Origin: Candidatus Marinacidobacterium sp.
Lineage (GTDB): Bacteria > Acidobacteriota > Vicinamibacteria > Marinacidobacterales > Marinacidobacteraceae
DNA: 64,000 bases
Reading direction: 5' to 3'
Assembly: GCA_965204755.1 (NCBI GenBank)
Contig: OZ242011.1
Location: forward strand, 928,001-992,000
Below the pieces are notes generated by a model. The model made no database searches, was not told where the DNA came from, and saw only the letters and a list, made by a program, of their open reading frames with translations. This document shows, piece by piece, positions 1 through 64,000 of the stretch (within the stretch, counting starts at the first letter, position 1; each line of letters starts with the position of its first letter). The translations under genes were made by a program, and so were the position numbers.

Positions 1-1220
1 GCCCGGAGAGGGCCACCCCGGCGACCTCCGGCCCCCGGACATCGAGCGCGCCCCCGTCCACCCGGAAGTCCGGGTCGGCGGCGGCCGCCGGGAGGGCGAG
101 CGCGGCGGCGTTCCCGGCGGCGTCGGCCATCGCCCCGCCGTTCAGGGAGAGCGCCGAGGCGGAGACGGCGATCCCGTCGGCGTCCCGGTCGCCCCGCGCC
201 ACCGCGTAGCGGAACACCAGGTCGGTCGTCCCGCCGCCGGAGGAGTAGTCCGCGTAGCGGAGGGCGCTGCCGATCGTGAGCGCGACCCGCGGCGTCCCGG
301 TAACCGCTACCGGCTCGTCGAAGGAGACGGTTACCGAGACGAGGTCGTCCTCGACGAAGACGCCGCCCGCGCCCTGCCCGGTCCCGGAGAGCGCGAGGCC
401 GGTTGCGGTCGGGCCGGCCCGGTCGGCGCCGGCGCCGTTCACGATGATCCCCCCGGAGGCGTGGCCCCATCTCGGCCCGCCGAGCGCGGCGGCGTTGCCG
501 GCGGCGTCCCGGATCGTCCCGCCGTTCAGCGTCAGCGCGGCCATGACGATCCCGTCGGCATCGAGGTCCCCCGACTGCACGGTGTAGGCGAACCGCAACT
601 CGGAGGTCCCGCTGCCGGAGACATAGGCCGCCTGCCGGGTGGCCGCGCCGATGGTGAGCGCCACCCGCGGGCTGCCGGTAACGGTTACCGGCTCGGTGAA
701 CGCGACCACCGGCGCGATCTCGTCGCCGGCGATGAAGGCGCGCGCGACTCCGCCCTGGGGCACCGCGCCCTGCCCGCTGGCGGCAACGACCAAATGGGAA
801 ATCGTCGGCGCGGCGGTGTCCGCCCTTCCGCCGTCCACCCGGAAGCCGGGCGGGGCGGCCGGCGGCGGGGTGGACGCCGCCGAGGGCCGGTTGCCGGAGC
901 GGTCGGTCACCGCCCACCCGCTCCCGCTCCAGGGGAAGGTGACCGTTACCGGCCCGCCGGGGTGGCGGTCGTCGGCGTGGACCGCGTAGCGGTAGCGCAG
1001 CGTCTTCGAGCCGGAACCGGAGTGGTAGAGCGCCTCCCGGACGGCGAAGGCGCGGGCCGGGAAGGCGAACCGGAAGGACGGCGTCCCGGCCCCGGCCACG
1101 GTTACCGGCTCGGAGAACTCCACCTCCCACTCGATCGTTTCCCCGGCGAGGAAGAGGCCGCCCGGCCCCCCGCCGCTCCCGACGGGGGTCGCCCGGACGA
1201 CCTCCGGCGGAACCAGGTCG
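1..1220 (-). CDS. Giant Ig-like repeat protein, third segment, open at the left window edge
   Basis: Manual translation after restoring one C at ~1221 gives DLVPPEVVRATPVGSGGGAGGLFLAGETIEWEVEFSEPVTV... and further repeats (RAFIAGDEIAPVVAFTEPVTVTGSPRVALTIG; FDEPVAVTGTPRVALTIGSALRYADYSSGGGTTDLVFRY) with no stop seen before base 1. Confidence 0.8.
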
Positions 1221-4200
1221 GGAGCGCGCCGTTGACCCGGAGGCGGGGGTCGTCGGTGAAGGCGTAGGCGCGAAGATTCCAATCCGGCCCACGAATCTGG
1301 ATGCCGTCCAGAATCCTCTCGCCCAGGCTGATCCCGTTCAGGTCGCGGTCCGCGGCGACCACGGTGTAGCGGAAGACCAGCGAGGAGGTCCCGCTCCCGG
1401 AGGCGTAGTCCGCATGCCGGGTGGCGCTGCCGATCGTGAGCGGCACCTGCGGCGTCCCCCCGGTAACTTCTACTGCGCGGTTATAGGTAATGGTTACCTC
1501 GAGCGCATCCCCGGCGGTATAGAACCCGCCGGCGCCCTGCGGCGCGCCGGTGACGGAGACCCCGGTCATCAGGTAACTGCCGGCGCCGTACACCAGGAAG
1601 TTGCTGTCGTTGTAAATCCGATAGTCCGTCTCCGGTTGGTGATCGGGATGCCATCGGTTGCCGGCGCTGTCCCTGGGCGCTGCGTACGCCGCAACCAACG
1701 ACGTTAGGGAGAGCCCGTCTGCGTCGTAATGGCCGTATCCCACCGTATATCGGTACACCAAGGAAGTCGTCCCGCTTCCCGACAGGTACGGCGCACCCAA
1801 AGTTCGGGAGCCGGCGATAACGACGACATCGGTCGTTGACGAAACGGTTACCGCTTCGTTGAATTCGATCGTGATGTCGATCGTGTCGCCGACTCCGAAA
1901 GCACCGACCGCGAGCGATCCGGCGCCCGAGAAAGTTGTCCCGGTAACTCGCGGCGGCGCCGCGTCCGCGGCCGCCGCGTTCACCGGAACGCGGCCGTCGT
2001 TCGCGATCGCGTGGGTTCCGAGGCCGAGCGCGGCGTCCCGGTTCGCGCCGTCCCGGATCGTCCCGCCGTTCAGCGTGAGCGCCGCCGCGGAGACGCCGAT
2101 CCCGTTCGCGTCGGCGTCGCCGCTCGCCACGATGTAACGGAAGAGCAGCGTACGCGCGCCGCTGCCCGAGGCGTAGTTCGCCTGCCGGGTGGCGGTACCG
2201 ATGGTGAGCGCCAACCGGGGGGTCCCGGTAACCGTTACCGGCTCGTTGAAGGTAACCGCCGCTTCGATCGCGTCGCCGGCGCGGAACACGCCGCGCGCAC
2301 CCTGCGGGTTGCCGGAGAGGATGAGCCCGGTAACCGTCGGCGCGTCCCCGTCGGTTCCGCCGCCGTCCACCGGATGGTCACCGTCGGTGATGGCGTGGTC
2401 TCCCAGACCGAGGGCGGCGGCCTGGCCCGAGGCGTCCGCGACGGTCCCGCCGTTCAGGGAAAGGGCCGAAGCGCCGATACCCAACCCGTTCGCGTCGGCG
2501 TCCGTCGAGAACACGGTGTAACGGAAGACCAGCGAGGGCGTGCCGCTGCCGAGCGCGTAGTTCGCGTAGCGGGTGGCGCCGCCGATGTCGAGCGCCAACT
2601 GCGGGGTCCCGGTAACGGTTACCGCTTCGTGGAACTCGACGGTTACCTCGATCACATCGTCGAGGATGAAGGTCCCGTTCGCGCCGCGCGCCGTTCCGCC
2701 GACGCTTACCCCGGTTACCGCGGGGACGACCCCGTCCGCCGCGCCGCCGTCCACGATGAAGTCGCCGTCGTCGACGATGGAGTTCGTCCTTCCCAGGGTG
2801 AGCGCCGCCTGGTTGCCCGCGGCGTCCACGATCCGGGCGGTCGCGACCAGGTTCCCGAGACCGCCGGGGTTCACGGAGACCCCGTCCGCGTCGCGGTCGC
2901 CCGCCCCGACCCGGTAGCGGAAGACCAGCGAAGCGGTCCCGCTGCCGGAGGCGTAGGCCGCCCGCCGGGTATCGCTGCTGCGGGGCCCGACCTGGAGCAC
3001 GACCTGCGGCCCGGCCCCGGCGACGAGCACCGCTTCGCTGTACTCCACCGTTACGAAGATCACATCGCCGGCGACGAAGACGCCGCCCGGGCCCTGCCCG
3101 GTTCCGGAGAGCGATATCCCGACCACCGTCGGCGCGACCGAGTCCGCCACCGCGCCGTCCACCACGAAGCGGCGGTCGTCGGTGATCGCGTGGGCGCCGA
3201 GGGAGAGCGCCGCGGCGTGGCCGGCGGCGTCGGCGATCGTCCCGCCGGCCAGCGCCAGCGCCGAGGCGGCGACGCCGAGGCCGCTCGGGGCGGCGTCGCC
3301 GGCGGCGACGGTGTAGCGGAAGACCGGCGAGCGCGTCCCGCCGCCGGAGACATACCCCGCGTGGCGGGTGGCCGTCCCGACGGTCAGCGCCAACCGGGGA
3401 CTCCCGGTAACGGTTACCGGTTCGCTGAACTCCACGGCGGCGAAGATCTCGTCACCGGCGACGAAGACGCCGTTCGCGCCGTTCGCGCGGCCCGAGAGCG
3501 CGACGCCGGTAACCACCGGCCCGACGGCGTCGGCGGCGGCGCCGTCGACCCGGAAGTCGGCGTCGTTCGCGATCTCGCGGGTTCCGAGGGGGAGATTCGC
3601 GGCGCGGTTCGCGGCGTCGGCGATCTTCCCGCCGTTCAGGTCGAGCGCGGAAGCGCCGACGGAGACCCCGTCCGCGTCCCGGTCGGCGCGGGCCACCGTG
3701 TAGCGGAAGACCGGCGAAGTCGTCCCGCCGCCGGAGACATACGCGGCGTAGCGGGTGGCCGCGCCGACGGTGAGCGCGACCCGCGGCGTCCCGGTAACGG
3801 TTACCGGCTCGTCGAAGACCACCGTTACCTCGAGCCGGTCGCCGGCGATGAAGACGCCGTTCGCGCCGTTCGCCGCGCCGGAGAGCCGGACGCCGACCAC
3901 CGACGGGGCGCGGGTGTCGGCCCCGGCGCCGTCCACCACGAAGGCGGCGTCGGCGGCGACGGCGTGCTCACCGAGGTCGAGCGCGGCGGCGTTCCCGGCG
4001 GCGTCGGCGATCGTCCCGCCGGCCGGCGTCAGCGCGGAGGCCGGGACCTCGATCCCGGCCGGGGCTTCGTCCCCCCGGACGACGGCGTAGCGGAAGCGCA
4101 GCGAGTCCGTCCCGCTGCCGGAGACATACGCCGCCCGGCGGGTGTCCTCGCCGACCACCAGCGCCAACCGCGGCGTCCCGGTAACGGTTACCGGCTCGGT

Positions 4201-7200
4201 GAACTCCACCACCGCCTCGATCCGGTCGCCGGCGAGGAAGGCGCCGCCGGCGCCCCGCCCGCTGCCGGAGAGCGCCAGCCCGGCCACCGTCGGGCCGACG
4301 CCGTCGGCCAGGTTCGGCACCACGAAGTGGAGGCCGGGGACCGTCCCCAGGCCGAGCGCCGCGGCGTTCCCGTGGGCGTCGGCGATCGTCCCGCCGTTCA
4401 GCGAGAGCGCCGAGGCGCCGACGGTGAAGCCGGCCTGGGTGTCCCCGGCCAGCACCTCGTAGCGGAATTCCAGGGAGGCGGTCCCGCTGCCGGAGACATA
4501 CCCGGCCAGGGTGTCGCCGCCGAAGCCGAGGTCCACCTGCGGGGTCCCGGACACCGTTACCGGCTCGCTGAAGGTGACGGTTACCACGATCTCGTCGCCG
4601 GCGATGAAGACCGGCCCGGTCGCCCGGACGCCCTGCTTGTCGCCGGAGACGACCACGCCGGTGACCGTCGGCGCGACGGCGTCCGCCGCGTCCCCGTCCA
4701 CCTCGAAGTCGTCGTCGTTCGTTACCGCGTGGGCGCCGAGGTCGAGGGAGGCGGCGTTCGGCGTCGGGGTCGCCCGGTCGCGGATCGTCCCGCCGTTCAG
4801 CCCGAGCGCCGAGGCGGCGATCGTGATCCCGTCCGCGTCGGCGTCGGCGCGGACGACGGTGTAGCGGAAGACCAGCGAAGCGGTCCCGCTGCCGGAGGCG
4901 TAGGCGGCGGGGCGGGCGGCGGCCCCGACGGTGAGCGCGAGTTGCGGCGCCCCGGTAACCGTTACCGGTTCGTGGAACGAGACGGTCGCCCGGATCACAT
5001 CGCCGGCGACGAAGACCCCGTCCGCGCCCTGGCCGGTTCCGGAGAGGGACACGCCGGTAACCGTCGGCCCGGTGGCGTCCGCCCCCGCGCCGTTCACCGG
5101 GAAGTCGCCGTCGCTCGCCACCGCGTGGGCGCCGAGGCCGAGCGCGGCGGCGTTGCCGGCGGCGTCGGCGATGCTCCCGCCGTTCAGCGCCAGCGCCGAA
5201 GCGCCGACGGAGACCCCGTCCCGGTCGAAGTCGGCGGCGGCCACGGCGTAGCGGAAGGCGAGCGCGGTCGTCCCGCTCCCGGAGGCGTAGTCCGCCTGCC
5301 GGGTGGCGGCGCCGACGGCGAGCGCCACCCGCGGGGTCCCGGTAACCGTTACCGCTTCGTCGAATTCCACGGTTACGACCAGGGCGTCGCCGGCGACGAA
5401 GAGGCCCCCGGCGCCCCCGCCGGCGCCGCGGAACGGGAGGACGCCCTGCGCCCGCCCGGAGAGGGTCACGCCGACCACCGCCGGCGCCCGGGAGTCGGGG
5501 AAGGCGCCGGCCACCCGGAAGGCGGCGGCGTTCGCCACCGCGTGCGTCCCGAGGCCGAGCGCGGCGGCGTTCCCGGCGGCGTCGGCGATGCTCCCCTCGT
5601 TCAGCGTCAGCGCGGAGGCGGCGACGCCGATCCCGTCGGCGTCGCTGTCCGGGGCGGTCCCGCCGACCACGGTGTAGCGGAAGACCAGGGCGCTCGTCCC
5701 GCTGCCGGAGGCGTAGTCCGCCTGCCGGGTGAAGGTCCCGACCGTGAGCGCCAGCCGCGGGGTCCCGGTAACGGTTACCGGCTCGCTGAAGGAGACCGCC
5801 GCCTCGATCGCGTCGCCCTCGCGGTAGGCGCCGCCGTCGCCCTGCGGGCGGCCGGAGAGGGCCAGCCCGGTAACCGTCGGGGCCACGGCGTCGGTCCCGG
5901 CGCCGGTCACCACCGGCCCGCCGGAGGCGACCGCGTGGGCGCCGAGGCCGATCCCGGCGTCGTTCCCCGCCCGGTCCCGGATCCTCCCGCCGTTCAGCGC
6001 CAGCGCCGAAGCGCCGACGGTGATCCCGTCCGGGGCGGCGTCCCCGGCGGCCACGGCGTAGCGGAAGAGGAGCGACCGCGTCCCGCTGCCGGAGGCGTAG
6101 TCCGCCTGCCGGGCGGCGGCGCCGACGGCGAGGGCCAGCCGCGGCGTCCCGGTAACCGTTACCGGTTCGTGGAACTCCACGGTTACCTCGATCCGGTCGC
6201 CGGCGATGAAGACCCCGTTCGCGCCGCTCGCCGCCCCGGCGACCCGGACCCCGGTAACCGTCGGGGCGACCGCGTCGGGGGCGCTCCCGCGCACCGGGAA
6301 CCGGGGGTCGTTCGCCGCGGCGTGGGCCCCGAGGTCGAGCGCCGCGGGGTTCGGCGGCGCGGCGCCGTCGGTGATCTTCCCGCCGGCGAGGGAGAGCGCG
6401 GAGACCCCGACCCCGTCGGCGTCGGCGTCGCCCCGCGCCACCCGGTAGCGGAAGGTCAGCGCCGTCGTCCCGCCGCCGGAGACATACGCCGCCGACCGGG
6501 AGGCGCGGCCGACCGCCAGCGCCACCCGGGGCGTCCCGGTAACCGTTACCGCTTCGTGGAACTCCACGGTTACCGCGATCCCGTCCCCGGCGATGAAGAC
6601 GCCCCGCGCGCCGTTCGGCGTCCCCGAGAGCGAGACGCCGGTAACCGTCGGGCCCTGCTTGTCCACCGAGTTGCCGAGCACCCGGGAGTCGCCGTCGTTC
6701 GTTACCGCATGCGCCCCGAGGCCGAGCGCGGCGGCGTTGCCGGCGCGGTCGGCGATCGTCCCGTCGTTCAGCGCGAGCGCCGAGGCGGCGACGGAGAGCC
6801 CGTCGGCGTCGCTGTCCGGGTCGGTCCCGCCGGCCACGGTGTAGCGGAAGACCAGGGCGCCCGTCCCGCTGCCGGAGGCGTAGTCCGCCTGGCGGGTGTT
6901 CGCGCCGACGGTGAGCGCCAACCGCGGCGTCCCGGTAACGGTTACCGGCTCGCTGAACTCGACGGTTACCTCGATCCGGTCGCCGCCGGCGAAGTGGGCG
7001 CCGCCGGCGTCCGAGCCCTGCCGGACGCCGCCGACGGCGAGCCCGGTAACCGTCGGCGCGGCGGCGTCCGCCCCGTCCCCGTCCACCGCCGGGCCGCCGG
7101 CGGTTACGGCGTGGGCGCCCAGCCCGAGCGCCGCGTCGTTCCCCGCGTCGTCCCGGATCGTCCCGCCGTTCAGCGCGAGGGCCGAAGCGAGCACGGTGAG

Positions 7201-10200
7201 CCCGTCCGGGTCCTCGTCCGCCGCCGCCGCGGCGTAGCGGAAGCGGAGCGAAGCCGTCCCGCTCCCGGAGGCGTAGGCCGCCGGGCGGGTGTTCGCGCCG
7301 ACTTCGAGCGCGACCTGCGGCGCGCCGGTAACCGTCACCCGCTCGTCGAAGGCCACCGCCACCTCGATCGCGTCGCCGGCGATGAAGACGCCGTTCGCGC
7401 CGGAGGCGCCGCCGGAGACGGTGAGCCCGGTTACCGCCGGCCCCCGGCGGTCGGCGGCGGCGCCGTTCACCCGGAAGCCGGCGGCGTTCGCCACCGCGTG
7501 GGCGCCGAGCGAGAGCGAGGCGGCGTTCCCGGCGGCGTCCCGGATCGTCACGCCGGCCGGCAGGGTGAGCGCCGAGGCCGGGACGCCGATCCCGTCGGCG
7601 TCCCGGTCCCCGGCGGCGACGGCGTAGCGGAAGGTGAGCCGCTTCGTCCCGCTGCCGGAGGCGCGGTAGTCCGCCCGGCGGGCGGCCGCGCCGACGGCGA
7701 GGGCCAACCGCGGGGTCCCGCCGGCGACCGTGACCTCCTCGTGGAACTCGACGGTTGCCTCGATGGCGTCGCCGGCGATGAACGCGCCGTCCGCCGCCTG
7801 CCCGGTCCCGGAGAGCGAGACGCCGGTAACCGCCGGGCCGAGGGTGTCGGGGGAGGCGCCCTGCACCCGGGCGCGGGTGTCTCCCGCCACCGCATGGCGC
7901 GAAAGGCCGAGCGCCGCCGGATTGTCCGCGAGGTCCCGGATGGAGCCGCCGTTCCGGGTGAGCGCCGAGGCGCCGATGCCGATCCCGTTCGCGGCGGCGT
8001 CGGCGGCGACCACGGCGTAGCGGAACTCCAGCGAGGAGGTCCCGCTGCCGCCCGCATACCGGGCTTGCCGGACGCCCGTGACGAGGGTGAGGGCGACCTG
8101 CGGTCTCCCGCTGACCACCACGACTTCGCTGAACGAGACGGTTACCGCGATCTCGTCGCCGGCGATGAATTCCGGGTTGCCGGACGCGCTCCCCTGCGGG
8201 CGGCCGGAGATGGCGAGCCCGGTTACCGTCGGGACGACCCGGTCGCGGGCGCTCCCGTCCACGACGAGGCCGCCGACGACGGCGCCGCCTTCGACCGCGT
8301 GGGCGCCGAGGCCGAGGGAGGCGTCGTTGCCCGAGGAGTCCTCGATGCTCCCGCCGTTCAGCGAAAGCGCCGAGGCCGGGACGGAGACCCCGTCGTCGTC
8401 CCGGTCGTCCGCGGCGACCGCGTAGCGGAAGACCAGCGAAGTCGTCCCGCTCCCGGACTCGTAGGCGGCTTGGCGGGTGTTCGCGCCGACGGCGAGCGCC
8501 AGGCGCGGCGCCCCGGTAACCGCCGCCGGCTCGTCGAACTCCACCGTCGCCTCGATCCGGTCCCCGGCCAGGAAGACGCCGCCGGCGCCCCGGCCGTTTC
8601 CGGAGAGCGCGAGGCCGACCACCGCCGGCCCCCGGCGGTCGGCGGCGGCGCTGTCCACCCGGAAGCCGGCGGCGTCCTCGACGGCGCCGCTCCCCAGGGC
8701 CAGCGCGGCGGCGTTCGTCCCGTCGCCGATCGACCCGCCGTTCAGGGCCAGCGCCGAGGCGCCGACGCTGACCCCGTTCCGGTCGTAGTCCTCCCGGACG
8801 ACGGCGTAGCGGAAGACCAGCGACCTCGTCCCGCTCCCGGAGGCGTAGGCGGCGTAGCGGGTGGCCCGCCCCACGCCGAGGGCCAGCCGCGGGGTCCCGG
8901 TGACGGTTACCGGCTCGGTGAACTCCACGGTCGCCGCGATCGCGTCGCCGGCGATGAACACCCCGCCGGCCCCGTCGGCCCGGCCGGAGAGCGCGAGCCC
9001 GGAGACCGCCGGCGCCACCGAGTCGGCGGCCGACCCGTCCACCCGGAAGCGGCGGTCGTTGTCCACGGCGGCGCCGGGCGGCAGGGGGAGCCGGGCGTTG
9101 TGGGTGACCCGGTCGGTGATCGTCCCGTCGTCCAGGTTGAGCGCGCCGCCGCCGATGGTGACCCCGTCCGGGTCCCGGTCGCCGGCGGCCACGGTGTAGC
9201 GGAAGACCAGCGAAGTCGTCCCGCTGCCGCGCACATAGGGCGCCTGCCGGATCTCCCCGAGGGTGAGGAAGAAGGCCAGCCGGGGCGTCCCGGTAACCAG
9301 TACCGCTTCGCTGAACTCCACCGTGGCCTCGATCGCGTCGCCGGTCGTGTGGACGCCGCCGGCGCCCTGCGGCGCCGGGGCGAGACTCGCCAGGGTGAGC
9401 CCGGTAACCGTCGGCGCCACCGTGTCCCGGGCGCCCCCGTCCACCGCCGGGCCCTCGCCGTCGGCGACCGCGTGGGCGCCGAGGCCGAGGAGGGCGTCGT
9501 TCCCCGCGCCGTCCTTCAGGGTCCCGCCGTTCAGCGAGAGCGCCCCGGCGCCGACGGCGAGGCCGTCCCGGTCCCGGTCCGCCGCCCCGACGGCGTAGCG
9601 GAAGAGGAGCGAGGAGGTCCCGCTGCCGGAGACATACCCGGCCTGCCGCGTGTCCGCGCCGATGGTCAGGGCGGCCTGCGGCGTCCCGGTAACCGTTACC
9701 GGCTGGTCGAAGTCCACGGTCGCCTCGATCTCGTCGCCGGCGAGGAAGACCCCGCCCGCGCCGTGCGCCCGCCCGCCGACCGTTACCCCGGCCACCGTCG
9801 GCGCCAAGGTGTCCGGGTCGCTGCCCTTCACGACGAAGCCGGCGGCGTTTTCGACGGCGTGGGATCCGAGCGCGAGGGCGGCGGCGTTGCCGGCGGCGTC
9901 GGCGATCGTCCCGCCGTTCAGGGCGAGGGCCGAGGCGCCGATCGAGGGCCCGTCGGGGTCGGCGTCGGCGCGGACCACTTCGTAGCGGAAGACCGGCGAG
10001 TCCGTCCCGCTGCCGGAGGCGTAGGCCGCGTGGCGGGTGTTCGCGCCGACCCCGAGCGCCACCCGCGGCGTCCCGGTAACCGTTACCGGCTCGTCGAAGG
10101 CCACGGTTACCTCGAGGGCGTCGCCGGCGATGTACTTCCCGTTCGCGCCCTGCGCCCCCGGCGCCCCGCCGGCGAGGGTGAGCCCGATCACCGCCGGGCG

Positions 10201-13200
10201 GCGGGAGTCGCCCTGGCCGCCGAGCACCACCGTGCCCCGGAGGTCGGAGACGGCATGCGCCCCGAGGTCGAGGTTCGCGGCGTTCCCCGCGGCGTCCGCC
10301 AGCGTCCCGCCGTTCAGCGAGAGCGCCGAGGCGCCGACGCCGACCCCGTTGCCGTCGCTGTCGGAGGCGGCCACGGTGTAGCGGAACTCCAGGGAGGAGG
10401 TCCCGCTGCCGGAGACATACGCCGCCTGGCGGGTGGAAGCGCCGACGGTGAGGGCGGCCTGCGGGGTCCCGGTAACCGTTACCGCTTCGTTGAAGGCGAT
10501 CGTTACGACGATCCGGTCGCCGGCGGTGAAGACCGGGACCCCGGAGGAGACCGCCTGCCGGTCGCCGGAGACGGCGACCCCGGTAACCACCGGGCCGGCG
10601 GCGTCGGCGCCGCCGCCGTCCACCGCCGGGCCGCCGGCGGTTACCGCGTGGGGCCCGAGGTCGAGCGCGGCGTCGTTCCCCGCCCCGTCCCGGATCGTCC
10701 CGCCGGCCAGGGCGAGCGCCGAGGCGGCGACGGTGACCCCGTCCGCGTCCTCGTCGGCGGCGGCGACGAGGTAGCGGAAGAGGAGCGAGGAGGTCCCGCC
10801 GCCGGAGGACTCGTAGTCGGCGTAGCGGGTGGCGGCGCCCACCGAGAGCGCGAGGCGCGGGGTCCCGGTAACCGTTACCGCTTCCCGGAAGTCCACGGTC
10901 GCTTCGAGGATGTCCCCGGCGATGAACGCCCCGTTCGCGCCGTTCGCGAGGCCGGAGAGCGCGAGCCCGGTCACCGGCGGCGCCAGCACATCGGCGCCGC
11001 CGCCGTTCACGACGAGGCCGCCGTCGGTGATGGCGTGGGCGCCGAGGCCGACCGCCGCGTTGTTCCCGGCGGCGTCGGCGATCGAAGCGGCGGTGATCGC
11101 CGTGGCGCTGATCCCGTCCGCGTCGGCGTCGGCGGCCACGACGGTGTAGCGGAAGACCAGCGAAGTCGTCCCGCTCCCGGAGGCGTAGTCCGCCGGCCGG
11201 CTGGCCGCCCCCACCGTCAGGACCACCCTCGCCTGCCCGGTAACCGTTACCGCCTCGTCGAACTCGACGGTCGCCTCGATCAGGTCCCCGGCGACGAACA
11301 CGCCGTTCGCGCCCTGCCCGATCCCGCCTAGGGTCAGCCCGGCAACCGCCGGCGCCCGGACATCGGCGGCGGCGCCGTTGACGATGATGGCGGGGATCGG
11401 CCCCGAGACCCCGGGGGCCAAGGCGGGGACATCGTGGCCGCCGCGGTCCCGGATCGTCGCCGAACCCGGGTCCCACGAATGGGCGCTGACCCCGTCGGCG
11501 TCGGAGTCCCCCGCCTGCACGGTGTAGCGGAACAGCACCACCTCGCCGCCGGAACCCCCGGCGTAGTCGGCGTAGCGGGTCGCCGAACCGACGGTGAGCC
11601 GCACCCGCGGGCTTCCGGTTACGAAGACCGGCTCCGAGAACCGGTACCCGAAGGTGAACGAGTCCCCGGCGACATAGACGCCGCCCGCGCCGTTCGGCCG
11701 GCCCGACGCGCGCCAGTTGAAGCCTTGCGCTGAAATCGTGGGCGGCGTCGCGTCGGCCCCGCTCCCGTCCACCACGACCGCGGGGTGGTCGGTGATCGCG
11801 TGGCGGGAAAGGTCGAGCGAGGCGGCCCGGCCCCCGCCGTCGGTGATCGCCCCGCCGTCCAGGGTCAGCGCCGAGCCGCCGATGCTGATCCCGTCCGCGT
11901 CGGAGTCCTCCGCCCGTACGACATACGAGAAACGCAGCCACCGCCTGGTGGAATTGATCGCGGTCAGGGGCACCTGCCGGGTCGCGCTCCCGATGTCGAG
12001 GGCCAACTGCGGGGTCCCGGTAACCGTCACCGGTTCGTGGAACTCGAGGCGGACAGTGATGTCGTCCCCGGCGATGTAGGTCCCGTTCGCCCCCTGCGTG
12101 GTGTAGGGGTCCAAATGCAGGCTGACGACCGCCGGCCCCGCCGCGTCGGCGGCGGCGCCGTCCACCCGGAAGCCGGTCAGGTCGATCTCCGGGCTGCCGG
12201 TCGTGGAGACCCGGTTGCCGGCGGCGTCCGAGCCCCGCAGTCCGGAGAAATCGAACCGGATGGTCCCGCCGGTGTAGGCGTCGCCCGCGGCGACCGCGTA
12301 GCGGTAGCGGTACCGGTCCGTTGCCCGGCGGGGGGCCGTCCGATAGTCGAATGCCGCCGTCCGCGGAACCCCGTTGGGGAAGGCGAAGGTGAAACTCCCC
12401 TGGCCGAACCGGGGCAGGACCACCGGCTCCGAGAACCGCACCTCCCAGAAGATGAAGTCGCCGGCGGTGAAGACGCCGCCGGCGCCGTTGCCGAACCCGC
12501 CGGGGGTCACCGAGAGGATCGTCGGGGCCACCGTGTCGGAGAGCGACCCGTTCACCGGGAAGGCGGCGGCGGCGGTGAGCGCGTGGGTTCCCAGGCCGAG
12601 CGCGGCGGCGTTGCCGGCGGCGTCGGCGATCGACCCGCCGTTCAGGGTGAGCGCGGAAGCGCCGACGCCGATCCCGTCGGAGTCGGAGTCCCCCGACGCC
12701 ACGGCGTAGCGGAAGGTGAGCGAAGCGGTCCCGCTGCCGGAGACATAGGCCGCCTGGCGGGTGAGGGCGCCGACGGTGAGCGCCAACTGCGGGGTCCCGG
12801 TAACCGTTACCGGCTCGCTGAAGGCGACCGCGGCTTCGATCCGGTCGCCTTCCCGGTAGGCGCCGTCGGCGCCCTGCGGGGCGCTGCCGGAGAGGGTGAG
12901 CCCGGTTACCGTCGGCGCGGTCCCGTCCGTTCCGGCGCCGTTGACGACCAGGTCGCCGTCGGTGATCGCGTGGGCCCCGAGGCCGAGCGCGGCGGCGTTG
13001 CCCGTGCTGTCGGCGATCGACCCGCCGTTCAGCGCGAGCGCGGAAGCGCCGACGCCGATCCCGTTCGGGTCGGCGTCCCCGGCGGCGACGGTGTAGCGGA
13101 AGACCAGCGAACTCGTCCCGCTGCCCGAGGCGTAGGCGGCCCGGCGGGCGGCGCTCCCGACCGCGAGGGCCAGCCGGGGCGTCCCGGTAACCGTCGCCGC

Positions 13201-16200
13201 CTCGTGGAACTCGACGGTCGCCTCGATCTCGTCGCCGGCGATGAAGACCCCGTTCGCGCCGCTCGCCGTCCCGCCCAGCGTCAACCCGACGACCCCCGGC
13301 CCGACCCGGTCCGCGGCGGTCCCGTCCACATGGAAACCGCGCCGCTCGACCCGGTGGCCGGCGAGCAGGTCCACGGCGTTGCCGGCGCGGTCCCGGACCG
13401 TCGACGAGGCGGTGATCTCGGCGACCAGCGGCCCGCCGGCGGAGTACGAGTCGCCCGACTGGACGGTGGAGCGGAAGCGGAGCCGGGAGGTGCCCGATCC
13501 CGAGTGGTAGCCCGCGACCCGGGTCGGCGGGTCGAGGCTCAATCGGTAAGTCATCCTCGGCGACCCGGCAACCGTCACCGGCTCCGAGAACCGGGCCTCC
13601 CAGACGATCACATCGCCGGCGATGAAGACCCCGTTCGCGCCGTTGGGCGTCCCGCCCGGAACGATGTGGGTGAGCGTCGGGCGGACCGTGTCCGAGAGCG
13701 AGCCGTTCACGACGAAGCCGGAGGCGTTCGCCACCGCGTGGGTCCCGAGGTCGAGGGCGGCGGCGTTGCCGTCCCGGTCGGCGATGCTCCCGCCGTTCAG
13801 CCCCAGGGCGGAGGCGCCGACGCCGATGCCGTCCGCGTCGGCGTCGGAGGCCACCACCGCGTAGCGGAAGACCAGCGAAGTCGTCCCGCCGCCGGAGGCG
13901 TAGGCCGCCGCCCGGGCGGCGGCGCCGACGGTGAGCGTCAACTGCGGGGCGCCGGCGACGGTTACCGGCTCGCTGAAGGTGACCGCCGCTTCGAGGACAT
14001 CGCCGGCGATGTACGCCCCGGCGGCGCCCTGCGGCGAGCCGGCGGCGAGGGTCAGGCCGGTTACCGTCGGGGCGACGGTGTCCCGGAGGCTGCCGTCCAC
14101 CGCCGGGCCGCCGCCCTCGGTCGCGTGGTCGCCGAGGCCCCGGGAGGCGGCGTTCCCGGCGGCGTCGGCGATCGTCCCGCCGCCCGGCGCGAGCGCCGAG
14201 GCGCCGATCCCGTCCGCGTCGGCGTCGCTCGCCCGGACGGCGTAGCGGAAGACCAGGCGGGTCGTCCCGCTGCCGGAGGCGTAGTCGGCGTGGCGGACCG
14301 CGCTCCCGACGGCCAGCGCGAGCCGCGGCGTCCCGGTAACCGCCGCCGGTTCGTGGAACTCCACGGTCGCCTCGATCTCGTCGCCCCGGAGGAAGACCCC
14401 GTTCGCGCCCCGCGCCGTCCCGCCGAGGGTCACCCCGACCACCTTCGGGCCGACCACATCCGCGAGCGACCCGTCCACCCGGAACCCGGCCGGCAGGGAG
14501 TGGGCGCCGCCGACGGGGTTCGCGTCGTTGCCCCCCTGGTGGGTCTCGCGGTCCTTGATCCGGTTCGCGTTGTCGGTTACCAGCGTGTCGGGGATCGTCC
14601 CGGAGGAGTACCGGTCGGCCGCCTGCGTCACATAGCGGAAGCGGAGGAGGGTGGAGCCGGAGCCGGAGAGGTAGTCCGCTTCCCGCGCCGTCCCGCCGCC
14701 GAGGGTGAACCGGTAGCGCGGCGAGCCGACCACCAGCACCGGCTCGTCGAAGCCGATCTCCCAGTAGAGGGCGTCCCCGGCGGTGAAGACCCCGCCGGCG
14801 CCGGAGGGGATCCCGCCGGGGGTCTTGACGGTCATGCTCGGGCGGCGCGGGTCCTGGCTGTTCGCGTTGATCGAGAAGTCGCCCCGGTTCGTGAAGGCGT
14901 GCGCTCCGAGACCCAGCGCCGCCGCGTGGTTCGCGGCGTCCCGGATCGTCCCGCCGTTCAGGGTCAGCGCCGAGGCGCCGATGCTGATCCCGTCGAAGTC
15001 GAAAAGGGCGCCGCGCGGGATGTCCCAGTGGAACCGCAGCGTCGTCCCGCCGCTGCCGGATGCATAGGGGGCCGGGAGCGTCCCCCGGAAGTTGTTGGGG
15101 TTGGTGTCACCCAGGGTTATCGCGACCTGCGGGGTCCCGGTAACCGTTACCGGCTCGCTGAACGCGACCGCCACCACGATGGTCTCGTAAGCGCCATAGA
15201 CGCCGGCGGAGAAATGCGGCGGCCGGAGCGAGGAGAGCGAGACGCCGGTTACCACCGGCGCGACGGCGTCGGCGTTCGCCCCGGCCACCGGGAAGCCGGC
15301 GGCGTCGGGGATCGCGCCGAGGGCGAGCGCCGCGGCGTTGCCGGCGGCGTCCCGGATCGTCCCGCCGCCGAGGGTGAGCGCCGAGGCGGGGACCGCCACC
15401 CCGTTCGGGTCGGCGTCCCCGGCGGCGACGGTGTAGCGGAACACCAGCGAGGCCGTCCCGCTGCCGAGCGCGTAGGCGGCCTGCCGGGTGGCGGCGCCGA
15501 CGGCGAGCGCCACCCGGGGGGTCCCGGTAACCGTTACCGGCTCGTCGAACTCCACGGTTACTTCGAGGTCGTCGCCGGCGATGAACCGCCCGTTCGCGCC
15601 CTCCGGGCGGCCCCCGAGGCGCGCGCCGGCGACCGCCGGGCGGCGGGCGTCCGTCCCGCCCCCGGCCACCGCCGGGCCGCCGGCGGTTACGGTGCGCGTC
15701 CCCAGGCCCAGCCGGGCGTCGGTGTCCCGGGCGTCGGCGATCGTCCCGCCGTTCAGCGCGAGCGCCGAGGCGGCGACGGTGATCCCGTCGGCGTCCGCGT
15801 CGCCGGCGGCGACGGCGTAGGCGAAGACCAGGTCCCTCGTCCCGCTGCCGGAGGCGTAGGCCGCCTGCCGGGTGTTCGCGCCGACCGTGAGCGCCAGTCG
15901 GGGGGTCCCGGTAACCGTCACCTCTTCGCTGAAGGTCACCGTCGCCTCGATCCGGTCGCCGGCGATGAAGACCCCGTTCGCGCCCTGGGCGAGGCCCCCG
16001 AGGGAGAGGCCGGTCACCGTCGGCGGGACCGCCTCCGGGGCGCTCCCGTTCACCGCCGGGCCGCCGGCGGCGAGGGCGTGCTCGCCGAGGCCGAGGGAGG
16101 CGGCGTTCGGCGGGGTCGCCAGGTCGCGGATCGTCCCGCCGTTCGATTCGAGCGCCGAGGCGGAGACGGTGATCCCGTCGGCGTCGGTGTCGGAGCGGAC

Positions 16201-19200
16201 GACGGTGTAGCGGAAGACCGGCGAAGAGGTCCCGCTGCCGGAGTGGTAGGCCGCGTACCGCGTCCCGCTGGCGAGGGTGAGGGCCACCCGCGGGGTCCCG
16301 GTAACCGTTACCGGCTCGTCGAACTCGACGGTGAGGTCGAGGTGGTCGCCGGCGATGAAGACGCCGCCGGGGCCGGTCCCGGTCCCGCCGGCGGCGAGCC
16401 CGACCACCGTCGGGGCGCGGGCGTCGGCCCCCCGGCCGTTCACCCGGGCGCCGGCGTCGTCGGTCAGCGCGTGGGATCCGAGGGAGAGCGCGGCGGCGTT
16501 CCCCGAGGCGTCGGCGAGCGTCCCGCCGTTCAGCGAAAGCGCCGAGCCCCCGACGGAGACGCCGCTCGGGTCGGAGTCGCCGGAGACGACGGTGTAGCGG
16601 AAGACCAGTTCGGAAGTCCCGCCGCCGGAGGAGTAGTCGGCGCGGCGCGCCCCGCTGGCGAGGATGAGGGTGACCTGCGGGGTCCCGGTAACCGTTACCG
16701 GCTCGTCGAAGGCGAGGGTCGCCTCGATCGCGTCGCCGGCGATGAAGACGCCGCCCGCGCCCTGGGCCAGGCCCCCGAGGGTCGCGCCGGTTACCGCCGG
16801 GCCGGCGAGGTCCGCGCCGTCCCCGTCCACGAGGAAGCCGGCCGGGCGGTAGTTCAGGTCCTGCGCCGAAGGGCCCCGGTTGCCGGCGCGGTCCTCGATG
16901 CCCCAGGAGGTGGCCGACTGGAACAGGACCCAGGTCATGCTCCCGCCGGCGTACTCGTCGGCGGAAGCGACCGCGTAGCGGTAGCGGAGCAGCGCCGAAC
17001 CCGATCCCGAGGAGTACCGGACGCGCCGCTGGTTCGCGAGCGTGTCGGCGCCGAAGTACACGGTGAGGTGGGGCGTCCCGGTCCCGGTAACCGTTACCGG
17101 CTCCGAGAACCGCACTTCCCAGACGATCACATCGCCGGCCACGAAGGCGCCGCCGGGGCCGGAGCCGGTCCCGGTCGGGGTAACCGAGAGGACCCGCGCC
17201 CCGACCGAGTCCACGAAGGCGCCGTTCACCGGGAAGTCGCTGTTGTCGCTGATCGCGTGGCTTCCGAGGGCCAGGGCCGCGTCGTTCGGCGTAGCCGCGC
17301 CGTCCCGGATGGTCCCGCCGTTCAGGGTGAGCGCCGAGGCGGTAACGGAGATGCCGTCCCCGTCGGTGTCCCCGGCGACCACCTGGTAGCGGAAGACCAG
17401 CGCGGCGGTCCCGCTGCCGGAGGCGTAGTCCACCTGGCGGATATCCGCGCCGATCCCGAACGCCAACTGCGGGGTCCCGGTAACCGTTACCGGCTCGCTG
17501 AAGGTGACCGTCGCCTCGATCTCGTCGCCGGCCCGGTAGGTCCCGCCGGCGCCCTGCGGCGCCGGGGGGACCCCGGCGAGGGTCAGCCCGGTAACCGTCG
17601 GGCTGAGGGTGTCCGCCGCGCTCCCGTCCACGACCGAGTTCGGGGCGGCGGTTACGGCGTGGTCGCCGAGGGCGAGGGCGGCGGCGTTCCCCGAGGCGTC
17701 CTCGATCCTCCCGCCGTTCAGGGAGAGCGCGGAGACGCCGATCCCGTCGGCGTCGGCGTCGGCGGGGACGACGGTGTAGCGGAAGACCGCCGCGGCCGTC
17801 CCGCTGCCGGAGGACTCGTAGTCCGCCCGGCGGGTGTTCGCGCCGACGGCGAGGACCGCCTGCGGGTTCCCGGTAACCGTTACCGGCTCGCTGAAGGCCG
17901 CGGTGATTTCGAGGGCGTCCCCGGCGATGAAGACGCCGTTCCGCCCCCGGCCCGAACCGGAGACCGTTACGCCGGTAACCGTCGGGGCGGCGGCGTCGGC
18001 GGCGGCCCCGGCCACGACGAAGCCGGCGGCGTCCGCCGCCGCGTGGGCGCCGAGGCCGAGCGCGGCGGCGTTCCCCGCGGCGTCGCGGATCGTCCCGCCG
18101 TTCAGGGCGAGCGCCGAAGCGCCGACGGAGATCCCGTCCGCGTCGGCGTCGGCGGCCGCGACGGTGTAGCGGAAGACCAGTTCCTCGTCCCCGGTCCCGG
18201 ACACATAACCCGCCTGCCGGGTGTTCGCGCCGACGGTGAGGGCGAGTTGCGGGGGCCCGGTTACCAGGGCCGCCTCGTCGAAGCGCACCGTGGCTTCGAT
18301 CCGGTCCCCGGCGATGAACGCGCCGCCGGCGCCCTGCCCGCTCCCGGAGAGCCGGAGGCCGACCACCCTCGGCCCGGTCCCGTCCGCCGCCGAGCCGCTC
18401 ACCACGAAGTTCGAGTCGTTCGCGACGGCGTGGGTCCCGAGGCCGAGCGCCGCGTCGTTCGGGGTCGCCCCGTCGGGCGCGAGGTCCTGGATCGTCCCGC
18501 CGTTCAGCGCGAGCGCGGTCGCGGCGACGGAGATCCCGTCGGCGTCGGCGTCCCCGGAGACCACCGCGTACCGGAAACGCAGGGTGGCGGTCCCGCTGCC
18601 GGAGGCGTAGTCGGCCTGCTTGTCGGTCGTCCCGATGGTGAGGGCGACCTGCGGCGTCCCGGTAACGGTTACCGCTTCGCTGAAGGTGACCGCCGCTTCG
18701 ACGGCGTCGCCGGCCCGGTAGGCCCCGCCCGCGCCCTGCGGCGCCGGCGGGACCCCGGCGAGGGCCAGCCCGGTAACCGTCGGCGCCGGGTCGGCGGCGC
18801 CGCCGTTCACCACCGCGTCCCCGTCGGCGATCGCGTGGGCGCCGAGGCCGAGCGCGGCGGCGTTGCCCGAGGCGTCCCGGATCGTCGCGCCGTTCAGCGC
18901 GAGGGCCGCCGCGCCGACGGAGACCCCGTCCGCGTCGGCGTCCCCGGCGGCGACGGTGTAGCGGAAGACCAGCGAAGCGGTCCCGCTGCCGGAGAAGTAG
19001 TCCGCCCGGGGCGTCCCGCCGGTGGTGGTGAGGCCGAGCGCGACCTGCGGGGTCCCGCCGACCGTAACGGGCTCGCTGAACTCGAGCGTTACCGCGAGGA
19101 CATCGCCGGCGAGGAAGACGCCGCCCGCGCCCCGGCCCGTCCCGGAGACCGCCGCCCCGGTTACCGAGGGGCCGACCGCGTCGGCGGCGTTCCCGTTCAC

Positions 19201-19755
19201 CGGGAAGTCGGCGGCGCGGGCCACCGCGTGGACGCCGAGGCCGAGGGCGGCGGCGTTGCCGCCGGCGTCGCCGATCGTCCCGCCGTTCAGCGCGATCTCC
19301 GAAACGCCGATCCCGTCGGCGTCCACTTCCCCGGCGCCCACCGCGTAGCGGAAGACCAGCCGGGCCGAACCGCTGCCGGAGGACTCGTAGTCCGCGTAGC
19401 GGGAGTACGCGCCGACGGCGAGCAGGAGCCGCGGCGTCCCGCCGGTCGCGTCCACCGTTACCGGCTCGCTGAAGGTGACCGCCGCCTCGATGGCGTCGCC
19501 GGCGATGTACGCGCCGTTCGCGCCCTGCGGCGCCGGCGGGACGCCGGCGAGCGAGAGCCCGGTAACCGTCGGGGCCACCGCGTCCCCGGCGGCGGCGTCC
19601 ACCGCCGGGCCGCCGGCGGTTACCGCGTGGGCGCCGAGGCCGCGCGCCGCGTCGTTCGGAGTCGCCGCCCCGTCCCGGATCGTCCCGCCGGTGAGCGCCG
19701 CCGCGCCGATGCCGATCCCGTCCGCGTCGGCGTCGCCGGAGGCCACGGTGTAGCG
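1102..19755 (-). CDS. Giant Ig-like repeat protein, middle segment (~6,180 aa, ~50 repeats); continuation of the gene above
   Basis: In the 8046-aa ORF (1102..25242) only the part from ...RYTVASGDADADG (~19755) onward has the repeat consensus; the preceding ~1830 aa are Arg-rich off-frame translation. Consensus is lost again at VNGALP|TWFRR (~1221). Confidence 0.85.
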   Translation of the reverse strand, partial: RYTVASGDADADGIGIGAAALTGGTIRDGAATPNDAARGLGAHAVTAGGPAVDAAAGDAVAPTVTGLSLAGVPPAPQGANGAYIAGDAIEAAVTFSEPVTVDATGGTPRLLLAVGAYSRYADYESSGSGSARLVFRYAVGAGEVDADGIGVSEIALNGGTIGDAGGNAAALGLGVHAVARAADFPVNGNAADAVGPSVTGAAVSGTGRGAGGVFLAGDVLAVTLEFSEPVTVGGTPQVALGLTTTGGTPRADYFSGSGTASLVFRYTVAAGDADADGVSVGAAALALNGATIRDASGNAAALGLGAHAIADGDAVVNGGAADPAPTVTGLALAGVPPAPQGAGGAYRAGDAVEAAVTFSEAVTVTGTPQVALTIGTTDKQADYASGSGTATLRFRYAVVSGDADADGISVAATALALNGGTIQDLAPDGATPNDAALGLGTHAVANDSNFVVSGSAADGTGPRVVGLRLSGSGQGAGGAFIAGDRIEATVRFDEAALVTGPPQLALTVGANTRQAGYVSGTGDEELVFRYTVAAADADADGISVGASALALNGGTIRDAAGNAAALGLGAHAAADAAGFVVAGAAADAAAPTVTGVTVSGSGRGRNGVFIAGDALEITAAFSEPVTVTGNPQAVLAVGANTRRADYESSGSGTAAAVFRYTVVPADADADGIGVSALSLNGGRIEDASGNAAALALGDHAVTAAPNSVVDGSAADTLSPTVTGLTLAGVPPAPQGAGGTYRAGDEIEATVTFSEPVTVTGTPQLAFGIGADIRQVDYASGSGTAALVFRYQVVAGDTDGDGISVTASALTLNGGTIRDGAATPNDAALALGSHAISDNSDFPVNGAFVDSVGARVLSVTPTGTGSGPGGAFVAGDVIVWEVRFSEPVTVTGTGTPHLTVYFGADTLANQRRVRYSSGSGSALLRYRYAVASADEYAGGSMTWVLFQSATSWGIEDRAGNRGPSAQDLNYRPAGFLVDGDGADLAGPAVTGATLGGLAQGAGGVFIAGDAIEATLAFDEPVTVTGTPQVTLILASGARRADYSSGGGTSELVFRYTVVSGDSDPSGVSVGGSALSLNGGTLADASGNAAALSLGSHALTDDAGARVNGRGADARAPTVVGLAAGGTGTGPGGVFIAGDHLDLTVEFDEPVTVTGTPRVALTLASGTRYAAYHSGSGTSSPVFRYTVVRSDTDADGITVSASALESNGGTIRDLATPPNAASLGLGEHALAAGGPAVNGSAPEAVPPTVTGLSLGGLAQGANGVFIAGDRIEATVTFSEEVTVTGTPRLALTVGANTRQAAYASGSGTRDLVFAYAVAAGDADADGITVAASALALNGGTIADARDTDARLGLGTRTVTAGGPAVAGGGTDARRPAVAGARLGGRPEGANGRFIAGDDLEVTVEFDEPVTVTGTPRVALAVGAATRQAAYALGSGTASLVFRYTVAAGDADPNGVAVPASALTLGGGTIRDAAGNAAALALGAIPDAAGFPVAGANADAVAPVVTGVSLSSLRPPHFSAGVYGAYETIVVAVAFSEPVTVTGTPQVAITLGDTNPNNFRGTLPAPYASGSGGTTLRFHWDIPRGALFDFDGISIGASALTLNGGTIRDAANHAAALGLGAHAFTNRGDFSINANSQDPRRPSMTVKTPGGIPSGAGGVFTAGDALYWEIGFDEPVLVVGSPRYRFTLGGGTAREADYLSGSGSTLLRFRYVTQAADRYSSGTIPDTLVTDNANRIKDRETHQGGNDANPVGGAHSLPAGFRVDGSLADVVGPKVVGVTLGGTARGANGVFLRGDEIEATVEFHEPAAVTGTPRLALAVGSAVRHADYASGSGTTRLVFRYAVRASDADADGIGASALAPGGGTIADAAGNAASRGLGDHATEGGGPAVDGSLRDTVAPTVTGLTLAAGSPQGAAGAYIAGDVLEAAVTFSEPVTVAGAPQLTLTVGAAARAAAYASGGGTTSLVFRYAVVASDADADGIGVGASALGLNGGSIADRDGNAAALDLGTHAVANASGFVVNGSLSDTVRPTLTHIVPGGTPNGANGVFIAGDVIVWEARFSEPVTVAGSPRMTYRLSLDPPTRVAGYHSGSGTSRLRFRSTVQSGDSYSAGGPLVAEITASSTVRDRAGNAVDLLAGHRVERRGFHVDGTAADRVGPGVVGLTLGGTASGANGVFIAGDEIEATVEFHEAATVTGTPRLALAVGSAARRAAYASGSGTSSLVFRYTVAAGDADPNGIGVGASALALNGGSIADSTGNAAALGLGAHAITDGDLVVNGAGTDGTAPTVTGLTLSGSAPQGADGAYREGDRIEAAVAFSEPVTVTGTPQLALTVGALTRQAAYVSGSGTASLTFRYAVASGDSDSDGIGVGASALTLNGGSIADAAGNAAALGLGTHALTAAAAFPVNGSLSDTVAPTILSVTPGGFGNGAGGVFTAGDFIFWEVRFSEPVVLPRFGQGSFTFAFPNGVPRTAAFDYRTAPRRATDRYRYRYAVAAGDAYTGGTIRFDFSGLRGSDAAGNRVSTTGSPEIDLTGFRVDGAAADAAGPAVVSLHLDPYTTQGANGTYIAGDDITVRLEFHEPVTVTGTPQLALDIGSATRQVPLTAINSTRRWLRFSYVVRAEDSDADGISIGGSALTLDGGAITDGGGRAASLDLSRHAITDHPAVVVDGSGADATPPTISAQGFNWRASGRPNGAGGVYVAGDSFTFGYRFSEPVFVTGSPRVRLTVGSATRYADYAGGSGGEVVLFRYTVQAGDSDADGVSAHSWDPGSATIRDRGGHDVPALAPGVSGPIPAIIVNGAAADVRAPAVAGLTLGGIGQGANGVFVAGDLIEATVEFDEAVTVTGQARVVLTVGAASRPADYASGSGTTSLVFRYTVVAADADADGISATAITAASIADAAGNNAAVGLGAHAITDGGLVVNGGGADVLAPPVTGLALSGLANGANGAFIAGDILEATVDFREAVTVTGTPRLALSVGAATRYADYESSGGGTSSLLFRYLVAAADEDADGVTVAASALALAGGTIRDGAGNDAALDLGPHAVTAGGPAVDGGGADAAGPVVTGVAVSGDRQAVSSGVPVFTAGDRIVVTIAFNEAVTVTGTPQAALTVGASTRQAAYVSGSGTSSLEFRYTVAASDSDGNGVGVGASALSLNGGTLADAAGNAANLDLGAHAVSDLRGTVVLGGQGDSRRPAVIGLTLAGGAPGAQGANGKYIAGDALEVTVAFDEPVTVTGTPRVALGVGANTRHAAYASGSGTDSPVFRYEVVRADADPDGPSIGASALALNGGTIADAAGNAAALALGSHAVENAAGFVVKGSDPDTLAPTVAGVTVGGRAHGAGGVFLAGDEIEATVDFDQPVTVTGTPQAALTIGADTRQAGYVSGSGTSSLLFRYAVGAADRDRDGLAVGAGALSLNGGTLKDGAGNDALLGLGAHAVADGEGPAVDGGARDTVAPTVTGLTLASLAPAPQGAGGVHTTGDAIEATVEFSEAVLVTGTPRLAFFLTLGEIRQAPYVRGSGTTSLVFRYTVAAGDRDPDGVTIGGGALNLDDGTITDRVTHNARLPLPPGAAVDNDRRFRVDGSAADSVAPAVSGLALSGRADGAGGVFIAGDAIAATVEFTEPVTVTGTPRLALGVGRATRYAAYASGSGTRSLVFRYAVVREDYDRNGVSVGASALALNGGSIGDGTNAAALALGSGAVEDAAGFRVDSAAADRRGPAVVGLALSGNGRGAGGVFLAGDRIEATVEFDEPAAVTGAPRLALAVGANTRQAAYESGSGTTSLVFRYAVAADDRDDDGVSVPASALSLNGGSIEDSSGNDASLGLGAHAVEGGAVVGGLVVDGSARDRVVPTVTGLAISGRPQGSASGNPEFIAGDEIAVTVSFSEVVVVSGRPQVALTLVTGVRQARYAGGSGTSSLEFRYAVVAADAAANGIGIGASALTRNGGSIRDLADNPAALGLSRHAVAGDTRARVQGASPDTLGPAVTGVSLSGTGQAADGAFIAGDAIEATVEFHEEVTVAGGTPRLALAVGAAARRADYRASGSGTKRLTFRYAVAAGDRDADGIGVPASALTLPAGVTIRDAAGNAASLSLGAHAVANAAGFRVNGAAADRRGPAVTGLTVSGGASGANGVFIAGDAIEVAVAFDERVTVTGAPQVALEVGANTRPAAYASGSGTASLRFRYAAAAADEDPDGLTVLASALALNGGTIRDDAGNDAALGLGAHAVTAGGPAVDGDGADAAAPTVTGLAVGGVRQGSDAGGAHFAGGDRIEVTVEFSEPVTVTGTPRLALTVGANTRQADYASGSGTGALVFRYTVAGGTDPDSDADGLSVAASALALNDGTIADRAGNAAALGLGAHAVTNDGDSRVLGNSVDKQGPTVTGVSLSGTPNGARGVFIAGDGIAVTVEFHEAVTVTGTPRVALAVGRASRSAAYVSGGGTTALTFRYRVARGDADADGVGVSALSLAGGKITDGAAPPNPAALDLGAHAAANDPRFPVRGSAPDAVAPTVTGVRVAGAASGANGVFIAGDRIEVTVEFHEPVTVTGTPRLALAVGAAARQADYASGSGTRSLLFRYAVAAGDAAPDGITVGASALALNGGRIRDRAGNDAGIGLGAHAVASGGPVVTGAGTDAVAPTVTGLALSGRPQGDGGAYREGDAIEAAVSFSEPVTVTGTPRLALTVGTFTRQADYASGSGTSALVFRYTVVGGTAPDSDADGIGVAASALTLNEGSIADAAGNAAALGLGTHAVANAAAFRVAGAFPDSRAPAVVGVTLSGRAQGVLPFRGAGGGAGGLFVAGDALVVTVEFDEAVTVTGTPRVALAVGAATRQADYASGSGTTALAFRYAVAAADFDRDGVSVGASALALNGGSIADAAGNAAALGLGAHAVASDGDFPVNGAGADATGPTVTGVSLSGTGQGADGVFVAGDVIRATVSFHEPVTVTGAPQLALTVGAAARPAAYASGSGTASLVFRYTVVRADADADGITIAASALGLNGGTIRDRATPTPNAASLDLGAHAVTNDDDFEVDGDAADAVAPTVTGVVVSGDKQGVRATGPVFIAGDEIVVTVTFSEPVTVSGTPQVDLGFGGDTLAGYVSGSGTASLEFRYEVLAGDTQAGFTVGASALSLNGGTIADAHGNAAALGLGTVPGLHFVVPNLADGVGPTVAGLALSGSGRGAGGAFLAGDRIEAVVEFTEPVTVTGTPRLALVVGEDTRRAAYVSGSGTDSLRFRYAVVRGDEAPAGIEVPASALTPAGGTIADAAGNAAALDLGEHAVAADAAFVVDGAGADTRAPSVVGVRLSGAANGANGVFIAGDRLEVTVVFDEPVTVTGTPRVALTVGAATRYAAYVSGGGTTSPVFRYTVARADRDADGVSVGASALDLNGGKIADAANRAANLPLGTREIANDADFRVDGAAADAVGPVVTGVALSGRANGANGVFVAGDEIFAAVEFSEPVTVTGSPRLALTVGTATRHAGYVSGGGTRSPVFRYTVAAGDAAPSGLGVAASALALAGGTIADAAGHAAALSLGAHAITDDRRFVVDGAVADSVAPTVVGISLSGTGQGPGGVFVAGDVIFVTVEYSEAVLVAGAGPQVVLQVGPRSSDTRRAAYASGSGTASLVFRYRVGAGDRDADGVSVNPGGLGNLVATARIVDAAGNQAALTLGRTNSIVDDGDFIVDGGAADGVVPAVTGVSVGGTARGANGTFILDDVIEVTVEFHEAVTVTGTPQLALDIGGATRYANYALGSGTPSLVFRYTVFSTDADANGLGIGASALSLNGGTVADASGQAAALGLGDHAITDGDHPVDGGGTDGDAPTVTGLILSGNPQGARGVFRAGDAIEAAVTFNEPVTVTGTPRLALTIGTATRQANYASGSGARTLLFRYIVASGDADANGIGVSAAALTLNGGTIRDGANRDAALGLGTHAIANDGRVPVNAAAADAAPPRVTGTTFSGAGSLAVGAFGVGDTIDITIEFNEAVTVSSTTDVVVIAGSRTLGAPYLSGSGTTSLVYRYTVGYGHYDADGLSLTSLVAAYAAPRDSAGNRWHPDHQPETDYRIYNDSNFLVYGAGSYLMTGVSVTGAPQGAGGFYTAGDALEVTITYNRAVEVTGGTPQVPLTIGSATRHADYASGSGTSSLVFRYTVVAADRDLNGISLGERILDGIQIRGPDWNLRAYAFTDDPRLRVNGALPTWFRRRSSGRPPSGAAGGRAASSSPGKRSSGRWSSPSR

Positions 19756-22700
19756 AAGACCAGCGAAGTCGTCCCGCTCCCGGAGGCGTAGGCGGCCTGG
19801 CGGATGGCGCTGCCGATGGTGAGCGCCACCTGCGGGGACCCGGTAACCGTTACCGGCTCGCTGAACTCGACCGTGACTTCGAGGACATCGCCGAGGACGA
19901 AGGTCCCGTTCGCGCCCTGCGCCTCGCCGCCGACGGTGACCCCGGTAACCGTCGGGGCGGCGGCGTCGGCGCCGCCCCCGGCCACCACGAAGCCGCCGTC
20001 GTCCGCGATCCCGTCCCTGCTGGTCGCGCCGCCGGCGAGGTCGGCGGCGTTGCCGGAGGCGTCGGTGATGCTCCCGCCGTTCAGCGCGAGCGCGGAGGCG
20101 GGGACGGCCACGCCGTCGGCGTCGGCGTCCCCGGAAACGACGGTGTAGCGGAAGACCAACGATCTCGTCCCGCTGCCGGAGGCGTAGTCGGCCTGGCGGG
20201 TGGGCGCGCCGACGCCGACGCCGACGGCGAGGGCCAGCCGCGGCGTCCCGGTAACCGTTACCCGCTCGCTGAACTCCACCGCCGCCTCGATCGCGTCCCC
20301 GGCGATGAAGGCGCCGCCCGCGCCCTGCCCGGTTCCCGAGAGGGTCACGCCGGTAACCGTCGGCGCCTGCAGGTCCGCCGCCGCCCCGTCCACCGGGAAG
20401 TCCGGGTGGTCGGCGACCGCGTGGGGCCCGAGGCCGAGCGCCGCCGCGTTGCCGGAGGCGTCCGCGATCGTCCCGCCGTTCAGGGCGAGCGCGGAGGCGG
20501 GGAGGCCCGCGCCGTTCGGGTCGGCGTCCCCCCGGACGACGAGGTAGCGGAAGGTCAGCGAGTCCGTCCCGCTGCCGGCGGCGTAGTCGGCGAGGCGGGT
20601 GGCCGCGCCGACGGTGATCGCCGCCTGCGGGGTCCCGGTAACCGTTACCTCCTCGCTGAAGACCACCACCGCCTCGAGTTCGTTTCCGGCGACGAAGACG
20701 ACGCCTTCGCGGCCGCCGCTGCCGCCGTCCGGGTTCCCGGCGAGCCGGGCCCCGACCACCGTCGGGCCCACCCGGTCGCCGGCGGCGGCGTCCACCGGGA
20801 AGCCGGCGGCGTCGGCGACCGCGTGGGCGCCGAGCCCCAGCGCCGCGTCGTTCCCCGCGTCGTCCCGGATCGTCCCGCCGTTCCGGGTGAGCGCGGCGGC
20901 GGGGACGCCGAGCCCGTTCGGGTCGGAGTCGCCGGCGGCGACGGCGTAGGCGAAGACCAGCCGGGTCGTCCCGCTGCCGGATTGGTAGGCCGCCGGGCGG
21001 GTGAGCAGGCCGACCGCCAACTCCAACTGCGGGGTGCCGGTAACCGTTACCGGCTCGCTGAAGGAGACCGTCGCCTCGAAGGCGTCGCCGGCGATGAAGA
21101 CGCCGTTCGCGCCCTGCGGCGCGGTCCCGACGGCGGAGAGGCTCACCCCGGTCACCGTCGGCGCGACGGTGTCGGAGCCGCTCCCGTCCACCGGCCGGGC
21201 CGCCAGGTCTCCGTCGGCGATCGCGTGGGCGCCGAGGCCGCGCTCGGCGGCGTTCCCCGCGGCGTCGCGGATCGTCCCGCGGTTCAGTTCGAGGGCATCG
21301 GCGGCGACGCTGACCCCGTTCGCGTCGGTGTCCCCGGCGGCGACGGTGTAGCGGAAGAGCAGCGAGGAAGGCCCGCTGCCGGCGGCGCGGTAGTTCGCGT
21401 AGCGGGTGGCCGCGCCGACGGTGAGGACCAGCCGCGGCGTCCCGGTAACGGTTACCGGCTCGTCGAAGTCCACCGTGAACTCCAGGAAGTCGCCGGGGAC
21501 GGAGGTCCGGGCCGGGCCCGACGGCTCGCCGCCGGCGGTGAGCCCGGTCACCGTCGGCGGCCTCCGGTCGGCGCCGTCCCCGTCCACCGGGAAGGCGGCG
21601 GCGTCCGGGATCGCGTGGCTGCCGAGGTCGAGGGCGGCGAGGTTGCCCGCCGGGTCGGCGATCGTCCCGCCGTTCGTCCCGCCGTTGCGGGAGAGCGCCG
21701 AGGCGGCGACGGACACGCCGTTCGCGTCCTCGTCCCCGGCGGCGACGGTGTAGCGGAAGACCAGCGAGGAGGTCCCGCTCCCGGAGGCGTAGTCCGCCCG
21801 GCGGGCGGCCTCGCCGACGGTCAACGCCGCCTGCGGCGTCCCGGTAACGGTTACCGGCTCGCTGAACTCCACGGTGAGCGCGATCTCGTCCCCGGCGATG
21901 AAGGCGCGCGGAGCGTTGACCGAGGGGGCGGCGCCCTGGCCGGTCCCGGAGAGCGCGGCGCCGGTGACCCGGGGGGCGATCCGGTCCACCGACCCGTCCA
22001 CCCGGAAGGCGGCGTCGTCCGGGAGGGCGCGGGCGCCGAGGCCGAGCGCCGCGTTCCGGCCGGCGCGGTCGGTGATCGTCCCGCCGTTCAGCGCGAGCGC
22101 CGAGGCGGCGACGGCGACGCCGTCCGGGTCGGCGTCCCCCCGGGCGACGGTGTAGCGGAAGGTGAGCGTGGTGGAGCCGCTTCCGGAGCGGTAGTCCGCC
22201 GGCCGGGCGGCGCTCCCCACGGTGAGCGCCAGCCGGGGGGTCCCGCCGGTCGCGTCCACCGTTACCGGCTCGCTGAAGGTGACCGCCGCGTCGATGGCGT
22301 CGCCGGAGATGAAGACGCCGTTCGCGCCCTGCGGCGCGGTCCCGACGGCGGAGAGGGTGACGCCGGTTACCGAGGCCGCGGCGCGCCCGGCCCCGTCCAC
22401 CACCGCGCCGCCGGCGGCGGCGGCGTGCTCGCCGAGGTCGAGGTCGGCGGCCAGCGAGCCGTCGGCGATCCGCCCGCCGTTCGCCCGGAGCGCCGAGGCG
22501 GCGAGGGTGATCCCGTCCGCGTCGGCGTCCGCCCGGACCACGGCGTAGCGGAAGACCAGGGAGGCGGTCCCGCTGCCGGAGGCGTAGGTCGCGTAGCGGG
22601 TGGCCGACCCGATCCCGAGCGCCACCCGCGGGGCGCCGGTAACCGTCACCTCCTCGCTGAAGTCCACGGTTACTACCAGGGCGTCCCCGGCGAGGAAGGC

Positions 22701-25700
22701 GCCGTCCGCGCCCCGCGCCGTCCCGGAGACGGTCACCCCGGCCACCGCCGGGGCGCGGACATCGGCGGCGGCGGTGTCCACCCGGAAGCGGGGGGCGCCG
22801 ACGATGAACCCGTGGTGGAGGTGGGCCGAAAGGTCGAGCGAGGCGGCGTTGCCGGCGGCGTCCACGATGGGCCCGGCGCTCCGGCCCGGCCCTGCCTCCA
22901 CCCCCAGCGAATTGGCGAGGAATCCGATCCCGTCCGCGTCCAGGATCCGGTCGCCGGGGGCGGGGGTGGGCACCGTCCAGCGGAAGGTCAGGGAACTCGT
23001 CCCGCTGCCCGACGGCCGGCGCGCGGTACCGGTGTGGCCGGTCAGGAAGACCAGGAGGTTCGCGCCGGTGGTAACGGTTACCGGTTCGCTGAACTCGACG
23101 GTGATGGAGATCCGGTCGCCGGAGGTGAACACCCCGCCGGCGGCGCTCCCCGTCCCCGCCAGCCGGAGCCCGGTAACCCTCGGGGCGACGGTGTCCTCCG
23201 CCCCGCCCTCCACCCGGAAGCGGCGGTCGTCCGTCACCGCGTGGGCGCCGAGGCCGGGCAGCGCGTCGCGGTTCGCGCGGTCCCGGATCGTCCCGCCGCT
23301 GCGGTCGAGCGCGGAGGCGGCGACGCTGATCCCGTCGTCGTCGGCGTCGCCGCGGGCCACCCGGTAGCGGAAGCGGAGGGTGCGCGTCCCGCTGCCGAGC
23401 GCGTAGTCGGCGTAGCGGGCGGCGGTCCCGACGGTGAGCGCGAGGCGCGGGGCGCCGGTAACCGTTACCCGCTCGCTGAAAGTCACCGCCGCTTCGACGA
23501 GGTCGCCGGCGGTGAAGACGCCGCCCTCGCCCTGCCCGCTCCCGGAGAGCGCGAGCCCGGTAACCGTCGGGGCGGCGGCGTCCGTCCCGCTCCCGTCCAC
23601 CGCCGCGCCGCCGTCGGTTACGGCGTGCTCCCCGAGGCCGAGCGCGGCGGCGTTCCCGGAGGCGTCGGCGACGGTCCCGCCGTTCAACCGCAGGGCCGAG
23701 TCGCCGAGGCTGACCCCGTTCGGGTCGCGGTCCTCCGGCGCCACGGTGTAGCGGAAGACCAGGGCGGAGGTCCCGCTGCCGCGCGCGTAGTCGGCGTAGC
23801 GGAGGACCCGGCCGACGGCGAGGGCCGCCCGCGGGGTCCCGGTAACCGTCGCCGGTTCGTGGAACTCGACGGTGATCTCGAGGTCGTCGCCGGCGATGAA
23901 GACCCCTCCGGCGCCGCTGGCCACGCCGCCGACGGTTACCCCGGTTACCGCCGGCCCCTCCGCGCCGCCCCGCACCACGAAGTCGGGGTCGCTGGTTATG
24001 GCGTGGCTGCCCAGGTCGAGCGCGGCGTCGTTCCCGGCGGCGTCCCGGATGTGGCCGGCGCCGGGGATGCGGATCCCGCTGGCGCCGACCCCGGACGGGG
24101 CGGAGTGGAACCGGCTCACCTCGAGGACGAAACCCAGGTGACTCGTCCCGCTGCGGATCCCCTGCATGTAGGCGGGAGTGCTCGGGGACAGGGAGGAAAC
24201 GACCAGTTCCGGAACCCCTCCCACGGAGTGCTCGGTGATCCGCTCGCTGAACTCGACGGTGAACAGGATCTCGTCCCCGTTGACGAAGACGCCGCCGGGG
24301 CCGGAGCCGGTTCCCGAAATCGTCAGCCCGGTGATCGTCGGCGCCGCCGTGTCCGCCGCCGCGCCGTTCACCGTGGCGCCGGAGTCGTCCGCGATCGCGT
24401 GGGCGCCGAGGCCGAGCGCGGCGTTGTTGTTCGCCCGGTCCCTGATGGTCCCGCCGGCCAGCGAGAGCGCCGAGGCGCCGGCGGAGACCCCGTTCGCGTC
24501 GGCGTCGCCGGCAACCACGGCGTAGCGGAACACCAGCGCGCTCGTCCCGCTGCCGGAGGCGTAGGACGCGTACCGGGTGGCGGTCCCCACGGCGAGCGCG
24601 AGCCGGGGGGTCCCGGTAACCGTTACCGGCTCGCTGAAGGACACCGTCGCTTCCAGCACATCGCCGGCGATGAAGACGCCGTTCGCGCCCTGCGGCGCCG
24701 GCGCGGCGCCGGAGAGGGCCGCCCCGGTTACCGTCGGGACGACGGTGTCCGTCGCGCCCCCGGCCACCACCGGGCCGCCGTCGGTTATGGCGTGGGTCCC
24801 GAGGCCGAGCGCGGCGGCGTTCCCGGCGGCGTCGGCGATCGTCCCGCCGTTCAGGGTCAGCGCCGAAGCGCCGATCCCGACGCCGTTCGCGTCGGTATCG
24901 CCGGCGGCCACGGCGTAGCGGAAGACCAGCGCGTTCGTCCCGCTGCCGGAGGCGTAGTCCGCCCGGCGGGTGTCCGCGCCGACGGTCAGCGCCGCCTGCG
25001 GGGTCCCGGTAACCGTTACCGCTTCGGTGAAAGTGACGGTTACCTCGATTTCGTCGCCGGCGATGAAGACGCCGTTCGCGCCGCGCCCGCTGCCGGAGAG
25101 CGTCACCCCGGCCACCGTCGGCGAAGTCGCGTCCGCCCCGTCCCCGTCCAGTACGAAGTCGGGGTGGTTCGCGACGGCGTGGCTTCCCGGGTCGAGCGAC
25201 GCGTCGTTGCCGGCGGCGTCCCGGAGGGTGACGCCCCGCCACAGTTGGAGGATGCCGGTGCTGATCCCGTCCGCGTCGGCGTCGGTCGCGAGCACGGTGT
25301 AGCGGAACACCAGGGAACTCGTCCCGCTGCCGGAAACGAGTTCCGCGAGTTGCGTGTTGTGGTTGAGGTGCACGAACGCGGCGCCGCTCCCGGTCTTGGT
25401 TACCGGTTCGCTGAACTCGACGGTTACGGTGATCTCGTCCCCGGCGACGAAGACGCCGCCCGGGCCGGTTCCGGTTCCCGAAAGCGTTACCCCGGTGATC
25501 GTCGGGGCGGCCCCGTCCGCCGCGGCGCCGTTCACCGTGAAGGCGGCGTCGTTCGCGATCGCGTGGGTCCCGAGGCCGAGCGCCGCGTCGTTCGGCGTCG
25601 CGTGCTGCGACCAGTCCCCGTCGCCGATGAAGTCCTTGATCGTCCCGCCGTTCAGGGCGAGCGCCGAGGCGCCGACGCCGATGCCGTTCGCGTCGGCGTC

Positions 25701-28700
25701 GCCGGAGGCGACGGTGTAGCGGAACGCCAGCGTGGCCGTCCCGCTGCCGGAGGCGTAGTCGGCCTGGCGGGTGGCGCTCCCGATGGTGAGCGCCAACTGC
25801 GGGGCCCCGGTTACCCGGACCGGCTCGTCGAACTCCACCGCCGCTTCGATCGCGTCGCCGGCGCGGAAGACCCCGCCCGCGCCGGTCCCGGCGCCCGACA
25901 GCGTGAGCCCGACCACCGTCGGCGCCACCTGGTCCCGGTTCTGCCCCCGCAGGGAGAAGTCCCCGTCGCGCGCGAGCGCGTGCGACCCGAGGTCGAGCGC
26001 GGCGGCGTTCCCCGCGGCGTCCAGGATCGTCCCGCCGTTCAGCGCGAGCGCCGAGGCGCCGACGCTGAGGCCGTTCCGGAACCAGTCCCGCGCCTCCACG
26101 CGGTAGCGGAACACCAGCGAGGCCGTCCCGCTGCCGGACGCATAGTTCGCGTGGCGCGTCCCCCGGGTGTTGCCTTCGTGGCCGGTGAGCGCGAGCCGGG
26201 GCGTCCCGGTAACCGTTACCGGCTCGCTGAAGGTGATCGTCGCTTCGAGCACATCGCCGGCGATGTAGTTGTTCCGGTCGTTCTTCTTGACGCCCGCCAG
26301 CGCGGCGCCGACGACCGCGGGTTGGGCCGCGCCGGCGCTCCCGTCCACCTTGAAGTCGGGGTGGTCGGTGATGGCGTGGGTTCCGAGCGCGAGCGCCGCG
26401 TCGTTCGGCGTGGCCGCCCCGTCGGCGATCGTCCCGCCGTTCAGCGCGAGGGCCGAAGCGGTAACGGAGATCCCGTTCGCGTCGGTGTCCGCCGCCGCCA
26501 CCGTGTAGCGGAAGACCAGCGAAGTCGTGCCGCTGCCGGAGGCGTAGTCCGCCTGTTTCGTGGCCGCGCCGACGGTGAGCGCGACCTGCGGGGTCCCGGT
26601 AACGGTCACGATCTCGTCGAAGCGCGCGGTTACCTCGATCCCGTCCCCGGCGCGGAAGGCGCCGTAGTCGGCGGTCCCGGTTCCCGAGAGCGAAACGCCG
26701 ACCACCGTCGGGCTGCGGGTATCGGCGGCGGTCCCGTCCACGGTGTAGCCGCCTTGGTCGCGCAGCGCGTGGCCGCCGAGGGCGAGCGCGGCGTCGTTCC
26801 CGGCGCGGTCCCGGACGGTGGCGCCGGGCGGAGCGGCGAGCGCCGAGGCGGTAACGCTGATCCCGTTGGTATCGGTATCCCCGGAGGCGACGGTGTAGGC
26901 GAAGACCAGTTCGGTCGTCCCGCTCCCGGAGGCGTAGTCCGCCTGCCGGGTGGCGCTGCCGACGGTGAGCGCCAACTGCGGCGTCCCGGTAACGGTTACC
27001 GCTTCGCTGAAGGTTACGGTCGCTTCGATGGCGTCGCCGGGGACGAAGGCGCCGCCCGCGCCGTTCGCCACCCCGGAGAGCGAAAGGCCGGTAACCGTCG
27101 GCGCGAGGGTGTCGCTCCCGTCCCCGTCCACCGCGAGGTCGCCGTCGGTGATGGCGTGGCTCCCGAGGCCGAGCGAGGCGGCGTTCCCGGAGGCGTCGGC
27201 GATCGTCCCGCCGTTCAGCGAGAGCGCCGAAGCGGCGACGGAGATGCCGTTCGCGTCGTCGTCCGCCGTTACCACGGTGTAGGCGAACGCGAGCGAAGTC
27301 GTCCCGCTGCCGGAGGAATAGTCCGCCGGTTTCGTCGCCGCGCCGATGGTGAGCGCCAACTGCGGGGTCCCGGTAACCGTTACCGCCTCGCTGAAGGTAA
27401 CGCTCGCTTCGAGCCGGTCGCCGGCGACGAGGACGCCGCCGGTTCCCGACCCGCTTCCCGAAAGCGTCAGTCCGGTAACGGTCGGGCCGGCGGCGTCCGC
27501 CGCGCCGCCGTCCACGGTGTAGTCGTCGTCGTCGGCGATCGCGTGGGCGCCGAGGCCGAGCGAGGCGGCGTTGCCGGCGGCGTCGGTGATCGTCCCGCCG
27601 TTCAGGGCGAGCGCCGAGGCGCCGACCGAGACGCCGTCGGAGTCGGCGTCGCCGGCGGCGACGGTGTAGCGGAAGGCCAGCGAGGCCGTGCCGCTTCCGG
27701 AGGCGTAGTCGGCCTGGCGGGTGGCGGCGCCGACGGCGAGGGCGGCCCGCGGGGTCCCGGTAACCGTGGCCGCTTCGTGGAAGTCCACGGTTACGGTGAT
27801 CCGGTCGCCGGCGGTGAAGACGCCGTTCGCGCCGGTGCCGGTCCCGGAGAGCGAAACGCCGGTCACCCGGGGGCCGGAGAGGTCCTGGTAACTCCCCTGC
27901 ACCCGGAAGCGGAAGTCGTTCGTTACCGCGCGCGAGCCGAGGGAGAGGGTTTCGGCGGTGGCGGCGTTGCCGTCGGCGTCGGCGATGGTCCCGCCGTTCA
28001 GGGTGAGCGCCGATGCGCCGATGGAGATGCCGTCGGCGTCGGCGTCGCCGGCGGCGACGGTGTAGGTGAAGCGCAGGGTGGTCGTCCCGCTGCCGGAGGC
28101 GTAGGAGGCCTGGCGGGTGGCGGTCCCTATGGCGAGGGCCAACTGCGGGGTCCCGGTAACCGTCGCCGCCCGGTTGAACTCCACGGCGGCGGTGATCTCG
28201 TCGCCGGCGCGGAAGATGGCGCCGCCGGCGCCGCCGTTCCCCTGCCCGGAGAGCGAGACCCCGGTTACCGTCGGGCCGGAGACCGCCGCCGCGCCGCCGT
28301 CCACCAGCAGGGCGGGGTCGTCGGCGATCGCGTGGTCACCGAGGCCGAGGCTCGCGGCGCCGTCCTCGTCGGCGATGCTCCCGCCGTTCAGGGTCAGCGC
28401 CGAGGCGCCGACGGAGACGCCGTCGGTGTCGGTGTCGCCGGCGGCCACGGTGTAGCGGAAGACCAGGGTGGTCGTCCCGCTGCCGAGTGAGTAGGCCGCG
28501 TGGCGGGTGGCGCCGCCGACGGTGAGGGCGACCTGCGGGGTCCCGGTAACCGTTACCGGCTGGTCGAACGCCACCCGGACTTCGAGGGTGTCCCCGGCGA
28601 TGAAGGAACCGCTCGGCCCCCTCCCGGCCCCGGACACCGTTACCCCGGCCACGCTCGGCGGAGCGCCGTCCCCGTCCACCATGAGCGGCCCGTCGGTAAA

Positions 28701-31175
28701 CGCGTAGGCGGAGAGACTCAGGTTCGCCTTGACGCCGCCGGCGGTTTGGATCGTTCCGCCGTTCAACTCGAGGGCGGACGCCCCCATGCTGATGCCGTTC
28801 GCATCTTCGTCCTCCGCCTGCACCCGGTATTGGAAGTAGAGGATGGGTGCGGCGTAGGTGACGAAACTGGCGTAGCGGGTCGCGGTCCCGATACCCAGCG
28901 CCACTCGCGGCGTGCCGGTGACCACGACCGTTTGGGACGCAGACATCGAGATCTGGATACGGTTTCCGGCGATGGCGACTGCATTGCTGTGTTGGCCGTC
29001 GTAATTCGACACATGAATGTTGGTCATCGTCGGCCCGGCCGGCGCCGCGGCGCCGTCCACCGTGAAGCGGGGGTCGTCGGTGATCGCGTGGTTTCCGAGG
29101 TCGAGCGCCGCGTTGTGCGCCGCGGCCGAGGTATCCCGGATCGTCCCGCCGTTCAGCGCGAGCGCCGAAGCGCCGACGCTCACCCCGTTCGGGTCGGCGT
29201 CCCCGGTTGCCACGGTGTAGCGGAAGACCAGCGCGTTCGTGCCGCTGCCGGAGGCGTAGGCCGCCTGCCGGGTGTTCGCGCCGATCGCGAGCGCCGCCTG
29301 CGGGGTCCCGGTTACCGCCACCGGCTCGCTGAAGTCCACGGTTACCGCCAGGGAGTCCCCGGCGCGGAAGACGCCGCCGGCCCCGCTCGGCGACCCGGAG
29401 AGCGCCGCCCCGGTAACCGTCGCCCCGGTAACCGTCGGCGCGGTCTCGTCCGCCGCGCCGCCGTCCACGACGAAGGCCGGGTCGTCGGTGATCGCGTGAC
29501 CCGAAAGGTCGATCTCCGCCGCGCCGTCGGAGTCCCCGATCGTCCCCCCGTTCAGCGCCAGCGCCGAAGCGGAAACGGAGATGCCGTCGGCGTCGGAGTC
29601 GCCGGCGGCCACGGTGTAGCGGAACGCCAGCGTCGTCGTCCCGCTGCCCGAGGAGTACGGCGCCTGCCGGGTTCCGTCGCCGAGCCCGAGCGCCACCTGC
29701 GGCGCCCCGGTAACCGCCGCCGCCTGGTCGAACTCCACCCGGACCTCGACGGCGTCGCCGGCGATGAAGACCCCGTTCGCGCCCTGCCCGGTCCCCGCGA
29801 GGGACACGCCGACCACCTTCGGGACGCCGCCGTCCCCGTCCACGACGAAGGAGGAGTCGTCGGTGATCGCGTAACTGCCGAGGTCGAGCGCCGCGGCGCC
29901 TTCGGAGTCCCCGATACTCCCCCCGGCCAGCGTCAGCGCCGAAGCCCCGACGGAGACGCCGTCGGGGTCGGCGTCGGAGGCGGCCACCGTGTAGCGGAAC
30001 GCCAGCGTCGCCGTCCCGCTGCCGGAGGCGTAGTCCGCCTGCCGGGCGGTCGTCCCGACGGTGATCTCGACCTGCGGCGTCCCGCTCACCGTCGCCGGCT
30101 GGTCGAACTCCACCCGGACTTCGAGCGCGTCGCCGGCGACGAAGGCGCCGCCGGAACCGGTCCCGGTCCCCGCGAGCGTCACCCCGGCCACCCGCGGGGC
30201 GCCGCCGTCGCCGTCCACCGTGAAGTTCGGGTCGCCGGAGATCTCGTAACCGGAGAGGCCGAGCGCCGCGTTGCCGTCCGCGTCCCGGATGGCCCCCCCG
30301 TTCAGGGTCAGCGCCGCAGCCGGGACGCCCACCCCGTCGGAGTCGGCGTCGGAGGCGGCCACCGTGTAGCGGAACGCCAGCGTGGTCGTCCCGCTGCCGG
30401 AGGCGTAGTCCGCCTGCCGGGTCCGGGTCCCGACGGTGAGCGCGGCCTGCGGCGTCCCGATCACCGCCGCCGGCTGGTCGAACGACACCCGGACTTCGAT
30501 GGCGTCCCCGGCGATGAAGGCCCCGCCCGCGCCGGTCCCGCTCCCGGCGAGCGAGACCCCGGTTACCCGCGGCGGGCCGCCGTCCCCGTCCACCACCGCG
30601 TTGCCGTCGGTGATCGCGTAGCCGGAGAGGCTCAGGTCGGCGGCGACCCCGTTGGAGGAGATCGTCCCGCCGTTCGCCTCGAGCGCCGAGGCCCCGATGC
30701 TGAGGCCGTCCGCGTCCTCGTCCTCGACCACCACCCGGTAGGTGAACGCCAGCACCCCCGACCCCCGGTTCGCCGACCAGCCGGCGTACCGCGTCCGGCT
30801 CCCGATGCCGAGCGCCACCCGCGGCGCGCCGACCGCGGCCACCAGCGGGTCGTTGAACCGCACCCGCACCTCGATGTCGTCCCCCGCCACGAACACCCCG
30901 CCCGACCCGCTCCCGCTCCCCACCAGGTCCACCCCGCTCACCCGCGCCGGCGTCGCCTGCGCCGCCCCCGCGCGAGCGCCCGTTCCGGCCGTCCCGGCCG
31001 TCCCGGCGCCGGCGGACGAAACCGCCCCCGAAACCGCCCCCGAAGCCGCCCCCGAAACCCCCGCCGAAACGGCCAGCCCCAGGACGGCGCCGGCGAACGC
31101 CGACGCCCCCCGAAGTCCCCGGAGCCCCCGGAGCCCGAGGAGCCCGCGGACGGCCCCGAACATCGGCCCCGACAC
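19620..31175 (-). CDS. Giant Ig-like repeat surface protein/adhesin, N-terminal segment (signal-peptide-like start, ~30 repeats); true frame continues past a frameshift at ~19755
   Basis: 3851-aa ORF. Basic then hydrophobic N-terminus (LRGLRGASAFAGAVLGLAVSAG...AAQA) followed by tandem repeats PTVTGxxLSG..GxFxAGDxIExxVxFSEPVTVTGTPxLALxVG...YASGSGTxxLxFRYTVxxGDxDxDGI...LxLNGGTIxDxAGNxAxLxLG. The repeat consensus is lost abruptly at SLVF|ATPW. The real start may be ATG 31365 via the poly-G tract. Confidence 0.85.
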   Translation of the reverse strand: MSGPMFGAVRGLLGLRGLRGLRGASAFAGAVLGLAVSAGVSGAASGAVSGAVSSAGAGTAGTAGTGARAGAAQATPARVSGVDLVGSGSGSGGVFVAGDDIEVRVRFNDPLVAAVGAPRVALGIGSRTRYAGWSANRGSGVLAFTYRVVVEDEDADGLSIGASALEANGGTISSNGVAADLSLSGYAITDGNAVVDGDGGPPRVTGVSLAGSGTGAGGAFIAGDAIEVRVSFDQPAAVIGTPQAALTVGTRTRQADYASGSGTTTLAFRYTVAASDADSDGVGVPAAALTLNGGAIRDADGNAALGLSGYEISGDPNFTVDGDGGAPRVAGVTLAGTGTGSGGAFVAGDALEVRVEFDQPATVSGTPQVEITVGTTARQADYASGSGTATLAFRYTVAASDADPDGVSVGASALTLAGGSIGDSEGAAALDLGSYAITDDSSFVVDGDGGVPKVVGVSLAGTGQGANGVFIAGDAVEVRVEFDQAAAVTGAPQVALGLGDGTRQAPYSSGSGTTTLAFRYTVAAGDSDADGISVSASALALNGGTIGDSDGAAEIDLSGHAITDDPAFVVDGGAADETAPTVTGATVTGAALSGSPSGAGGVFRAGDSLAVTVDFSEPVAVTGTPQAALAIGANTRQAAYASGSGTNALVFRYTVATGDADPNGVSVGASALALNGGTIRDTSAAAHNAALDLGNHAITDDPRFTVDGAAAPAGPTMTNIHVSNYDGQHSNAVAIAGNRIQISMSASQTVVVTGTPRVALGIGTATRYASFVTYAAPILYFQYRVQAEDEDANGISMGASALELNGGTIQTAGGVKANLSLSAYAFTDGPLMVDGDGAPPSVAGVTVSGAGRGPSGSFIAGDTLEVRVAFDQPVTVTGTPQVALTVGGATRHAAYSLGSGTTTLVFRYTVAAGDTDTDGVSVGASALTLNGGSIADEDGAASLGLGDHAIADDPALLVDGGAAAVSGPTVTGVSLSGQGNGGAGGAIFRAGDEITAAVEFNRAATVTGTPQLALAIGTATRQASYASGSGTTTLRFTYTVAAGDADADGISIGASALTLNGGTIADADGNAATAETLSLGSRAVTNDFRFRVQGSYQDLSGPRVTGVSLSGTGTGANGVFTAGDRITVTVDFHEAATVTGTPRAALAVGAATRQADYASGSGTASLAFRYTVAAGDADSDGVSVGASALALNGGTITDAAGNAASLGLGAHAIADDDDYTVDGGAADAAGPTVTGLTLSGSGSGTGGVLVAGDRLEASVTFSEAVTVTGTPQLALTIGAATKPADYSSGSGTTSLAFAYTVVTADDDANGISVAASALSLNGGTIADASGNAASLGLGSHAITDGDLAVDGDGSDTLAPTVTGLSLSGVANGAGGAFVPGDAIEATVTFSEAVTVTGTPQLALTVGSATRQADYASGSGTTELVFAYTVASGDTDTNGISVTASALAAPPGATVRDRAGNDAALALGGHALRDQGGYTVDGTAADTRSPTVVGVSLSGTGTADYGAFRAGDGIEVTARFDEIVTVTGTPQVALTVGAATKQADYASGSGTTSLVFRYTVAAADTDANGISVTASALALNGGTIADGAATPNDAALALGTHAITDHPDFKVDGSAGAAQPAVVGAALAGVKKNDRNNYIAGDVLEATITFSEPVTVTGTPRLALTGHEGNTRGTRHANYASGSGTASLVFRYRVEARDWFRNGLSVGASALALNGGTILDAAGNAAALDLGSHALARDGDFSLRGQNRDQVAPTVVGLTLSGAGTGAGGVFRAGDAIEAAVEFDEPVRVTGAPQLALTIGSATRQADYASGSGTATLAFRYTVASGDADANGIGVGASALALNGGTIKDFIGDGDWSQHATPNDAALGLGTHAIANDAAFTVNGAAADGAAPTITGVTLSGTGTGPGGVFVAGDEITVTVEFSEPVTKTGSGAAFVHLNHNTQLAELVSGSGTSSLVFRYTVLATDADADGISTGILQLWRGVTLRDAAGNDASLDPGSHAVANHPDFVLDGDGADATSPTVAGVTLSGSGRGANGVFIAGDEIEVTVTFTEAVTVTGTPQAALTVGADTRRADYASGSGTNALVFRYAVAAGDTDANGVGIGASALTLNGGTIADAAGNAAALGLGTHAITDGGPVVAGGATDTVVPTVTGAALSGAAPAPQGANGVFIAGDVLEATVSFSEPVTVTGTPRLALAVGTATRYASYASGSGTSALVFRYAVVAGDADANGVSAGASALSLAGGTIRDRANNNAALGLGAHAIADDSGATVNGAAADTAAPTITGLTISGTGSGPGGVFVNGDEILFTVEFSERITEHSVGGVPELVVSSLSPSTPAYMQGIRSGTSHLGFVLEVSRFHSAPSGVGASGIRIPGAGHIRDAAGNDAALDLGSHAITSDPDFVVRGGAEGPAVTGVTVGGVASGAGGVFIAGDDLEITVEFHEPATVTGTPRAALAVGRVLRYADYARGSGTSALVFRYTVAPEDRDPNGVSLGDSALRLNGGTVADASGNAAALGLGEHAVTDGGAAVDGSGTDAAAPTVTGLALSGSGQGEGGVFTAGDLVEAAVTFSERVTVTGAPRLALTVGTAARYADYALGSGTRTLRFRYRVARGDADDDGISVAASALDRSGGTIRDRANRDALPGLGAHAVTDDRRFRVEGGAEDTVAPRVTGLRLAGTGSAAGGVFTSGDRISITVEFSEPVTVTTGANLLVFLTGHTGTARRPSGSGTSSLTFRWTVPTPAPGDRILDADGIGFLANSLGVEAGPGRSAGPIVDAAGNAASLDLSAHLHHGFIVGAPRFRVDTAAADVRAPAVAGVTVSGTARGADGAFLAGDALVVTVDFSEEVTVTGAPRVALGIGSATRYATYASGSGTASLVFRYAVVRADADADGITLAASALRANGGRIADGSLAADLDLGEHAAAAGGAVVDGAGRAAASVTGVTLSAVGTAPQGANGVFISGDAIDAAVTFSEPVTVDATGGTPRLALTVGSAARPADYRSGSGSTTLTFRYTVARGDADPDGVAVAASALALNGGTITDRAGRNAALGLGARALPDDAAFRVDGSVDRIAPRVTGAALSGTGQGAAPSVNAPRAFIAGDEIALTVEFSEPVTVTGTPQAALTVGEAARRADYASGSGTSSLVFRYTVAAGDEDANGVSVAASALSRNGGTNGGTIADPAGNLAALDLGSHAIPDAAAFPVDGDGADRRPPTVTGLTAGGEPSGPARTSVPGDFLEFTVDFDEPVTVTGTPRLVLTVGAATRYANYRAAGSGPSSLLFRYTVAAGDTDANGVSVAADALELNRGTIRDAAGNAAERGLGAHAIADGDLAARPVDGSGSDTVAPTVTGVSLSAVGTAPQGANGVFIAGDAFEATVSFSEPVTVTGTPQLELAVGLLTRPAAYQSGSGTTRLVFAYAVAAGDSDPNGLGVPAAALTRNGGTIRDDAGNDAALGLGAHAVADAAGFPVDAAAGDRVGPTVVGARLAGNPDGGSGGREGVVFVAGNELEAVVVFSEEVTVTGTPQAAITVGAATRLADYAAGSGTDSLTFRYLVVRGDADPNGAGLPASALALNGGTIADASGNAAALGLGPHAVADHPDFPVDGAAADLQAPTVTGVTLSGTGQGAGGAFIAGDAIEAAVEFSERVTVTGTPRLALAVGVGVGAPTRQADYASGSGTRSLVFRYTVVSGDADADGVAVPASALALNGGSITDASGNAADLAGGATSRDGIADDGGFVVAGGGADAAAPTVTGVTVGGEAQGANGTFVLGDVLEVTVEFSEPVTVTGSPQVALTIGSAIRQAAYASGSGTTSLVFATPWPPATPTRTGSASARRRSPAGRSGTGRRLRTTRRAASAPTR

Positions 31176-31325
31176 CGGACGGACCCCCGGCCCCCGCCCT
31201 ACCGGCGCGGGGCGGGGCGAACCCCCTCCCCGCGCCCTGCCCCGCGCGACCCCCTGCGCGATTCCCCGACCGACTCGCCGACCGGCGCCCCGCGCCGCCC
31301 GGCGCGCCCTACCGGATGATTTTCC

Positions 31326-31349
31326 GGGGGGGGGGGGGGGGGGGGGGGG
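31326..31349. repeat. Poly-G24 homopolymer (poly-C on coding strand) just downstream of ATG 31365; candidate phase-variation tract
   Basis: Directly visible. The frame of the giant ORF is stop-free from 31364 through the tract to 31175; ATG at 31365 is 1 nt out of frame with G24. Confidence 0.9.
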
Positions 31350-31504
31350 TAGCCCTGTTACCCATCACCGGACGAAACCGCGCCCCCAAGACGACCGCCG
31401 CGACCGCCGCGACCGCCGCGCCGACCGCGCCGGGGCGCCGCCCCCCGCGAAGACCACCCCGCCCTCCCCGCGCCGCCCGGCGAGCCCTACCGGCAGTTTT
31501 TTCC

Positions 31505-31526
31505 GGGGGGGGGGGGGGGGGGGGGG
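31505..31526. repeat. Poly-G22 homopolymer just downstream of ATG 31542; second candidate phase-variation tract
   Basis: Directly visible; same flanks as the first tract (cgccgcccggcgNgccctaccgg...ttttcc-Gn-Yagccctg). Confidence 0.9.
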
Positions 31527-31838
31527 CAGCCCTGAGCCTCATCGCAAGGCGAAGACGCGCGGCGCGTGGTCATGTGCGGCAGGTATCGGAAAACGCCCGC
31601 CCGCGCCGCCGCGCGGCCTTTCCCCGGCCCGACCCCGACGCGCCGGCGGGCGAGCCGCCCAAAATACCGGAATCCCCCCCGAATTTCCACCCCTAACCCC
31701 CGCGGCCCCTCCCCCGCCCCGAGGAGAGCGCCCTCTCCGGGCCCTGCCGCGAATCGCCGCGCGATTCCCCCCGCCGTCTTTCGCCGGAAGGGGGACACCC
31801 CTCCCCGCGCGCCTCCCGGCGACCCTCCCCGGTCGCCG

Positions 31839-33008
31839 CTACCCGCCGACGGACGCTCCCCCGATGTTCTCGTTGTCGCCGTCGTCCTCCGGCGGCGGCG
31901 CGTTCTCCAGGATGAAGTCCATCAGGCTGGGAATCCCCGGCTCCCAACTCAGCGTCCCCCGCGCCTGCCAAACGAACCCGAGACGCTCCAGCGCCTCCGC
32001 CGCCTCGCCGATACCCGGCCTGCCCCCGCCGCTTCGCGCAACGGCCCGGCGGAAGGCCGCGTGGCTCAACAGGCCCTCCTCCGGAAACGCCGCCGCCACC
32101 GCCCGCGCCGCCGGGAGCAACTCCCTCTTCTCCAGTTCCCGGTAGCGGTCGATGTAGTAGTCGTTCCGCTCCGCCTCGAACTCCCCGACGGCTTCCTCCA
32201 CGACGGCCATCGTCACCGCGCCCGCTCCGCCGCCGGCCCCGCGCACCCGGTCCCACGCCGCGTGTCCCCACAACTGCACGAAGAACGGATACCCGTGGCT
32301 CTCCCGGACCATGCGCCCCAGCGCCTCCTCCTCGACCCCGATCCCGTCCTCGGCCAACGGCCGGCGGATCGCCTCCCCGGCGGCCCCCTCGTCCAACCGG
32401 CCCACCGGGAGTTTCTTGGCCCGGTTCCAGAAGGACGCCCCCATCTCGGAGAGCCGCGCCCGCAGGTCGGGCGTCCCGGCGAGAACCAACAGGAACGGCG
32501 CCCGGCGGCCGGCGGTCTGCGCGGCGTTCAGCAACCACTGCCCCACCTCCGGCTTCAGCGTATGCGCCTCGTCCAACAGGATCAGCAGGGGTTTCGCCTT
32601 CGCCCGCGCCTCCAGCGCCTCCGCGAGCAACAACGGCCGATCCTCGCCCCGCCGCAGCGAAAACCCCACCCCCGCAACCGAAACGCTCTCCGGCGCGATC
32701 TTCCGCAGCCACGAACCGAGCCCCAGCCGGGCCACGAAGTCGCCCGGCGACGGGATCTCCGACCCGACCAGCCAATGCGCGTCCAGCCCGCCGTCGCTCT
32801 CGGCCTCGCCCTCGACCCAGGCCAGCAGCGCCGTCTTCCCGTTACCCCGCGGCCCGTAGACGACGAGCAACCGCGCAACGGGAACGCCGCTCCGCAGGTC
32901 GTCCGATGCCTCGCGGAAAAGCGCCTGCTCCTCTTCCCGTCCGGCCATGTACGGGGGCAGCCTCCCGGTACCGGGCTGGAACGGGCCGAGTTCGGTCGAA
33001 ACGACCAT
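31839..33008 (-). CDS. AAA/P-loop ATP-binding protein (AAA_16-like, STAND-like architecture), paralog A, 389 aa
   Basis: PFQPGTG..PPYMAGRE, Walker A GPRGNGKT, Walker B LILLDEAH, SHGYPFFVQLWG; start MVVSTELGPF chosen by alignment to paralogs. Confidence 0.88.
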   Translation of the reverse strand: MVVSTELGPFQPGTGRLPPYMAGREEEQALFREASDDLRSGVPVARLLVVYGPRGNGKTALLAWVEGEAESDGGLDAHWLVGSEIPSPGDFVARLGLGSWLRKIAPESVSVAGVGFSLRRGEDRPLLLAEALEARAKAKPLLILLDEAHTLKPEVGQWLLNAAQTAGRRAPFLLVLAGTPDLRARLSEMGASFWNRAKKLPVGRLDEGAAGEAIRRPLAEDGIGVEEEALGRMVRESHGYPFFVQLWGHAAWDRVRGAGGGAGAVTMAVVEEAVGEFEAERNDYYIDRYRELEKRELLPAARAVAAAFPEEGLLSHAAFRRAVARSGGGRPGIGEAAEALERLGFVWQARGTLSWEPGIPSLMDFILENAPPPEDDGDNENIGGASVGG

Positions 33009-33052
33009 GCCCGCCAAGTATGGAAACGCCGACCGGCGAACGCCGCGAGCCG

Positions 33053-34204
33053 CTATCCGCCCCCGGCTTCCTCGTCGTCCGGCGGCGGCGCGTGCTCCAG
33101 GATGTAGTCCATCAGACTGGGAATCCCCGGCTCCCAACTCGGCGTCCCCCGCGTCTTCCAGACGAAACCCAGGTGTTCGAGGGCCGCCGCGGCCTCGAGT
33201 TCGGCGGCCCGGTCCCCGCCCGGCGCCGCCCGCCGGATCGCCTTCCCGAACCCGGCGTGCGGGAGCCGCTCCCGGTCGCGGAACGCCAGAGCCACTTCGC
33301 GCGCCGCCCCGAGCCATCCCTGCCGGTCCAACTCGTCGAACCGGTCGAGGTAGTAGCGGTTCCGCGCCGCCTCGAACTCCCCGGCGGCTTCCTCCACGAC
33401 GGCCATCGTCACCGGCCCCCCTCCGTCGCCGGCCCCGCGGACCCGGTCCCACGCCGCCTGTCCCCACAACTGGACGAAGAACGGATACCCGTGGCTCTCC
33501 CGAACGATGCGCGCCAGCGCCTCGTCCTCGATGCCGATCCCGTCCTCGGCCAGCGGCCGGCGGATCGCCTCCCCGGCGGCTGCCTCGTCCAACCGGCCGA
33601 GCGGGAGTTGCCTGGCCCGGTTCCAGAAAGACGCTTCCATCTCGGAGAGCCGAGCCCGCAGGTCGGGCGTCCCGGCGAGAACCAACAGGAACGGCGCCCG
33701 GCGGCCGGCGGTCTGCGCGGCGTTCAGCAACCACTGCCCCACCTCCGGCTTCAGCGTATGCGCCTCGTCCAACAGGATCAGCAGGGGCTTCGACTTCGCC
33801 CGCGCCTCCAGCGCCTCCGCCAGCAACAACGGCCGATCCTCGCCCCCGCGCAGCGAAACCGCCACCCCCGCAACCGAAACGCTCTCCGGCGCGATCTTCC
33901 GCAGCCACGAACCGAGCCCCAAACGGGCCACGAAGTCGCCCGGCGCCGGGATCTCCGACCCGACCAGCCAATGCGCATCCAGCCCGTCGTCCGCATCGGC
34001 CTCCCGCTTCACCCACCGGAGCAGCGCCGTCTTCCCGTTGCCCCGCGGCCCGTAGAGCAGGATCGGGGCGGGGACCGACCGACCGCGTCGAAGCGCGTCG
34101 AAGTACCTGCGAAACAGCGACTGTTCCTCTTCCCGTCCGGCCAAGTACGGAGGCAAAACCCCGGTACCGGGCTGGAACGGGCTCAGTTCGGTCGGAACGG
34201 CCAT
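33053..34204 (-). CDS. AAA/P-loop ATP-binding protein, paralog B, 383 aa
   Basis: Walker A GPRGNGKT, Walker B LILLDEAH, GYPFFVQLWG; highly similar to neighbours. Confidence 0.9.
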   Translation of the reverse strand: MAVPTELSPFQPGTGVLPPYLAGREEEQSLFRRYFDALRRGRSVPAPILLYGPRGNGKTALLRWVKREADADDGLDAHWLVGSEIPAPGDFVARLGLGSWLRKIAPESVSVAGVAVSLRGGEDRPLLLAEALEARAKSKPLLILLDEAHTLKPEVGQWLLNAAQTAGRRAPFLLVLAGTPDLRARLSEMEASFWNRARQLPLGRLDEAAAGEAIRRPLAEDGIGIEDEALARIVRESHGYPFFVQLWGQAAWDRVRGAGDGGGPVTMAVVEEAAGEFEAARNRYYLDRFDELDRQGWLGAAREVALAFRDRERLPHAGFGKAIRRAAPGGDRAAELEAAAALEHLGFVWKTRGTPSWEPGIPSLMDYILEHAPPPDDEEAGGG

Positions 34205-34213
34205 CGCCCGCCA

Positions 34214-34219
34214 AGTATA
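34214..34219 (-). promoter_or_regulatory. -10 box TATACT in the repeated intergenic unit preceding each ATPase copy (also 35403-35408; CATACT at 33017-33022)
   Basis: Conserved spacer TAGCSGCTCGC...CGGCGTT(C/T)C(T/C)ATACTTGGCGGRC(G)ATG before all three copies; 8-9 nt from the start codon. Confidence 0.6.
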
Positions 34220-34250
34220 GGAACGCCGAGCGCCGATCGCCGGCGAGCGG

Positions 34251-35393
34251 CTACCCGTCGCCGGCTTCCTCCTCGTCCGGCGGCGGCGCGTTCTCCAGGA
34301 TGAAGTCCATCAGGCTGGGAATCCCCGGCTCCCAACTCAGCGTCCCCTTCGCCTGCCAAACGAACCCGAGATGCTCCAGCGCCTTGGCCGCCTCGCCGAT
34401 CCCCGGCCCGTCGCCGGCGCTTCGTTCGAGCGTCCGGTCGAGCGCGGCGTCGCTGAGACGGGCCTCGTCCCGAAACGCCGCCGCCACCGCCCGTGCCGCC
34501 GGGAGCAGGTCCCTCTCCTCCAGTTCCCGGTAGCGGTCGGAGCAGTAGTCGTTCCGCTCCGCCTCGAACTCTCCGGCGGCCTCTTCCACCACCGCCATCG
34601 TCACCGACTCCCGTCCGCCGCCGGCCCCGCGCACCCGGTCCCACACCGCGTGTCCCCACAACTGCACGAAGAACGGATACCCGTGGCTCTCCCGGACCAT
34701 CCGCCCCAGCGCCTCCTCCTCGACCCCGATCCCGTCCTCGGCCAACGGCCGGCGAATCGCCTCCCCGGCGGCCCCCTCGTCCAACCGGCCGAGCAGGAGT
34801 TGCTCCGCCCGGCCCATGAAGCCCGCCCCCATCTCGAACAGGCGCAGCGGCAAGTCGGGCGTCCCGGCGAGAACGAGCAGGAACGGCGCCCGGCCGCCGG
34901 CGTACTGCGCGGCGTTCAGCAGCCACAACCCCAACTCCGGCTCCAAGGCGTGCGCTTCGTCCAGAAGGACCAACAGCGGCCTGGCTTTCGCGCGCGCCTC
35001 GAGCGCCTCCTCGAGCGGCGGCCGGAAGTCGCTCCGGCGCAGGGGCGCGCCGACTCCGCCGGACGAAAGGCCATCGGGCTCGATCGTCCCGATCCACGAG
35101 CCGAGCCGCAGGCGGCTCACCAGGTCGGCCGGCGCCGCGAGGTCGGTCCCGACCAGCCACCGGACATCCAACCCGCCCTCCGCTTCGACCTCCCGCTGCG
35201 CCCACCGGAGCAGCGCGGTCTTCCCGTTGCCGAGCGGCCCGCAGAGGAGGATGGAGGCGGGGACCGACCGACCGCGTCGAAGAGCGTCGAAATGGCTGTG
35301 GAAAAGCGACTGCTCCTCTTCCCGTCCGGCCAAGTAGGGAGGCTGCCTCCCGGTACCGGGCTGGAACGGACTGAGTTCAGCCGGAACGGACAT
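34251..35393 (-). CDS. AAA/P-loop ATP-binding protein, paralog C, 380 aa
   Basis: Walker A GPLGNGKT, Walker B LVLLDEAH, GYPFFVQLWG. Confidence 0.9.
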   Translation of the reverse strand: MSVPAELSPFQPGTGRQPPYLAGREEEQSLFHSHFDALRRGRSVPASILLCGPLGNGKTALLRWAQREVEAEGGLDVRWLVGTDLAAPADLVSRLRLGSWIGTIEPDGLSSGGVGAPLRRSDFRPPLEEALEARAKARPLLVLLDEAHALEPELGLWLLNAAQYAGGRAPFLLVLAGTPDLPLRLFEMGAGFMGRAEQLLLGRLDEGAAGEAIRRPLAEDGIGVEEEALGRMVRESHGYPFFVQLWGHAVWDRVRGAGGGRESVTMAVVEEAAGEFEAERNDYCSDRYRELEERDLLPAARAVAAAFRDEARLSDAALDRTLERSAGDGPGIGEAAKALEHLGFVWQAKGTLSWEPGIPSLMDFILENAPPPDEEEAGDG

Positions 35394-35432
35394 CGTCCGC
35401 CAAGTATAGGAACGCCGACCGCCGGCGAGCCG

Positions 35433-35590
35433 CTATACGCCGCCGGCTTCGTCGTCGTCCGGCGGCGGCGCGTGCTCCAGGATGCAGTCCATCAGACCGG
35501 GAATCCCCGGCTCCCAACTCGGCGCCCCCCCCGCGCCCGCCGGACGAAACCGAGATGCTCGAGCGCCTCCGCCGGCGCGAAAGCGGCTCA
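35433..35590 (-). pseudogene. 3' remnant of a fourth ATPase paralog
   Basis: Encodes AEALEHLGFV then, after a frameshift in a G run, PSWEPGIPGLMDCILEHAPPPDDDEAGGV*, matching the paralog B C-terminus; the rest of the gene is absent. Confidence 0.8.
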
Positions 35591-35625
35591 TCGCCGGCGG
35601 CGCCCCTGCGTCCGGTGGCCGGGGG

Positions 35626-35651
35626 TGTAACTTCCGGGCGGCAAAGGCGTA
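35626..35651 (+). promoter_or_regulatory. ECF-type (SigW-like) promoter, probably autoregulatory
   Basis: TGTAAC-N16-CGTA, close to the B. subtilis SigW consensus TGAAAC-N16-CGTA, 7 nt upstream of the ECF sigma GTG. Confidence 0.7.
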
Positions 35652-35658
35652 GGAACGG

Positions 35659-36336
35659 GTGGCCGAGGGGATGAGCGACGCGGAGGCGCGGCGGCTCGTC
35701 CGCCTCTGCCAGGAAGCCGACCGAGTCCGCTCGGCGGCGCCCTCCCCGCCGGCCTCCAACCCCTCCGGAACCACCGAAGACACCGTGCCGAACGCCGACC
35801 CCGCCGAGGACGACGAAACCGACCGCGCCGCGACCGAGGCTTGGGCCCGGCTGTACTCGCACTTCCACCCGCGGATGCTCGGCTTCTGCCGCCGGGTGCT
35901 CCCCGAGCGGGCGGAAGACCTGGCCGCCGAAATCCTCCTGAAGGCCCGGTTCCGGCTCGACCGCTTCGACGCCTCGCGTCCGTTCGCCCCCTGGCTGTTC
36001 AGGATCGGGGCGAATCGCTGCTGGGACGAAACCCGGCGCGTGCGCCGCTTCGAACCGCTGGACGACGAAGGCGTCGAGGCGCTGGTCTCGAATTCGCCCA
36101 CGCCGCTCGACGAACTGGTCACCGCCGAGCGGCGCGAGCGGTTGGGGCGGGCGCTCGACCGCCTGCCGGCGCGCCAGCGGTTCGCGATCACGCTGCGCTA
36201 CGGCGCCGACCTCTCCTACCGGGAGATCGCCGAAACCCTCGGCCTGACCGAAACCAATGTGGGCGTGCTCCTGCTGCGCGGACGCCGCCGCCTGAGGCGG
36301 TTCCTCGAAGAGGAGCCGGCGGAGGAGGAAGCATGA
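35659..36336 (+). CDS. ECF RNA polymerase sigma factor (sigma-70 group 4)
   Basis: Region 2 (AEDLAAEILLKA...FDASRPFAPWLFRIGANRCWD) and region 4 (LDRLPARQRFAITLRY..LSYREIAETLGLTETNVGVLLLRGRRRL); exact start uncertain. Confidence 0.92.
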   Translation: MAEGMSDAEARRLVRLCQEADRVRSAAPSPPASNPSGTTEDTVPNADPAEDDETDRAATEAWARLYSHFHPRMLGFCRRVLPERAEDLAAEILLKARFRLDRFDASRPFAPWLFRIGANRCWDETRRVRRFEPLDDEGVEALVSNSPTPLDELVTAERRERLGRALDRLPARQRFAITLRYGADLSYREIAETLGLTETNVGVLLLRGRRRLRRFLEEEPAEEEA

Positions 36337-38003
36337 GTCCCGAGGAAACCGGCGGCGCCCACCTCTCCGAACTCGACCTGCTCGTGTTCATGGACGGCGA
36401 ACGGAGCGCCGAGGAGTCGCGCGCCGCGCGGGCCCACCTCGGCCGCTGCTTCGAGTGCAACCGGGCCTACGAGGCGCTCCGGCTCGAGAGCGAAGTGATC
36501 CGCTCCGGGGTGGCGCTCGTCCCGGCGGATTCGACCGCCGCCGGCCGCCCGCCGCCGCGCGAACTCGGCTGGGTGGTCGCCGCCGGCGTCGCCCTCTCGC
36601 TCGGGCTCGTCGTCTTCCGGCGGCTCTACGCCGCGGTGAGCGACGCCTCCGCCGGGACGCCGCTCCCGGACGCCCTCCCCTTTCTCTCGAACCTCGGCTA
36701 CACGCTGCTCTCGCTGCTCGACCTTCGGCAGATCGGGACGCAACTCGCCCTCGGAGGCACCCTCGTCATGGTCCTGATCGCCCTCGCCGCGGCATCCGCC
36801 GCCTTCCGCCGCTCCCGGAGCGGCGCCGCCCCGGTGCTGCTGCTCGCGGCGCTCCTTCCCGGACTCTCCTGGTTCTCCGCGCCGGCGGAAGCCATCGAGG
36901 TCCTTCGCGGCGAGAGTTGCGAGGTGGCCGCCGACCGGGTCATCCGCGACGATGTGGTGCTGATGTGCGAGCGCAACGCCACGATCGCCGGGACGATCGA
37001 GGGCGATCTCTACTACCTCACCCAGTCGCTCACGATCACCGGCCGGGTGGACGGCGATGTCATGGGGGTGAGCGAGCGGCTCGAAGTCCGCGGACTGGTG
37101 GACCTGAGCGTGCGCGCGCTGGCCCAGACCGTGGAGATCGGCGGCGCGGTGGGGCGGGGGCTGGCCGCCGCCGGGCAGCGGATCACGGTCGCGGAAGGGG
37201 GGAGCGTCGGCGGGAGCCTCTTCGCCGCGGCGGAGCGGCTCACGGTGTCGGGGCAGGTGGGGCGCGACTTGCGGGCGGCCGCCGCGCGCACCGCGCTCAA
37301 CGCTCCGGTCGGCGGGCGGGTGCGGGTGCTCGGCGAGGAGTTCACGGCCGGCCCGGAGGCGCGGATCGCCGGCTCGGCCCGGTTCTCCGGCCCGAACGCT
37401 CCCGACCGCCACGCCCGGGCGAGCCCGGTGGACTGGAACCGTCCGGCGGAAGACGGACCCGACCCGTGGGGGACCGCGGGCAGCGTCGCCTCGCGCTGGG
37501 CGATGGGGTTCCTGCTCGGCTTGGCGCTGGCGCTGCTGATGCCGGGCGCGCTCGGCGGAATCACGGCGGTCGGGGGACGACCGCTGGTCCCGGTGCTGTT
37601 CGGCGTGCTCCTGTTCGTGGGGATGCCGTTCGCGGCGTTGCTGCTGGTCATCACCTTCGTGGGCCTGCCGCTCGGCGCGCTCACCGCGGCGCTGTGGCTG
37701 TTCCTGCTCTACGCCGCCCGGGTGGCCGCCGCGATGGTGATCGGACAGGCGATCCTGGGGCTCGGCGCGTCCACCGGCGAGCGGCTGCTGCGGCTCGCGC
37801 TCGGGATGCTCGTCCTCGCCGTGGTCTTCGAACTCCCGGTCATCGGATTCATCGCCGGCCTGCTGACGATGTTCCTCGGGCTCGGCTCCTTCGCGGTGTG
37901 GGTCTGGAGGACCCGGCGGGGCGCGGGAACGCCGACCGTTTCCGGGAGCGCCCCGCCGGCGCCGGCCCCCCCGGCCCCGCCGGCGGTCGCCGGCCCGGCC
38001 TGA
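36333..38003 (+). CDS. Zinc-finger (HxxxCxxC) anti-sigma factor with beta-helix/polymer-forming-like repeats and multi-TM C-terminus
   Basis: ATGA overlap with the sigma stop; HLSELDL...AHLGRCFEC ZAS motif; TM helices; repeats TIAGTIEGDL/TITGRVDGDV/EIGGAVGRGL/TVSGQVGRDL; several C-terminal TM segments. Confidence 0.85.
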   Translation: MSPEETGGAHLSELDLLVFMDGERSAEESRAARAHLGRCFECNRAYEALRLESEVIRSGVALVPADSTAAGRPPPRELGWVVAAGVALSLGLVVFRRLYAAVSDASAGTPLPDALPFLSNLGYTLLSLLDLRQIGTQLALGGTLVMVLIALAAASAAFRRSRSGAAPVLLLAALLPGLSWFSAPAEAIEVLRGESCEVAADRVIRDDVVLMCERNATIAGTIEGDLYYLTQSLTITGRVDGDVMGVSERLEVRGLVDLSVRALAQTVEIGGAVGRGLAAAGQRITVAEGGSVGGSLFAAAERLTVSGQVGRDLRAAAARTALNAPVGGRVRVLGEEFTAGPEARIAGSARFSGPNAPDRHARASPVDWNRPAEDGPDPWGTAGSVASRWAMGFLLGLALALLMPGALGGITAVGGRPLVPVLFGVLLFVGMPFAALLLVITFVGLPLGALTAALWLFLLYAARVAAAMVIGQAILGLGASTGERLLRLALGMLVLAVVFELPVIGFIAGLLTMFLGLGSFAVWVWRTRRGAGTPTVSGSAPPAPAPPAPPAVAGPA

Positions 38004-38027
38004 CCGGCCGGTCGGGGAGGCTCGCCC

Positions 38028-38498
38028 ATGGGCTGGATCAGCGACCTCGTCGCCGGCGGCTCGGGAAAGTCCCGCCGGTCGTTCTCGGGGAAAGGCCCCT
38101 TGCCGCCGCCGGGGCCGCGGGAGGTGCAGATCGCCACGGCGGTGCTCCTCATCGAGGTCTCCGCCGCCGACCGCGAGGTGGACCCGCGCGAACGCCGGGC
38201 GATCCTGGACTCGCTCTCGTCGGCGTTCGGGCTCTCGCCGGCGGAAACCGCCGAGATCGTCGAAGTCGCGGACGGCCGTTCGGCGGACTCGATCTCGCTC
38301 TACGAGTTCACCCGGCTGGTGGACCGGGCGTTCACCGGGGAGCAGAAGGCGACGGTGGTCGAGTTGCTGTTCCGGGTCGCCTTCGCCGACGGACGGCTGG
38401 CCGGCGAGGAGGAGCACCTGATCCGGAAGGCCGCCACCCTGCTCCATGTGGAACACCCGGCCTACCTGGCGGCGAAGGCCCGGGCGCGCGCCGGGTAG
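38028..38498 (+). CDS. TerB family (tellurite-resistance-like) protein
   Basis: ATAVLLIEVSAADREVDPRE...SISLYEFTRLV...LFRVAFADGRLAGEEEHLIRKAATLL pattern typical of TerB. Confidence 0.85.
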   Translation: MGWISDLVAGGSGKSRRSFSGKGPLPPPGPREVQIATAVLLIEVSAADREVDPRERRAILDSLSSAFGLSPAETAEIVEVADGRSADSISLYEFTRLVDRAFTGEQKATVVELLFRVAFADGRLAGEEEHLIRKAATLLHVEHPAYLAAKARARAG

Positions 38499-38520
38499 GG
38501 CCGGCCGGAGCGGCGCTCGT

Positions 38521-38534
38521 TGTGCTACATTGTG
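38521..38534 (+). promoter_or_regulatory. Putative TA operon -10/operator
   Basis: AT-richer patch with palindrome TGTgctACA overlapping TACATT just upstream of the antitoxin ATG. Confidence 0.45.
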
Positions 38535-38541
38535 CGTCAAT

Positions 38542-38838
38542 ATGACTCTCCCGCTCCCCTCCACCTCCGCTGTCGGCGTACGGGAACTGCGCCAGAACCT
38601 GAGCGTCTATCTGCGCCGGATCGTCGCCGGGGAACGGTTCGAGGTCACGGACCGGGGAACACCGGTGGCGCTGCTGGTTCCCATCCGCAAGGAGATGACA
38701 CCGCTGGAGCGGTTGATCGCCGAAGGTCGCGTGGCGCAGCCGCCGGTGGGCGACCTGCTGGACCTGCCGCCACCGGAGGGAGAGGTCTCGACGGTCGCGA
38801 GTGATGCGCTTCTCGCGGCGCGCGAAGAGCGGCTGTAA
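38542..38838 (+). CDS. vapB: Phd/YefM (prevent-host-death) family antitoxin, VapB role
   Basis: VGVRELRQNLSVYLRRIVAGERFEVTDRGTPVALLVP signature; directly upstream of a PIN toxin. Confidence 0.9.
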   Translation: MTLPLPSTSAVGVRELRQNLSVYLRRIVAGERFEVTDRGTPVALLVPIRKEMTPLERLIAEGRVAQPPVGDLLDLPPPEGEVSTVASDALLAAREERL

Positions 38839-38844
38839 CCGCCC

Positions 38845-39255
38845 GTGGTTTATCTGGACTCTTCCGCCATCGTCAAACTCATCGTCCCGGAACCGGAGTC
38901 GCCGGCGCTGCACCGCTATCTCGCGGCCGAACCGGAACGCGTGTCGAGCGCGTTGGCGCGAGTCGAAGTCGTAAGGGCCGCGCGGATGCGATCCGCAACC
39001 CGGGAGACTCGGCGTTGCGTCGAGGAGGCGCTCGCCCGGATCGCCTTGGTGGACATTACCCAAGATCTCCTCGCGAGCGCCTCCGTTCTCAAACCGGATG
39101 CCTTGAGAACCCTCGACGCCATCCACTTGGCGACGGCCCGCTCCTTGGCGGGCGTCCGCTCGGTGGTGACCTACGACCGTCGGCTCCGGATGGCTGCGGA
39201 AGGCGCGGGCCTCGTCGTGGACGCTCCGGGGCTGCGCGCCCCGAACACCGACTGA
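38845..39255 (+). CDS. vapC: VapC PIN-domain toxin
   Basis: YLDSSAIVKL..EPES, SSALARVEV, LRTLDAIHLATA, VTYDRRL motifs. Confidence 0.93.
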   Translation: MVYLDSSAIVKLIVPEPESPALHRYLAAEPERVSSALARVEVVRAARMRSATRETRRCVEEALARIALVDITQDLLASASVLKPDALRTLDAIHLATARSLAGVRSVVTYDRRLRMAAEGAGLVVDAPGLRAPNTD

Positions 39256-39366
39256 CGCGCCGGTGCCGGCGCGCCGGCAGGGAGAGCCCGCCCCCTTGCC
39301 CGAAAGTGGGCGGCGGAGCGATGGGCCGCCTGTTCGGCGCGGCCGCCGCCCGGCCGCGCCGCCGGG

Positions 39367-40788
39367 TCAGGACGCTTCGGCGACAGCGGCCGGGCGGATG
39401 GCGGCCTGCATCTCCTCGACGCTGACGAACTTCACGCGGGGGCGGCCGGACGCGGCGCCCCGTTCGACTTCGAGCGCGTCCAGCGCCTTCCAGTCGGCGA
39501 ACGAGAAATAGTCGGGAACCCGCTCGGCGACCAGCCGCCGCGCGGCTTCCGGCGCCGGTCGCTCGGGATTCCAGTGGTTCCCGGCGGCGGCGTCGGCCAG
39601 CAGCGATTCCACGGTTTCGAGGGCGTCCGGCTTGTTCGTGCCGATGACGCCGGTGGGGCCGCGCTTGATCCAGCCGGCGCAGTACTGGCCGCGCCGGCGC
39701 GTCCCGTCCGGGGCGTCGAGCACGCGGCCGTCCTCGTGCGGGATCACTCCCCAGTCGTCGCGGAACGGCACTCCGGGGAGGGCGACCCCCCGGTAACCCA
39801 CGGAACGGAAGACGAGTTCGGCGTCCAGAGTCTCGAAGTCTTCCGTCGCGCGGGGGCGGACCGTTCCCCGCTCGTTCCGGTACAACTCGTTCCGCACGAG
39901 TTTCACCCGCGAAACGCCGCCGTCTTCGCCGGGGAGCAACTCCAGCGGCGAAACCAGGAAGCGCACGAACAGCGTCCGCGGCTTGCCGGAGCGGACCTCG
40001 GCGGCGTACTGCTGCAGGATCTCCACTTTGCGGGGCGCGGCCTTGTCGGCGCCGGAGTCCACCCATTCCCGGCTCACCGGGTCGAGCGCCGCTTCGTCCG
40101 GCAGGACGCGGATGTCCGCGCCTTCGAGTTCGCCGAGTTCGCGGATTTCCGGGTTGCTGAACGCCGCCTGCGCCGGGCCCCGGCGCCCGAGCATGTGGAC
40201 TTCCCGGATGCGGCTCTCGGCGAGTTGCTCCAGCGCGTAGTCGGCGATGTCGGTGGTCTTCAACTCGTCCACCGAACGCGAGAGGACGCGGCAGACATCC
40301 ACGGCCACATTCCCGACGCCGACCACCGCGACCGACTCACGGGAGAGGTCGAACTCGCGGTCGCGGTAGTCCGGGTGGCCGTTGTACCAAGCCACGAACT
40401 CCGTCGCGGCGTGGCTTCTCGGCAGGTCTTCGCCCGGGATGCCCATCGCGCGGTCCACCTGCGCGCCGACCGCCCAGATCACCGCGTGGTAGTGGCGCTC
40501 CACATCGGCGAGGCGGAGGTCGCTCCCGAACTCGACGCCGCCGTAGAACCGGAACCGCTCGTGTTTCGCGGTGCGCTCGTAAGCCCGGGTGACCTGCTTG
40601 ATCTTCTGGTGGTCCGGCGCGACGCCGCCGCGCACCAGCCCGTAGGGCGTCGGCAGCCGGTCGTAGAGGTCCACCGAGACGGTGACTCCTTCCGCCCGGA
40701 AGAGGTGGTCGGCGGCGTAGAAACCGGTCGGCCCGGAACCGAATATGGCGACGCGGAGAGGGTGGTCGGGAGTCCCGGGGCGGCTCAT
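39367..40788 (-). CDS. fprA: Ferredoxin/flavodoxin--NADP+ reductase, FprA/adrenodoxin-reductase type
   Basis: GSGPTG, LPTPYGLVRGGVAPDH, FVAWYNGHPD, GVGNVAVD, GRRGPAQAAF, GWIKRGPTGVIGTNK; TATACT at 40799-40804 upstream. Confidence 0.92.
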   Translation of the reverse strand: MSRPGTPDHPLRVAIFGSGPTGFYAADHLFRAEGVTVSVDLYDRLPTPYGLVRGGVAPDHQKIKQVTRAYERTAKHERFRFYGGVEFGSDLRLADVERHYHAVIWAVGAQVDRAMGIPGEDLPRSHAATEFVAWYNGHPDYRDREFDLSRESVAVVGVGNVAVDVCRVLSRSVDELKTTDIADYALEQLAESRIREVHMLGRRGPAQAAFSNPEIRELGELEGADIRVLPDEAALDPVSREWVDSGADKAAPRKVEILQQYAAEVRSGKPRTLFVRFLVSPLELLPGEDGGVSRVKLVRNELYRNERGTVRPRATEDFETLDAELVFRSVGYRGVALPGVPFRDDWGVIPHEDGRVLDAPDGTRRRGQYCAGWIKRGPTGVIGTNKPDALETVESLLADAAAGNHWNPERPAPEAARRLVAERVPDYFSFADWKALDALEVERGAASGRPRVKFVSVEEMQAAIRPAAVAEAS

Positions 40789-40907
40789 GGCGGCGCGAAG
40801 TATAGGGGCGGGAGGCCGCTGCTTTCGCGCTGTCCGGCGCCCGGTCGGAGCCGCCCGGCGACGGCCGAAACGCCTCGCCGGCGCCCCGGCCGGGGGCGGA
40901 TCCGGAC

Positions 40908-41924
40908 TCAGCGCAGACGGGGGTCGGCGCGGAGCAATTCCAGGGCGCGGCCCACCAGTTGGTGGACGCGCTGCGGGCTGACGCCCAGCGACTCGCCGAT
41001 CTCGGCGAGCCCCATCGGGTCCGCGCCATCGAGCCCGAATCTCCGCGACAGGACCGTCCGGCGCCGCTCGGGGAGGCGGAGGAGCGCCTCGCGCAGGAAC
41101 CCGACGGCCTCCTTCGTCTCGGCGGCTTCGCGGGGATTCGGCGACCGCTCGTCCGCGATGGAGGCGCCGCGGGGCCGAGCGCCGCCCGCCGCCGGTTCGT
41201 CGAGGGACTCGAACTCCGGGACCTGCCGGATCACCGCCCGCAGCAGTTCCACCGGGATGCCGATCAGGGCGGCGTCGTCCTCGAGGACATGCCGGTGGCG
41301 CCGGCCGTCGCAGCAGGTCTCGCCCCGGTAGCGCTGCTCGAGTTCCGCCGCCACGCCGGCCGCGAGGCGGCGGAGCGCGAGGCGCGCCAGCGGGATCTTG
41401 ATCGTCCGCGCCTTCGAGGAGAGCGCCCGGCAGATGTGCGAACGCACGGCGCCCGCGGCGTAGGTGGCGAACCGCGCGCCGTGTCCCGGCTCGAACGCGT
41501 CGAGCGCCTCCATCAGGCCCAGGTTGCCTTCCTGGATGAGGTCGTCGAGCGGCAGCCCGAAGCACGAATACCGCCGGGCGTAGCGTTCGGCGACGCGGAC
41601 GACCAGGCCCAGGTGGCCGAGCAGGAGCCGCTCCCGGTGCCGTTCGAAGGCCCGGACCGCCTCCGGCGGGGGCGGGTCCGCGGCCTCCATGACCCGCTCC
41701 GCCCGCCACATCTCCCGAAGGCGCCGCCGCTCTTCCTCCGCGCTCGGCCGGGGGTGGCTGCGCGCCATCCGCTTGTAGAGGGCGACCCCGTCGAGGCCCC
41801 CGCGACCGAAATCGTCGGACTCGGTCCCCGTCTCCCGGTTCGCCCCGTTTCCCGCCGACTCGACCTCGCTGCTCGCGTGCCGCCGGTCGGCGGTGAGCCC
41901 GGCGGGGCTCTCTCGAATGTCCAT
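40908..41924 (-). CDS. Accessory sigma-70 family factor (RpoD/RpoS/RpoH-like, lacking region 1.1)
   Basis: HLGLVVRVAERY..DDLIQEGNLGLMEALDAFEPGHGARFATYA (region 2), RTIKIP, SLDEP, LPERRRTVLSRRFGL...LAEIGESLGVSPQRVHQL (region 4). Confidence 0.88.
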   Translation of the reverse strand: MDIRESPAGLTADRRHASSEVESAGNGANRETGTESDDFGRGGLDGVALYKRMARSHPRPSAEEERRRLREMWRAERVMEAADPPPPEAVRAFERHRERLLLGHLGLVVRVAERYARRYSCFGLPLDDLIQEGNLGLMEALDAFEPGHGARFATYAAGAVRSHICRALSSKARTIKIPLARLALRRLAAGVAAELEQRYRGETCCDGRRHRHVLEDDAALIGIPVELLRAVIRQVPEFESLDEPAAGGARPRGASIADERSPNPREAAETKEAVGFLREALLRLPERRRTVLSRRFGLDGADPMGLAEIGESLGVSPQRVHQLVGRALELLRADPRLR

Positions 41925-42097
41925 GTCGGCCCTTCGCCGACCGGCCGCGCCCGGCGGCCGCCCGGCTCCGGGAATTCGTGCAATGCGCGTGCCCCTGCCC
42001 CGTTCAGGAGGACGAAGCGCCTTCTCGAACTTTTTTTGCCCGGACCCCTTGAAAATCCCTCGAACCGCGACAAAAGAAGGGGTACCGGGCCACCGCG

Positions 42098-42211
42098 ATG
42101 AACGGAACCCTCCGGACCGACGCCATCTTCTGCTTCGTCTCGGCGCCGGGCGCTCCGTTCTTGGCCGTTCGGGCCTTCCACTTCATCCGAGAAAACTTCT
42201 GCCGGAAGTAA
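42098..42211 (+). CDS. Putative 37-aa small ORF/leader peptide
   Basis: MNGTLRTDAIFCFVSAPGAPFLAVRAFHFIRENFCRK*; a homologous segment with synonymous-type substitutions lies at ~43199-43310. Confidence 0.45.
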   Translation: MNGTLRTDAIFCFVSAPGAPFLAVRAFHFIRENFCRK

Positions 42212-42251
42212 CCGCTTTCGCCAAGGGCATCCCGCCCCGGGGAGACACACC

Positions 42252-42692
42252 ATGAAACACCTCGTCACGCTCGTCATCTTCACGGCCGGCGTGTTCCCCG
42301 GCGCCGCGGACGCCGGGGAGAAGCGCTCCGCCGGCCTGCTCGCCTCCGCGCGCCTCGCCGGAATCGAGGCGTCGCCGCTGGTCTTCAACGAGGCGGTTTC
42401 CCCGAACGCCGCCGTGGAGGGGCGGCGGGTCTCCGGGGCGACCATCCTGCTGGCGACGACGATCGCTTCGGCGGCCCTGGTGACCACGGCTTGGCTGATC
42501 GGCCGCAACTCCGGAAACGCCTGCCAGCCGGACTCCCGGTTCTCGCGGAGCCTCGGACGCTGGACGAGCGTCGTTTCCGGACGGTGGGTGACTCTCGACG
42601 ATGGAACCCGAGTTGTCATTCCCGGCCCGGAGCCACATCCGCCCTTGGGCCCGCCGGGCGTGACCTTCCCCGATCTCTGCGTGGCTCGCTGA
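42252..42692 (+). CDS. Small exported/membrane protein, paralog 1 of 3 (146 aa), unknown function
   Basis: GGAG RBS, signal peptide (AADA), conserved LLxSARxAGxEASPLVF, hydrophobic LATTIASAALVTTAWL, Cys...CVAR tail. Confidence 0.8.
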   Translation: MKHLVTLVIFTAGVFPGAADAGEKRSAGLLASARLAGIEASPLVFNEAVSPNAAVEGRRVSGATILLATTIASAALVTTAWLIGRNSGNACQPDSRFSRSLGRWTSVVSGRWVTLDDGTRVVIPGPEPHPPLGPPGVTFPDLCVAR

Positions 42693-42739
42693 CGGGCCGC
42701 AGTCCGAACCCGCTCCCCGATCGACGCGAGGAACCGACC

Positions 42740-43171
42740 ATGAAGCAACTCCTCTACTCCCTCACGATCTTCGCGACGCTCGCGATTGCGGGCGCCGCCG
42801 GCGCCGATGAGTCACCCGCGACCCGCTTGGTCGAGTCCGCGCGGCAGGCGGGGATGGAAGCGTCCCCGCTGGTCTTCGAACGCGACGCCGGCGCTGACCC
42901 GGACGCCGCGACCGGGGCAAGACTTACCGGCCGCGCCCTGGTGCTGGCTACCGCAATCGCATCCACCGCCGCAGTCGCGGTGGCGTGGCTGCTGCGCGGG
43001 CGGAACGAGTGCGCCTCCATCACCCGCTATCCCGAAAGCGCCGTAACGCTCAGCGGAAACTGGACCTCGACGCCGCCGGAGGTTCGCTGGGAGACTCGAC
43101 CGGACGGGACGCCGTATCCGATCACCGCTCCGCCGCCGCCGACACCGAGGCCGGTCTGCGTGGCGCGTTGA
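42740..43171 (+). CDS. Small exported/membrane protein, paralog 2 of 3 (143 aa)
   Basis: GAGG RBS, MKQLL...GAAGA signal, LVESARQAGMEASPLVF, LVLATAIASTAAVAVAWLL, NEC...CVAR. Confidence 0.82.
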   Translation: MKQLLYSLTIFATLAIAGAAGADESPATRLVESARQAGMEASPLVFERDAGADPDAATGARLTGRALVLATAIASTAAVAVAWLLRGRNECASITRYPESAVTLSGNWTSTPPEVRWETRPDGTPYPITAPPPPTPRPVCVAR

Positions 43172-43298
43172 GGAATCGAAGCCGCTACCGTCGGAGGAGT
43201 GGACTCGACGGGCAGCACCATCGTTCTCGATGCCGCCATTACCTTCTGCCGCTGACGGGCGTTCCGTACTCGGCGGTCCAAGCCTTCCGCCTCGTCCG

Positions 43299-43345
43299 GG
43301 ACGACTGCTCCCGGACGACTGCTCCCGGACGACTGCTCCGGGACG
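43299..43345 (+). repeat. 14-bp tandem repeat (ggacgactgctccc) x3+
   Basis: Directly visible upstream of paralog 3. Confidence 0.9.
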
Positions 43346-43391
43346 CTGCCCTGTTCGAGCGCCACCTCGCCGGACACCCCGGAGACGCCTC

Positions 43392-43874
43392 ATGAAACAT
43401 CTCCCTGCCGCCCTCTTCACGACGGCCGTCGCGCTCTCCGGCGCCGCCGGCGCCGCCGAAGCGGAACCGACTCGCCTTCTCGACGCGGCGCGGCTCGCCG
43501 GAACCGAGGCCTCCGCGCTCGTCTTCGAGCGTGATGCCACGGGGCACGCGGACGACGGTCCGGGGACGCGGATCTCCGGGAAGTCGCTCGTGCTCGCGAC
43601 GGCCATCGCCTCGGCGGCGGCGATCACCGTGGCGTGGCTGCTGAGGCCGCGCAGCGAGTGCGTGGCCGCCCGCGGATCGAGGTACGACTTCGCTCGGGCG
43701 TGGTCGAGGGCCGGGCGATACCGGTCGTGGACACCGGCGCCGACGCCTCCGCCACCGCCGGAACCGGGAACCGCGCCTCCGCCCGTGCCCCCGCCCTTGC
43801 CGCGCATACCTCCGGTTCCGCCGCCGACGCCGGCCCTTCCCCCAATCTGCGTGCCGCGGGGGAGTTATCGGTGA
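43392..43874 (+). CDS. Small exported/membrane protein, paralog 3 of 3 (160 aa), Pro-rich tail
   Basis: GGAG RBS, MKHL...GAAGA signal, LLDAARLAGTEASALVF, LVLATAIASAAAITVAWLL, SEC...CVPR. Confidence 0.82.
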   Translation: MKHLPAALFTTAVALSGAAGAAEAEPTRLLDAARLAGTEASALVFERDATGHADDGPGTRISGKSLVLATAIASAAAITVAWLLRPRSECVAARGSRYDFARAWSRAGRYRSWTPAPTPPPPPEPGTAPPPVPPPLPRIPPVPPPTPALPPICVPRGSYR

Positions 43875-44485
43875 ACTCCACCGGGTCTCCGGCCCGACCC
43901 TCCGAGGAATCGGCCGACGCGGCGACCGGGCCCGGCCCGGCCGGGCGCCGCGCGGCGCGGCGCCGCCGGGGGTTTCCCGCTATCGGGGACCTCCTGCGGC
44001 GCTGGGGGAGTTGCTTCGCGGTTTCCGCGGTCGTCGCAGGGCCGATGCTGGCGTCCGTCTTGGAGGAGAGCGCCCGCGAGTTGTTGGTCCTCTCCGCCAT
44101 CGGCGCGGCCGCGGTGGTCGCGGCGCTCCTGCGCGCCCGGGGGCGGGAGGCGCTCTCGCAGGTGGCGGGGGTGCTGCTCCTGTGGTCGTTCTCCTTCGGG
44201 ATGGGAGGTCTTCTGGAACGCGGGCCGGGCGGGGAGGCCTTCCCGTGGCCCCTGCCCCCGTTCCGGGACTATCTGCGGGCCGAAATCAACGCGTTCGCGC
44301 GGGCCTTCGCCGTCCTCGGCGTCCCGGCGACCGGGCTCTTCCTGGTTCGCATCCGGCTCGAGGCCGGGGCCGGCGGACGCGGCGGCAAGTTCCTCGCCCT
44401 CCTCCGCGCGGTGGACGGCGGGCCCGACTCGGGCCCGTCGCCGTGGAGCCCCGAGTCGGTGCTGCCCGATCTCCGGCGGCGGTAG
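43871..44485 (+). CDS. Hypothetical integral membrane protein (~4 TM)
   Basis: GTGA overlap with paralog 3 stop; four hydrophobic segments in the ORF 43634..44485. Confidence 0.6.
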   Translation: MNSTGSPARPSEESADAATGPGPAGRRAARRRRGFPAIGDLLRRWGSCFAVSAVVAGPMLASVLEESARELLVLSAIGAAAVVAALLRARGREALSQVAGVLLLWSFSFGMGGLLERGPGGEAFPWPLPPFRDYLRAEINAFARAFAVLGVPATGLFLVRIRLEAGAGGRGGKFLALLRAVDGGPDSGPSPWSPESVLPDLRRR

Positions 44486-44556
44486 CCGTCGCAGGGAAAC
44501 CGGAACCGGGAACCTCGGGGGCGCGCCCCGCGGCGTGGTTGCAGCGTGGCGGGCCG

Positions 44557-47500
44557 TTATCGGCCGATGACGCGGTAGAGGGCGGGGATGACCAGGAGGG
44601 TCAGCGCGGTCGAGAGGAGCAGGCCGCCGATCACGGCGATGGCCATGGGCGTGCGCAACTCCGCGCCTTCGCCGAGGCCGACGGCCATGGGGAGCAGACC
44701 GAGCACCGTCGTGGCGGTGGTCATCAGGATCGGGCGGAGCCGGACGCGGCCCGCTTCCCGGAGCGCGGCGAGTTTGTCCCGGCCGCCGCGCCGGAGGCGG
44801 TTCGTCGCGTCGAGGAGGAGGATGGCGTTGTTCACCACGATTCCCGCCAGCATGATGACCCCGATGAGGACGACGACGCTGACGGTCACCCCGAACAGCC
44901 AGAGCGCGAGGACGACGCCGACCAGCGAGAACGGGACGGCGAACAGGATCACGAACGGGTGCAGCAGCGACTCGAACTGCGAAGCCATCACCAGATAGAC
45001 CATGAAGACCGCGAGCACGATGGCGAACCGCATGCTGTCGAAACTGGTTTCCATCTCTTCCTGCTGGCCGCCGAGCCGCCAGGTGAACCCGCCGGGGAGC
45101 GCGATCTCCGCCATCTCCGCTTCGATGTCCGCCGCGACGCCGGCGAGGTCCCGGCCGGAAAGGTTCGCGGTGATCGTCGCCACCCGCTCGCCGTCGGCGC
45201 GCCGGATCTCCGCCGGGCCGGTGACTTCGTCCACCGAAGCCACCGCCGAGAGCGGAATCGCCGCGCTGCCGCCGTCGGCGATGTTCAGCGAGCGCAGGTC
45301 GTCGGCGCTGTCCCGGTAGGACTCCTCCGAACGCAGCCGGATATCTATGGAGCGGTCTTCGCGCTGGATGTCCGTCGCCACCTCGCCCAGCACCTTGGAA
45401 CGAACCAGGTTGCCGAGTTGGTTCACGGTGTATCCGAGCGCCGCCACGCGTTCGCGGTCGAAGCGGATCTGCAGTTCGGGGTTTCCGCCTTCCGTCGAGG
45501 ACTTCACATCCACGAGGCCGGGAATGGCGCGCAGCCGCTCGACCGCCTCGTCGGCCACGCGGTCGAGCAGGGTCAGGTTGAAGCCGCGGATCTCCAGTTC
45601 CACCGGGGTGCGGAAACTGAAGTAGGACGGACGCCCGAACAGGTAACGGAGGTCCGGGTCCGCCTCGAGGCGCGGCCGCAGTTCCTCGATCGCGGCCTCT
45701 TCGCGTTCCCGATCCACCGGGGGGTCGAGCAGCACCGTCAGTTGCCCGATGTTCTCCCGCAGTTCGCCGGCGATGCCCCCCTGCTGGCTGCTCGTCCCGA
45801 TGGAGGCGTACACGGTTCGCGCGCCCGGCAGGGCGGCGGCGGCTTCTTCGAGATTCTCCATCCGGCGGGCGTTCAGGTCGAGGTGCGTCCCCGCCGGGAG
45901 TTCCGTGTCCACGAAGAACTCGCCCTGGATGAGTTCGGGAACGAGTTCGGCGCCGAGTGACGGATAGAGGGTCCCCGCGCCGCCGAGCAGGAGCACGGCG
46001 ACGGTCCCGACGCGGAGCGGGTGGTCGAGCGCGGATTGGAGCGCCGTCGGGTAGGCGCGCGCGACGGCGCCGTACGCGAGATCGAAGAGGCGCTGCGGGA
46101 GGAAGAGGATCCCGCGGACGAGGAGACCGATTCCCTTCGCCAAAAGCAGCGCGCCGCCCCGGAGGACCCGGCCGACGGCGGCGATCGCCTTGCCGATGAG
46201 GCGCCCGTAGGCGGTGCGGAAGGTGGATTCGCCGCCGGCCGTCGGTCGGAACTCGCGCGAAGCCAGCATGGGGATCAGCGTCAGCGCGACGAGCAGCGAA
46301 ACGGCGAGCGAGAAAGTCACCGTGAGCGCCTGGTCGCCGAACAACTGGCCGGCGATTCCCTCGACGAAGACGATGGGGACGAAGACGCAGACGGTGGTCA
46401 TCGTGCTCGCGATGACCGCCTGCCCCACTTCGCCGGCGCCGGCGCGCGCCGCTTCGACGAGTTCCAGGCCTTCCTGGCGCTTCCGGCGGATCGCTTCGAG
46501 CACGACGATGGAGTTGTCCACCAACAGGCCGATGCCGAGCGTGATGCCGCCGAGCGACATGATGTTCAGCGAGACGCCGGACACATACATCAGGAAGAAG
46601 GTCCCGATGACCGAGATGGGGATCGAAACGCCGATGATGAGCGTGCTCCGGAGTTCGCCGAGGAAGAGGACGAGCACGAAGATGGCGAGGATGCCGCCGA
46701 GGACCGCGGTCTGCAGCACCTCGGAGACCGACTGGCGGATGTAACGCGCCTGGTCGGTGACCAGCGTGAGTTCCAGGCCGTCGCCGACCTGTTCCAGGCG
46801 GCCGCCGAGGTCGTCCACCCGGGCGAGCGCGGCGTCGGCGACGGTCACCGTGTTCGTGCCGCCTTCCTTGTACACCGCGACTTCGATGGATTCGCGGCCG
46901 TCTATCCGGGTGATGACTTCGCGCTCCTTGGCGCCCCGGCGGATCTCGGCCACATCGTCGAGCCGGATCACGGTGCGCGCGGTGTCCACGACGATCGACC
47001 GCATGTCCTCGGGGCGCTCGAACTCGTTGATCGTGCGCACCAGGTATTCCGCCCCGCCGTCGAGCAGCCGCCCGGCGGTCAGGTTCACATTCTCGGCGGC
47101 GAGGCGGTTCACCACCGCCGGGACGGAAAGACCGAGGCTCGCCACCTTGCGCTCGTCTATCTCGACCTGGATCTCTTCTTCGAGGCCGCCGCTGACGAGG
47201 ACCGCCGCCACGCCCTCCACGCGTTCCAGGTTCCGCTGGACCTCCTGTTCCGCGATCAGGCGGAGGCGAACCAGGTCCTCGTTGCCGGTGAGGCCGAAGC
47301 GGAGGATCGGGTCGAGAGAGGGATCGAAACGGAGGAGCGTCGGACGCGGCGCGTCGAGCGGCAGGCGCACCACATCCAGCCGCTCGCGCACATCGAGCGC
47401 GGCCAGGTCCATGTCGGTGTCCCAACCGAACTCCAGCGTGACTTCGCTGAGGTCGGGGCGCGAGGACGACACGACCCTCACCACATTGTTCACGACGCCG

Positions 47501-47712
47501 ACCGCGTCCTCGATCGGGCGGGTGATCAGGTTCTCGATCTCGCCGGGCGCGGCGCCTTCGTAGTCGGTGCGAACGGTCAGGGACGGGTAGGTGATGTCCG
47601 GGAGGAGGTCCACCGCCAGCCGGCCGAACCCCACCCAGCCGAACACCACGATGGCGATGAACAGCACCACCACCGTGACCGGTCGGCGGATGGAGAACTC
47701 GACGATGCGCAT
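44557..47712 (-). CDS. RND efflux transporter permease (AcrB/AcrD/AcrF family)
   Basis: 1051 aa; SIRRPVTV, DLLPDITYP, GLLVDNSIVVLE, GIVVNNAILL, RLRPILMTT, PMAIAVIGGL. Confidence 0.95.
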   Translation of the reverse strand: MRIVEFSIRRPVTVVVLFIAIVVFGWVGFGRLAVDLLPDITYPSLTVRTDYEGAAPGEIENLITRPIEDAVGVVNNVVRVVSSSRPDLSEVTLEFGWDTDMDLAALDVRERLDVVRLPLDAPRPTLLRFDPSLDPILRFGLTGNEDLVRLRLIAEQEVQRNLERVEGVAAVLVSGGLEEEIQVEIDERKVASLGLSVPAVVNRLAAENVNLTAGRLLDGGAEYLVRTINEFERPEDMRSIVVDTARTVIRLDDVAEIRRGAKEREVITRIDGRESIEVAVYKEGGTNTVTVADAALARVDDLGGRLEQVGDGLELTLVTDQARYIRQSVSEVLQTAVLGGILAIFVLVLFLGELRSTLIIGVSIPISVIGTFFLMYVSGVSLNIMSLGGITLGIGLLVDNSIVVLEAIRRKRQEGLELVEAARAGAGEVGQAVIASTMTTVCVFVPIVFVEGIAGQLFGDQALTVTFSLAVSLLVALTLIPMLASREFRPTAGGESTFRTAYGRLIGKAIAAVGRVLRGGALLLAKGIGLLVRGILFLPQRLFDLAYGAVARAYPTALQSALDHPLRVGTVAVLLLGGAGTLYPSLGAELVPELIQGEFFVDTELPAGTHLDLNARRMENLEEAAAALPGARTVYASIGTSSQQGGIAGELRENIGQLTVLLDPPVDREREEAAIEELRPRLEADPDLRYLFGRPSYFSFRTPVELEIRGFNLTLLDRVADEAVERLRAIPGLVDVKSSTEGGNPELQIRFDRERVAALGYTVNQLGNLVRSKVLGEVATDIQREDRSIDIRLRSEESYRDSADDLRSLNIADGGSAAIPLSAVASVDEVTGPAEIRRADGERVATITANLSGRDLAGVAADIEAEMAEIALPGGFTWRLGGQQEEMETSFDSMRFAIVLAVFMVYLVMASQFESLLHPFVILFAVPFSLVGVVLALWLFGVTVSVVVLIGVIMLAGIVVNNAILLLDATNRLRRGGRDKLAALREAGRVRLRPILMTTATTVLGLLPMAVGLGEGAELRTPMAIAVIGGLLLSTALTLLVIPALYRVIGR

Positions 47713-47784
47713 GGCGCGGGCGGCGGCGGGTCGCGCGATTCGCGGCGGGGGGCTCGGGACCGGCGGACGGGGCGGCGCGCGGCG

Positions 47785-50196
47785 CTAGCCGGGCGGCCCG
47801 GTCGCGCCGGGTCGCCGGCGGCGGGCGAGGAACCGGTCGATCTGTTCTTCCGAGAGACCGCGCTCGCGCAGCCGCTGCCGCACCCGTTCGAGTTCCTCTT
47901 CCGACCCCTGCCGCGGTTCTTCGGGCGGGGGAGGCGCGGCGGCGTCCGGCGGCGGGGGAGGCGCGGCGGCGGGAGTCTCCGCTTCGGCCGTTTCCCCGGT
48001 CCGGGAAGCGGAGGGCGCGGGCGGGGGGGAAGACGATGGGGAAGACGATGGGGAAGACAGCGGGGAAGACGACCGGGAAGACCGTGGGGAAGACGGTGGG
48101 GAAGGCGCCGCCGATGCCGCGGGCGGGGGGGCGCGCTCCGCCGGACCCGGGGCGGGGGACGCGGCCCGGCGGCGCTCGATGTAGGCGTTCATCCGGGCTT
48201 CGATCTGCGCCTCGGTCAACCCGGAGCGCCGCATGCGCTCGCGGGCGCGCTCGAGGCGCTCCGGCGCCAGGGGGTCGGCGGCGGGCGGCGCGGGGGCGGA
48301 CGGCGACGGACGAGGAGCGGCCTCCGGCGGCGACGGGGCCGGCGCCTCGGCGGGCGAAGGCGGAGCGGGGCGCCCTGCGCTCGCCGCGGACGGCCGGACG
48401 GCGGGTTCAGGCGGCGGCGGCGCGCCAGCCGGCGGCGTCGCAGCAACCGGCGGCGTCCCGGCAGCCGGCGGCGTCGCAGCAGCCGGCGGCGTCCCGGCAG
48501 CCGGCGGCGTCGCAGCAGCCGGCGGCGTCGCAGCAGCCGGCGGCGTCGCAGCAGCCGGCGGGGGCGCGGCAGCCGGCGGCGTCGCGGCAGCCGGCGGGGG
48601 CGGCGGGGCGGACGGGGGGCTCGCCGGGCGGGCGGCGCGAGTCGCCGCCCCCTCTCCCGGAGGGTCGGGCCGGGGGGCGGAGGCCTCGCGCGACGGGGCA
48701 GCCGGCGCCGGAGTAGTGGACGACTCGGGAGCGCGTCCCGGCGCCCCCGGGCGCGCCGCGCGCCGCGCTCCCGCCGGAGGGGCGCCCGGCGGCGGGCCGG
48801 ACGCGCCCCCCGACCGGCGGGGTCGCCGCTCCCCGGCGGCGGCGGCAGCGGCGGGCCGCGTTTCGTCGGTCTCCCCGGTCGAGGCGCCGGGGCCGGCGTC
48901 GGCCCGGGCGCGGGCCCGGCCGGCCCGTTCCGTCGGCTCGCCGCCGGAGGGCGCCGCTCCCGGCGGGCCGGGACGGGCGCCGGGACGGGCGCCGGGGCCG
49001 GCGGCGCGGCGCGGCGGAGACGCCTCCTCGGCGCCGGGGCCGGCGAAGATCTGCACCGGCGTGGCGTCGGTGAGCCCGTCCTGCCCGACCACGATCACGC
49101 GGTCACCGGCGGCGAGCCCTTCGAGCACCTCCACCGAGTCGTCTTCCTCGTAACCGAGCGTGACGCTCCGGCGAACCGCGGCGCCGTCCTCGACCACGAA
49201 CACCGCGTCCGCGAGGCTGTCCAGCGAGAGCGCCCGCTTGGGCATGATGAGCGCGTTCTCCCGGATGTCGGTGACCAGGCGCACGGTGGCGAACATGCCC
49301 GGGCTCAGCCGGCCCTGGCGGTCCACCTCGAGGGTGACCCGGATCGTGCCGGTGGCGGCGTCCACCACCGGACTGACGCGCAGCACCCGCCCGGGGAACC
49401 GCTCGCCGGGAAACGCCTCGACTTCGATGAACGCCGGCTGGCCGACCGAGAGCCGGGTCAGGTCCCGTTCCGGCGCGGCGATCGTGCAAAGGAGCGGGTC
49501 GAAGTCGGAGATGCGGAACAGGCGCTGCCCGCTCGACACCGTTTCCCCGAACTTCACCGCCCGTTCGATGATGAGACCGGAGAAGGGCGCGGTGATCCGG
49601 GTGAAGTCGTGGACGATGCGGGCGCCGTCGAGTTGCGCGCGGGCGGAGTCGAGCGCCGAGCGCGCGCTGTCGTACACCTCCTGGCTCACCACCCGGTTCT
49701 CGAGGGAAACCCGCGCCCGTTCGTAGGCCACTTCCGCCTGCTGGACCGCCACCCGCGAAATCTCCACCTGCGCCCGGGTCTCGGTCTCGTCTATCCGGGC
49801 GAGGAGCGCGCCCGCTTCGACGAAGTCCCCTTCCTCCACCGCGATCTCGGTGAGCGGCCCGCCGGTGCGCGCGACGACATCCACCTCGCGCTCCGCTTCG
49901 AGCGCCCCGTTGGTCTCGATGAACGCGGAGATGTCGCCGGCGGCGATCTCGGCGACCTCCACCGGCACCGCGGAAGCCCGGCCGCCTCCCGGGCCGCCCA
50001 TGCCCGCGCCGCCCATTCCGCCGGGCGGCCCTCCGCCCCGGCCCCGGCCGCCGCCGGGGCCGCCGCCGGCCGGCGCCTCCTCTCCGCCGCCTCCGCACGC
50101 CGCGCCGGAGAGCGCGGCCGCCACGAGGATCGAAAACACGCGCCGGAGAGCGCGCGGGCGGCCGGCGGGGCCGGCGGAGGATGGGGAAGTCGTCAT
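47785..50196 (-). CDS. RND periplasmic adaptor (MFP) lipoprotein with ~400-aa Pro/Ala-rich C-terminal extension
   Basis: Lipobox-like LSGAAC; VEEGDFVEAGALLARID, ITAPFSG, PGMFATV, GLAAGDRVIVVGQ; then a low-complexity tail. Confidence 0.88.
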   Translation of the reverse strand: MTTSPSSAGPAGRPRALRRVFSILVAAALSGAACGGGGEEAPAGGGPGGGRGRGGGPPGGMGGAGMGGPGGGRASAVPVEVAEIAAGDISAFIETNGALEAEREVDVVARTGGPLTEIAVEEGDFVEAGALLARIDETETRAQVEISRVAVQQAEVAYERARVSLENRVVSQEVYDSARSALDSARAQLDGARIVHDFTRITAPFSGLIIERAVKFGETVSSGQRLFRISDFDPLLCTIAAPERDLTRLSVGQPAFIEVEAFPGERFPGRVLRVSPVVDAATGTIRVTLEVDRQGRLSPGMFATVRLVTDIRENALIMPKRALSLDSLADAVFVVEDGAAVRRSVTLGYEEDDSVEVLEGLAAGDRVIVVGQDGLTDATPVQIFAGPGAEEASPPRRAAGPGARPGARPGPPGAAPSGGEPTERAGRARARADAGPGASTGETDETRPAAAAAAGERRPRRSGGASGPPPGAPPAGARRAARPGAPGRAPESSTTPAPAAPSREASAPRPDPPGEGAATRAARPASPPSAPPPPPAAATPPAAAPPPAAATPPAAATPPAAATPPAAGTPPAAATPPAAGTPPVAATPPAGAPPPPEPAVRPSAASAGRPAPPSPAEAPAPSPPEAAPRPSPSAPAPPAADPLAPERLERARERMRRSGLTEAQIEARMNAYIERRRAASPAPGPAERAPPPAASAAPSPPSSPRSSRSSSPLSSPSSSPSSSPPPAPSASRTGETAEAETPAAAPPPPPDAAAPPPPEEPRQGSEEELERVRQRLRERGLSEEQIDRFLARRRRPGATGPPG
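48020..48600 (-). repeat. Coding microrepeats in the MFP tail: 18-bp PPAAAT units and 12-bp Ser/Pro units
   Basis: gcagccggcggcgtcgca-type units at ~48420-48600; ggggaagacgat-type units at ~48025-48105. Confidence 0.85.
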
Positions 50197-50230
50197 GGAA
50201 AAAGCGGGGCCGACGAGGCTGGCCGGCGCG

Positions 50231-53200
50231 TCAGGCCGACAGCGCGGCGGTTTCGGCGGCCGTGGCCGGGGAGAGGGCCGGCGCGGCGGCGCCGGCAGCG
50301 GCGGCGGAAGACGGGGCGGCGGCCCGCGGGGCGGTGGTGAACGGCCAGAGCAGCGAGCGCAGGTCGTCCGCGACGGCGTAGATCGTGGGCACGAGCAGCA
50401 GGGTCAGGACCGTCGAAGTGGGAAGGCCCCCGGCGAGCACCAGCCCGATGGGCGCCCAGTTCGCGGCGCGGCCGTCCACCGAGCCGAACAGGCCCGGGAG
50501 GAAGTACGGCGCGGCGAGCGGCATGAGGCCGAAGAAAGTGGTGAGCGCGGTCATCATCACCGGGCGCAGCCGGTGTTCGCTTCCGACCACCAGCGCTTCG
50601 TCGCGCGGCATCCCGGCGCGGCGGTGCGCGTTCACATGGGCGATGAGGACGATGGCGTTGTTCACCACGATCCCGGCGAGCAGCACCAAACCCAGCATCG
50701 CGGTGTTCCCGAGCGTCTGGCCGGTGAGTTTCAGCGTAACCGCGACGCCGATGAAGGAGAACGGGATCGCGGTCATGATGACCGCGGGGTGGAGGAAACT
50801 CTCGAACAGCGCCACCATGATCAGGTAGATGAGCAGCAGCGCGAACGCGAAGGCGAAACCGGCGGAGGCGAAGTCGGTCGTCCCCATGCGGGTCCAGCGG
50901 TCGAAACTCCATTCGTAACCGGGCGGCAGCGGGATGTCGGCGAGGTGTTCGCGCACTTGCCCCATCAGGCGGAACGACGCTCCGGGAACCGTGGTGTTCG
51001 CGGTGATGGAGAGTTTCGGCCGGCGGTCTTCGCGTTCGATGCTGCGCGGCCCGCGCGCGGCCTCGAAGTCCGCCATCGCGCCGATGGGTTGCCGGCCCTC
51101 CGCGGTGAACACCGGCATCCGGCGCAGTTGGTCGAGGTCCTCCCGTTCTTCTTCGGGGTACTGCACCACGATGTCCACTTCACGCCGGTCGCTCTCGATG
51201 TAACCGACCGGCCGGGAAGTCAGCGCGCTGCGCACGCTCTGCGCCACCGCGGCGGTGCCGATCCCGGTGGCCAGCGCCCGTTCGCGCCGGACCGAGACGC
51301 GCAGTTCCTCGACGCCGCTCTCGAGCGAGGTGTCCACATCGCGCACCTGGGGAAGCGCTTCCAGCCGCTCCACCACGCGGTCGGCCACGAGTTCGAGCAC
51401 ATCCATGTCTTCGCCCTTGAGATCCAGCCGGATGCCGCTGCCGCCGCTCCCGGGGCCGCGGCCGCGGCTCTGCGCGATGCGGAAATCCACGCCCGCGACC
51501 GTCGGCAGCATCTCGCGGATGTCGGCGGTGATCTCCGGAACGCTCCGCTCCGACTCGTCCTCGTCGAGCAGGTAGATCTCGAAACGCCGGCCGCCGCCGC
51601 CGAACCCGCCCCGGGACCGGCCGCCGCCCTGGCGGAACTCGTACACCACATCGGCGATCTCGAGTTCCTCCCGCCGCTCGTCGAGGAGCGCGGCGACCCG
51701 CTCCATCACCTCGCGGGTCTCGTCGAGTGAAAACGCCCGGGGCACATCCACATTGATGGTGACTTCCCGCTCCACCGAGTCCTGGGAAGCGGAGCGTTCG
51801 ATCCCCTGGTAGAGCGACCAGGAGAGGAACAGGAGGGCTACGGCGGCCGCGAGCGAGAGCCCGCGATGGCGAAGCGTGAAGCGGATCGCGCGGCCGTAGA
51901 GTTTGGAGAGGGATTTCATCGCGCGCGAGTAGGCGCGCTTCTCGCGACCGAGCACCACGCCGGCCATCATCGGCACCACGGTGAGCGCGACGAGCAGCGA
52001 GGCCACGATCACGACGCTCAGGGTGAACCCGAAATCACTGAAGATGCGGAAGAAGCCGCCCATGGTGGCGCCGAGGAAGACCAGCGGCACGAAGACGCAC
52101 ATCGTGGTTGCGGCGCCGGCGATGATGGGCATGGTGACCGCGGAGGCGCCGCGCACGGCCGCGGTCTTCGAGTCCTCGCCGAGGTCGGTGAATCTCCGGG
52201 AGATGGAATCGATGACCACGATCGCCGGATCGGCGAGCATCCCCACGGCGACCATGAGACCGAACAGGCTGATGACATTCAGCGTCGTGTCCACGAAGCC
52301 CGCCTGCCGCGCAACGAACAGGATGACGAAGGTGGTGATGATCGAGAGGGGTATCGCCACCGCCACCAGCAGCGTGGTGCGGACCTTCTGCAGGAACAGG
52401 AGGAGGATGAGGATGGCCAGCCCGCCGCCGAAGAGGCCGGCGATGGTGAGTTGGCGGAGCCCGCCGCGCACATCGAGCGAGGAGTCGCGGATGTACCGGA
52501 CCGAAATGCCTTCGGCGTTCGGGAACGCCGCGATGCGCTCCATTTCGGCCTTGACCGCGTCGCACACTTCGAGCACATTCGCGGTGGAGGCCTTGTAGAT
52601 GCGGAAGGTGATCGCTTCCTCCCCGTTCAGGTAGTCGAACGAGGTCTGCTTGGGGAAGGCGTAGCGGACCTCGGCCACATCGCCGACGCGGAGGCCGCCC
52701 GGCCCGATCGGCGTGCCGCGGATCTCCTCGGGGCGGTCGAACTCCCCCACCGTCCGCACCAGCAGCGCGCGGGAGCCGTCGTGGATCTCCCCTCCGGCGA
52801 CATTCACATTGTTCTCGTTGAGCACCGAAGCGACCTCGCGCACATCCACCCCGAGCGCCGCCATCCGCTGCGGATCCATCGTCACCTGCAACTCGCGCCG
52901 CCGCACGCCCCGGAGGTCGGCGCTCGCCACGCCTTCGAGGCGCTCGAGGCGGGGCTGGACGAAGTCCTCGGCGAAGTCGTAGAGCCGATCCCGTTCCCAC
53001 GGCGCGGCGAAATGGAACTGGAGGATCGGGATGTCGGTGCTCCGGAACCGGCGGATGCGGATCCGCTCCACGCCGGCCGGGAGCAGGTGGCGCACCCGGT
53101 CCACCCGGTCCCTGGCCTCGACCACCATGAGGTCCATGTCCGCGCCTTCGTCGAACTCCACGCTGACATTGCCGCTGTTCGCGCTCGCGGTGGCGGTGAG

Positions 53201-53515
53201 CACGGTGACGCCGGGGATCGTGCCCAGACTCTCTTCGAGCGGGCGCACCACCAGCCGCTCCGTCTCCTCCGGGGACGAGGACTCGTATTCGGCGCTCACC
53301 CAGAGGCTGTTCGAGCCGAACGACGGCAGGAACTCCAGCGGCAGCCGCGTCAGCGACACATAGCCGAGGACGACCAGCCCCACCGCCACCATCGCGACCG
53401 TCACCCGGCGGGCTACCGCGAAGCGGGCGAGCGCCCCGCCCTCGGGCGGCGGGGACCCGGCCCCCCGGTCCTCGGGAGGGCAGTCCGGGGTCTCGAGTTT
53501 CTCCGGTGGGGTCAT
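50231..53515 (-). CDS. Second RND efflux permease (AcrB family), divergent
   Basis: 1094 aa; RLPLEFLP, GMLADPAIVVID, GIVVNNAIVL, RLRPVMMTALTT. Confidence 0.93.
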   Translation of the reverse strand: MTPPEKLETPDCPPEDRGAGSPPPEGGALARFAVARRVTVAMVAVGLVVLGYVSLTRLPLEFLPSFGSNSLWVSAEYESSSPEETERLVVRPLEESLGTIPGVTVLTATASANSGNVSVEFDEGADMDLMVVEARDRVDRVRHLLPAGVERIRIRRFRSTDIPILQFHFAAPWERDRLYDFAEDFVQPRLERLEGVASADLRGVRRRELQVTMDPQRMAALGVDVREVASVLNENNVNVAGGEIHDGSRALLVRTVGEFDRPEEIRGTPIGPGGLRVGDVAEVRYAFPKQTSFDYLNGEEAITFRIYKASTANVLEVCDAVKAEMERIAAFPNAEGISVRYIRDSSLDVRGGLRQLTIAGLFGGGLAILILLLFLQKVRTTLLVAVAIPLSIITTFVILFVARQAGFVDTTLNVISLFGLMVAVGMLADPAIVVIDSISRRFTDLGEDSKTAAVRGASAVTMPIIAGAATTMCVFVPLVFLGATMGGFFRIFSDFGFTLSVVIVASLLVALTVVPMMAGVVLGREKRAYSRAMKSLSKLYGRAIRFTLRHRGLSLAAAVALLFLSWSLYQGIERSASQDSVEREVTINVDVPRAFSLDETREVMERVAALLDERREELEIADVVYEFRQGGGRSRGGFGGGGRRFEIYLLDEDESERSVPEITADIREMLPTVAGVDFRIAQSRGRGPGSGGSGIRLDLKGEDMDVLELVADRVVERLEALPQVRDVDTSLESGVEELRVSVRRERALATGIGTAAVAQSVRSALTSRPVGYIESDRREVDIVVQYPEEEREDLDQLRRMPVFTAEGRQPIGAMADFEAARGPRSIEREDRRPKLSITANTTVPGASFRLMGQVREHLADIPLPPGYEWSFDRWTRMGTTDFASAGFAFAFALLLIYLIMVALFESFLHPAVIMTAIPFSFIGVAVTLKLTGQTLGNTAMLGLVLLAGIVVNNAIVLIAHVNAHRRAGMPRDEALVVGSEHRLRPVMMTALTTFFGLMPLAAPYFLPGLFGSVDGRAANWAPIGLVLAGGLPTSTVLTLLLVPTIYAVADDLRSLLWPFTTAPRAAAPSSAAAAGAAAPALSPATAAETAALSA

Positions 53516-53685
53516 CTTCGGATTCCTCGGTAGAGAGCCGTCGGCCCGGCGCGGCCGAACCGGTGAGCCTACCGCGCCGGCGGGCGCGCCCCGGCGACGG
53601 CTGAGGCCGGGCGGGCGCGCGCCGTCCTTCCCCGAACGCCGGGCCGGGCCGAAAGTTCCCCGCGGCTCCCGGATAATCCGCCGAC

Positions 53686-54897
53686 ATGGAATCGAAAACG
53701 GAATCGAGAACGGAATCGGGAACGGAACCGGGAACGAAGACGGGACCCCCGCCCCGCCCGAAGGCCGGGGCGGCGCAACGGATCGAGACCCGGAGCGTCC
53801 ACGCCGGGCGGGCGGACAACCGCGCCGGCGCGGTGGCCCCGCCGATCCACCTCTCCACGACCTTCGAGCGGCGTCCGGAGGGGGACCTGGTCTCGGAGTT
53901 CCTCTACAGCCGGAGCGGGAATCCCGACCGGACGGCGCTCGAAGAGACGATCCGCGACCTCGAGGGAGGGGCGGACTGCGTGGCGTTCTCCTCGGGGCTC
54001 GCGGCGCTCCACTCCCTGTTCCTCGCGCTCGAACCCGGCGACCTGGCGCTCGCGCCGGGCGACGCTTACCACGGAACGCAGCACCTGCTGCGGGGTCCGC
54101 TCGCCCGGTGGGGTCTCCGGACGAGGTTCACCGACTTCCTCGATCCGGAGGACTTCGACGCCGGACTCGCGATGCGCCCGGCGCTCGTCCTGGTGGAGAC
54201 GCCGTCGAACCCCGCGCTGCGGGTCACCGACATCGCCGCGGCCGCGAAGGCCGCCCACGAGGCCGGCGCGCTCCTGGCCGTGGACAACACTTGGCTGACC
54301 CCGGTGCTGCAGCGCCCGCTCGAACTCGGCGCGGACCTGGTGGCGCACGCTTCGACCAAGTACTTCGGCGGCCACAGCGACGCGACCGGCGGGGCCGTGG
54401 TGGTTCGGGAGGGGCTCGCCCTCGCCGGGCGGCTGCGCTCCATCCAGACGGACACCGGGCCGGTGCCCTCGCCGTTCGACGCCTGGCTGCTGCGGCGGGG
54501 GATCCGGACGCTGCCGCTGCGCATCCGCGCCCAGTCGGCGAACGCCGGCGCGGTGGCCGCGTTTCTCGACTCCCACCCGGCGGTGGCGCAGGTGTTCTAT
54601 CCGGGGCTGGCTACGGACCCCGGGCACGAAGCGCAGACGCGGCAGGCCGACGGCTACGGGGCCATGCTCTCGTTCCGGACGGCGGGCGGCGAGGCCGCGG
54701 CCAAGAGAGTGCTGGCGCGGGTGTCCCTCGCCACGCGGGCCACCAGTCTGGGCGGGGTGGAGACCTTGATCGAGCACCGCGCCGCCGTGGAAGGCCCCGA
54801 GACGCGCACGCCGCGCGACCTGCTCCGGATGTCGGTCGGGCTGGAACACCCGGACGACCTGATCGCCGACCTCGACCGGGCGCTCGATTCCGGCTGA
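53686..54897 (+). CDS. metB: PLP-dependent trans-sulfuration enzyme (cystathionine gamma-synthase/lyase family)
   Basis: PPIHLSTTF, YSRSGNP, ETPSNP, VDNT, HASTKYFGGHSD (PLP lysine), SLGGVETL, LLRMSVGLE; GATAAT 8 nt upstream. Synthase vs lyase not resolvable. Confidence 0.85.
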   Translation: MESKTESRTESGTEPGTKTGPPPRPKAGAAQRIETRSVHAGRADNRAGAVAPPIHLSTTFERRPEGDLVSEFLYSRSGNPDRTALEETIRDLEGGADCVAFSSGLAALHSLFLALEPGDLALAPGDAYHGTQHLLRGPLARWGLRTRFTDFLDPEDFDAGLAMRPALVLVETPSNPALRVTDIAAAAKAAHEAGALLAVDNTWLTPVLQRPLELGADLVAHASTKYFGGHSDATGGAVVVREGLALAGRLRSIQTDTGPVPSPFDAWLLRRGIRTLPLRIRAQSANAGAVAAFLDSHPAVAQVFYPGLATDPGHEAQTRQADGYGAMLSFRTAGGEAAAKRVLARVSLATRATSLGGVETLIEHRAAVEGPETRTPRDLLRMSVGLEHPDDLIADLDRALDSG

Positions 54898-55156
54898 GCC
54901 GCTCCGGGCCGGGCCGACGCGGCGGCAGCGAGGGCGGGCGGCAGGCGCGCCGGCCTTCCCGGGCCGCGACCGGAAACGGCCGAAAAGGACCGGCCTCGGG
55001 ACGACTTATCCGCATTCGGGCGTTTCGGGGCCGTTTCGTGGGCAGAAATTCTTGGCGAACCGTTCAGTGAAAGGCGTGAAGCGGGAATCCCGGGAAGTCT
55101 CCCGACGAGTTTCCCGGCCCCGCCCTCCAGCCCTTCCCCATCCGGAGCAGACCACG

Positions 55157-56311
55157 ATGACGGTTCCCGATTCCCTCGCCCGGCGGCTCTCCGCCGCCCG
55201 CGCCGCGGCGCAGGTTGCGGAGGTTCCGGCCCCGCACTATGCTGGGCCGAGAGTCGCCGAGATGACCCCCGCCGAGGACGAACCGCGGCGCGAGGAGGCG
55301 CCCGAAGCGGCGGCCGTCACGCTCGGCCCGCCGACCCGCGGCGAGTTCCAACTCCTCCGCTCGGAGGTCTCGGACCTGCGCCGGGGCAACGAGCAGCGGT
55401 TCGACGACCTGCGTGAGTGGATCGAGGGGCGGTTCGACCGCTTCGACGACCGCTACGAGCGCCAGTGGACGGCGTTCCTCGAGCGGCTCGACCTCGCGCG
55501 GAAGGAAGCCGCGGACCGCAGCGAGGCGCAGTGGGCGGAAGTCCTCAAGCAACTCGAGGCGATCCGGACCGGCGTCGCGGCGGAGTTCGCCGCCCACCGG
55601 CGCGAGACGGCGCAGCAGTTCGACGCCCGGCGCGGCGAAGCGGCGCAGGAGTCCGGCGCCCTCCGAACGGAGATGGCGCGGCAGTTCGCCACCCAACGAG
55701 AGTGGACGACGCAGCAGTTCGCCGCCGAACGAGAGTGGACGATGCAGCAGTTCACCGCCGAACGAGAGTGGACGAAGCAGCAGTTCGCCGCCGAACGAGA
55801 GTGGACGAAGCAGCAGTTCGCCGCCGAACGAGAGTGGACGAAGCAGCAGTTCGCCGCTCAACGGGAGTGGACGAAGCAACAACTGGATGCGCTCCGCCAG
55901 GAGTTCACGGAAAAGTTGGACGCCCAGCGGGAGTGGACGGCGCAGCAACTCGATGCGCTCCGCCAGGAGTTCACCGAACGACTCGACGCGCTCCGCCGGG
56001 AGTTCACCGAACAACTCGACGCCCACCGCGAGGAGACGGCGGCGCAACTGACCGCTCTCCGCGACGACCTCCTCAAGGGAGTCGATCGGAAGGCCGAAGT
56101 CCTCCGCACCGAATTCAACGGGAAGTTCGACGATCTCCGCCGAGAGATCGACGAACTCCGCGGGGAAGTCAACGCGCTGCGGAAGGAAGTCGCGGAGTTG
56201 CGGACCATGCTCGAGCGCTTGGAGCGCCGCTACTTCCGGATGGTGTGGGCGCTCATCGCCGTCCTCGCCGGCGGGATGGTCTCCATCGTGACCGCGGTTT
56301 TGCTGAGGTAA
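55157..56311 (+). CDS. Coiled-coil protein with 11-residue repeats and C-terminal membrane anchor (DUF1640/CCDC90-like architecture)
   Basis: GGAG RBS; PTRGEF head motif; (QQFAAEREWTK)n; heptad region; terminal hydrophobic helix MVWALIAVLAGGMVSIVTAVLLR. Alternative start at 55262. Confidence 0.78.
   Translation: MTVPDSLARRLSAARAAAQVAEVPAPHYAGPRVAEMTPAEDEPRREEAPEAAAVTLGPPTRGEFQLLRSEVSDLRRGNEQRFDDLREWIEGRFDRFDDRYERQWTAFLERLDLARKEAADRSEAQWAEVLKQLEAIRTGVAAEFAAHRRETAQQFDARRGEAAQESGALRTEMARQFATQREWTTQQFAAEREWTMQQFTAEREWTKQQFAAEREWTKQQFAAEREWTKQQFAAQREWTKQQLDALRQEFTEKLDAQREWTAQQLDALRQEFTERLDALRREFTEQLDAHREETAAQLTALRDDLLKGVDRKAEVLRTEFNGKFDDLRREIDELRGEVNALRKEVAELRTMLERLERRYFRMVWALIAVLAGGMVSIVTAVLLR
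55680..56025 (+). repeat. 33-bp tandem coding repeat
   Basis: cagcagttcgccgccgaacgagagtggacgaag repeated about 6 times, then degenerate LDA..EFT units. Confidence 0.9.
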
Positions 56312-56369
56312 CGCCGGGGTCGAGACTCACCGGCGGTCGCGCGGGCCGGGCGAGCGGCGACCGCCGACC

Positions 56370-57449
56370 TCAGTCCCCCCGCGAGGTGATGCGGGCGGAG
56401 CCGAGACAGCGGAGGCCGGCGTAGAAGACGGCGAACTGGCCGGGCGCGACGCCGTCGTCGGGATGCTCCAGGACCAACTCCGCGCCCTCGGCGCCGGACG
56501 CTTCCGGCGTTCGGAGAGTCGCCGGGACCAGAACCGGGCCGTGCCGCACCTTGACGGTGAGCCGCTCGGGGATCGACGCGGGGGGAGCGCCGATCCAGTG
56601 GAAGTCGCCCACGCGGAATCGGGAAGCCGGGCGGGGAGAACCCCGGCGGACCAGGATGCGGTTCGCCTCCGCGTCCTTGCCGGACACATAGAACGGCCCG
56701 CCGGAGAGCCCCAGGCCCCGGCGCTGGCCGATGGTGAACAGCCAGTGGCCGCGGTGCGTCCCGACTTCCCGGCCGCTCTCCTCGTCCACGACCGGCCCCG
56801 GCCGCTCGCCGAGGTGGGCGCGGACGAAGTCGCGGTAACGGACATTTCCCAGGAAACAGATGCCCTGGCTGTCCGGGCGGCGGCCGGGCGCCAGCCGGAG
56901 GTCCGCGGCGAGGCGGCGGACTTCGGTCTTCTTCAGGCCCCCTACCGGGAAGAGCGACCGGCGGAGTTGGGCCTCGGTCAGCCGGGAGAGGAAGTAGGTC
57001 TGGTCCTTGACCGGGTCGGGGCTCCGGTGGAGTTCCGGCCCCTCCGCCCCTTCCGCGCGGACCGCGTAGTGGCCGGTGGCGACCCGGTCGCCGTCCCCCC
57101 CCGGCTCTTCGGCCAGGCGGTCGAAGAACGCGCCGAACTTGATGCGGGAGTTGCAGAGGAGGTCGGGACTCGGCGTGGCGCCGGACTCGAGTTCCCGCAG
57201 GAGGTAAGCGACCACCGTCTCCCGGTAGGCCCGCTGCAGCGGCGCGACCGTGAGCGGGACCCGCAGTTGGTCGCAGACGGAGCGCGCGAACCGGAGGTCC
57301 TCCTCCCACGGGCAGCCGCCCAGGTCGGCCAACTCGTCTTCCAGCCAAACCTTCAGGTAGAACGCCCGGACGCGGTGTCCTTCCTCCACCAGCCGGGCGA
57401 GCGCGACGGCGCTGTCCACGCCGCCGGAGAGGAGGACCGCTGCGCGCAT
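56370..57449 (-). CDS. mnmA: tRNA-specific 2-thiouridylase MnmA
   Basis: LSGGVDS, PSPDLLCNSRIKFG, ATGHYA, KDQTYFL, DSQGICF, FTIGQRRGL, PGQFAVFY. Confidence 0.96.
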   Translation of the reverse strand: MRAAVLLSGGVDSAVALARLVEEGHRVRAFYLKVWLEDELADLGGCPWEEDLRFARSVCDQLRVPLTVAPLQRAYRETVVAYLLRELESGATPSPDLLCNSRIKFGAFFDRLAEEPGGDGDRVATGHYAVRAEGAEGPELHRSPDPVKDQTYFLSRLTEAQLRRSLFPVGGLKKTEVRRLAADLRLAPGRRPDSQGICFLGNVRYRDFVRAHLGERPGPVVDEESGREVGTHRGHWLFTIGQRRGLGLSGGPFYVSGKDAEANRILVRRGSPRPASRFRVGDFHWIGAPPASIPERLTVKVRHGPVLVPATLRTPEASGAEGAELVLEHPDDGVAPGQFAVFYAGLRCLGSARITSRGD

Positions 57450-57574
57450 GGGGAGCCGGCCGGAATCATGCCCCGACCGGTCCGGGCGAGCGGCGGTAGG
57501 ATTCGCCCCGCGCGCCGGCGCCGGGAGCGGCGCTGCGGCGAGCCCGGCGGGAGCGAGAGCGAGAGCGAGATCCG

Positions 57575-58036
57575 ATGACCCTTTCTTCGACGGCGCCGGC
57601 CGGCCGGCTGGTCGCCATCTGGGAGAAGCAGGCTCGCGGGGAGCCGATGCGCCGGCGGTCGGAGGGGGAGTTGGTCGCCGGGACCGGTCTCGCCGGCTCC
57701 GCGCCCACGACCGCCAAGCGGCAGGTCACGGTGCTGTCGCAGGAGGCCTGGCGCCGGGCCGCCGCCGAAGCGGGTCAGCCGGACGCGGATCCGGCGCTCC
57801 GCCGGGCGAACCTGCTGGTCACCGGCGTGGACCTGAAAGAGAGCGCCGGGCGCACGCTCCGGGTCGGCGCGGCGCAGGTCCGCATCCACGGCGAAACGAA
57901 GCCCTGCGAACGGATGGACACCACGGCGGCCAGCCTGCGCGACGCGCTCGCGCCGGACTGGCGCGCCGGGGCGTACGGCGAGGTGGTCGAGGGCGGGCCG
58001 ATCCGCCCCGGCGACCCCGTCGGCTGGGCGCCGTGA
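57575..58036 (+). CDS. MOSC domain-containing protein
   Basis: RQVTVLS, RRANLLVTGVDL, GETKPCERMD, GAYGEVVEGGPIRPGD. Confidence 0.88.
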   Translation: MTLSSTAPAGRLVAIWEKQARGEPMRRRSEGELVAGTGLAGSAPTTAKRQVTVLSQEAWRRAAAEAGQPDADPALRRANLLVTGVDLKESAGRTLRVGAAQVRIHGETKPCERMDTTAASLRDALAPDWRAGAYGEVVEGGPIRPGDPVGWAP

Positions 58037-59475
58037 GCGCCGGGCCCGCGCCCTCCCCGGAACTTCGCCCGCTCGGCCCGATCCCGGAGGACGCCGCCGG
58101 GGCGGAAGCCGACGCCCTGCTGGTGGCCCGGGCGGTCCGCGAAGCCGGGGGGAGGGCGCTGATCGTGGGCGGCTATGTGCGCGACCGGATGCTGCTCGGG
58201 GAATCCGGCGGAGAACCGGACCTCGAGGTGTTCGGGCTCCCCGCGCCCCGGCTGGAGCGGGCGCTGCGGCGGCTGGGCCGGGTCCGCCGGGTGGGCCGGT
58301 CGTTCCCGGTGCTCCGGATCGGCGGACTCTCCGTCGAGGTCGCCCTGCCCCGCCGCGAGTCCAAGATCGCGCCCGGCCACCGGGGTTTCGAGGTCGCCGC
58401 CGACCCGCAGATGAGTTTCGTCGAGGCGGCCCGCCGCCGGGACCTCTCCCTGAACGCGATGGGGCTCGACCCGCTCACCGGCGAGTTGCTCGACCCCTAC
58501 CGGGGGGCGGAGGCGCTGGCGGCGGGGACGATGCGCGCGACCGACGCGGCGAAGTTCCCGGAGGACCCCCTCCGCGGGCTGCGGGTCGCCGCCTTCGCCT
58601 CCCGGTTCGGTTTCGAGGCGGACGACGCGCTGAAGCAACTGTGCTCGGAACTCGACCTCTCCGAGTTGAGCGCGGAGCGCATCCTCGTCGAGTTGGAGAA
58701 GGCGCTGCTCGGCCCCCGGCCGGCGCTGGCGTTCCGCTTCCTGGCGGAGACCGGGCTCCTGCGCCACTTCCCCGAACCGGACGCGCTGCGCGGCTCACCC
58801 GCGCCCGCCGGGGGAGACGCGTTCGAGGCGACGCTCCTCGTCCTCGAAGCGGCGGCCGGGACGGGGACCTCCGGCCCGGAGGAGGCCCGCTCACTCCGGT
58901 TCGCGGCGCTCTGCCGGGACTTCGGCCGCCCGGCCGCGGTCGGGGAGCGGCGCGAGGAGCGCGGGAGTTCCCTCGCCCCCGACTCCCGGGCGGCCGCCGG
59001 AGCGGCGCTGGCGCGGTCGTTCCTCGACCGCCTCCGGGCGCCGAAGGCGCTGACGGCGGAAGTCGCCGCGCTGGTCCTGCGGCAGTCCGCGCCGGCCGAC
59101 TACCCCCGGAACGGGGCGCCGCGCTCCGCCTACCGCCGCCTCGCGCGGGAGTTGGCGTCGGCGGGAACCACCGCGGAGCGCTTGCTCCGGCTGGCCGAGG
59201 CGGCGCGCGCCGCGGACCCGGCGGCCGCGCCCGAAGGCGCGGCGTTTCGGGAGGGAGCGCTCGCCGCCGGCGTGTTCCGCGGCCCCCCGGAAGACGCGGT
59301 CACCGGGAAGCGGGTGCTCGCGCGGGGAGTTCGTCCGGGGAAGATCGTCGGCCGGATCCTCGCGGACTGCCGCGAACTCCAGGACGAGACCGGGGAGTCC
59401 GATCCCGATCGCCTGCTCGACCGCGTCCTCGCCGACCTGCCGACCCGCTCGGCCCCCGCCCCGAAAGACCCATGA
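58033..59475 (+). CDS. cca: Class II tRNA nucleotidyltransferase (CCA-adding type), HD region degenerate
   Basis: GTGA overlap; IVGGYVRD, RRRDLSLNAM, LLDPYRG, EDPLRGLR, SAERI; LCRDFGR in place of LLHDxGK. Confidence 0.85.
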   Translation: MSAGPAPSPELRPLGPIPEDAAGAEADALLVARAVREAGGRALIVGGYVRDRMLLGESGGEPDLEVFGLPAPRLERALRRLGRVRRVGRSFPVLRIGGLSVEVALPRRESKIAPGHRGFEVAADPQMSFVEAARRRDLSLNAMGLDPLTGELLDPYRGAEALAAGTMRATDAAKFPEDPLRGLRVAAFASRFGFEADDALKQLCSELDLSELSAERILVELEKALLGPRPALAFRFLAETGLLRHFPEPDALRGSPAPAGGDAFEATLLVLEAAAGTGTSGPEEARSLRFAALCRDFGRPAAVGERREERGSSLAPDSRAAAGAALARSFLDRLRAPKALTAEVAALVLRQSAPADYPRNGAPRSAYRRLARELASAGTTAERLLRLAEAARAADPAAAPEGAAFREGALAAGVFRGPPEDAVTGKRVLARGVRPGKIVGRILADCRELQDETGESDPDRLLDRVLADLPTRSAPAPKDP

Positions 59476-60476
59476 CCACCGTACCCGTCCCCGACCGCCC
59501 GGCCTTCGTCCGCCCCACGACCTGGATCCGGGCCGACAAACTGACCCCGCCGCCCGGCGCGAAGGTGGTCTTCGCCAGCGAGACCTTCCAGCGCACCGGC
59601 AGTTTCAAGATCCGGGCGGCCCTGCACCGGGCGCGGAACTCCTCCTCGGGACACCTGCTCGCCGCTTCGTCCGGGAACTTCGGGCAGGCGCTCTCCTGCG
59701 CGGCGGCGATGCTGGGGAAACGGGCGACCATCGTGATGCCGACGACCGCCGCGCGCATCAAGTGCGAGGCCGTCCGGAAATTCGGCGGGGAGGTGGTGTT
59801 CACCGATGTCCACCGGGAGTCGCGCACCGAGCGGCTGGCGCGGCTGGCCCGCGACTTCCCGGGCTCGGACACCTGCGGGAGTTACGACGATCCGTTCGTG
59901 ATCGCCGGGAACGGCACCCTCGGCGTGGAGATCGGGCGGCGGCTCCTCCGGCTGGGGCCGGAGCGGCGGAAGCGGGCCGCGGTGGTCGTTCCGCTGGGCG
60001 GCGGGGGCAACGCCTCCGGGATGGTGGTCGGGCTCCGCGCCGCCGGCTGCGGCGAAGCGGAGGTGTACGGGGCCGAGCCGCTGCTCGCGAACGACGGGGC
60101 GCAGTCGCTCCGCCGGGGCGGGATCGTGTCCCTCGACCGGGAGCCGGACACCCTCGCCGACGGCGCCCGGGTGCAGCGGCTCGGCGACCACAACTGGGCG
60201 ATCCTCAAGGACGGGCTGGCGGGGATCGTGGAAGTCCCGGAGGCGGAGATCGCCGAAGCGGTGCGGCGGCTGTTCCGGGAGGCGAACCTGAAGGCGGAAC
60301 CCACGGGCGCGCTCGGCTACGGCGCCCTGCTCGCCGACCCGGAGCGGTTCGAGGGCCGGGAGGTCGTCGTCGTCGTCACCGGCGGGAATGCGGACCCGGC
60401 GGCGTACGCCCGCATCCTCGGGGGCGCGAACTCGTTCGCGGAGGCCTACGGCGCCCCGGCGGAGGGGGCGGCGTGA
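59472..60476 (+). CDS. PLP-dependent serine/threonine dehydratase (racemase) family protein
   Basis: ATGA overlap; ETFQRTGSFKIR, SSGNFGQ, PLGGGG, TLADG, EPTGA. Confidence 0.9.
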   Translation: MTTVPVPDRPAFVRPTTWIRADKLTPPPGAKVVFASETFQRTGSFKIRAALHRARNSSSGHLLAASSGNFGQALSCAAAMLGKRATIVMPTTAARIKCEAVRKFGGEVVFTDVHRESRTERLARLARDFPGSDTCGSYDDPFVIAGNGTLGVEIGRRLLRLGPERRKRAAVVVPLGGGGNASGMVVGLRAAGCGEAEVYGAEPLLANDGAQSLRRGGIVSLDREPDTLADGARVQRLGDHNWAILKDGLAGIVEVPEAEIAEAVRRLFREANLKAEPTGALGYGALLADPERFEGREVVVVVTGGNADPAAYARILGGANSFAEAYGAPAEGAA

Positions 60477-61012
60477 GCGCGCTCACGCTGCTGCTCATGC
60501 GGCACGCCAAGTCGGACTGGGGGCAGCCGGGGCTCGCCGACCACGACCGGCCGCTGAACCCCCGCGGGGAGCGGGACGCGCCGCGCATCGGGAGGTGGCT
60601 CGCCGAGAACGGCTTCACGCCGGCGGCGGCGCTGGTTTCGAGCGCCCGCCGGGCGCGGCAGACCGCGGAGGCGGCGCTGGAGGCGGCCGGGGCGGGCGGC
60701 GCGCCGAGATGGACGACGCGCCGGCTCTACGGCGCCGGGCCGGAGGAGATCTTCCGGGCCGCGCGCGAGGCGGCGGCGGACGGGGAAATCCCCGGAGCGG
60801 CGTCCCCGCTGCTGGTCGTCGCGCACAACCCGGGGATGGAGGAACTCGCCGCCCGGTGCGAAGGGAGCGCGGCGCCGGCCGGCGGGACGGCCCGGCCCTT
60901 CCCGACCGGGGCGGTCGCGGTGGTCGCCTGCCCCGGCGCGGCCTGGGCCGGGATCCCGGCGCCGGAAGCGACGGAAGTCGTGAGGGTGGTCCGCCCGCGC
61001 GAGTTGGAGTAG
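60473..61012 (+). CDS. sixA: SixA-like histidine phosphatase
   Basis: LLLMRHAKSDW..DHDRPLNPRG, SSARRARQT, VAHNPG, FPTGA. Confidence 0.88.
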   Translation: MSALTLLLMRHAKSDWGQPGLADHDRPLNPRGERDAPRIGRWLAENGFTPAAALVSSARRARQTAEAALEAAGAGGAPRWTTRRLYGAGPEEIFRAAREAAADGEIPGAASPLLVVAHNPGMEELAARCEGSAAPAGGTARPFPTGAVAVVACPGAAWAGIPAPEATEVVRVVRPRELE

Positions 61013-61029
61013 AGCCGGGGGTCGGCGCG

Positions 61030-61160
61030 CGGCGGGCCATGGCCGGCGTATCGCCGGGCGGGCCATGGCCGGCGTATCGCCGGGCGGACAGGCCGCGAGT
61101 CCGGGGAGGCAATGGCCGGCGTATCGCCGGGGAGGGAATGGCCGGCGGGTCGCCGGGGAG
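61030..61160. repeat. Intergenic tandem repeat ATGGCCGGCGTATCGCCGGG (4 imperfect copies)
   Basis: Directly visible; first two copies in tandem at ~26-bp period. Confidence 0.8.
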
Positions 61161-61174
61161 TTGCGCCGGGCTTT

Positions 61175-61210
61175 TACTCGATCAGGTACTCGATCAGGTA
61201 CTCGATCAGG
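61175..61210. repeat. 12-bp tandem repeat (tactcgatcagg) x3
   Basis: Directly visible. Confidence 0.9.
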
Positions 61211-61412
61211 CGCCGGCGGGTGAACCCGCTGCGGAACCTCCGGTTCCGTCCTGTGACTAACAGGTGGGCGTCTCGTGTCCGGCTCGGGCTTCCCGCTCGG
61301 TGGGCGGGCTTGCTCTCCTGCCGGTCAGAGGTGACTCCCTTTCGGATCCATCAGCCGGAACACGATGGCCCGCGCGGGTTCGGCGTCATCGTACACAACC
61401 CGCGGTACGCCA

Positions 61413-61517
61413 CCCGCGGAAGAGCGCCCCGCCCTCCGCTCTTCGAGGGGACCTGAGGGGACTCGAGGGGATTCGAAGTCCTCTTCGCGTTTCCCGGCGG
61501 GGCGCTCTTCCCGCGGG
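61413..61517. repeat. ~21-bp inverted repeat enclosing 10-bp-period GAGGGGA units, immediately downstream of tRNA-Leu
   Basis: cccgcgg(-)aagagcgccccgcc (61413-61433) vs ggcggggcgctcttcccgcggg (61496-61517). Confidence 0.7.
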
Positions 61518-61525
61518 CCGCCGAG

Positions 61526-61613
61526 TACCGGGAGCGGGACTCGAACCCGCACGCCCCCGATGGAGGACAAGGGATTTTAAGTCCCTCGCGTCTGCCGATT
61601 TCGCCATCCCGGC
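61526..61613 (-). tRNA. tRNA-Leu (TAA), CCA not encoded
   Basis: GCCGGGATGGCGAAATCGGCAGACGC GAGGGA CTTAAAA TCCCT, long variable arm, GGTTCGAGTCC, acceptor pairing with TCCCGGT-A. Confidence 0.95.
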
Positions 61614-61794
61614 ATTCGACTCGCCCGTCTTCCCCGCTCCGCCGGCCGCCCGCTCCCGGTTTGTTCCCCGGGCGGCGTCGCGACCGGTCCGAACATTCGG
61701 CCGAACCATCGGACCCAAACATCGGGCGGAACCGCGGGGCGGAACCATCGGGCGCGAACCCGCGAGTTCCCGAAGTGCGGGGGTACTCCGCGGA

Positions 61795-61875
61795 CCGTCG
61801 GGCCGGATTTGTCGGGCCGGATTTGTCGGGCCGGATTGTCGGGCCGGATTGTCAGGCCGGATGTCGGGCCGGACG
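61795..61875. repeat. 13-14-bp tandem repeat (gggccggatttgtc) about 5 copies in the tRNA spacer
   Basis: Directly visible. Confidence 0.85.
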
Positions 61876-61989
61876 GGAGGCGACCGGACGCCGTCAGCGG
61901 TGGTTCCGGCGGCGCGCCGGCGGCGCGAACGGGGAACGGGATGAGCCGAACGAGCGGCTCAGGCGGATAACCGGCAGTCGGGCCGGCGG

Positions 61990-62062
61990 AGGCGGCGGGC
62001 GGATTCGAACCGCCGAATAGAGGTTTTGCAGACCTCCGCCTTGGCCACTTGGCTACGCCGCC
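61990..62062 (-). tRNA. tRNA-Cys (GCA), followed by CCG rather than CCA
   Basis: GGCGGCGTAGCCAAGTGGCCAAGGC GGAGGT CTGCAAA ACCTC...GGTTCGAATCC...CGCCGCCT. Confidence 0.95.
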
Positions 62063-62128
62063 AACCGCCGCGCTTCGCGCGCCGACCGACGCGCCGACCG
62101 ACCGGCGGCGCGAGTCTCAGGATCCGGA

Positions 62129-62203
<75 letters not shown>

Positions 62204-62218
62204 TCGGCCGAACCCGCC

Positions 62219-62224
62219 ATTATA
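62219..62224 (-). promoter_or_regulatory. -10 box TATAAT of the tRNA operon
   Basis: Perfect TATAAT 15 nt upstream of tRNA-Gly, followed by a GC-rich discriminator. Confidence 0.75.
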
Positions 62225-62237
62225 GGGCGCGGCCGAC

Positions 62238-62786
62238 TCACACCGCGCCGCGGCGGATGCGCACCACCGGGCGCTCGAACGCCTGCGCCAGGCGGCGGCG
62301 AAGGCCGGCCGGAGACGAACGGGGAGAGCGGAGAGGAGGGCGCGCGGCCGGGAACCAGACTTCGACGACATCGAGGCGGAGTTTGGATCCCGGGGGAATG
62401 CGGCGGCGGGCGGACTCCCTTCGCCAGAGGAGGGCGGCGGCGCGGCGCAGGCGGCGGCGCTTCTCCTCGTCCACCCGCTCCATCGGCCGACCGAGGCCGC
62501 CGCGCCGGGTCTTGACTTCCACGACGGCGAGCGTGTCCCCTTCCCAGGCCACCACATCCAGTTCGGGCGCGGGCGGCCGACCGGGCCGGTAGTTCCGCGC
62601 GACGACCCGGTAGCCGGCGCGGCGGAGGGCGCGGGCCGCCACCCGTTCGCCCCGGGCGCCGAGCCGGAGGTGGGGCGCCCGGCGGGTCAGGCGGCGGCGA
62701 AGCCGCGCCTCGACGCGCAGCGAGCGGTCGGCCCGGCGCAGCGCGCGGAGGAACCGCCCCCGACGCCGCGCCCGGCGCGGGGGCAC
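62238..62786 (-). CDS. yraN: YraN family (UPF0102) putative endonuclease
   Basis: LGARGERVAARALRRAGYRVVARNYR...ELDVVAWEGDTLAVVEVKTR...RLDVVEV; start uncertain. Confidence 0.85.
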   Translation of the reverse strand: MPPRRARRRGRFLRALRRADRSLRVEARLRRRLTRRAPHLRLGARGERVAARALRRAGYRVVARNYRPGRPPAPELDVVAWEGDTLAVVEVKTRRGGLGRPMERVDEEKRRRLRRAAALLWRRESARRRIPPGSKLRLDVVEVWFPAARPPLRSPRSSPAGLRRRLAQAFERPVVRIRRGAV

Positions 62787-62794
62787 GGCCCTGC

Positions 62795-64000
62795 CTACCG
62801 GCGGCGCCAGCGGGCGCCGTCGCGGGAGTCCTCGACGAGGATCCCGGCCTCGGCGAGCCGGTCGCGGATCGCGTCGGCGGCGGCGAAGTCGCGGCGCTCC
62901 CGCGCTTCGGCGCGCTCGGCGAGCCGCTCTTCGACCTCTGCGTCGGAGAGCGCGCCGCCGCCCGCCGCGTCCCCGGCTCCCGCCGGCGCGCCGCGGTCGA
63001 AGACCGCGAACACCTCGTTCATCCGGCGGATCGCCGCCGCCCAGGCGGCCGCCGCCGGCGCGTCGCCGGCGTCGAGCGCCCGGTTGCCCTCGCGGAGCGC
63101 CGAGAAGGTCTCCGCCAGCGCGCGGGAGGCGTTCAGGTCGTCGTCGAGCGCCGCCTCGAACCGGCCGAGCGCGTCGGCGACCGCCCCGGGGAGAGGGCCG
63201 GAAACCTCGCCGGCGGCGGGAGCGGACTCGTCGGCGCGGGCGAGGAAGCCGTCCACCCGGCGGATCGCGGAGTCCGCCTGGCGGAGGCCGGCGCGGGTGA
63301 AGTTCAACTGCTGGCGGTAGTGGACGCTCGCCAGCAGGTAGCGGACGGAAGCGGCCGAGAAGCCGTCGTCGAGCAGGTCGCGCACGGTGAACTGGTTCCC
63401 GAGCGACTTGGACATCTTCCGGCCTTCCACGAGCAGGTGCTCGCAGTGGAACCAGTGCCGGACGAAGGGGGCGCCGGTGGCGGCTTCGCTCTGGGCGATC
63501 TCGTTCTCGTGGTGGGGGAACACCAGGTCCACCCCGCCGCAATGGAGGTCGAGGCTGGGCCCCAGCAGTTCGAGCCCCATCGCGGAACACTCGAGGTGCC
63601 AGCCCGGGCGGCCGGCGCCGAACGGGGCGTCCCAACTCGGTTCCCCCGGCTTCGAGGCCTTCCAGAGCACGAAGTCGTAGGCGTCCTCCTTGTCGTACTC
63701 GTCGGCGTCCACCCGCGCCCCGGCGCGCCGGTCCGAAGCCGAGGCGCCCGACAGCCGCCCGTAACCGGGAAACCCGGCCACCCGGAAGTAGATGGAGCCG
63801 GCGGATTCGTAGGCGGCGCCGGTTTCGAGCAGCCGCTCCACCAGCCGGATCATCGCGGCGAGGTATTCCGGATCGGTGGCGCGGGGGTAGTGCTCGACCC
63901 GTTCGATGGAGAGCGCGTCGGCGTCGGAGAAGAACTGCTCGATGTACTTCCCGGTGTATTCGCGGAGCGGGATTCCGGCCTCGTTCGCGCCGCGGATCGT
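62795..64000 (-). CDS. cysS: Cysteine--tRNA ligase, 5'-partial at window edge
   Basis: DFVLWK, GRPGWHLECSAM, DLHCGGVDLVFPHHENE, KMSKSLGN, RDFAAADAIRDRL. Confidence 0.97.
   Translation of the reverse strand, partial: TIRGANEAGIPLREYTGKYIEQFFSDADALSIERVEHYPRATDPEYLAAMIRLVERLLETGAAYESAGSIYFRVAGFPGYGRLSGASASDRRAGARVDADEYDKEDAYDFVLWKASKPGEPSWDAPFGAGRPGWHLECSAMGLELLGPSLDLHCGGVDLVFPHHENEIAQSEAATGAPFVRHWFHCEHLLVEGRKMSKSLGNQFTVRDLLDDGFSAASVRYLLASVHYRQQLNFTRAGLRQADSAIRRVDGFLARADESAPAAGEVSGPLPGAVADALGRFEAALDDDLNASRALAETFSALREGNRALDAGDAPAAAAWAAAIRRMNEVFAVFDRGAPAGAGDAAGGGALSDAEVEERLAERAEARERRDFAAADAIRDRLAEAGILVEDSRDGARWRRR

Follow-up and report, generated by a model that had tools for sequence, protein, structure and literature searches.

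Phase variation by slippage in homopolymer tracts is documented mainly in host-adapted pathogens. The closest known case to the locus studied here is the C-stretch in the fim2, fim3 and fimX promoters of Bordetella, where changes in length alter transcript abundance (PMC1891110; PMC10172299). The text of the survey of Bordetella tracts mentions tracts of up to C19, with 22 given in its Table 1 for fim3 of B. bronchiseptica, and the survey considers promoter overlap improbable for tracts that lie more than 150 nt ahead of the start codon (PMC1891110), as is the case here. In both systems, the bacterium is GC-rich and a gene for a surface structure is preceded by a long C tract. The Bordetella tract overlaps an experimentally defined promoter near the start codon and stands beside a conserved 'fim box', whereas our locus has two tracts, 150 and 329 nt upstream, and neither is flanked by a -35/-10 pair. 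That is, the Bordetella-type promoter arrangement (a tract overlapping the promoter between activator site and -10 box, near the start) is not found here.

With regard to two tracts per gene, the nearest precedent is the adhesin gene sabA of Helicobacter pylori, which carries a repeat tract in its promoter region and a second repeat in its 5' coding region (PMC2715451, PMC4081817). As in our locus, there are two separate slippage-prone tracts, and the promoter-proximal one of sabA acts as a graded 'rheostat'. The other sabA tract is coding and gives a true frame switch, whereas our tracts are both non-coding copies of one module.

Two further systems share single aspects. The poly-G tracts of the tpr genes of Treponema pallidum are thought to set the level of transcription. 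They resemble our case in that poly-G/C tracts lie upstream of genes for outer-membrane proteins; in contrast, the tpr tracts are much shorter and lie beside the transcription start, and both the organism and the gene family are unrelated. The mgtA and mgtCBR leaders of Salmonella contain leader ORFs with Pro codons and are subject to Rho-dependent attenuation. Here, the likeness consists of a long 5' leader, short proline-coding ORFs and C-rich RNA that possibly governs read-through, whereas our locus shows no sign of translated leader ORFs, of Rho dependence or of alternative RNA structures.

We analysed a window, i.e., the whole stretch of 64,000 nt, from a Candidatus Marinacidobacterium bacterium with 74% GC; the nearest relatives of its proteins are found in metagenome genomes of Acidobacteriota. 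Our search of the literature on homopolymeric phase variation in Acidobacteria found no such locus. As the best explanation, to which we assign a probability of roughly 0.45, the two tracts are hypermutable, non-coding and probably leader-borne, and may modulate the expression of a giant surface-type gene. If confirmed, contingency loci would no longer be limited to host-adapted species but include environmental bacteria, and would act on one of the cell's costliest proteins.

Poly-C tracts and their duplicated module

Both tracts are located in a gap of 663 nt (31838-31176) between an array of ATPase genes, the third of which (31839..33008) is directly upstream, and the giant gene. The GC content of the window is 70-79% throughout. 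The relevant features in and next to the gap are as follows.

35393-34251, 34204-33053 and 33008-31839, minus strand: three tandem ATPase paralogs of about 380 aa (AAA_16/AAA_22), with 72-78% mutual identity
31466..31560, minus strand: module copy 1, consisting of an upstream block with ATG 31542, tract 1, GGAAAA and the 28 nt of CCGGTAGGGCTCGCCGGGCGGCGCGGGG
31505..31526, minus strand: poly-C tract 1, 22 nt (poly-G on the plus strand); GTG 31175 lies 329 nt downstream
31392..31430, minus strand: tandem repeat located between the modules, with 3-4 units of 9 nt that resemble GCGGCGGTC; its translation gives the 'AVAAVAAV' segment
31288..31383, minus strand: module copy 2, with ATG 31365, the tract and GGAAAA; the short ORF ends at its TAG (31311-31309)
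31326..31349, minus strand: poly-C tract 2, 24 nt, located 150 nt before GTG 31175 and 162 nt before ATG 31163
31196..31205, minus strand: exact copy 3 of CCGGTAGGGC, lacking a C tract; GTG 31175 follows 20 nt downstream

Within the whole window, C or G runs of at least 11 nt are restricted to these two tracts, the next longest runs being 8 nt. Overlapping C11 matches amount to 26 (0.88 expected), every one of them within the two tracts, and this count was reached in 0/100 shuffles. The homopolymer tracts are genuine and far longer than composition predicts.

Each tract is part of a module with the layout ATG..AGGGCT-R-C(n)-GGAAAA-N-CCGGTAGGGCNCGCCGGGCGGCGCGGGG. All sequence statements of the original prediction on two such modules, with C tracts of 22 and 24 nt, hold. 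The copies are spaced by 177-178 nt and show 81% identity over 96 nt (blastn); individual alignments between them reach 90% over 61 nt (from the tract into the downstream block) and 80% over 56 nt. The 28-nt downstream block CCGGTAGGGCNCGCCGGGCGGCGCGGGG agrees at 27/28 positions, and the upstream block with the ATG shows about 68% identity (hand count from the alignment). The module was duplicated in tandem, with a unit of about 178 nt and a conserved core of about 96 nt. Exact copies of CCGGTAGGGC are found three times in the window, all inside the 663-nt gap. We also considered the module as a degenerate copy of the giant gene's start region and rejected this, given that only the 9-mer CGTCCGGTG is common to both, with 3 occurrences found vs. 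2.9 expected.

A duplicated module would also fit tracts without function that grew by slippage in duplicated intergenic DNA and were tolerated there, next to a giant gene that may be a pseudogene. The region is duplication-prone (three tandem ATPase paralogs and what is left of the C-terminus of a fourth), repeats of 9 and 12 nt are close by, the giant gene shows two frame breaks, and the module is present in 0/18 related loci, with its pattern unmatched in species-representative genomes. We nevertheless consider tracts without function somewhat unlikely. Both tracts are pure although their upstream flank has diverged to the extent given above; pure tracts together with a kept 28-nt block look like constraint or gene conversion. 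Pure G/C tracts of great length mutate readily and are usually lost. Furthermore, the tracts occupy a classical position before a surface-type gene.

The giant gene, its start and the proposed frame switch

The giant gene covers more than 10,390 codons of the window on the minus strand and is interrupted by two single-base breaks, each in a short C run of the coding strand. Based on codon-position GC, one frame is used from 31175 to about 19755 and another from there to 1102.

19620..31175, minus strand: giant gene segment 1, 3851 codons from GTG 31175; the stored model P0003 (3847 aa) starts at ATG 31163
19745..19763, minus strand: frame break 1, where the repeat motif CTGGTCTTCCGCTACACCGT is short by one C
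1102..19754, minus strand: giant gene segment 2, continuing this repeat gene but entered in the protein collection on its own as P0002 (6166 aa)
1217..1228, minus strand: frame break 2, within gcgctcccgacc; the repeats go on in register in ORF 2..1282

The full-length motif CTGGTCTTCCGCTACACCGT has 37 matches in the window (at most 2 mismatches), and its shortened form is found in 1 copy. ORF 2..1282 extends past the window end. P0003 and P0002 both sit on a contig of 3,975,858 nt. Together with this contig size of 3.98 Mb, the single-base breaks suggest homopolymer consensus errors; the alternative is real inactivating mutations. If they are errors, the assembled tract lengths are not trustworthy to 1 nt either, and if they are mutations, the gene may already be inactive. 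In both cases, there is no firm ground for the earlier statement that the leader ORF is exactly 1 nt out of frame and that the assembled state looks 'OFF', which needs lengths exact to 1 nt. With such breaks in the very same gene, the values 22 and 24 should be read as approximate.

One could also ask whether the organism's DNA lacks the tracts altogether, or lacks them at the assembled lengths. The breaks are typical of homopolymer miscalls, and the size of the contig would point to long reads. An artefact of this kind is still highly improbable, because the tracts are internal to a megabase-scale contig, with flanks that are unique and mutually homologous on both sides, and an artefact would not make tracts twice with diverged flanks. 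It is the exact lengths alone that are doubtful.

The giant protein starts with MFGAVRGLLGLRGLRGLRGASAFAGAVLGLAVSAGV, i.e., an Arg-rich and then hydrophobic N-terminus that would fit an export signal, followed by all-beta repeats of about 129 aa. A single-repeat query identified 77 repeat units in both frame segments, 62 of them at full length. The repeat domain modelled from aligned units is all-beta with confident scores (pLDDT 94.4, pTM 0.85) and has no match in the PDB at E <=0.001, neither by fold nor by sequence. Pfam provides just partial multi-copy matches on the giant gene (PepX_C, RabGGT_insert, Big_5), and more distant relatives of the protein bear cadherin-type annotations. The 5' coding end (window 31000-31175, minus strand) is composed of 9- and 12-nt tandem repeats with GLR, AVSG and MFGP units.

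Searching with the extended N-terminus yielded 44 proteins of near length and 33 shorter ones, i.e., 77 altogether. Besides P0003, the sole close relative among them is P0005, with all others at <=55% identity. P0005 (2573 aa, on a contig of 64,143 nt) is 90% identical to the giant protein and begins with MFGPMFGPMFEVVRGLLGLRGLRG, that is, with the same MFG-motif start and without a poly-proline extension. Since P0003 and P0005 both begin at the MFG motif, coding starts there in both. The two proteins differ by whole repeat units of the MFGP, GLR, AVSG and TATA type, which means that the 5' end of the gene does undergo in-frame changes of the slippage type. A poly-proline extension is absent from all 8 N-termini examined among the 77 proteins, the other 69 being distant (<=55%).

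These starts bear directly on the mechanism put forward by the original prediction, namely a frame switch in which the tract is part of a leader ORF. There, a tract of 23, 26 or 20 C would join ATG 31365 and the signal peptide in one frame, turning the protein ON, with ATG 31542 providing a second alternative N-terminus. The arithmetic is right: ATG 31365 is 1 nt off the giant frame and its ORF ends at TAG 31311-31309, ATG 31542 is in frame with ATG 31365, and the ATG is retained in both module copies. We could also confirm that the giant frame is free of stops from 31364 to 31175, its nearest upstream stop being 31367. Both frame relations are at chance level, however. The two ATGs are 177 nt apart because the module was duplicated at that spacing. 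A stop-free stretch of 63 codons, for its part, has a probability of about 0.5, as it arises in about 0.52 of gap shuffles and as 0.57-0.67 of the 63-codon windows in all frames of the window are stop-free. More generally, open frames in DNA of 75-80% GC are uninformative, and frame arguments from assembled homopolymer lengths are unsafe.

Codon-position GC provides no coding signal within the gap. For the proposed extension (31325-31176, giant frame), GC at codon positions 1/2/3 is 0.86/0.86/0.76, vs. 0.76/0.63/0.95 for the first 200 codons of the giant gene; the 77-aa ORF from the original prediction shows 0.79/0.76/0.81. Neither ATG 31542 nor ATG 31365 is preceded by a purine-rich ribosome-binding site, and no -10 box is positioned for a leaderless start at either of them. 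A search of the protein collection with the intergenic 103-aa ORF found no match, itself included. The short ORF from the module ATGs reads MRLRAAPPPPPPPEKTAG...AVGAAVAAVAAVVLGA...MGNRATPPPPPPPRKIIR; the hydrophobic part of the segment that ATG 31542 was said to add is the translated 9-nt tandem DNA repeat (31392-31430).

Given the flat codon-position GC, the chance-level open frame, the duplication-derived ATG spacing and the lack of a ribosome-binding site or leaderless -10 box, the tract region is non-coding. That is, the tracts are outside coding sequence. A fusion would furthermore place a 68-residue Arg/Gly-rich extension ahead of the signal-peptide-like segment of a gene that has its own start, which is retained in the 90%-identical relative. 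A length-dependent fusion to the signal peptide is hence very improbable. What stands of the slipped-strand idea are two long pure tracts before a giant gene as a plausible contingency element, and what falls is the translational switch.

Promoter candidate and leader RNA

A standard sigma-70 scan of 30900-32100 gave no site, and no -35/-10 pair was found flanking either tract. Using a looser rule (>=8/12 matches, A at -10 position 2, T at -10 position 6), we obtained 1 site on the gene's strand in the gap and 7 in the whole window on both strands. The number of sites expected by chance in the gap is 0.02-0.04.

31661..31689, minus strand: sigma-70-like promoter candidate (TGGAAA, 17-nt spacer, TATTTT), upstream of both tracts

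Its position overlaps that of a weak hairpin which, with its T run, resembles a terminator. As a consensus match, the candidate is to be taken as a lead only. If 31689-31661 is a promoter, both tracts are transcribed within a leader of about 490 nt. Behind both tracts lies the hexamer TAGGGC, which does not end in T as a -10 box would and whose -35 position would fall inside the C run, such that a promoter spacing like that of Bordetella is not supported. The organism seems to use canonical -10 boxes, as TATACT or CATACT is located 9-10 nt before the ATG in all three ATPase paralogs; for these genes, the position of the boxes suggests leaderless or very short-leader transcripts. An ECF-sigma-type promoter common with the divergent ECF sigma gene was considered as well and rejected: only GC-rich 8-mers are shared, without a GGAAC-N-CGTC-type site.

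Following our preferred reading, i.e., modulation by non-coding tracts, both tracts would be transcribed into a leader of about 490 nt that is otherwise G-rich. Runs of such length probably change their length often via slipped-strand mispairing. Tract length, if functional, would then set the amount of full-length giant-gene transcript, with a graded or an on/off effect at promoter or leader level and with no upstream ATG being fused to the signal peptide. The two module copies would represent two independently mutating settings.

Several of the above observations are in line with this. The tracts are real and far beyond chance, they belong to a duplicated module whose downstream block is conserved at 27/28 positions, and the gap is non-coding by codon-position GC. 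The start at the MFG motif is found in the stored model as well as in the 90%-identical relative, and the 5' coding end varies from P0005 by whole repeat units. In addition, the sole promoter candidate of the gap (31689-31661) contrasts with 0.02-0.04 expected by chance, a C15 tract is located at a frame change within a DNA-methylase ORF in the genome with the closest ATPase relative, and in GC-rich Bordetella, C tracts of fimbrial promoters control transcription (PMC1891110). On the other hand, the tracts are farther from the start codon than is usual for promoter-overlapping tracts, neither is flanked by a -35/-10 pair, and the promoter candidate is a mere consensus match overlapping a weak terminator-like site. 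The leader matches no RNA family and shows no unusually stable fold. With two frame breaks, the gene may also be decaying, in which case the upstream tracts need no function.

The composition of the leader allows for a role of the tracts that is independent of their length. Rho prefers C-rich, G-poor RNA. The leader RNA is G-rich, with a C/G ratio of about 0.5 in 78-nt windows except for 2.1 and 1.57 at the tracts. Thus, the poly-C tracts show the C-rich, G-poor composition of a Rho-dependent attenuator, with Rho dependence itself being putative. Every reading frame through a tract encodes 7-8 prolines, and the template (plus) strand bears G22 and G24. The tracts might therefore act via Rho loading (rut-like), poly-proline stall sites and/or a template G-quadruplex, and attenuate a gene of more than 31 kb. 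We consider such an element distinctly unlikely: in the predicted leader folds, the C runs base-pair to adjacent G runs and would thus be inaccessible to Rho, nothing indicates that translation begins at the module ATGs, and no known RNA family matches. In detail, Rfam 15 gave two chance-level matches only for 30800-32200 (E 4.6 and 7.8), and within the whole window gathering scores were reached by three tRNAs alone. None of the predicted folds is unusually stable, with z-scores of +3.9, +1.0 and +1.6 for the leader and each module vs. shuffles.

Both ideas can be combined into a two-stage gate within the leader, which we regard as improbable. Here, each poly-C run would be a Rho-loading site and at the same time the poly-proline core of a short leader ORF, and slippage at two independent tracts would give several heritable expression settings. 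The TAG within CCGGTAGGGC is conserved and located just behind each poly-C run. A ribosome that has passed tract 2 would terminate at TAG 31311-31309, terminate at TAG 31201-31199 immediately ahead of the true start, or enter the main frame, and tract length would choose among these three outcomes. If true, a protein of more than 10,000 residues would be switched in a free-living high-GC bacterium rather than in a host-adapted pathogen.

Related loci and neighbourhood

We retrieved 18 related loci via the neighbouring ATPase, nearly all of them from Acidobacteriota-type metagenome genomes. The closest ATPase (61% identity) is from a Candidatus Marinacidobacterium genome, while the remaining loci belong to Vicinamibacterales, Bryobacterales and one Pseudomonadales metagenome genome. 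Among these 18 loci, blastn found no copy of the module, and in no case is the ATPase followed by a giant gene. Likewise, scanning species-representative genomes for the pattern C10-GGAAAA-N2-7-CCGGTAGGGC gave 0 matches.

G/C runs of at least 9 nt are present in 3/18 related loci (15, 18 and 11 nt), with flanks unrelated to the module. The C15 tract (locus L002, 4939-4953, from a Candidatus Marinacidobacterium genome) is part of a DNA-methylase ORF (PF01555), lies exactly at a change of the coding frame and follows an AT-rich inverted repeat; it is either a candidate for a phase-variable methyltransferase or a homopolymer miscall. The C18 tract is from the same genome (locus L003, 6165-6182) and is intergenic, between an ORF ending at 6311 and a gene with CBS/GCS2 domains (3928-5895), i.e., upstream of the latter. 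Long C runs at classical phase-variation positions thus exist in comparable high-GC genomes.

Relatives of the ATPase occur in multiple copies and in tandem arrays in Acidobacteriota-type genomes, e.g., three in a row in locus L005. In the window, the C-terminal remnant of a fourth ATPase is located at 35433-35530. Divergent from the array, 35659-38003 (plus strand) harbors an ECF-type sigma factor gene and a long ORF without family match, which may be the anti-sigma partner. GC skew of the plus strand is strongly negative over 30001-36000 (-0.12 to -0.20), which makes the sense strand of the ATPase genes and of the gap rich in G; a slight skew of opposite sign is seen for the giant gene, although it is encoded on the same strand as the ATPases. 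Farther away, 43865-53515 (minus strand) encodes two RND efflux permeases and an RND adaptor. At 47785-50196, the ORF of the adaptor has roughly double the usual length and includes a stretch of exceptionally high GC (about 48100-49000) that lacks a clear codon-position signal.

Follow-up and report, generated by a model that had tools for sequence, protein, structure and literature searches.

The question raised by this locus is what kind of protein is encoded by three small paralogous genes that lie in tandem, divergent from a gene for an accessory sigma factor, in a 64,000 nt stretch of Candidatus Marinacidobacterium sp. DNA (the window). The initial annotation read them as a sigma-controlled cassette whose products are variable effectors, display loops or processed peptides, each a conserved leader joined to a hypervariable tail.

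The three genes are on the plus strand. Paralogue A (P0001, 146 aa) is at positions 42252–42692, paralogue B (P0002, 143 aa) at 42740–43171 and paralogue C (P0003, 160 aa) at 43392–43874. Pairwise BLASTP comparisons (E = 1e-20, 1e-8 and 2e-17) confirm that they are related, and the 47 invariant alignment columns (among them the AxA signal end, A-R-x-A-G-x-E-A-S-x-L-V-F and L-A-T-x-I-A-S...A-W-L) bear out the shared signal and sequence blocks described at first. Each protein has the same order of parts: a Sec-type signal (AxA), a conserved helix, an acidic linker, one transmembrane (TM) helix and a tail with two Cys. In paralogue A the signal comprises residues 1–21 (predicted cleavage after A-D-A), the helix ~25–44, the TM segment ~62–84 and the tail 85–146. 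Paralogue B has the same architecture with a type B tail, and paralogue C has a very basic, Pro-rich tail (25 Pro in 76 aa). The count of exactly two Cys per protein holds, at positions 91 and 143 (A), 91 and 140 (B) and 90 and 153 (C). The common ending CV(A/P)R holds in part: A and B end with CVAR, and C ends with CVPRGSYR. Paralogue C is the final paralogue before the membrane gene in the window and in the only related genome found (Ca. Marinacidobacterium sp., termed L001). The 220-bp spacer between B and C has a 14-bp tandem repeat, TCCCGGACGACTGC, in 4.0 copies (positions 43295–43349, plus strand). RNA folding of this spacer is not notably better than that of shuffled sequences (z = -1.73).

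The coupled gene (P0004, 204 aa) is at positions 43871–44485 on the plus strand, and its GTG start overlaps the TGA stop of paralogue C (GTGA). It has four hydrophobic segments, in agreement with its first description as a coupled protein with about four TM segments, together with an Arg-rich N-terminus and a conserved C-terminal tail, RLEAGxGGRGGxFLALLR..DGG.D. MNSTG is the start of the gene calls in five of seven relatives. The identity to the counterpart in L001 is 44%, and both proteins have a Cys at the cytoplasmic edge of TM1.

Long opposite-strand ORFs overlap the paralogues (41513–42748 and 42812–43807), and in a high-GC genome these could be the true genes and the paralogue ORFs spurious. 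The proposed frames are preferred because their GC3 is 0.82–0.92, compared with 0.73–0.77 in the two opposite-strand ORFs. A GGAG is present 8–12 nt 5' of the start codon in all four genes, i.e., the paralogues and the membrane gene. Protein-level conservation extends over the 79 clusters of the paralogue family, and dN/dS in the tails is well under 1. The spurious-ORF explanation is effectively refuted.

A comparison of tails changes the initial picture substantially. The tails had been described as unrelated and hypervariable. The tails of A and B align over their full length (36.5% identity, E 1.5e-8), and the family has at least six recurring tail types that are conserved between genomes. 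The orthologue of paralogue A in L001 (positions 6001–6438) has 64% identity overall; its type A tail has 77% identity with a dN/dS of 0.23, and the N-terminal part 59% with a dN/dS of 0.91. Between genomes, tail dN/dS values are 0.23–0.44, and values are below 1 in all regions tested with the sole exception of the paralogue A–C signal-peptide codons (1.09). Tails of the same type have a mean identity of 0.73 (860 pairs) vs 0.58 for the N-terminal modules. Type B is represented by only three family sequences. There are 25 mosaic pairs in which N-terminal modules are reassorted onto other tails, and array content varies by lineage through swapping among a few fixed tail types. The impression of a hypervariable cassette arose because old paralogue types were compared within one genome. 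Its overturning is the main, corrective result of this analysis.

The hydrophobic segment is of TM grade, with Kyte-Doolittle values of 1.97–2.22 over 19 aa. The mean net charge is -3.9 in the 40 aa before it and +2.9 in the tail, and the tail is more positive than the pre-TM part in 83 of 84 members. The initial annotation had reasoned that a true TM segment after a cleaved signal would make the Cys pair cytoplasmic; the signal-plus-TM logic and the charge bias both favor this placement, and the tails, with the signal cleaved, are predicted to be cytoplasmic. The opposite topology, where the tails are periplasmic mini-domains closed by a disulfide and transfer is not halted at the second hydrophobic segment or anchoring is of another kind, is unlikely. 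Although the tail types have diverged, 83 of 85 members keep exactly two Cys that enclose the tail. A strict Cys pair around a domain is seen more typically in an extracytoplasmic disulfide, which counts against a cytoplasmic tail. Ala and Thr are abundant in the type A segment, which by a rough hand estimate is only borderline on a biological hydrophobicity scale. The first of two AlphaFold2 models shows short strands at both Cys (positions 91–94 and 142–145), but the strand at the second Cys is absent from the second model and confidence is low in both models (mean pLDDT 56 and 51.5). Against periplasmic tails there is also the signal peptide followed by a segment of 19–22 aa with a Kyte-Doolittle value of ~2.0, which predicts stop-transfer, as well as the positive-inside bias noted above.

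These properties bear directly on the reading as secreted or processed peptides (bacteriocin-, effector- or RiPP-like), where a conserved leader would precede a variable core and the 4-TM protein would be the immunity factor. The layout is comparable to that of class II bacteriocin and microcin operons, in which small paralogues that resemble each other at the N-terminus stand in tandem ahead of a gene for a small polytopic membrane protein. The reassorted N-terminal modules of the 25 mosaic pairs also fit, and a two-Cys pattern is common in secreted peptides. However, tails of one type are under purifying selection and are better kept than the supposed leader, a TM-grade segment separates leader from core, and the charge bias places the tail inside. 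The signal is of the Sec type, with no double-glycine leader seen by eye, and the lineage differences in the array are swaps among a few fixed types. The neighbors scanned encode an FprA-like reductase, TerB, a PIN protein, AAA ATPases and Mdt-like RND/MFP proteins, the adjacent RND genes being convergent. Among these scanned neighbors there is no cluster-specific processing, modification or export gene, and no peptidase or ABC exporter. A RiPP or bacteriocin precursor with an immunity gene was rejected on the absence of a hypervariable core and of dedicated modification, processing and export genes among the neighbors scanned. The peptide reading as a whole is improbable.

As stated at first, no known family is recognised. 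The paralogue family is without a match in Pfam, NCBIfam, PHROGs, PADLOC or PDB, and searches of P0001–P0004 against Pfam and NCBIfam give nothing above noise at E ≤ 1. The family is tiny, with its 79 clusters found among 5.8 billion and 17 representatives among 1.84 billion, and is confined to one uncultured acidobacterial lineage. Several candidate types were considered and rejected. A class III signal has a short basic leader, Gly at -1, Phe or Met at +1 and Glu at +5; in the paralogues ~60 aa, including the Sec signal, precede the hydrophobic helix and no Glu is seen by eye at +5 after the Gly of SGK, so that they are not type IV pilin-like. In a PEP-CTERM-like sorting signal the TM helix is at the very C-terminal end of the protein, with no more than a short basic cluster behind it, whereas 42–101 aa still follow the TM segment here. 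CaaX-type proteins have a Cys exactly four residues from the end, and the CPBP protease that partners them has Glu-Glu and His motifs. Tail types A and B end with CVAR, but in types C, D, E and F the end is at C+4 to C+7. P0004 lacks His, and the EESAR that it contains is not kept in L001.

The divergent gene, P0005 (338 aa), is at positions 40908–41924 on the minus strand, and its earlier identification as a non-housekeeping sigma-70 factor that points the opposite way is correct. Its matches to Sigma70_r2 (PF04542, 50.6 bits, 1.7e-13) and Sigma70_r4 (PF04545, 43.8 bits, 1.8e-11) pass the Pfam cut-offs. Residues 89–332 align with RpoS and the M. tuberculosis SigB and SigA chains (E 2e-27 to 1e-26), and regions 2, 3 and 4 are alignable to RpoS and SigB; the first 95 aa are low-complexity. 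An NCBIfam profile search places P0005 far under the RpoS, RpoD and RpoH equivalog cut-offs. The RpoS scores are 134.4 bits vs a cut-off of 378.7 (TIGR02394) and 132.7 vs 394 (NF004207), and the RpoH (sigma-32) score is 85.1 vs 323.1 (TIGR02392). TIGR02937, a model labelled superfamily, is matched at 94 vs 42.9. An ECF (group 4) assignment was rejected, as the RpoS alignment runs unbroken through region 3 and PF04539 scores 29.6 bits in the L001 orthologue. MzaA of the anti-phage MZA system was also rejected: NF041931 scores 122 vs 800 bits and covers only model positions 460–706, and the PADLOC MzaA match is limited to residues 94–179.

By its sequence, P0005 is assigned to a small RpoS-like clade of 24 orthologue clusters, after which the score falls from 178 to 124 bits. 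It resembles the RpoS/SigB-type group 2–3 sigmas in regions 2 and 4, and its L001 orthologue does so in region 3, but it is without the region 1.2 domain that generic sigma matches have. In region 2.3 an Ala-Gly replaces the Trp-Trp pair (RpoS tyatwwirq is aligned to tyaagavrs), and neither L001 nor any of the 18 closest orthologue clusters has the pair. A canonical group 1–3 reading head for the -10 element was rejected on this replacement. The residues opposite RpoS RQ..E and ERVRQ are also not the same. Cys165 is invariant in the clade (26 of 26), and a clade insertion of 9 aa with Cys and His is at about residues 203–212; generic sigmas have neither.

The divergent intergenic region has a conserved block at positions 42027–42090 (plus strand) that consists of GAACTTTTTTT, CCC[CG]TTG, TCGAACCGC and AAAAGAAGGG[GT]TACC in that order. 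The same blocks are at positions 4462–4525 in L001. GAACTTTTT and AAAGAAGGG occur once each in the 64-kb window and once each in L001. A search of positions 41800–44600 found no sigma-70 consensus promoter. The initial annotation pointed to CTTGAAA as a sigma-32-like -35 element in an AT-rich region. The motif is indeed at 42048–42054, within the block, but it is conserved only in part (L001 has CGTTGTC there), and the region is AT-rich only in a relative sense, with a GC of 0.67–0.68 vs ~0.75 in the flanks. A sigma-32-type promoter combines CTTGAAA with a CCCCAT-like -10 element. None is seen behind CTTGAAA by eye, and with the motif not kept in L001 the sigma-32 reading was rejected. The adjacency and the conservation of the block suggest that it is most likely a candidate promoter or operator for the clade sigma.

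Genome L001 has the sigma gene, the promoter block, four paralogues and the coupled membrane gene in the same order and with the same flanks. Synteny covers the entire region, both flanking genes included, and so is by itself weak evidence for a functional link. L001 also has an extra 300-aa gene between promoter and array; adjacency of sigma and paralogues is therefore not strict. Nine of 24 sigma clusters and five of seven non-window membrane-gene clusters are paired with paralogue clusters, where pairing means longest contigs of equal size in two clusters, a proxy that gives a lower bound. The paired clusters include sigmas only 49–52% identical. These comparisons support the earlier view of sigma, array and 4-TM gene as one conserved unit.

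A dedicated alternative sigma usually has the gene of its partner close by, and no recognisable anti-sigma domain adjoins P0005. The operon products might then be an anti-sigma-like membrane tether, where the sigma is held by the tails on the cytoplasmic side, or by those ends of the 4-TM protein that face the cytoplasm, perhaps via Cys/His-metal or thiol chemistry, until an envelope or redox signal frees it. The clade-specific Cys165 and Cys/His insertion, the near-invariant Cys pair in the tails, the edge Cys of the 4-TM protein in both genomes and the co-occurrence down to 49–52% sigma identity are consistent with such a tether. However, the part that the paralogues share is periplasmic and TM while the cytoplasmic part differs, the reverse of what binding to one sigma predicts. 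There is no match to an anti-sigma family: P0001–P0004 have no recognisable zf-HC2, RskA, RsgI-N or other known anti-sigma domain, and the N-terminus of the paralogues is a signal peptide. The array is also divergent from the sigma gene, without co-transcription. SigI/RsgI-type sets are similar: they link alternative sigmas to several paralogous proteins that cross the membrane once and combine a shared with a diversified part. Here there is one sigma to several paralogues, and the polarity is opposite, with the shared part outside, the diversified part inside and no anti-sigma domain. A tether is a rather doubtful explanation, although it is the leading alternative.

The reading we prefer, with a probability of about 40%, is a lineage-specific, sigma-linked operon of type I inner-membrane proteins with modular cytoplasmic tails, for which any function is a prediction. 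The divergent RpoS-like sigma, with its altered DNA-reading residues, would most likely direct transcription from the conserved block into the array, as adjacency and block conservation suggest. The paralogues would be made with a cleavable Sec signal and, because the signal is cleavable, would adopt a type I topology. The periplasmic part would be ~40 acidic residues with one conserved helix, followed by a single TM helix rich in small-xxx-small spacing and a basic cytoplasmic tail of 42–101 aa. The TM helix and tail may act as a single functional module, with a near-invariant Cys at each end of the tail; in the cytoplasm a metal or redox site would be likelier for this pair than a structural disulfide. 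The tail types (A–F and others) would offer different cytoplasmic surfaces, and the common periplasmic helix and TM segment may serve a common route of insertion or assembly, in which the coupled 4-TM protein possibly takes part. The filamentous-phage major coat protein (procoat) has the same order of parts: a cleavable signal, a short acidic periplasmic helix, one TM segment and a basic cytoplasmic end. This parallel concerns insertion and topology. The paralogues differ in having no PHROGs match, no phage genes nearby and a tail of 42–101 aa with a Cys pair, compared with ~10 aa in procoat.

The most unusual reading is a thiol- or metal-bridged membrane switch for the sigma factor, which is very improbable. 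The sigma without the Trp pair has a Cys/His cluster that would lie beside its -10-reading helix. The interchangeable Cys-clamped tails, together with the edge Cys of the 4-TM protein, would hold this sigma at the membrane by way of a common site, either a metal site or a mixed disulfide, and the tail type would tune the signal. If true, the anti-sigma principle at work would have its polarity reversed and would involve no known anti-sigma domain.

The scope of the finding is narrow, as it concerns one uncultured acidobacterial lineage and a functional reading that is only predicted. If the operon reading holds, a small RpoS-like clade has dispensed with the Trp-Trp pair, by which the -10 element is opened, and has acquired Cys/His residues beside its DNA-reading surface. 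The paralogues would be a bacterial family of type I membrane proteins not described before, each with a modular tail in the cytoplasm, and the conserved intergenic block would add a candidate promoter for the clade sigma.

The feature consists of five genes in a window with a GC content of approximately 72%. A sigma-70-family gene (P0005, 338 aa, an accessory sigma factor) is on the minus strand at positions 40908–41924. It is divergent from four plus-strand genes: paralogue A (42252–42692, 146 aa), paralogue B (42740–43171, 143 aa), paralogue C (43392–43874, 160 aa) and a four-TM membrane protein gene (P0004, 43871–44485, 204 aa), whose GTG start overlaps the TGA of paralogue C as GTGA. These reading frames are well supported by GC3 values (0.82–0.92 in these frames versus 0.73–0.77 in long opposite-strand ORFs), by a GGAG located 8–12 nt before each start codon, and by the membrane gene start, MNSTG, which is also called in five of seven relatives. 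A comparison of the family profile with the six-frame translation of the window detects exactly three copies, all in this array.

Positions 42099–42212 contain a 37-codon ORF (MNGTLRTD...) that is in frame with paralogue A and terminated by TAA. A similar sequence forms the N-terminal extension of the relative P0018, which lacks the intervening stop. The segment may be a conserved small ORF or leader, or merely a conserved 5' UTR. The spacer between paralogues B and C has 4.0 copies of a 14-bp unit, TCCCGGACGACTGC (43295–43349). The encoded DDCSRT appears only once in P0009 and P0014, two relatives with gene calls that extend across the spacer, so the copy number of the unit seems to differ between strains.

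BLASTP comparisons among the three paralogues give E values of 1e-20, 1e-8 and 2e-17, and their alignment has 47 invariant columns. The N-terminal signal begins with basic residues, continues with a hydrophobic core and ends in A-x-A. After the signal, every paralogue has the block L-L-x-x-A-R-x-A-G-x-E-A-S-x-L-V-F and an acidic linker, followed by the hydrophobic segment S-G-x-x-(I/L)-(V/L)-L-A-T-x-I-A-S...A-W-L, with Kyte-Doolittle values of 1.97–2.22 over 19 residues, and a tail with exactly two Cys. The initial annotation described the signal, block, hydrophobic segment and Cys pair accurately. It also termed the tails unrelated, which is incorrect for A and B, whose tails align end to end with 36.5% identity (E 1.5e-8); the proposed CV(A/P)R tail ending is found as CVAR in A and B only.

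The orientation of the tail had been singled out as a key question. A cleavable signal leaves the mature N-terminus outside, and a subsequent TM-grade segment places the tail inside. The mean net charge is -3.9 in the 40 residues before the TM segment versus +2.9 in the tails, and in 83 of 84 family members the tail is more positively charged than the stretch before the TM segment (one sequence was dropped and one was unparsed). As the order of signal and TM-grade segment agrees with the charge bias, the Cys pair is predicted to be cytoplasmic, with a probability of roughly 75–80%. The residual doubt stems from the conservation of the Cys pair, which looks disulfide-like. AlphaFold2 models of paralogue A from 68-row and 30-row alignments are of low confidence (mean pLDDT 56.2 and 51.5); both display helices at approximately 25–44, 62–85 and 95–108 and a hairpin at approximately 111–123, and nothing else recurs. 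A Foldseek search of the PDB with the first model found nothing (best E 0.9). Complex prediction for mature paralogue C with the four-TM protein scored 0.00 without controls, and says nothing either way on their binding.

The C-terminal tails fall into recurring types. When 86 family sequences were read and sorted by motifs, there were 30 tails of type A, 28 of type C, seven each of types D and E, four of type F and three of type B, with six unsorted. Tails of the same type on different contigs have a mean identity of 0.73, with 0.58 for the corresponding N-terminal modules, or N-modules (860 pairs). Tails of different type on one contig have a mean identity of 0.39, with 0.48 for the N-modules (21 pairs). 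Between the window and L001, a syntenic locus from a related Candidatus Marinacidobacterium sp., the type A tail has 77% identity and a dN/dS of 0.23, versus 59% and 0.91 for residues 23–86 of the type A protein; the dN/dS of the type C tail is 0.44. These identities and dN/dS values indicate purifying selection on each tail type. The tails had initially been called hypervariable, a description at odds with recurring types, 0.73 identity across contigs and tail dN/dS values of 0.23–0.44; the contrast seen earlier stems from old paralogue types being compared within one genome. Exactly two tail Cys are present in 83 of 85 members parsed (one further sequence was unparsed), the exceptions being one Gly substitution and one read-through product, and the position three residues upstream of the last tail Cys is always Pro.

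There are 25 mosaic pairs in which the first 45 N-module residues are at least 80% identical and the tails are less than 50% identical, e.g., a type B and a type D protein with 91% N-module identity, and a type A and a type E protein with 96%. The TM sequence goes together with the tail type. These mosaics and the linkage of TM and tail suggest that the signal and helix form the exchangeable unit and that the TM segment and tail form the functional unit. Concerted evolution of the 5' halves was considered as a general rule and rejected, since N-modules on the same contig are less similar (0.48, 21 pairs) than those of same-type orthologues (0.58), although local mosaics do exist.

The paralogue family is of restricted distribution. 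Among 5.8 billion cluster representatives, a word-indexed search gives 79 clusters (counting those of the window), all of them unnamed and without a Pfam domain. When 1.84 billion representatives at 50% identity were searched exhaustively with HMMER, 17 matches had E <= 0.001; one of these, a 3192-aa protein matching only Ala-rich TM positions, was discarded. A scan of 185,579 species-representative genomes produced 111 pattern-matched stretches and one confirmed locus, L001, from a MAG of Candidatus Marinacidobacterium sp. (Acidobacteriota, Vicinamibacteria). Searches of Pfam, NCBIfam, PHROGs and PADLOC with the paralogues and the membrane protein (P0001–P0004) gave noise only (best XAC1346_fam, 17.6 bits, cut-off 120), and PDB sequences gave best E values of 1.1 for the family profile and 0.88 for the membrane protein profile. 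The best ESM Atlas matches (0.89 for P0001, paralogue A; 0.81 for P0004) are unnamed clusters and at most leads. At the level of literature listings, no account was found of the sigma factor of this lineage or of the paralogue family.

The proposal that sigma factor, paralogues and membrane gene form a conserved unit is supported by same-order synteny in L001 and by longest contigs of the same size elsewhere. The order in L001 is an FprA-like reductase, the sigma gene, the intergenic block, an extra 300-aa gene, four paralogues of types F, A, E and C, the membrane gene and an RND permease. The L001 membrane gene, with 44% identity to P0004, likewise overlaps the stop of the type C paralogue. 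For other relatives, equal size of the longest contig listed per cluster was used as a proxy; with one contig per cluster it gives lower bounds and adjacency is not observed directly. By this proxy, at least nine of 24 sigma-orthologue clusters match a paralogue cluster, including two whose sigmas are only 49% and 52% identical to P0005, as do at least five of seven non-window membrane gene clusters, and three contig sizes are common to all three families. For sixteen of the contig sizes, two or three paralogue clusters are listed, in type combinations that include AC, AD, AE, ACE and AEF.

The extra L001 gene (4553–5455) immediately follows the conserved promoter block. Its product starts like a lipoprotein (...LWLAC), has 11 Cys in its C-terminal region and matches no Pfam family; a counterpart was not found in the window (tblastn best E 0.21). 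In the window, a gene for an FprA/adrenodoxin-reductase-like pyridine nucleotide-disulphide oxidoreductase (39370–40788, minus strand) is 119 bp downstream of the sigma gene on the same strand and may be co-transcribed with it. No gene of the region is better conserved (88% nucleotide identity to L001).

On the other side of the array, the minus strand at 44557–53515 encodes two Mdt-like RND permeases either side of a membrane-fusion protein (47785–50196), whose C-terminal ~400 aa form a low-complexity region extremely rich in Pro and Ala (local GC up to 0.89). A link to metal efflux was rejected, as the permeases score best as multidrug Mdt-like and not as CzcA/CusA. Positions 33053–39255 include two adjacent AAA_16/AAA_22 ATPase genes, a TerB-domain protein, and a PIN-domain toxin with a preceding small ORF that could be its antitoxin; the protein at 36333–38003 has an anti-sigma-like Cys/His start, several TM segments and no Pfam match. 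Further away, a stretch of ~29 kb (1102–31175, minus strand) has roughly 75 tandem repeats of 375–402 bp (125–134 aa). Its 8046-aa ORF (1102–25242) and 3851-aa ORF (19620–31175) overlap in different frames, which suggests either a single giant gene for a repetitive surface protein, with a change of frame, or two separate genes. In sequence, the repeat unit resembles an Ig-like adhesin module, and Pfam gives only a weak PepX_C match.

Residues 89–332 of P0005 align with RpoS, SigB and SigA chains, and P0005 scores far under every equivalog cut-off. The orthologues of P0005 group tightly in 24 clusters (E <= 9e-47); bit scores fall from 178 to 124 between these and generic primary-like sigma factors with region 1.2. 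The RpoS segments tyatwwirqtiera and trervrqiq align to tyaagavrshicra and spqrvhqlv in P0005, and the Trp-Trp pair of region 2.3 is absent from the closest 18 orthologue clusters and from L001. In sigma-70, the corresponding positions melt and recognize the -10 element and recognize the -35 element, so a non-canonical promoter is expected for P0005. Cys165 in region 2.4 is present in 26 of 26 members of the sigma clade versus 0 of 5 generic sigmas, and a 9-aa insertion, ET(C)CDGRRHxH, is specific to the clade and absent from generic sigmas. The Cys and the Cys/His insertion could together form a site for metal binding or redox chemistry next to the DNA-reading surface. The clade features cover the window gene (40908–41924), orthologues P0098–P0121 and L001 3257–4360.

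The intergenic region at 41925–42251 aligns with L001 4361–4552. Common blocks are GAACTTTTTTT, CCC[CG]TTG, TCGAACCGC and AAAAGAAGGG[GT]TACC, and the window and L001 each contain the two longest words a single time. The arrangement GAAC-N16-C(C/G)TT is reminiscent of the -35/-10 pairs of some alternative sigma factors. The CTTGAAA that had been likened to a sigma32 -35 element overlaps the conserved CCC[CG]TTG block, but L001 does not retain its GAAA part. A scan for canonical sigma-70 promoters gave 0 sites. Rfam found nothing near gathering scores over 40500–45000, and RNA folds of the B–C spacer (z = -1.73) and 5' region (z = +0.19) have no unusual stability.

The explanation we favor is that the P0005 sigma factor would drive the paralogue array, whose products would have their signals cleaved and their tails in the cytoplasm, with the shared helix and TM segment mediating assembly. 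Rated next is a relationship in the other direction, where the array or the four-TM protein would regulate the sigma factor. Transcription of the array by P0005 and regulation of P0005 by the array or the four-TM protein could both occur at once.
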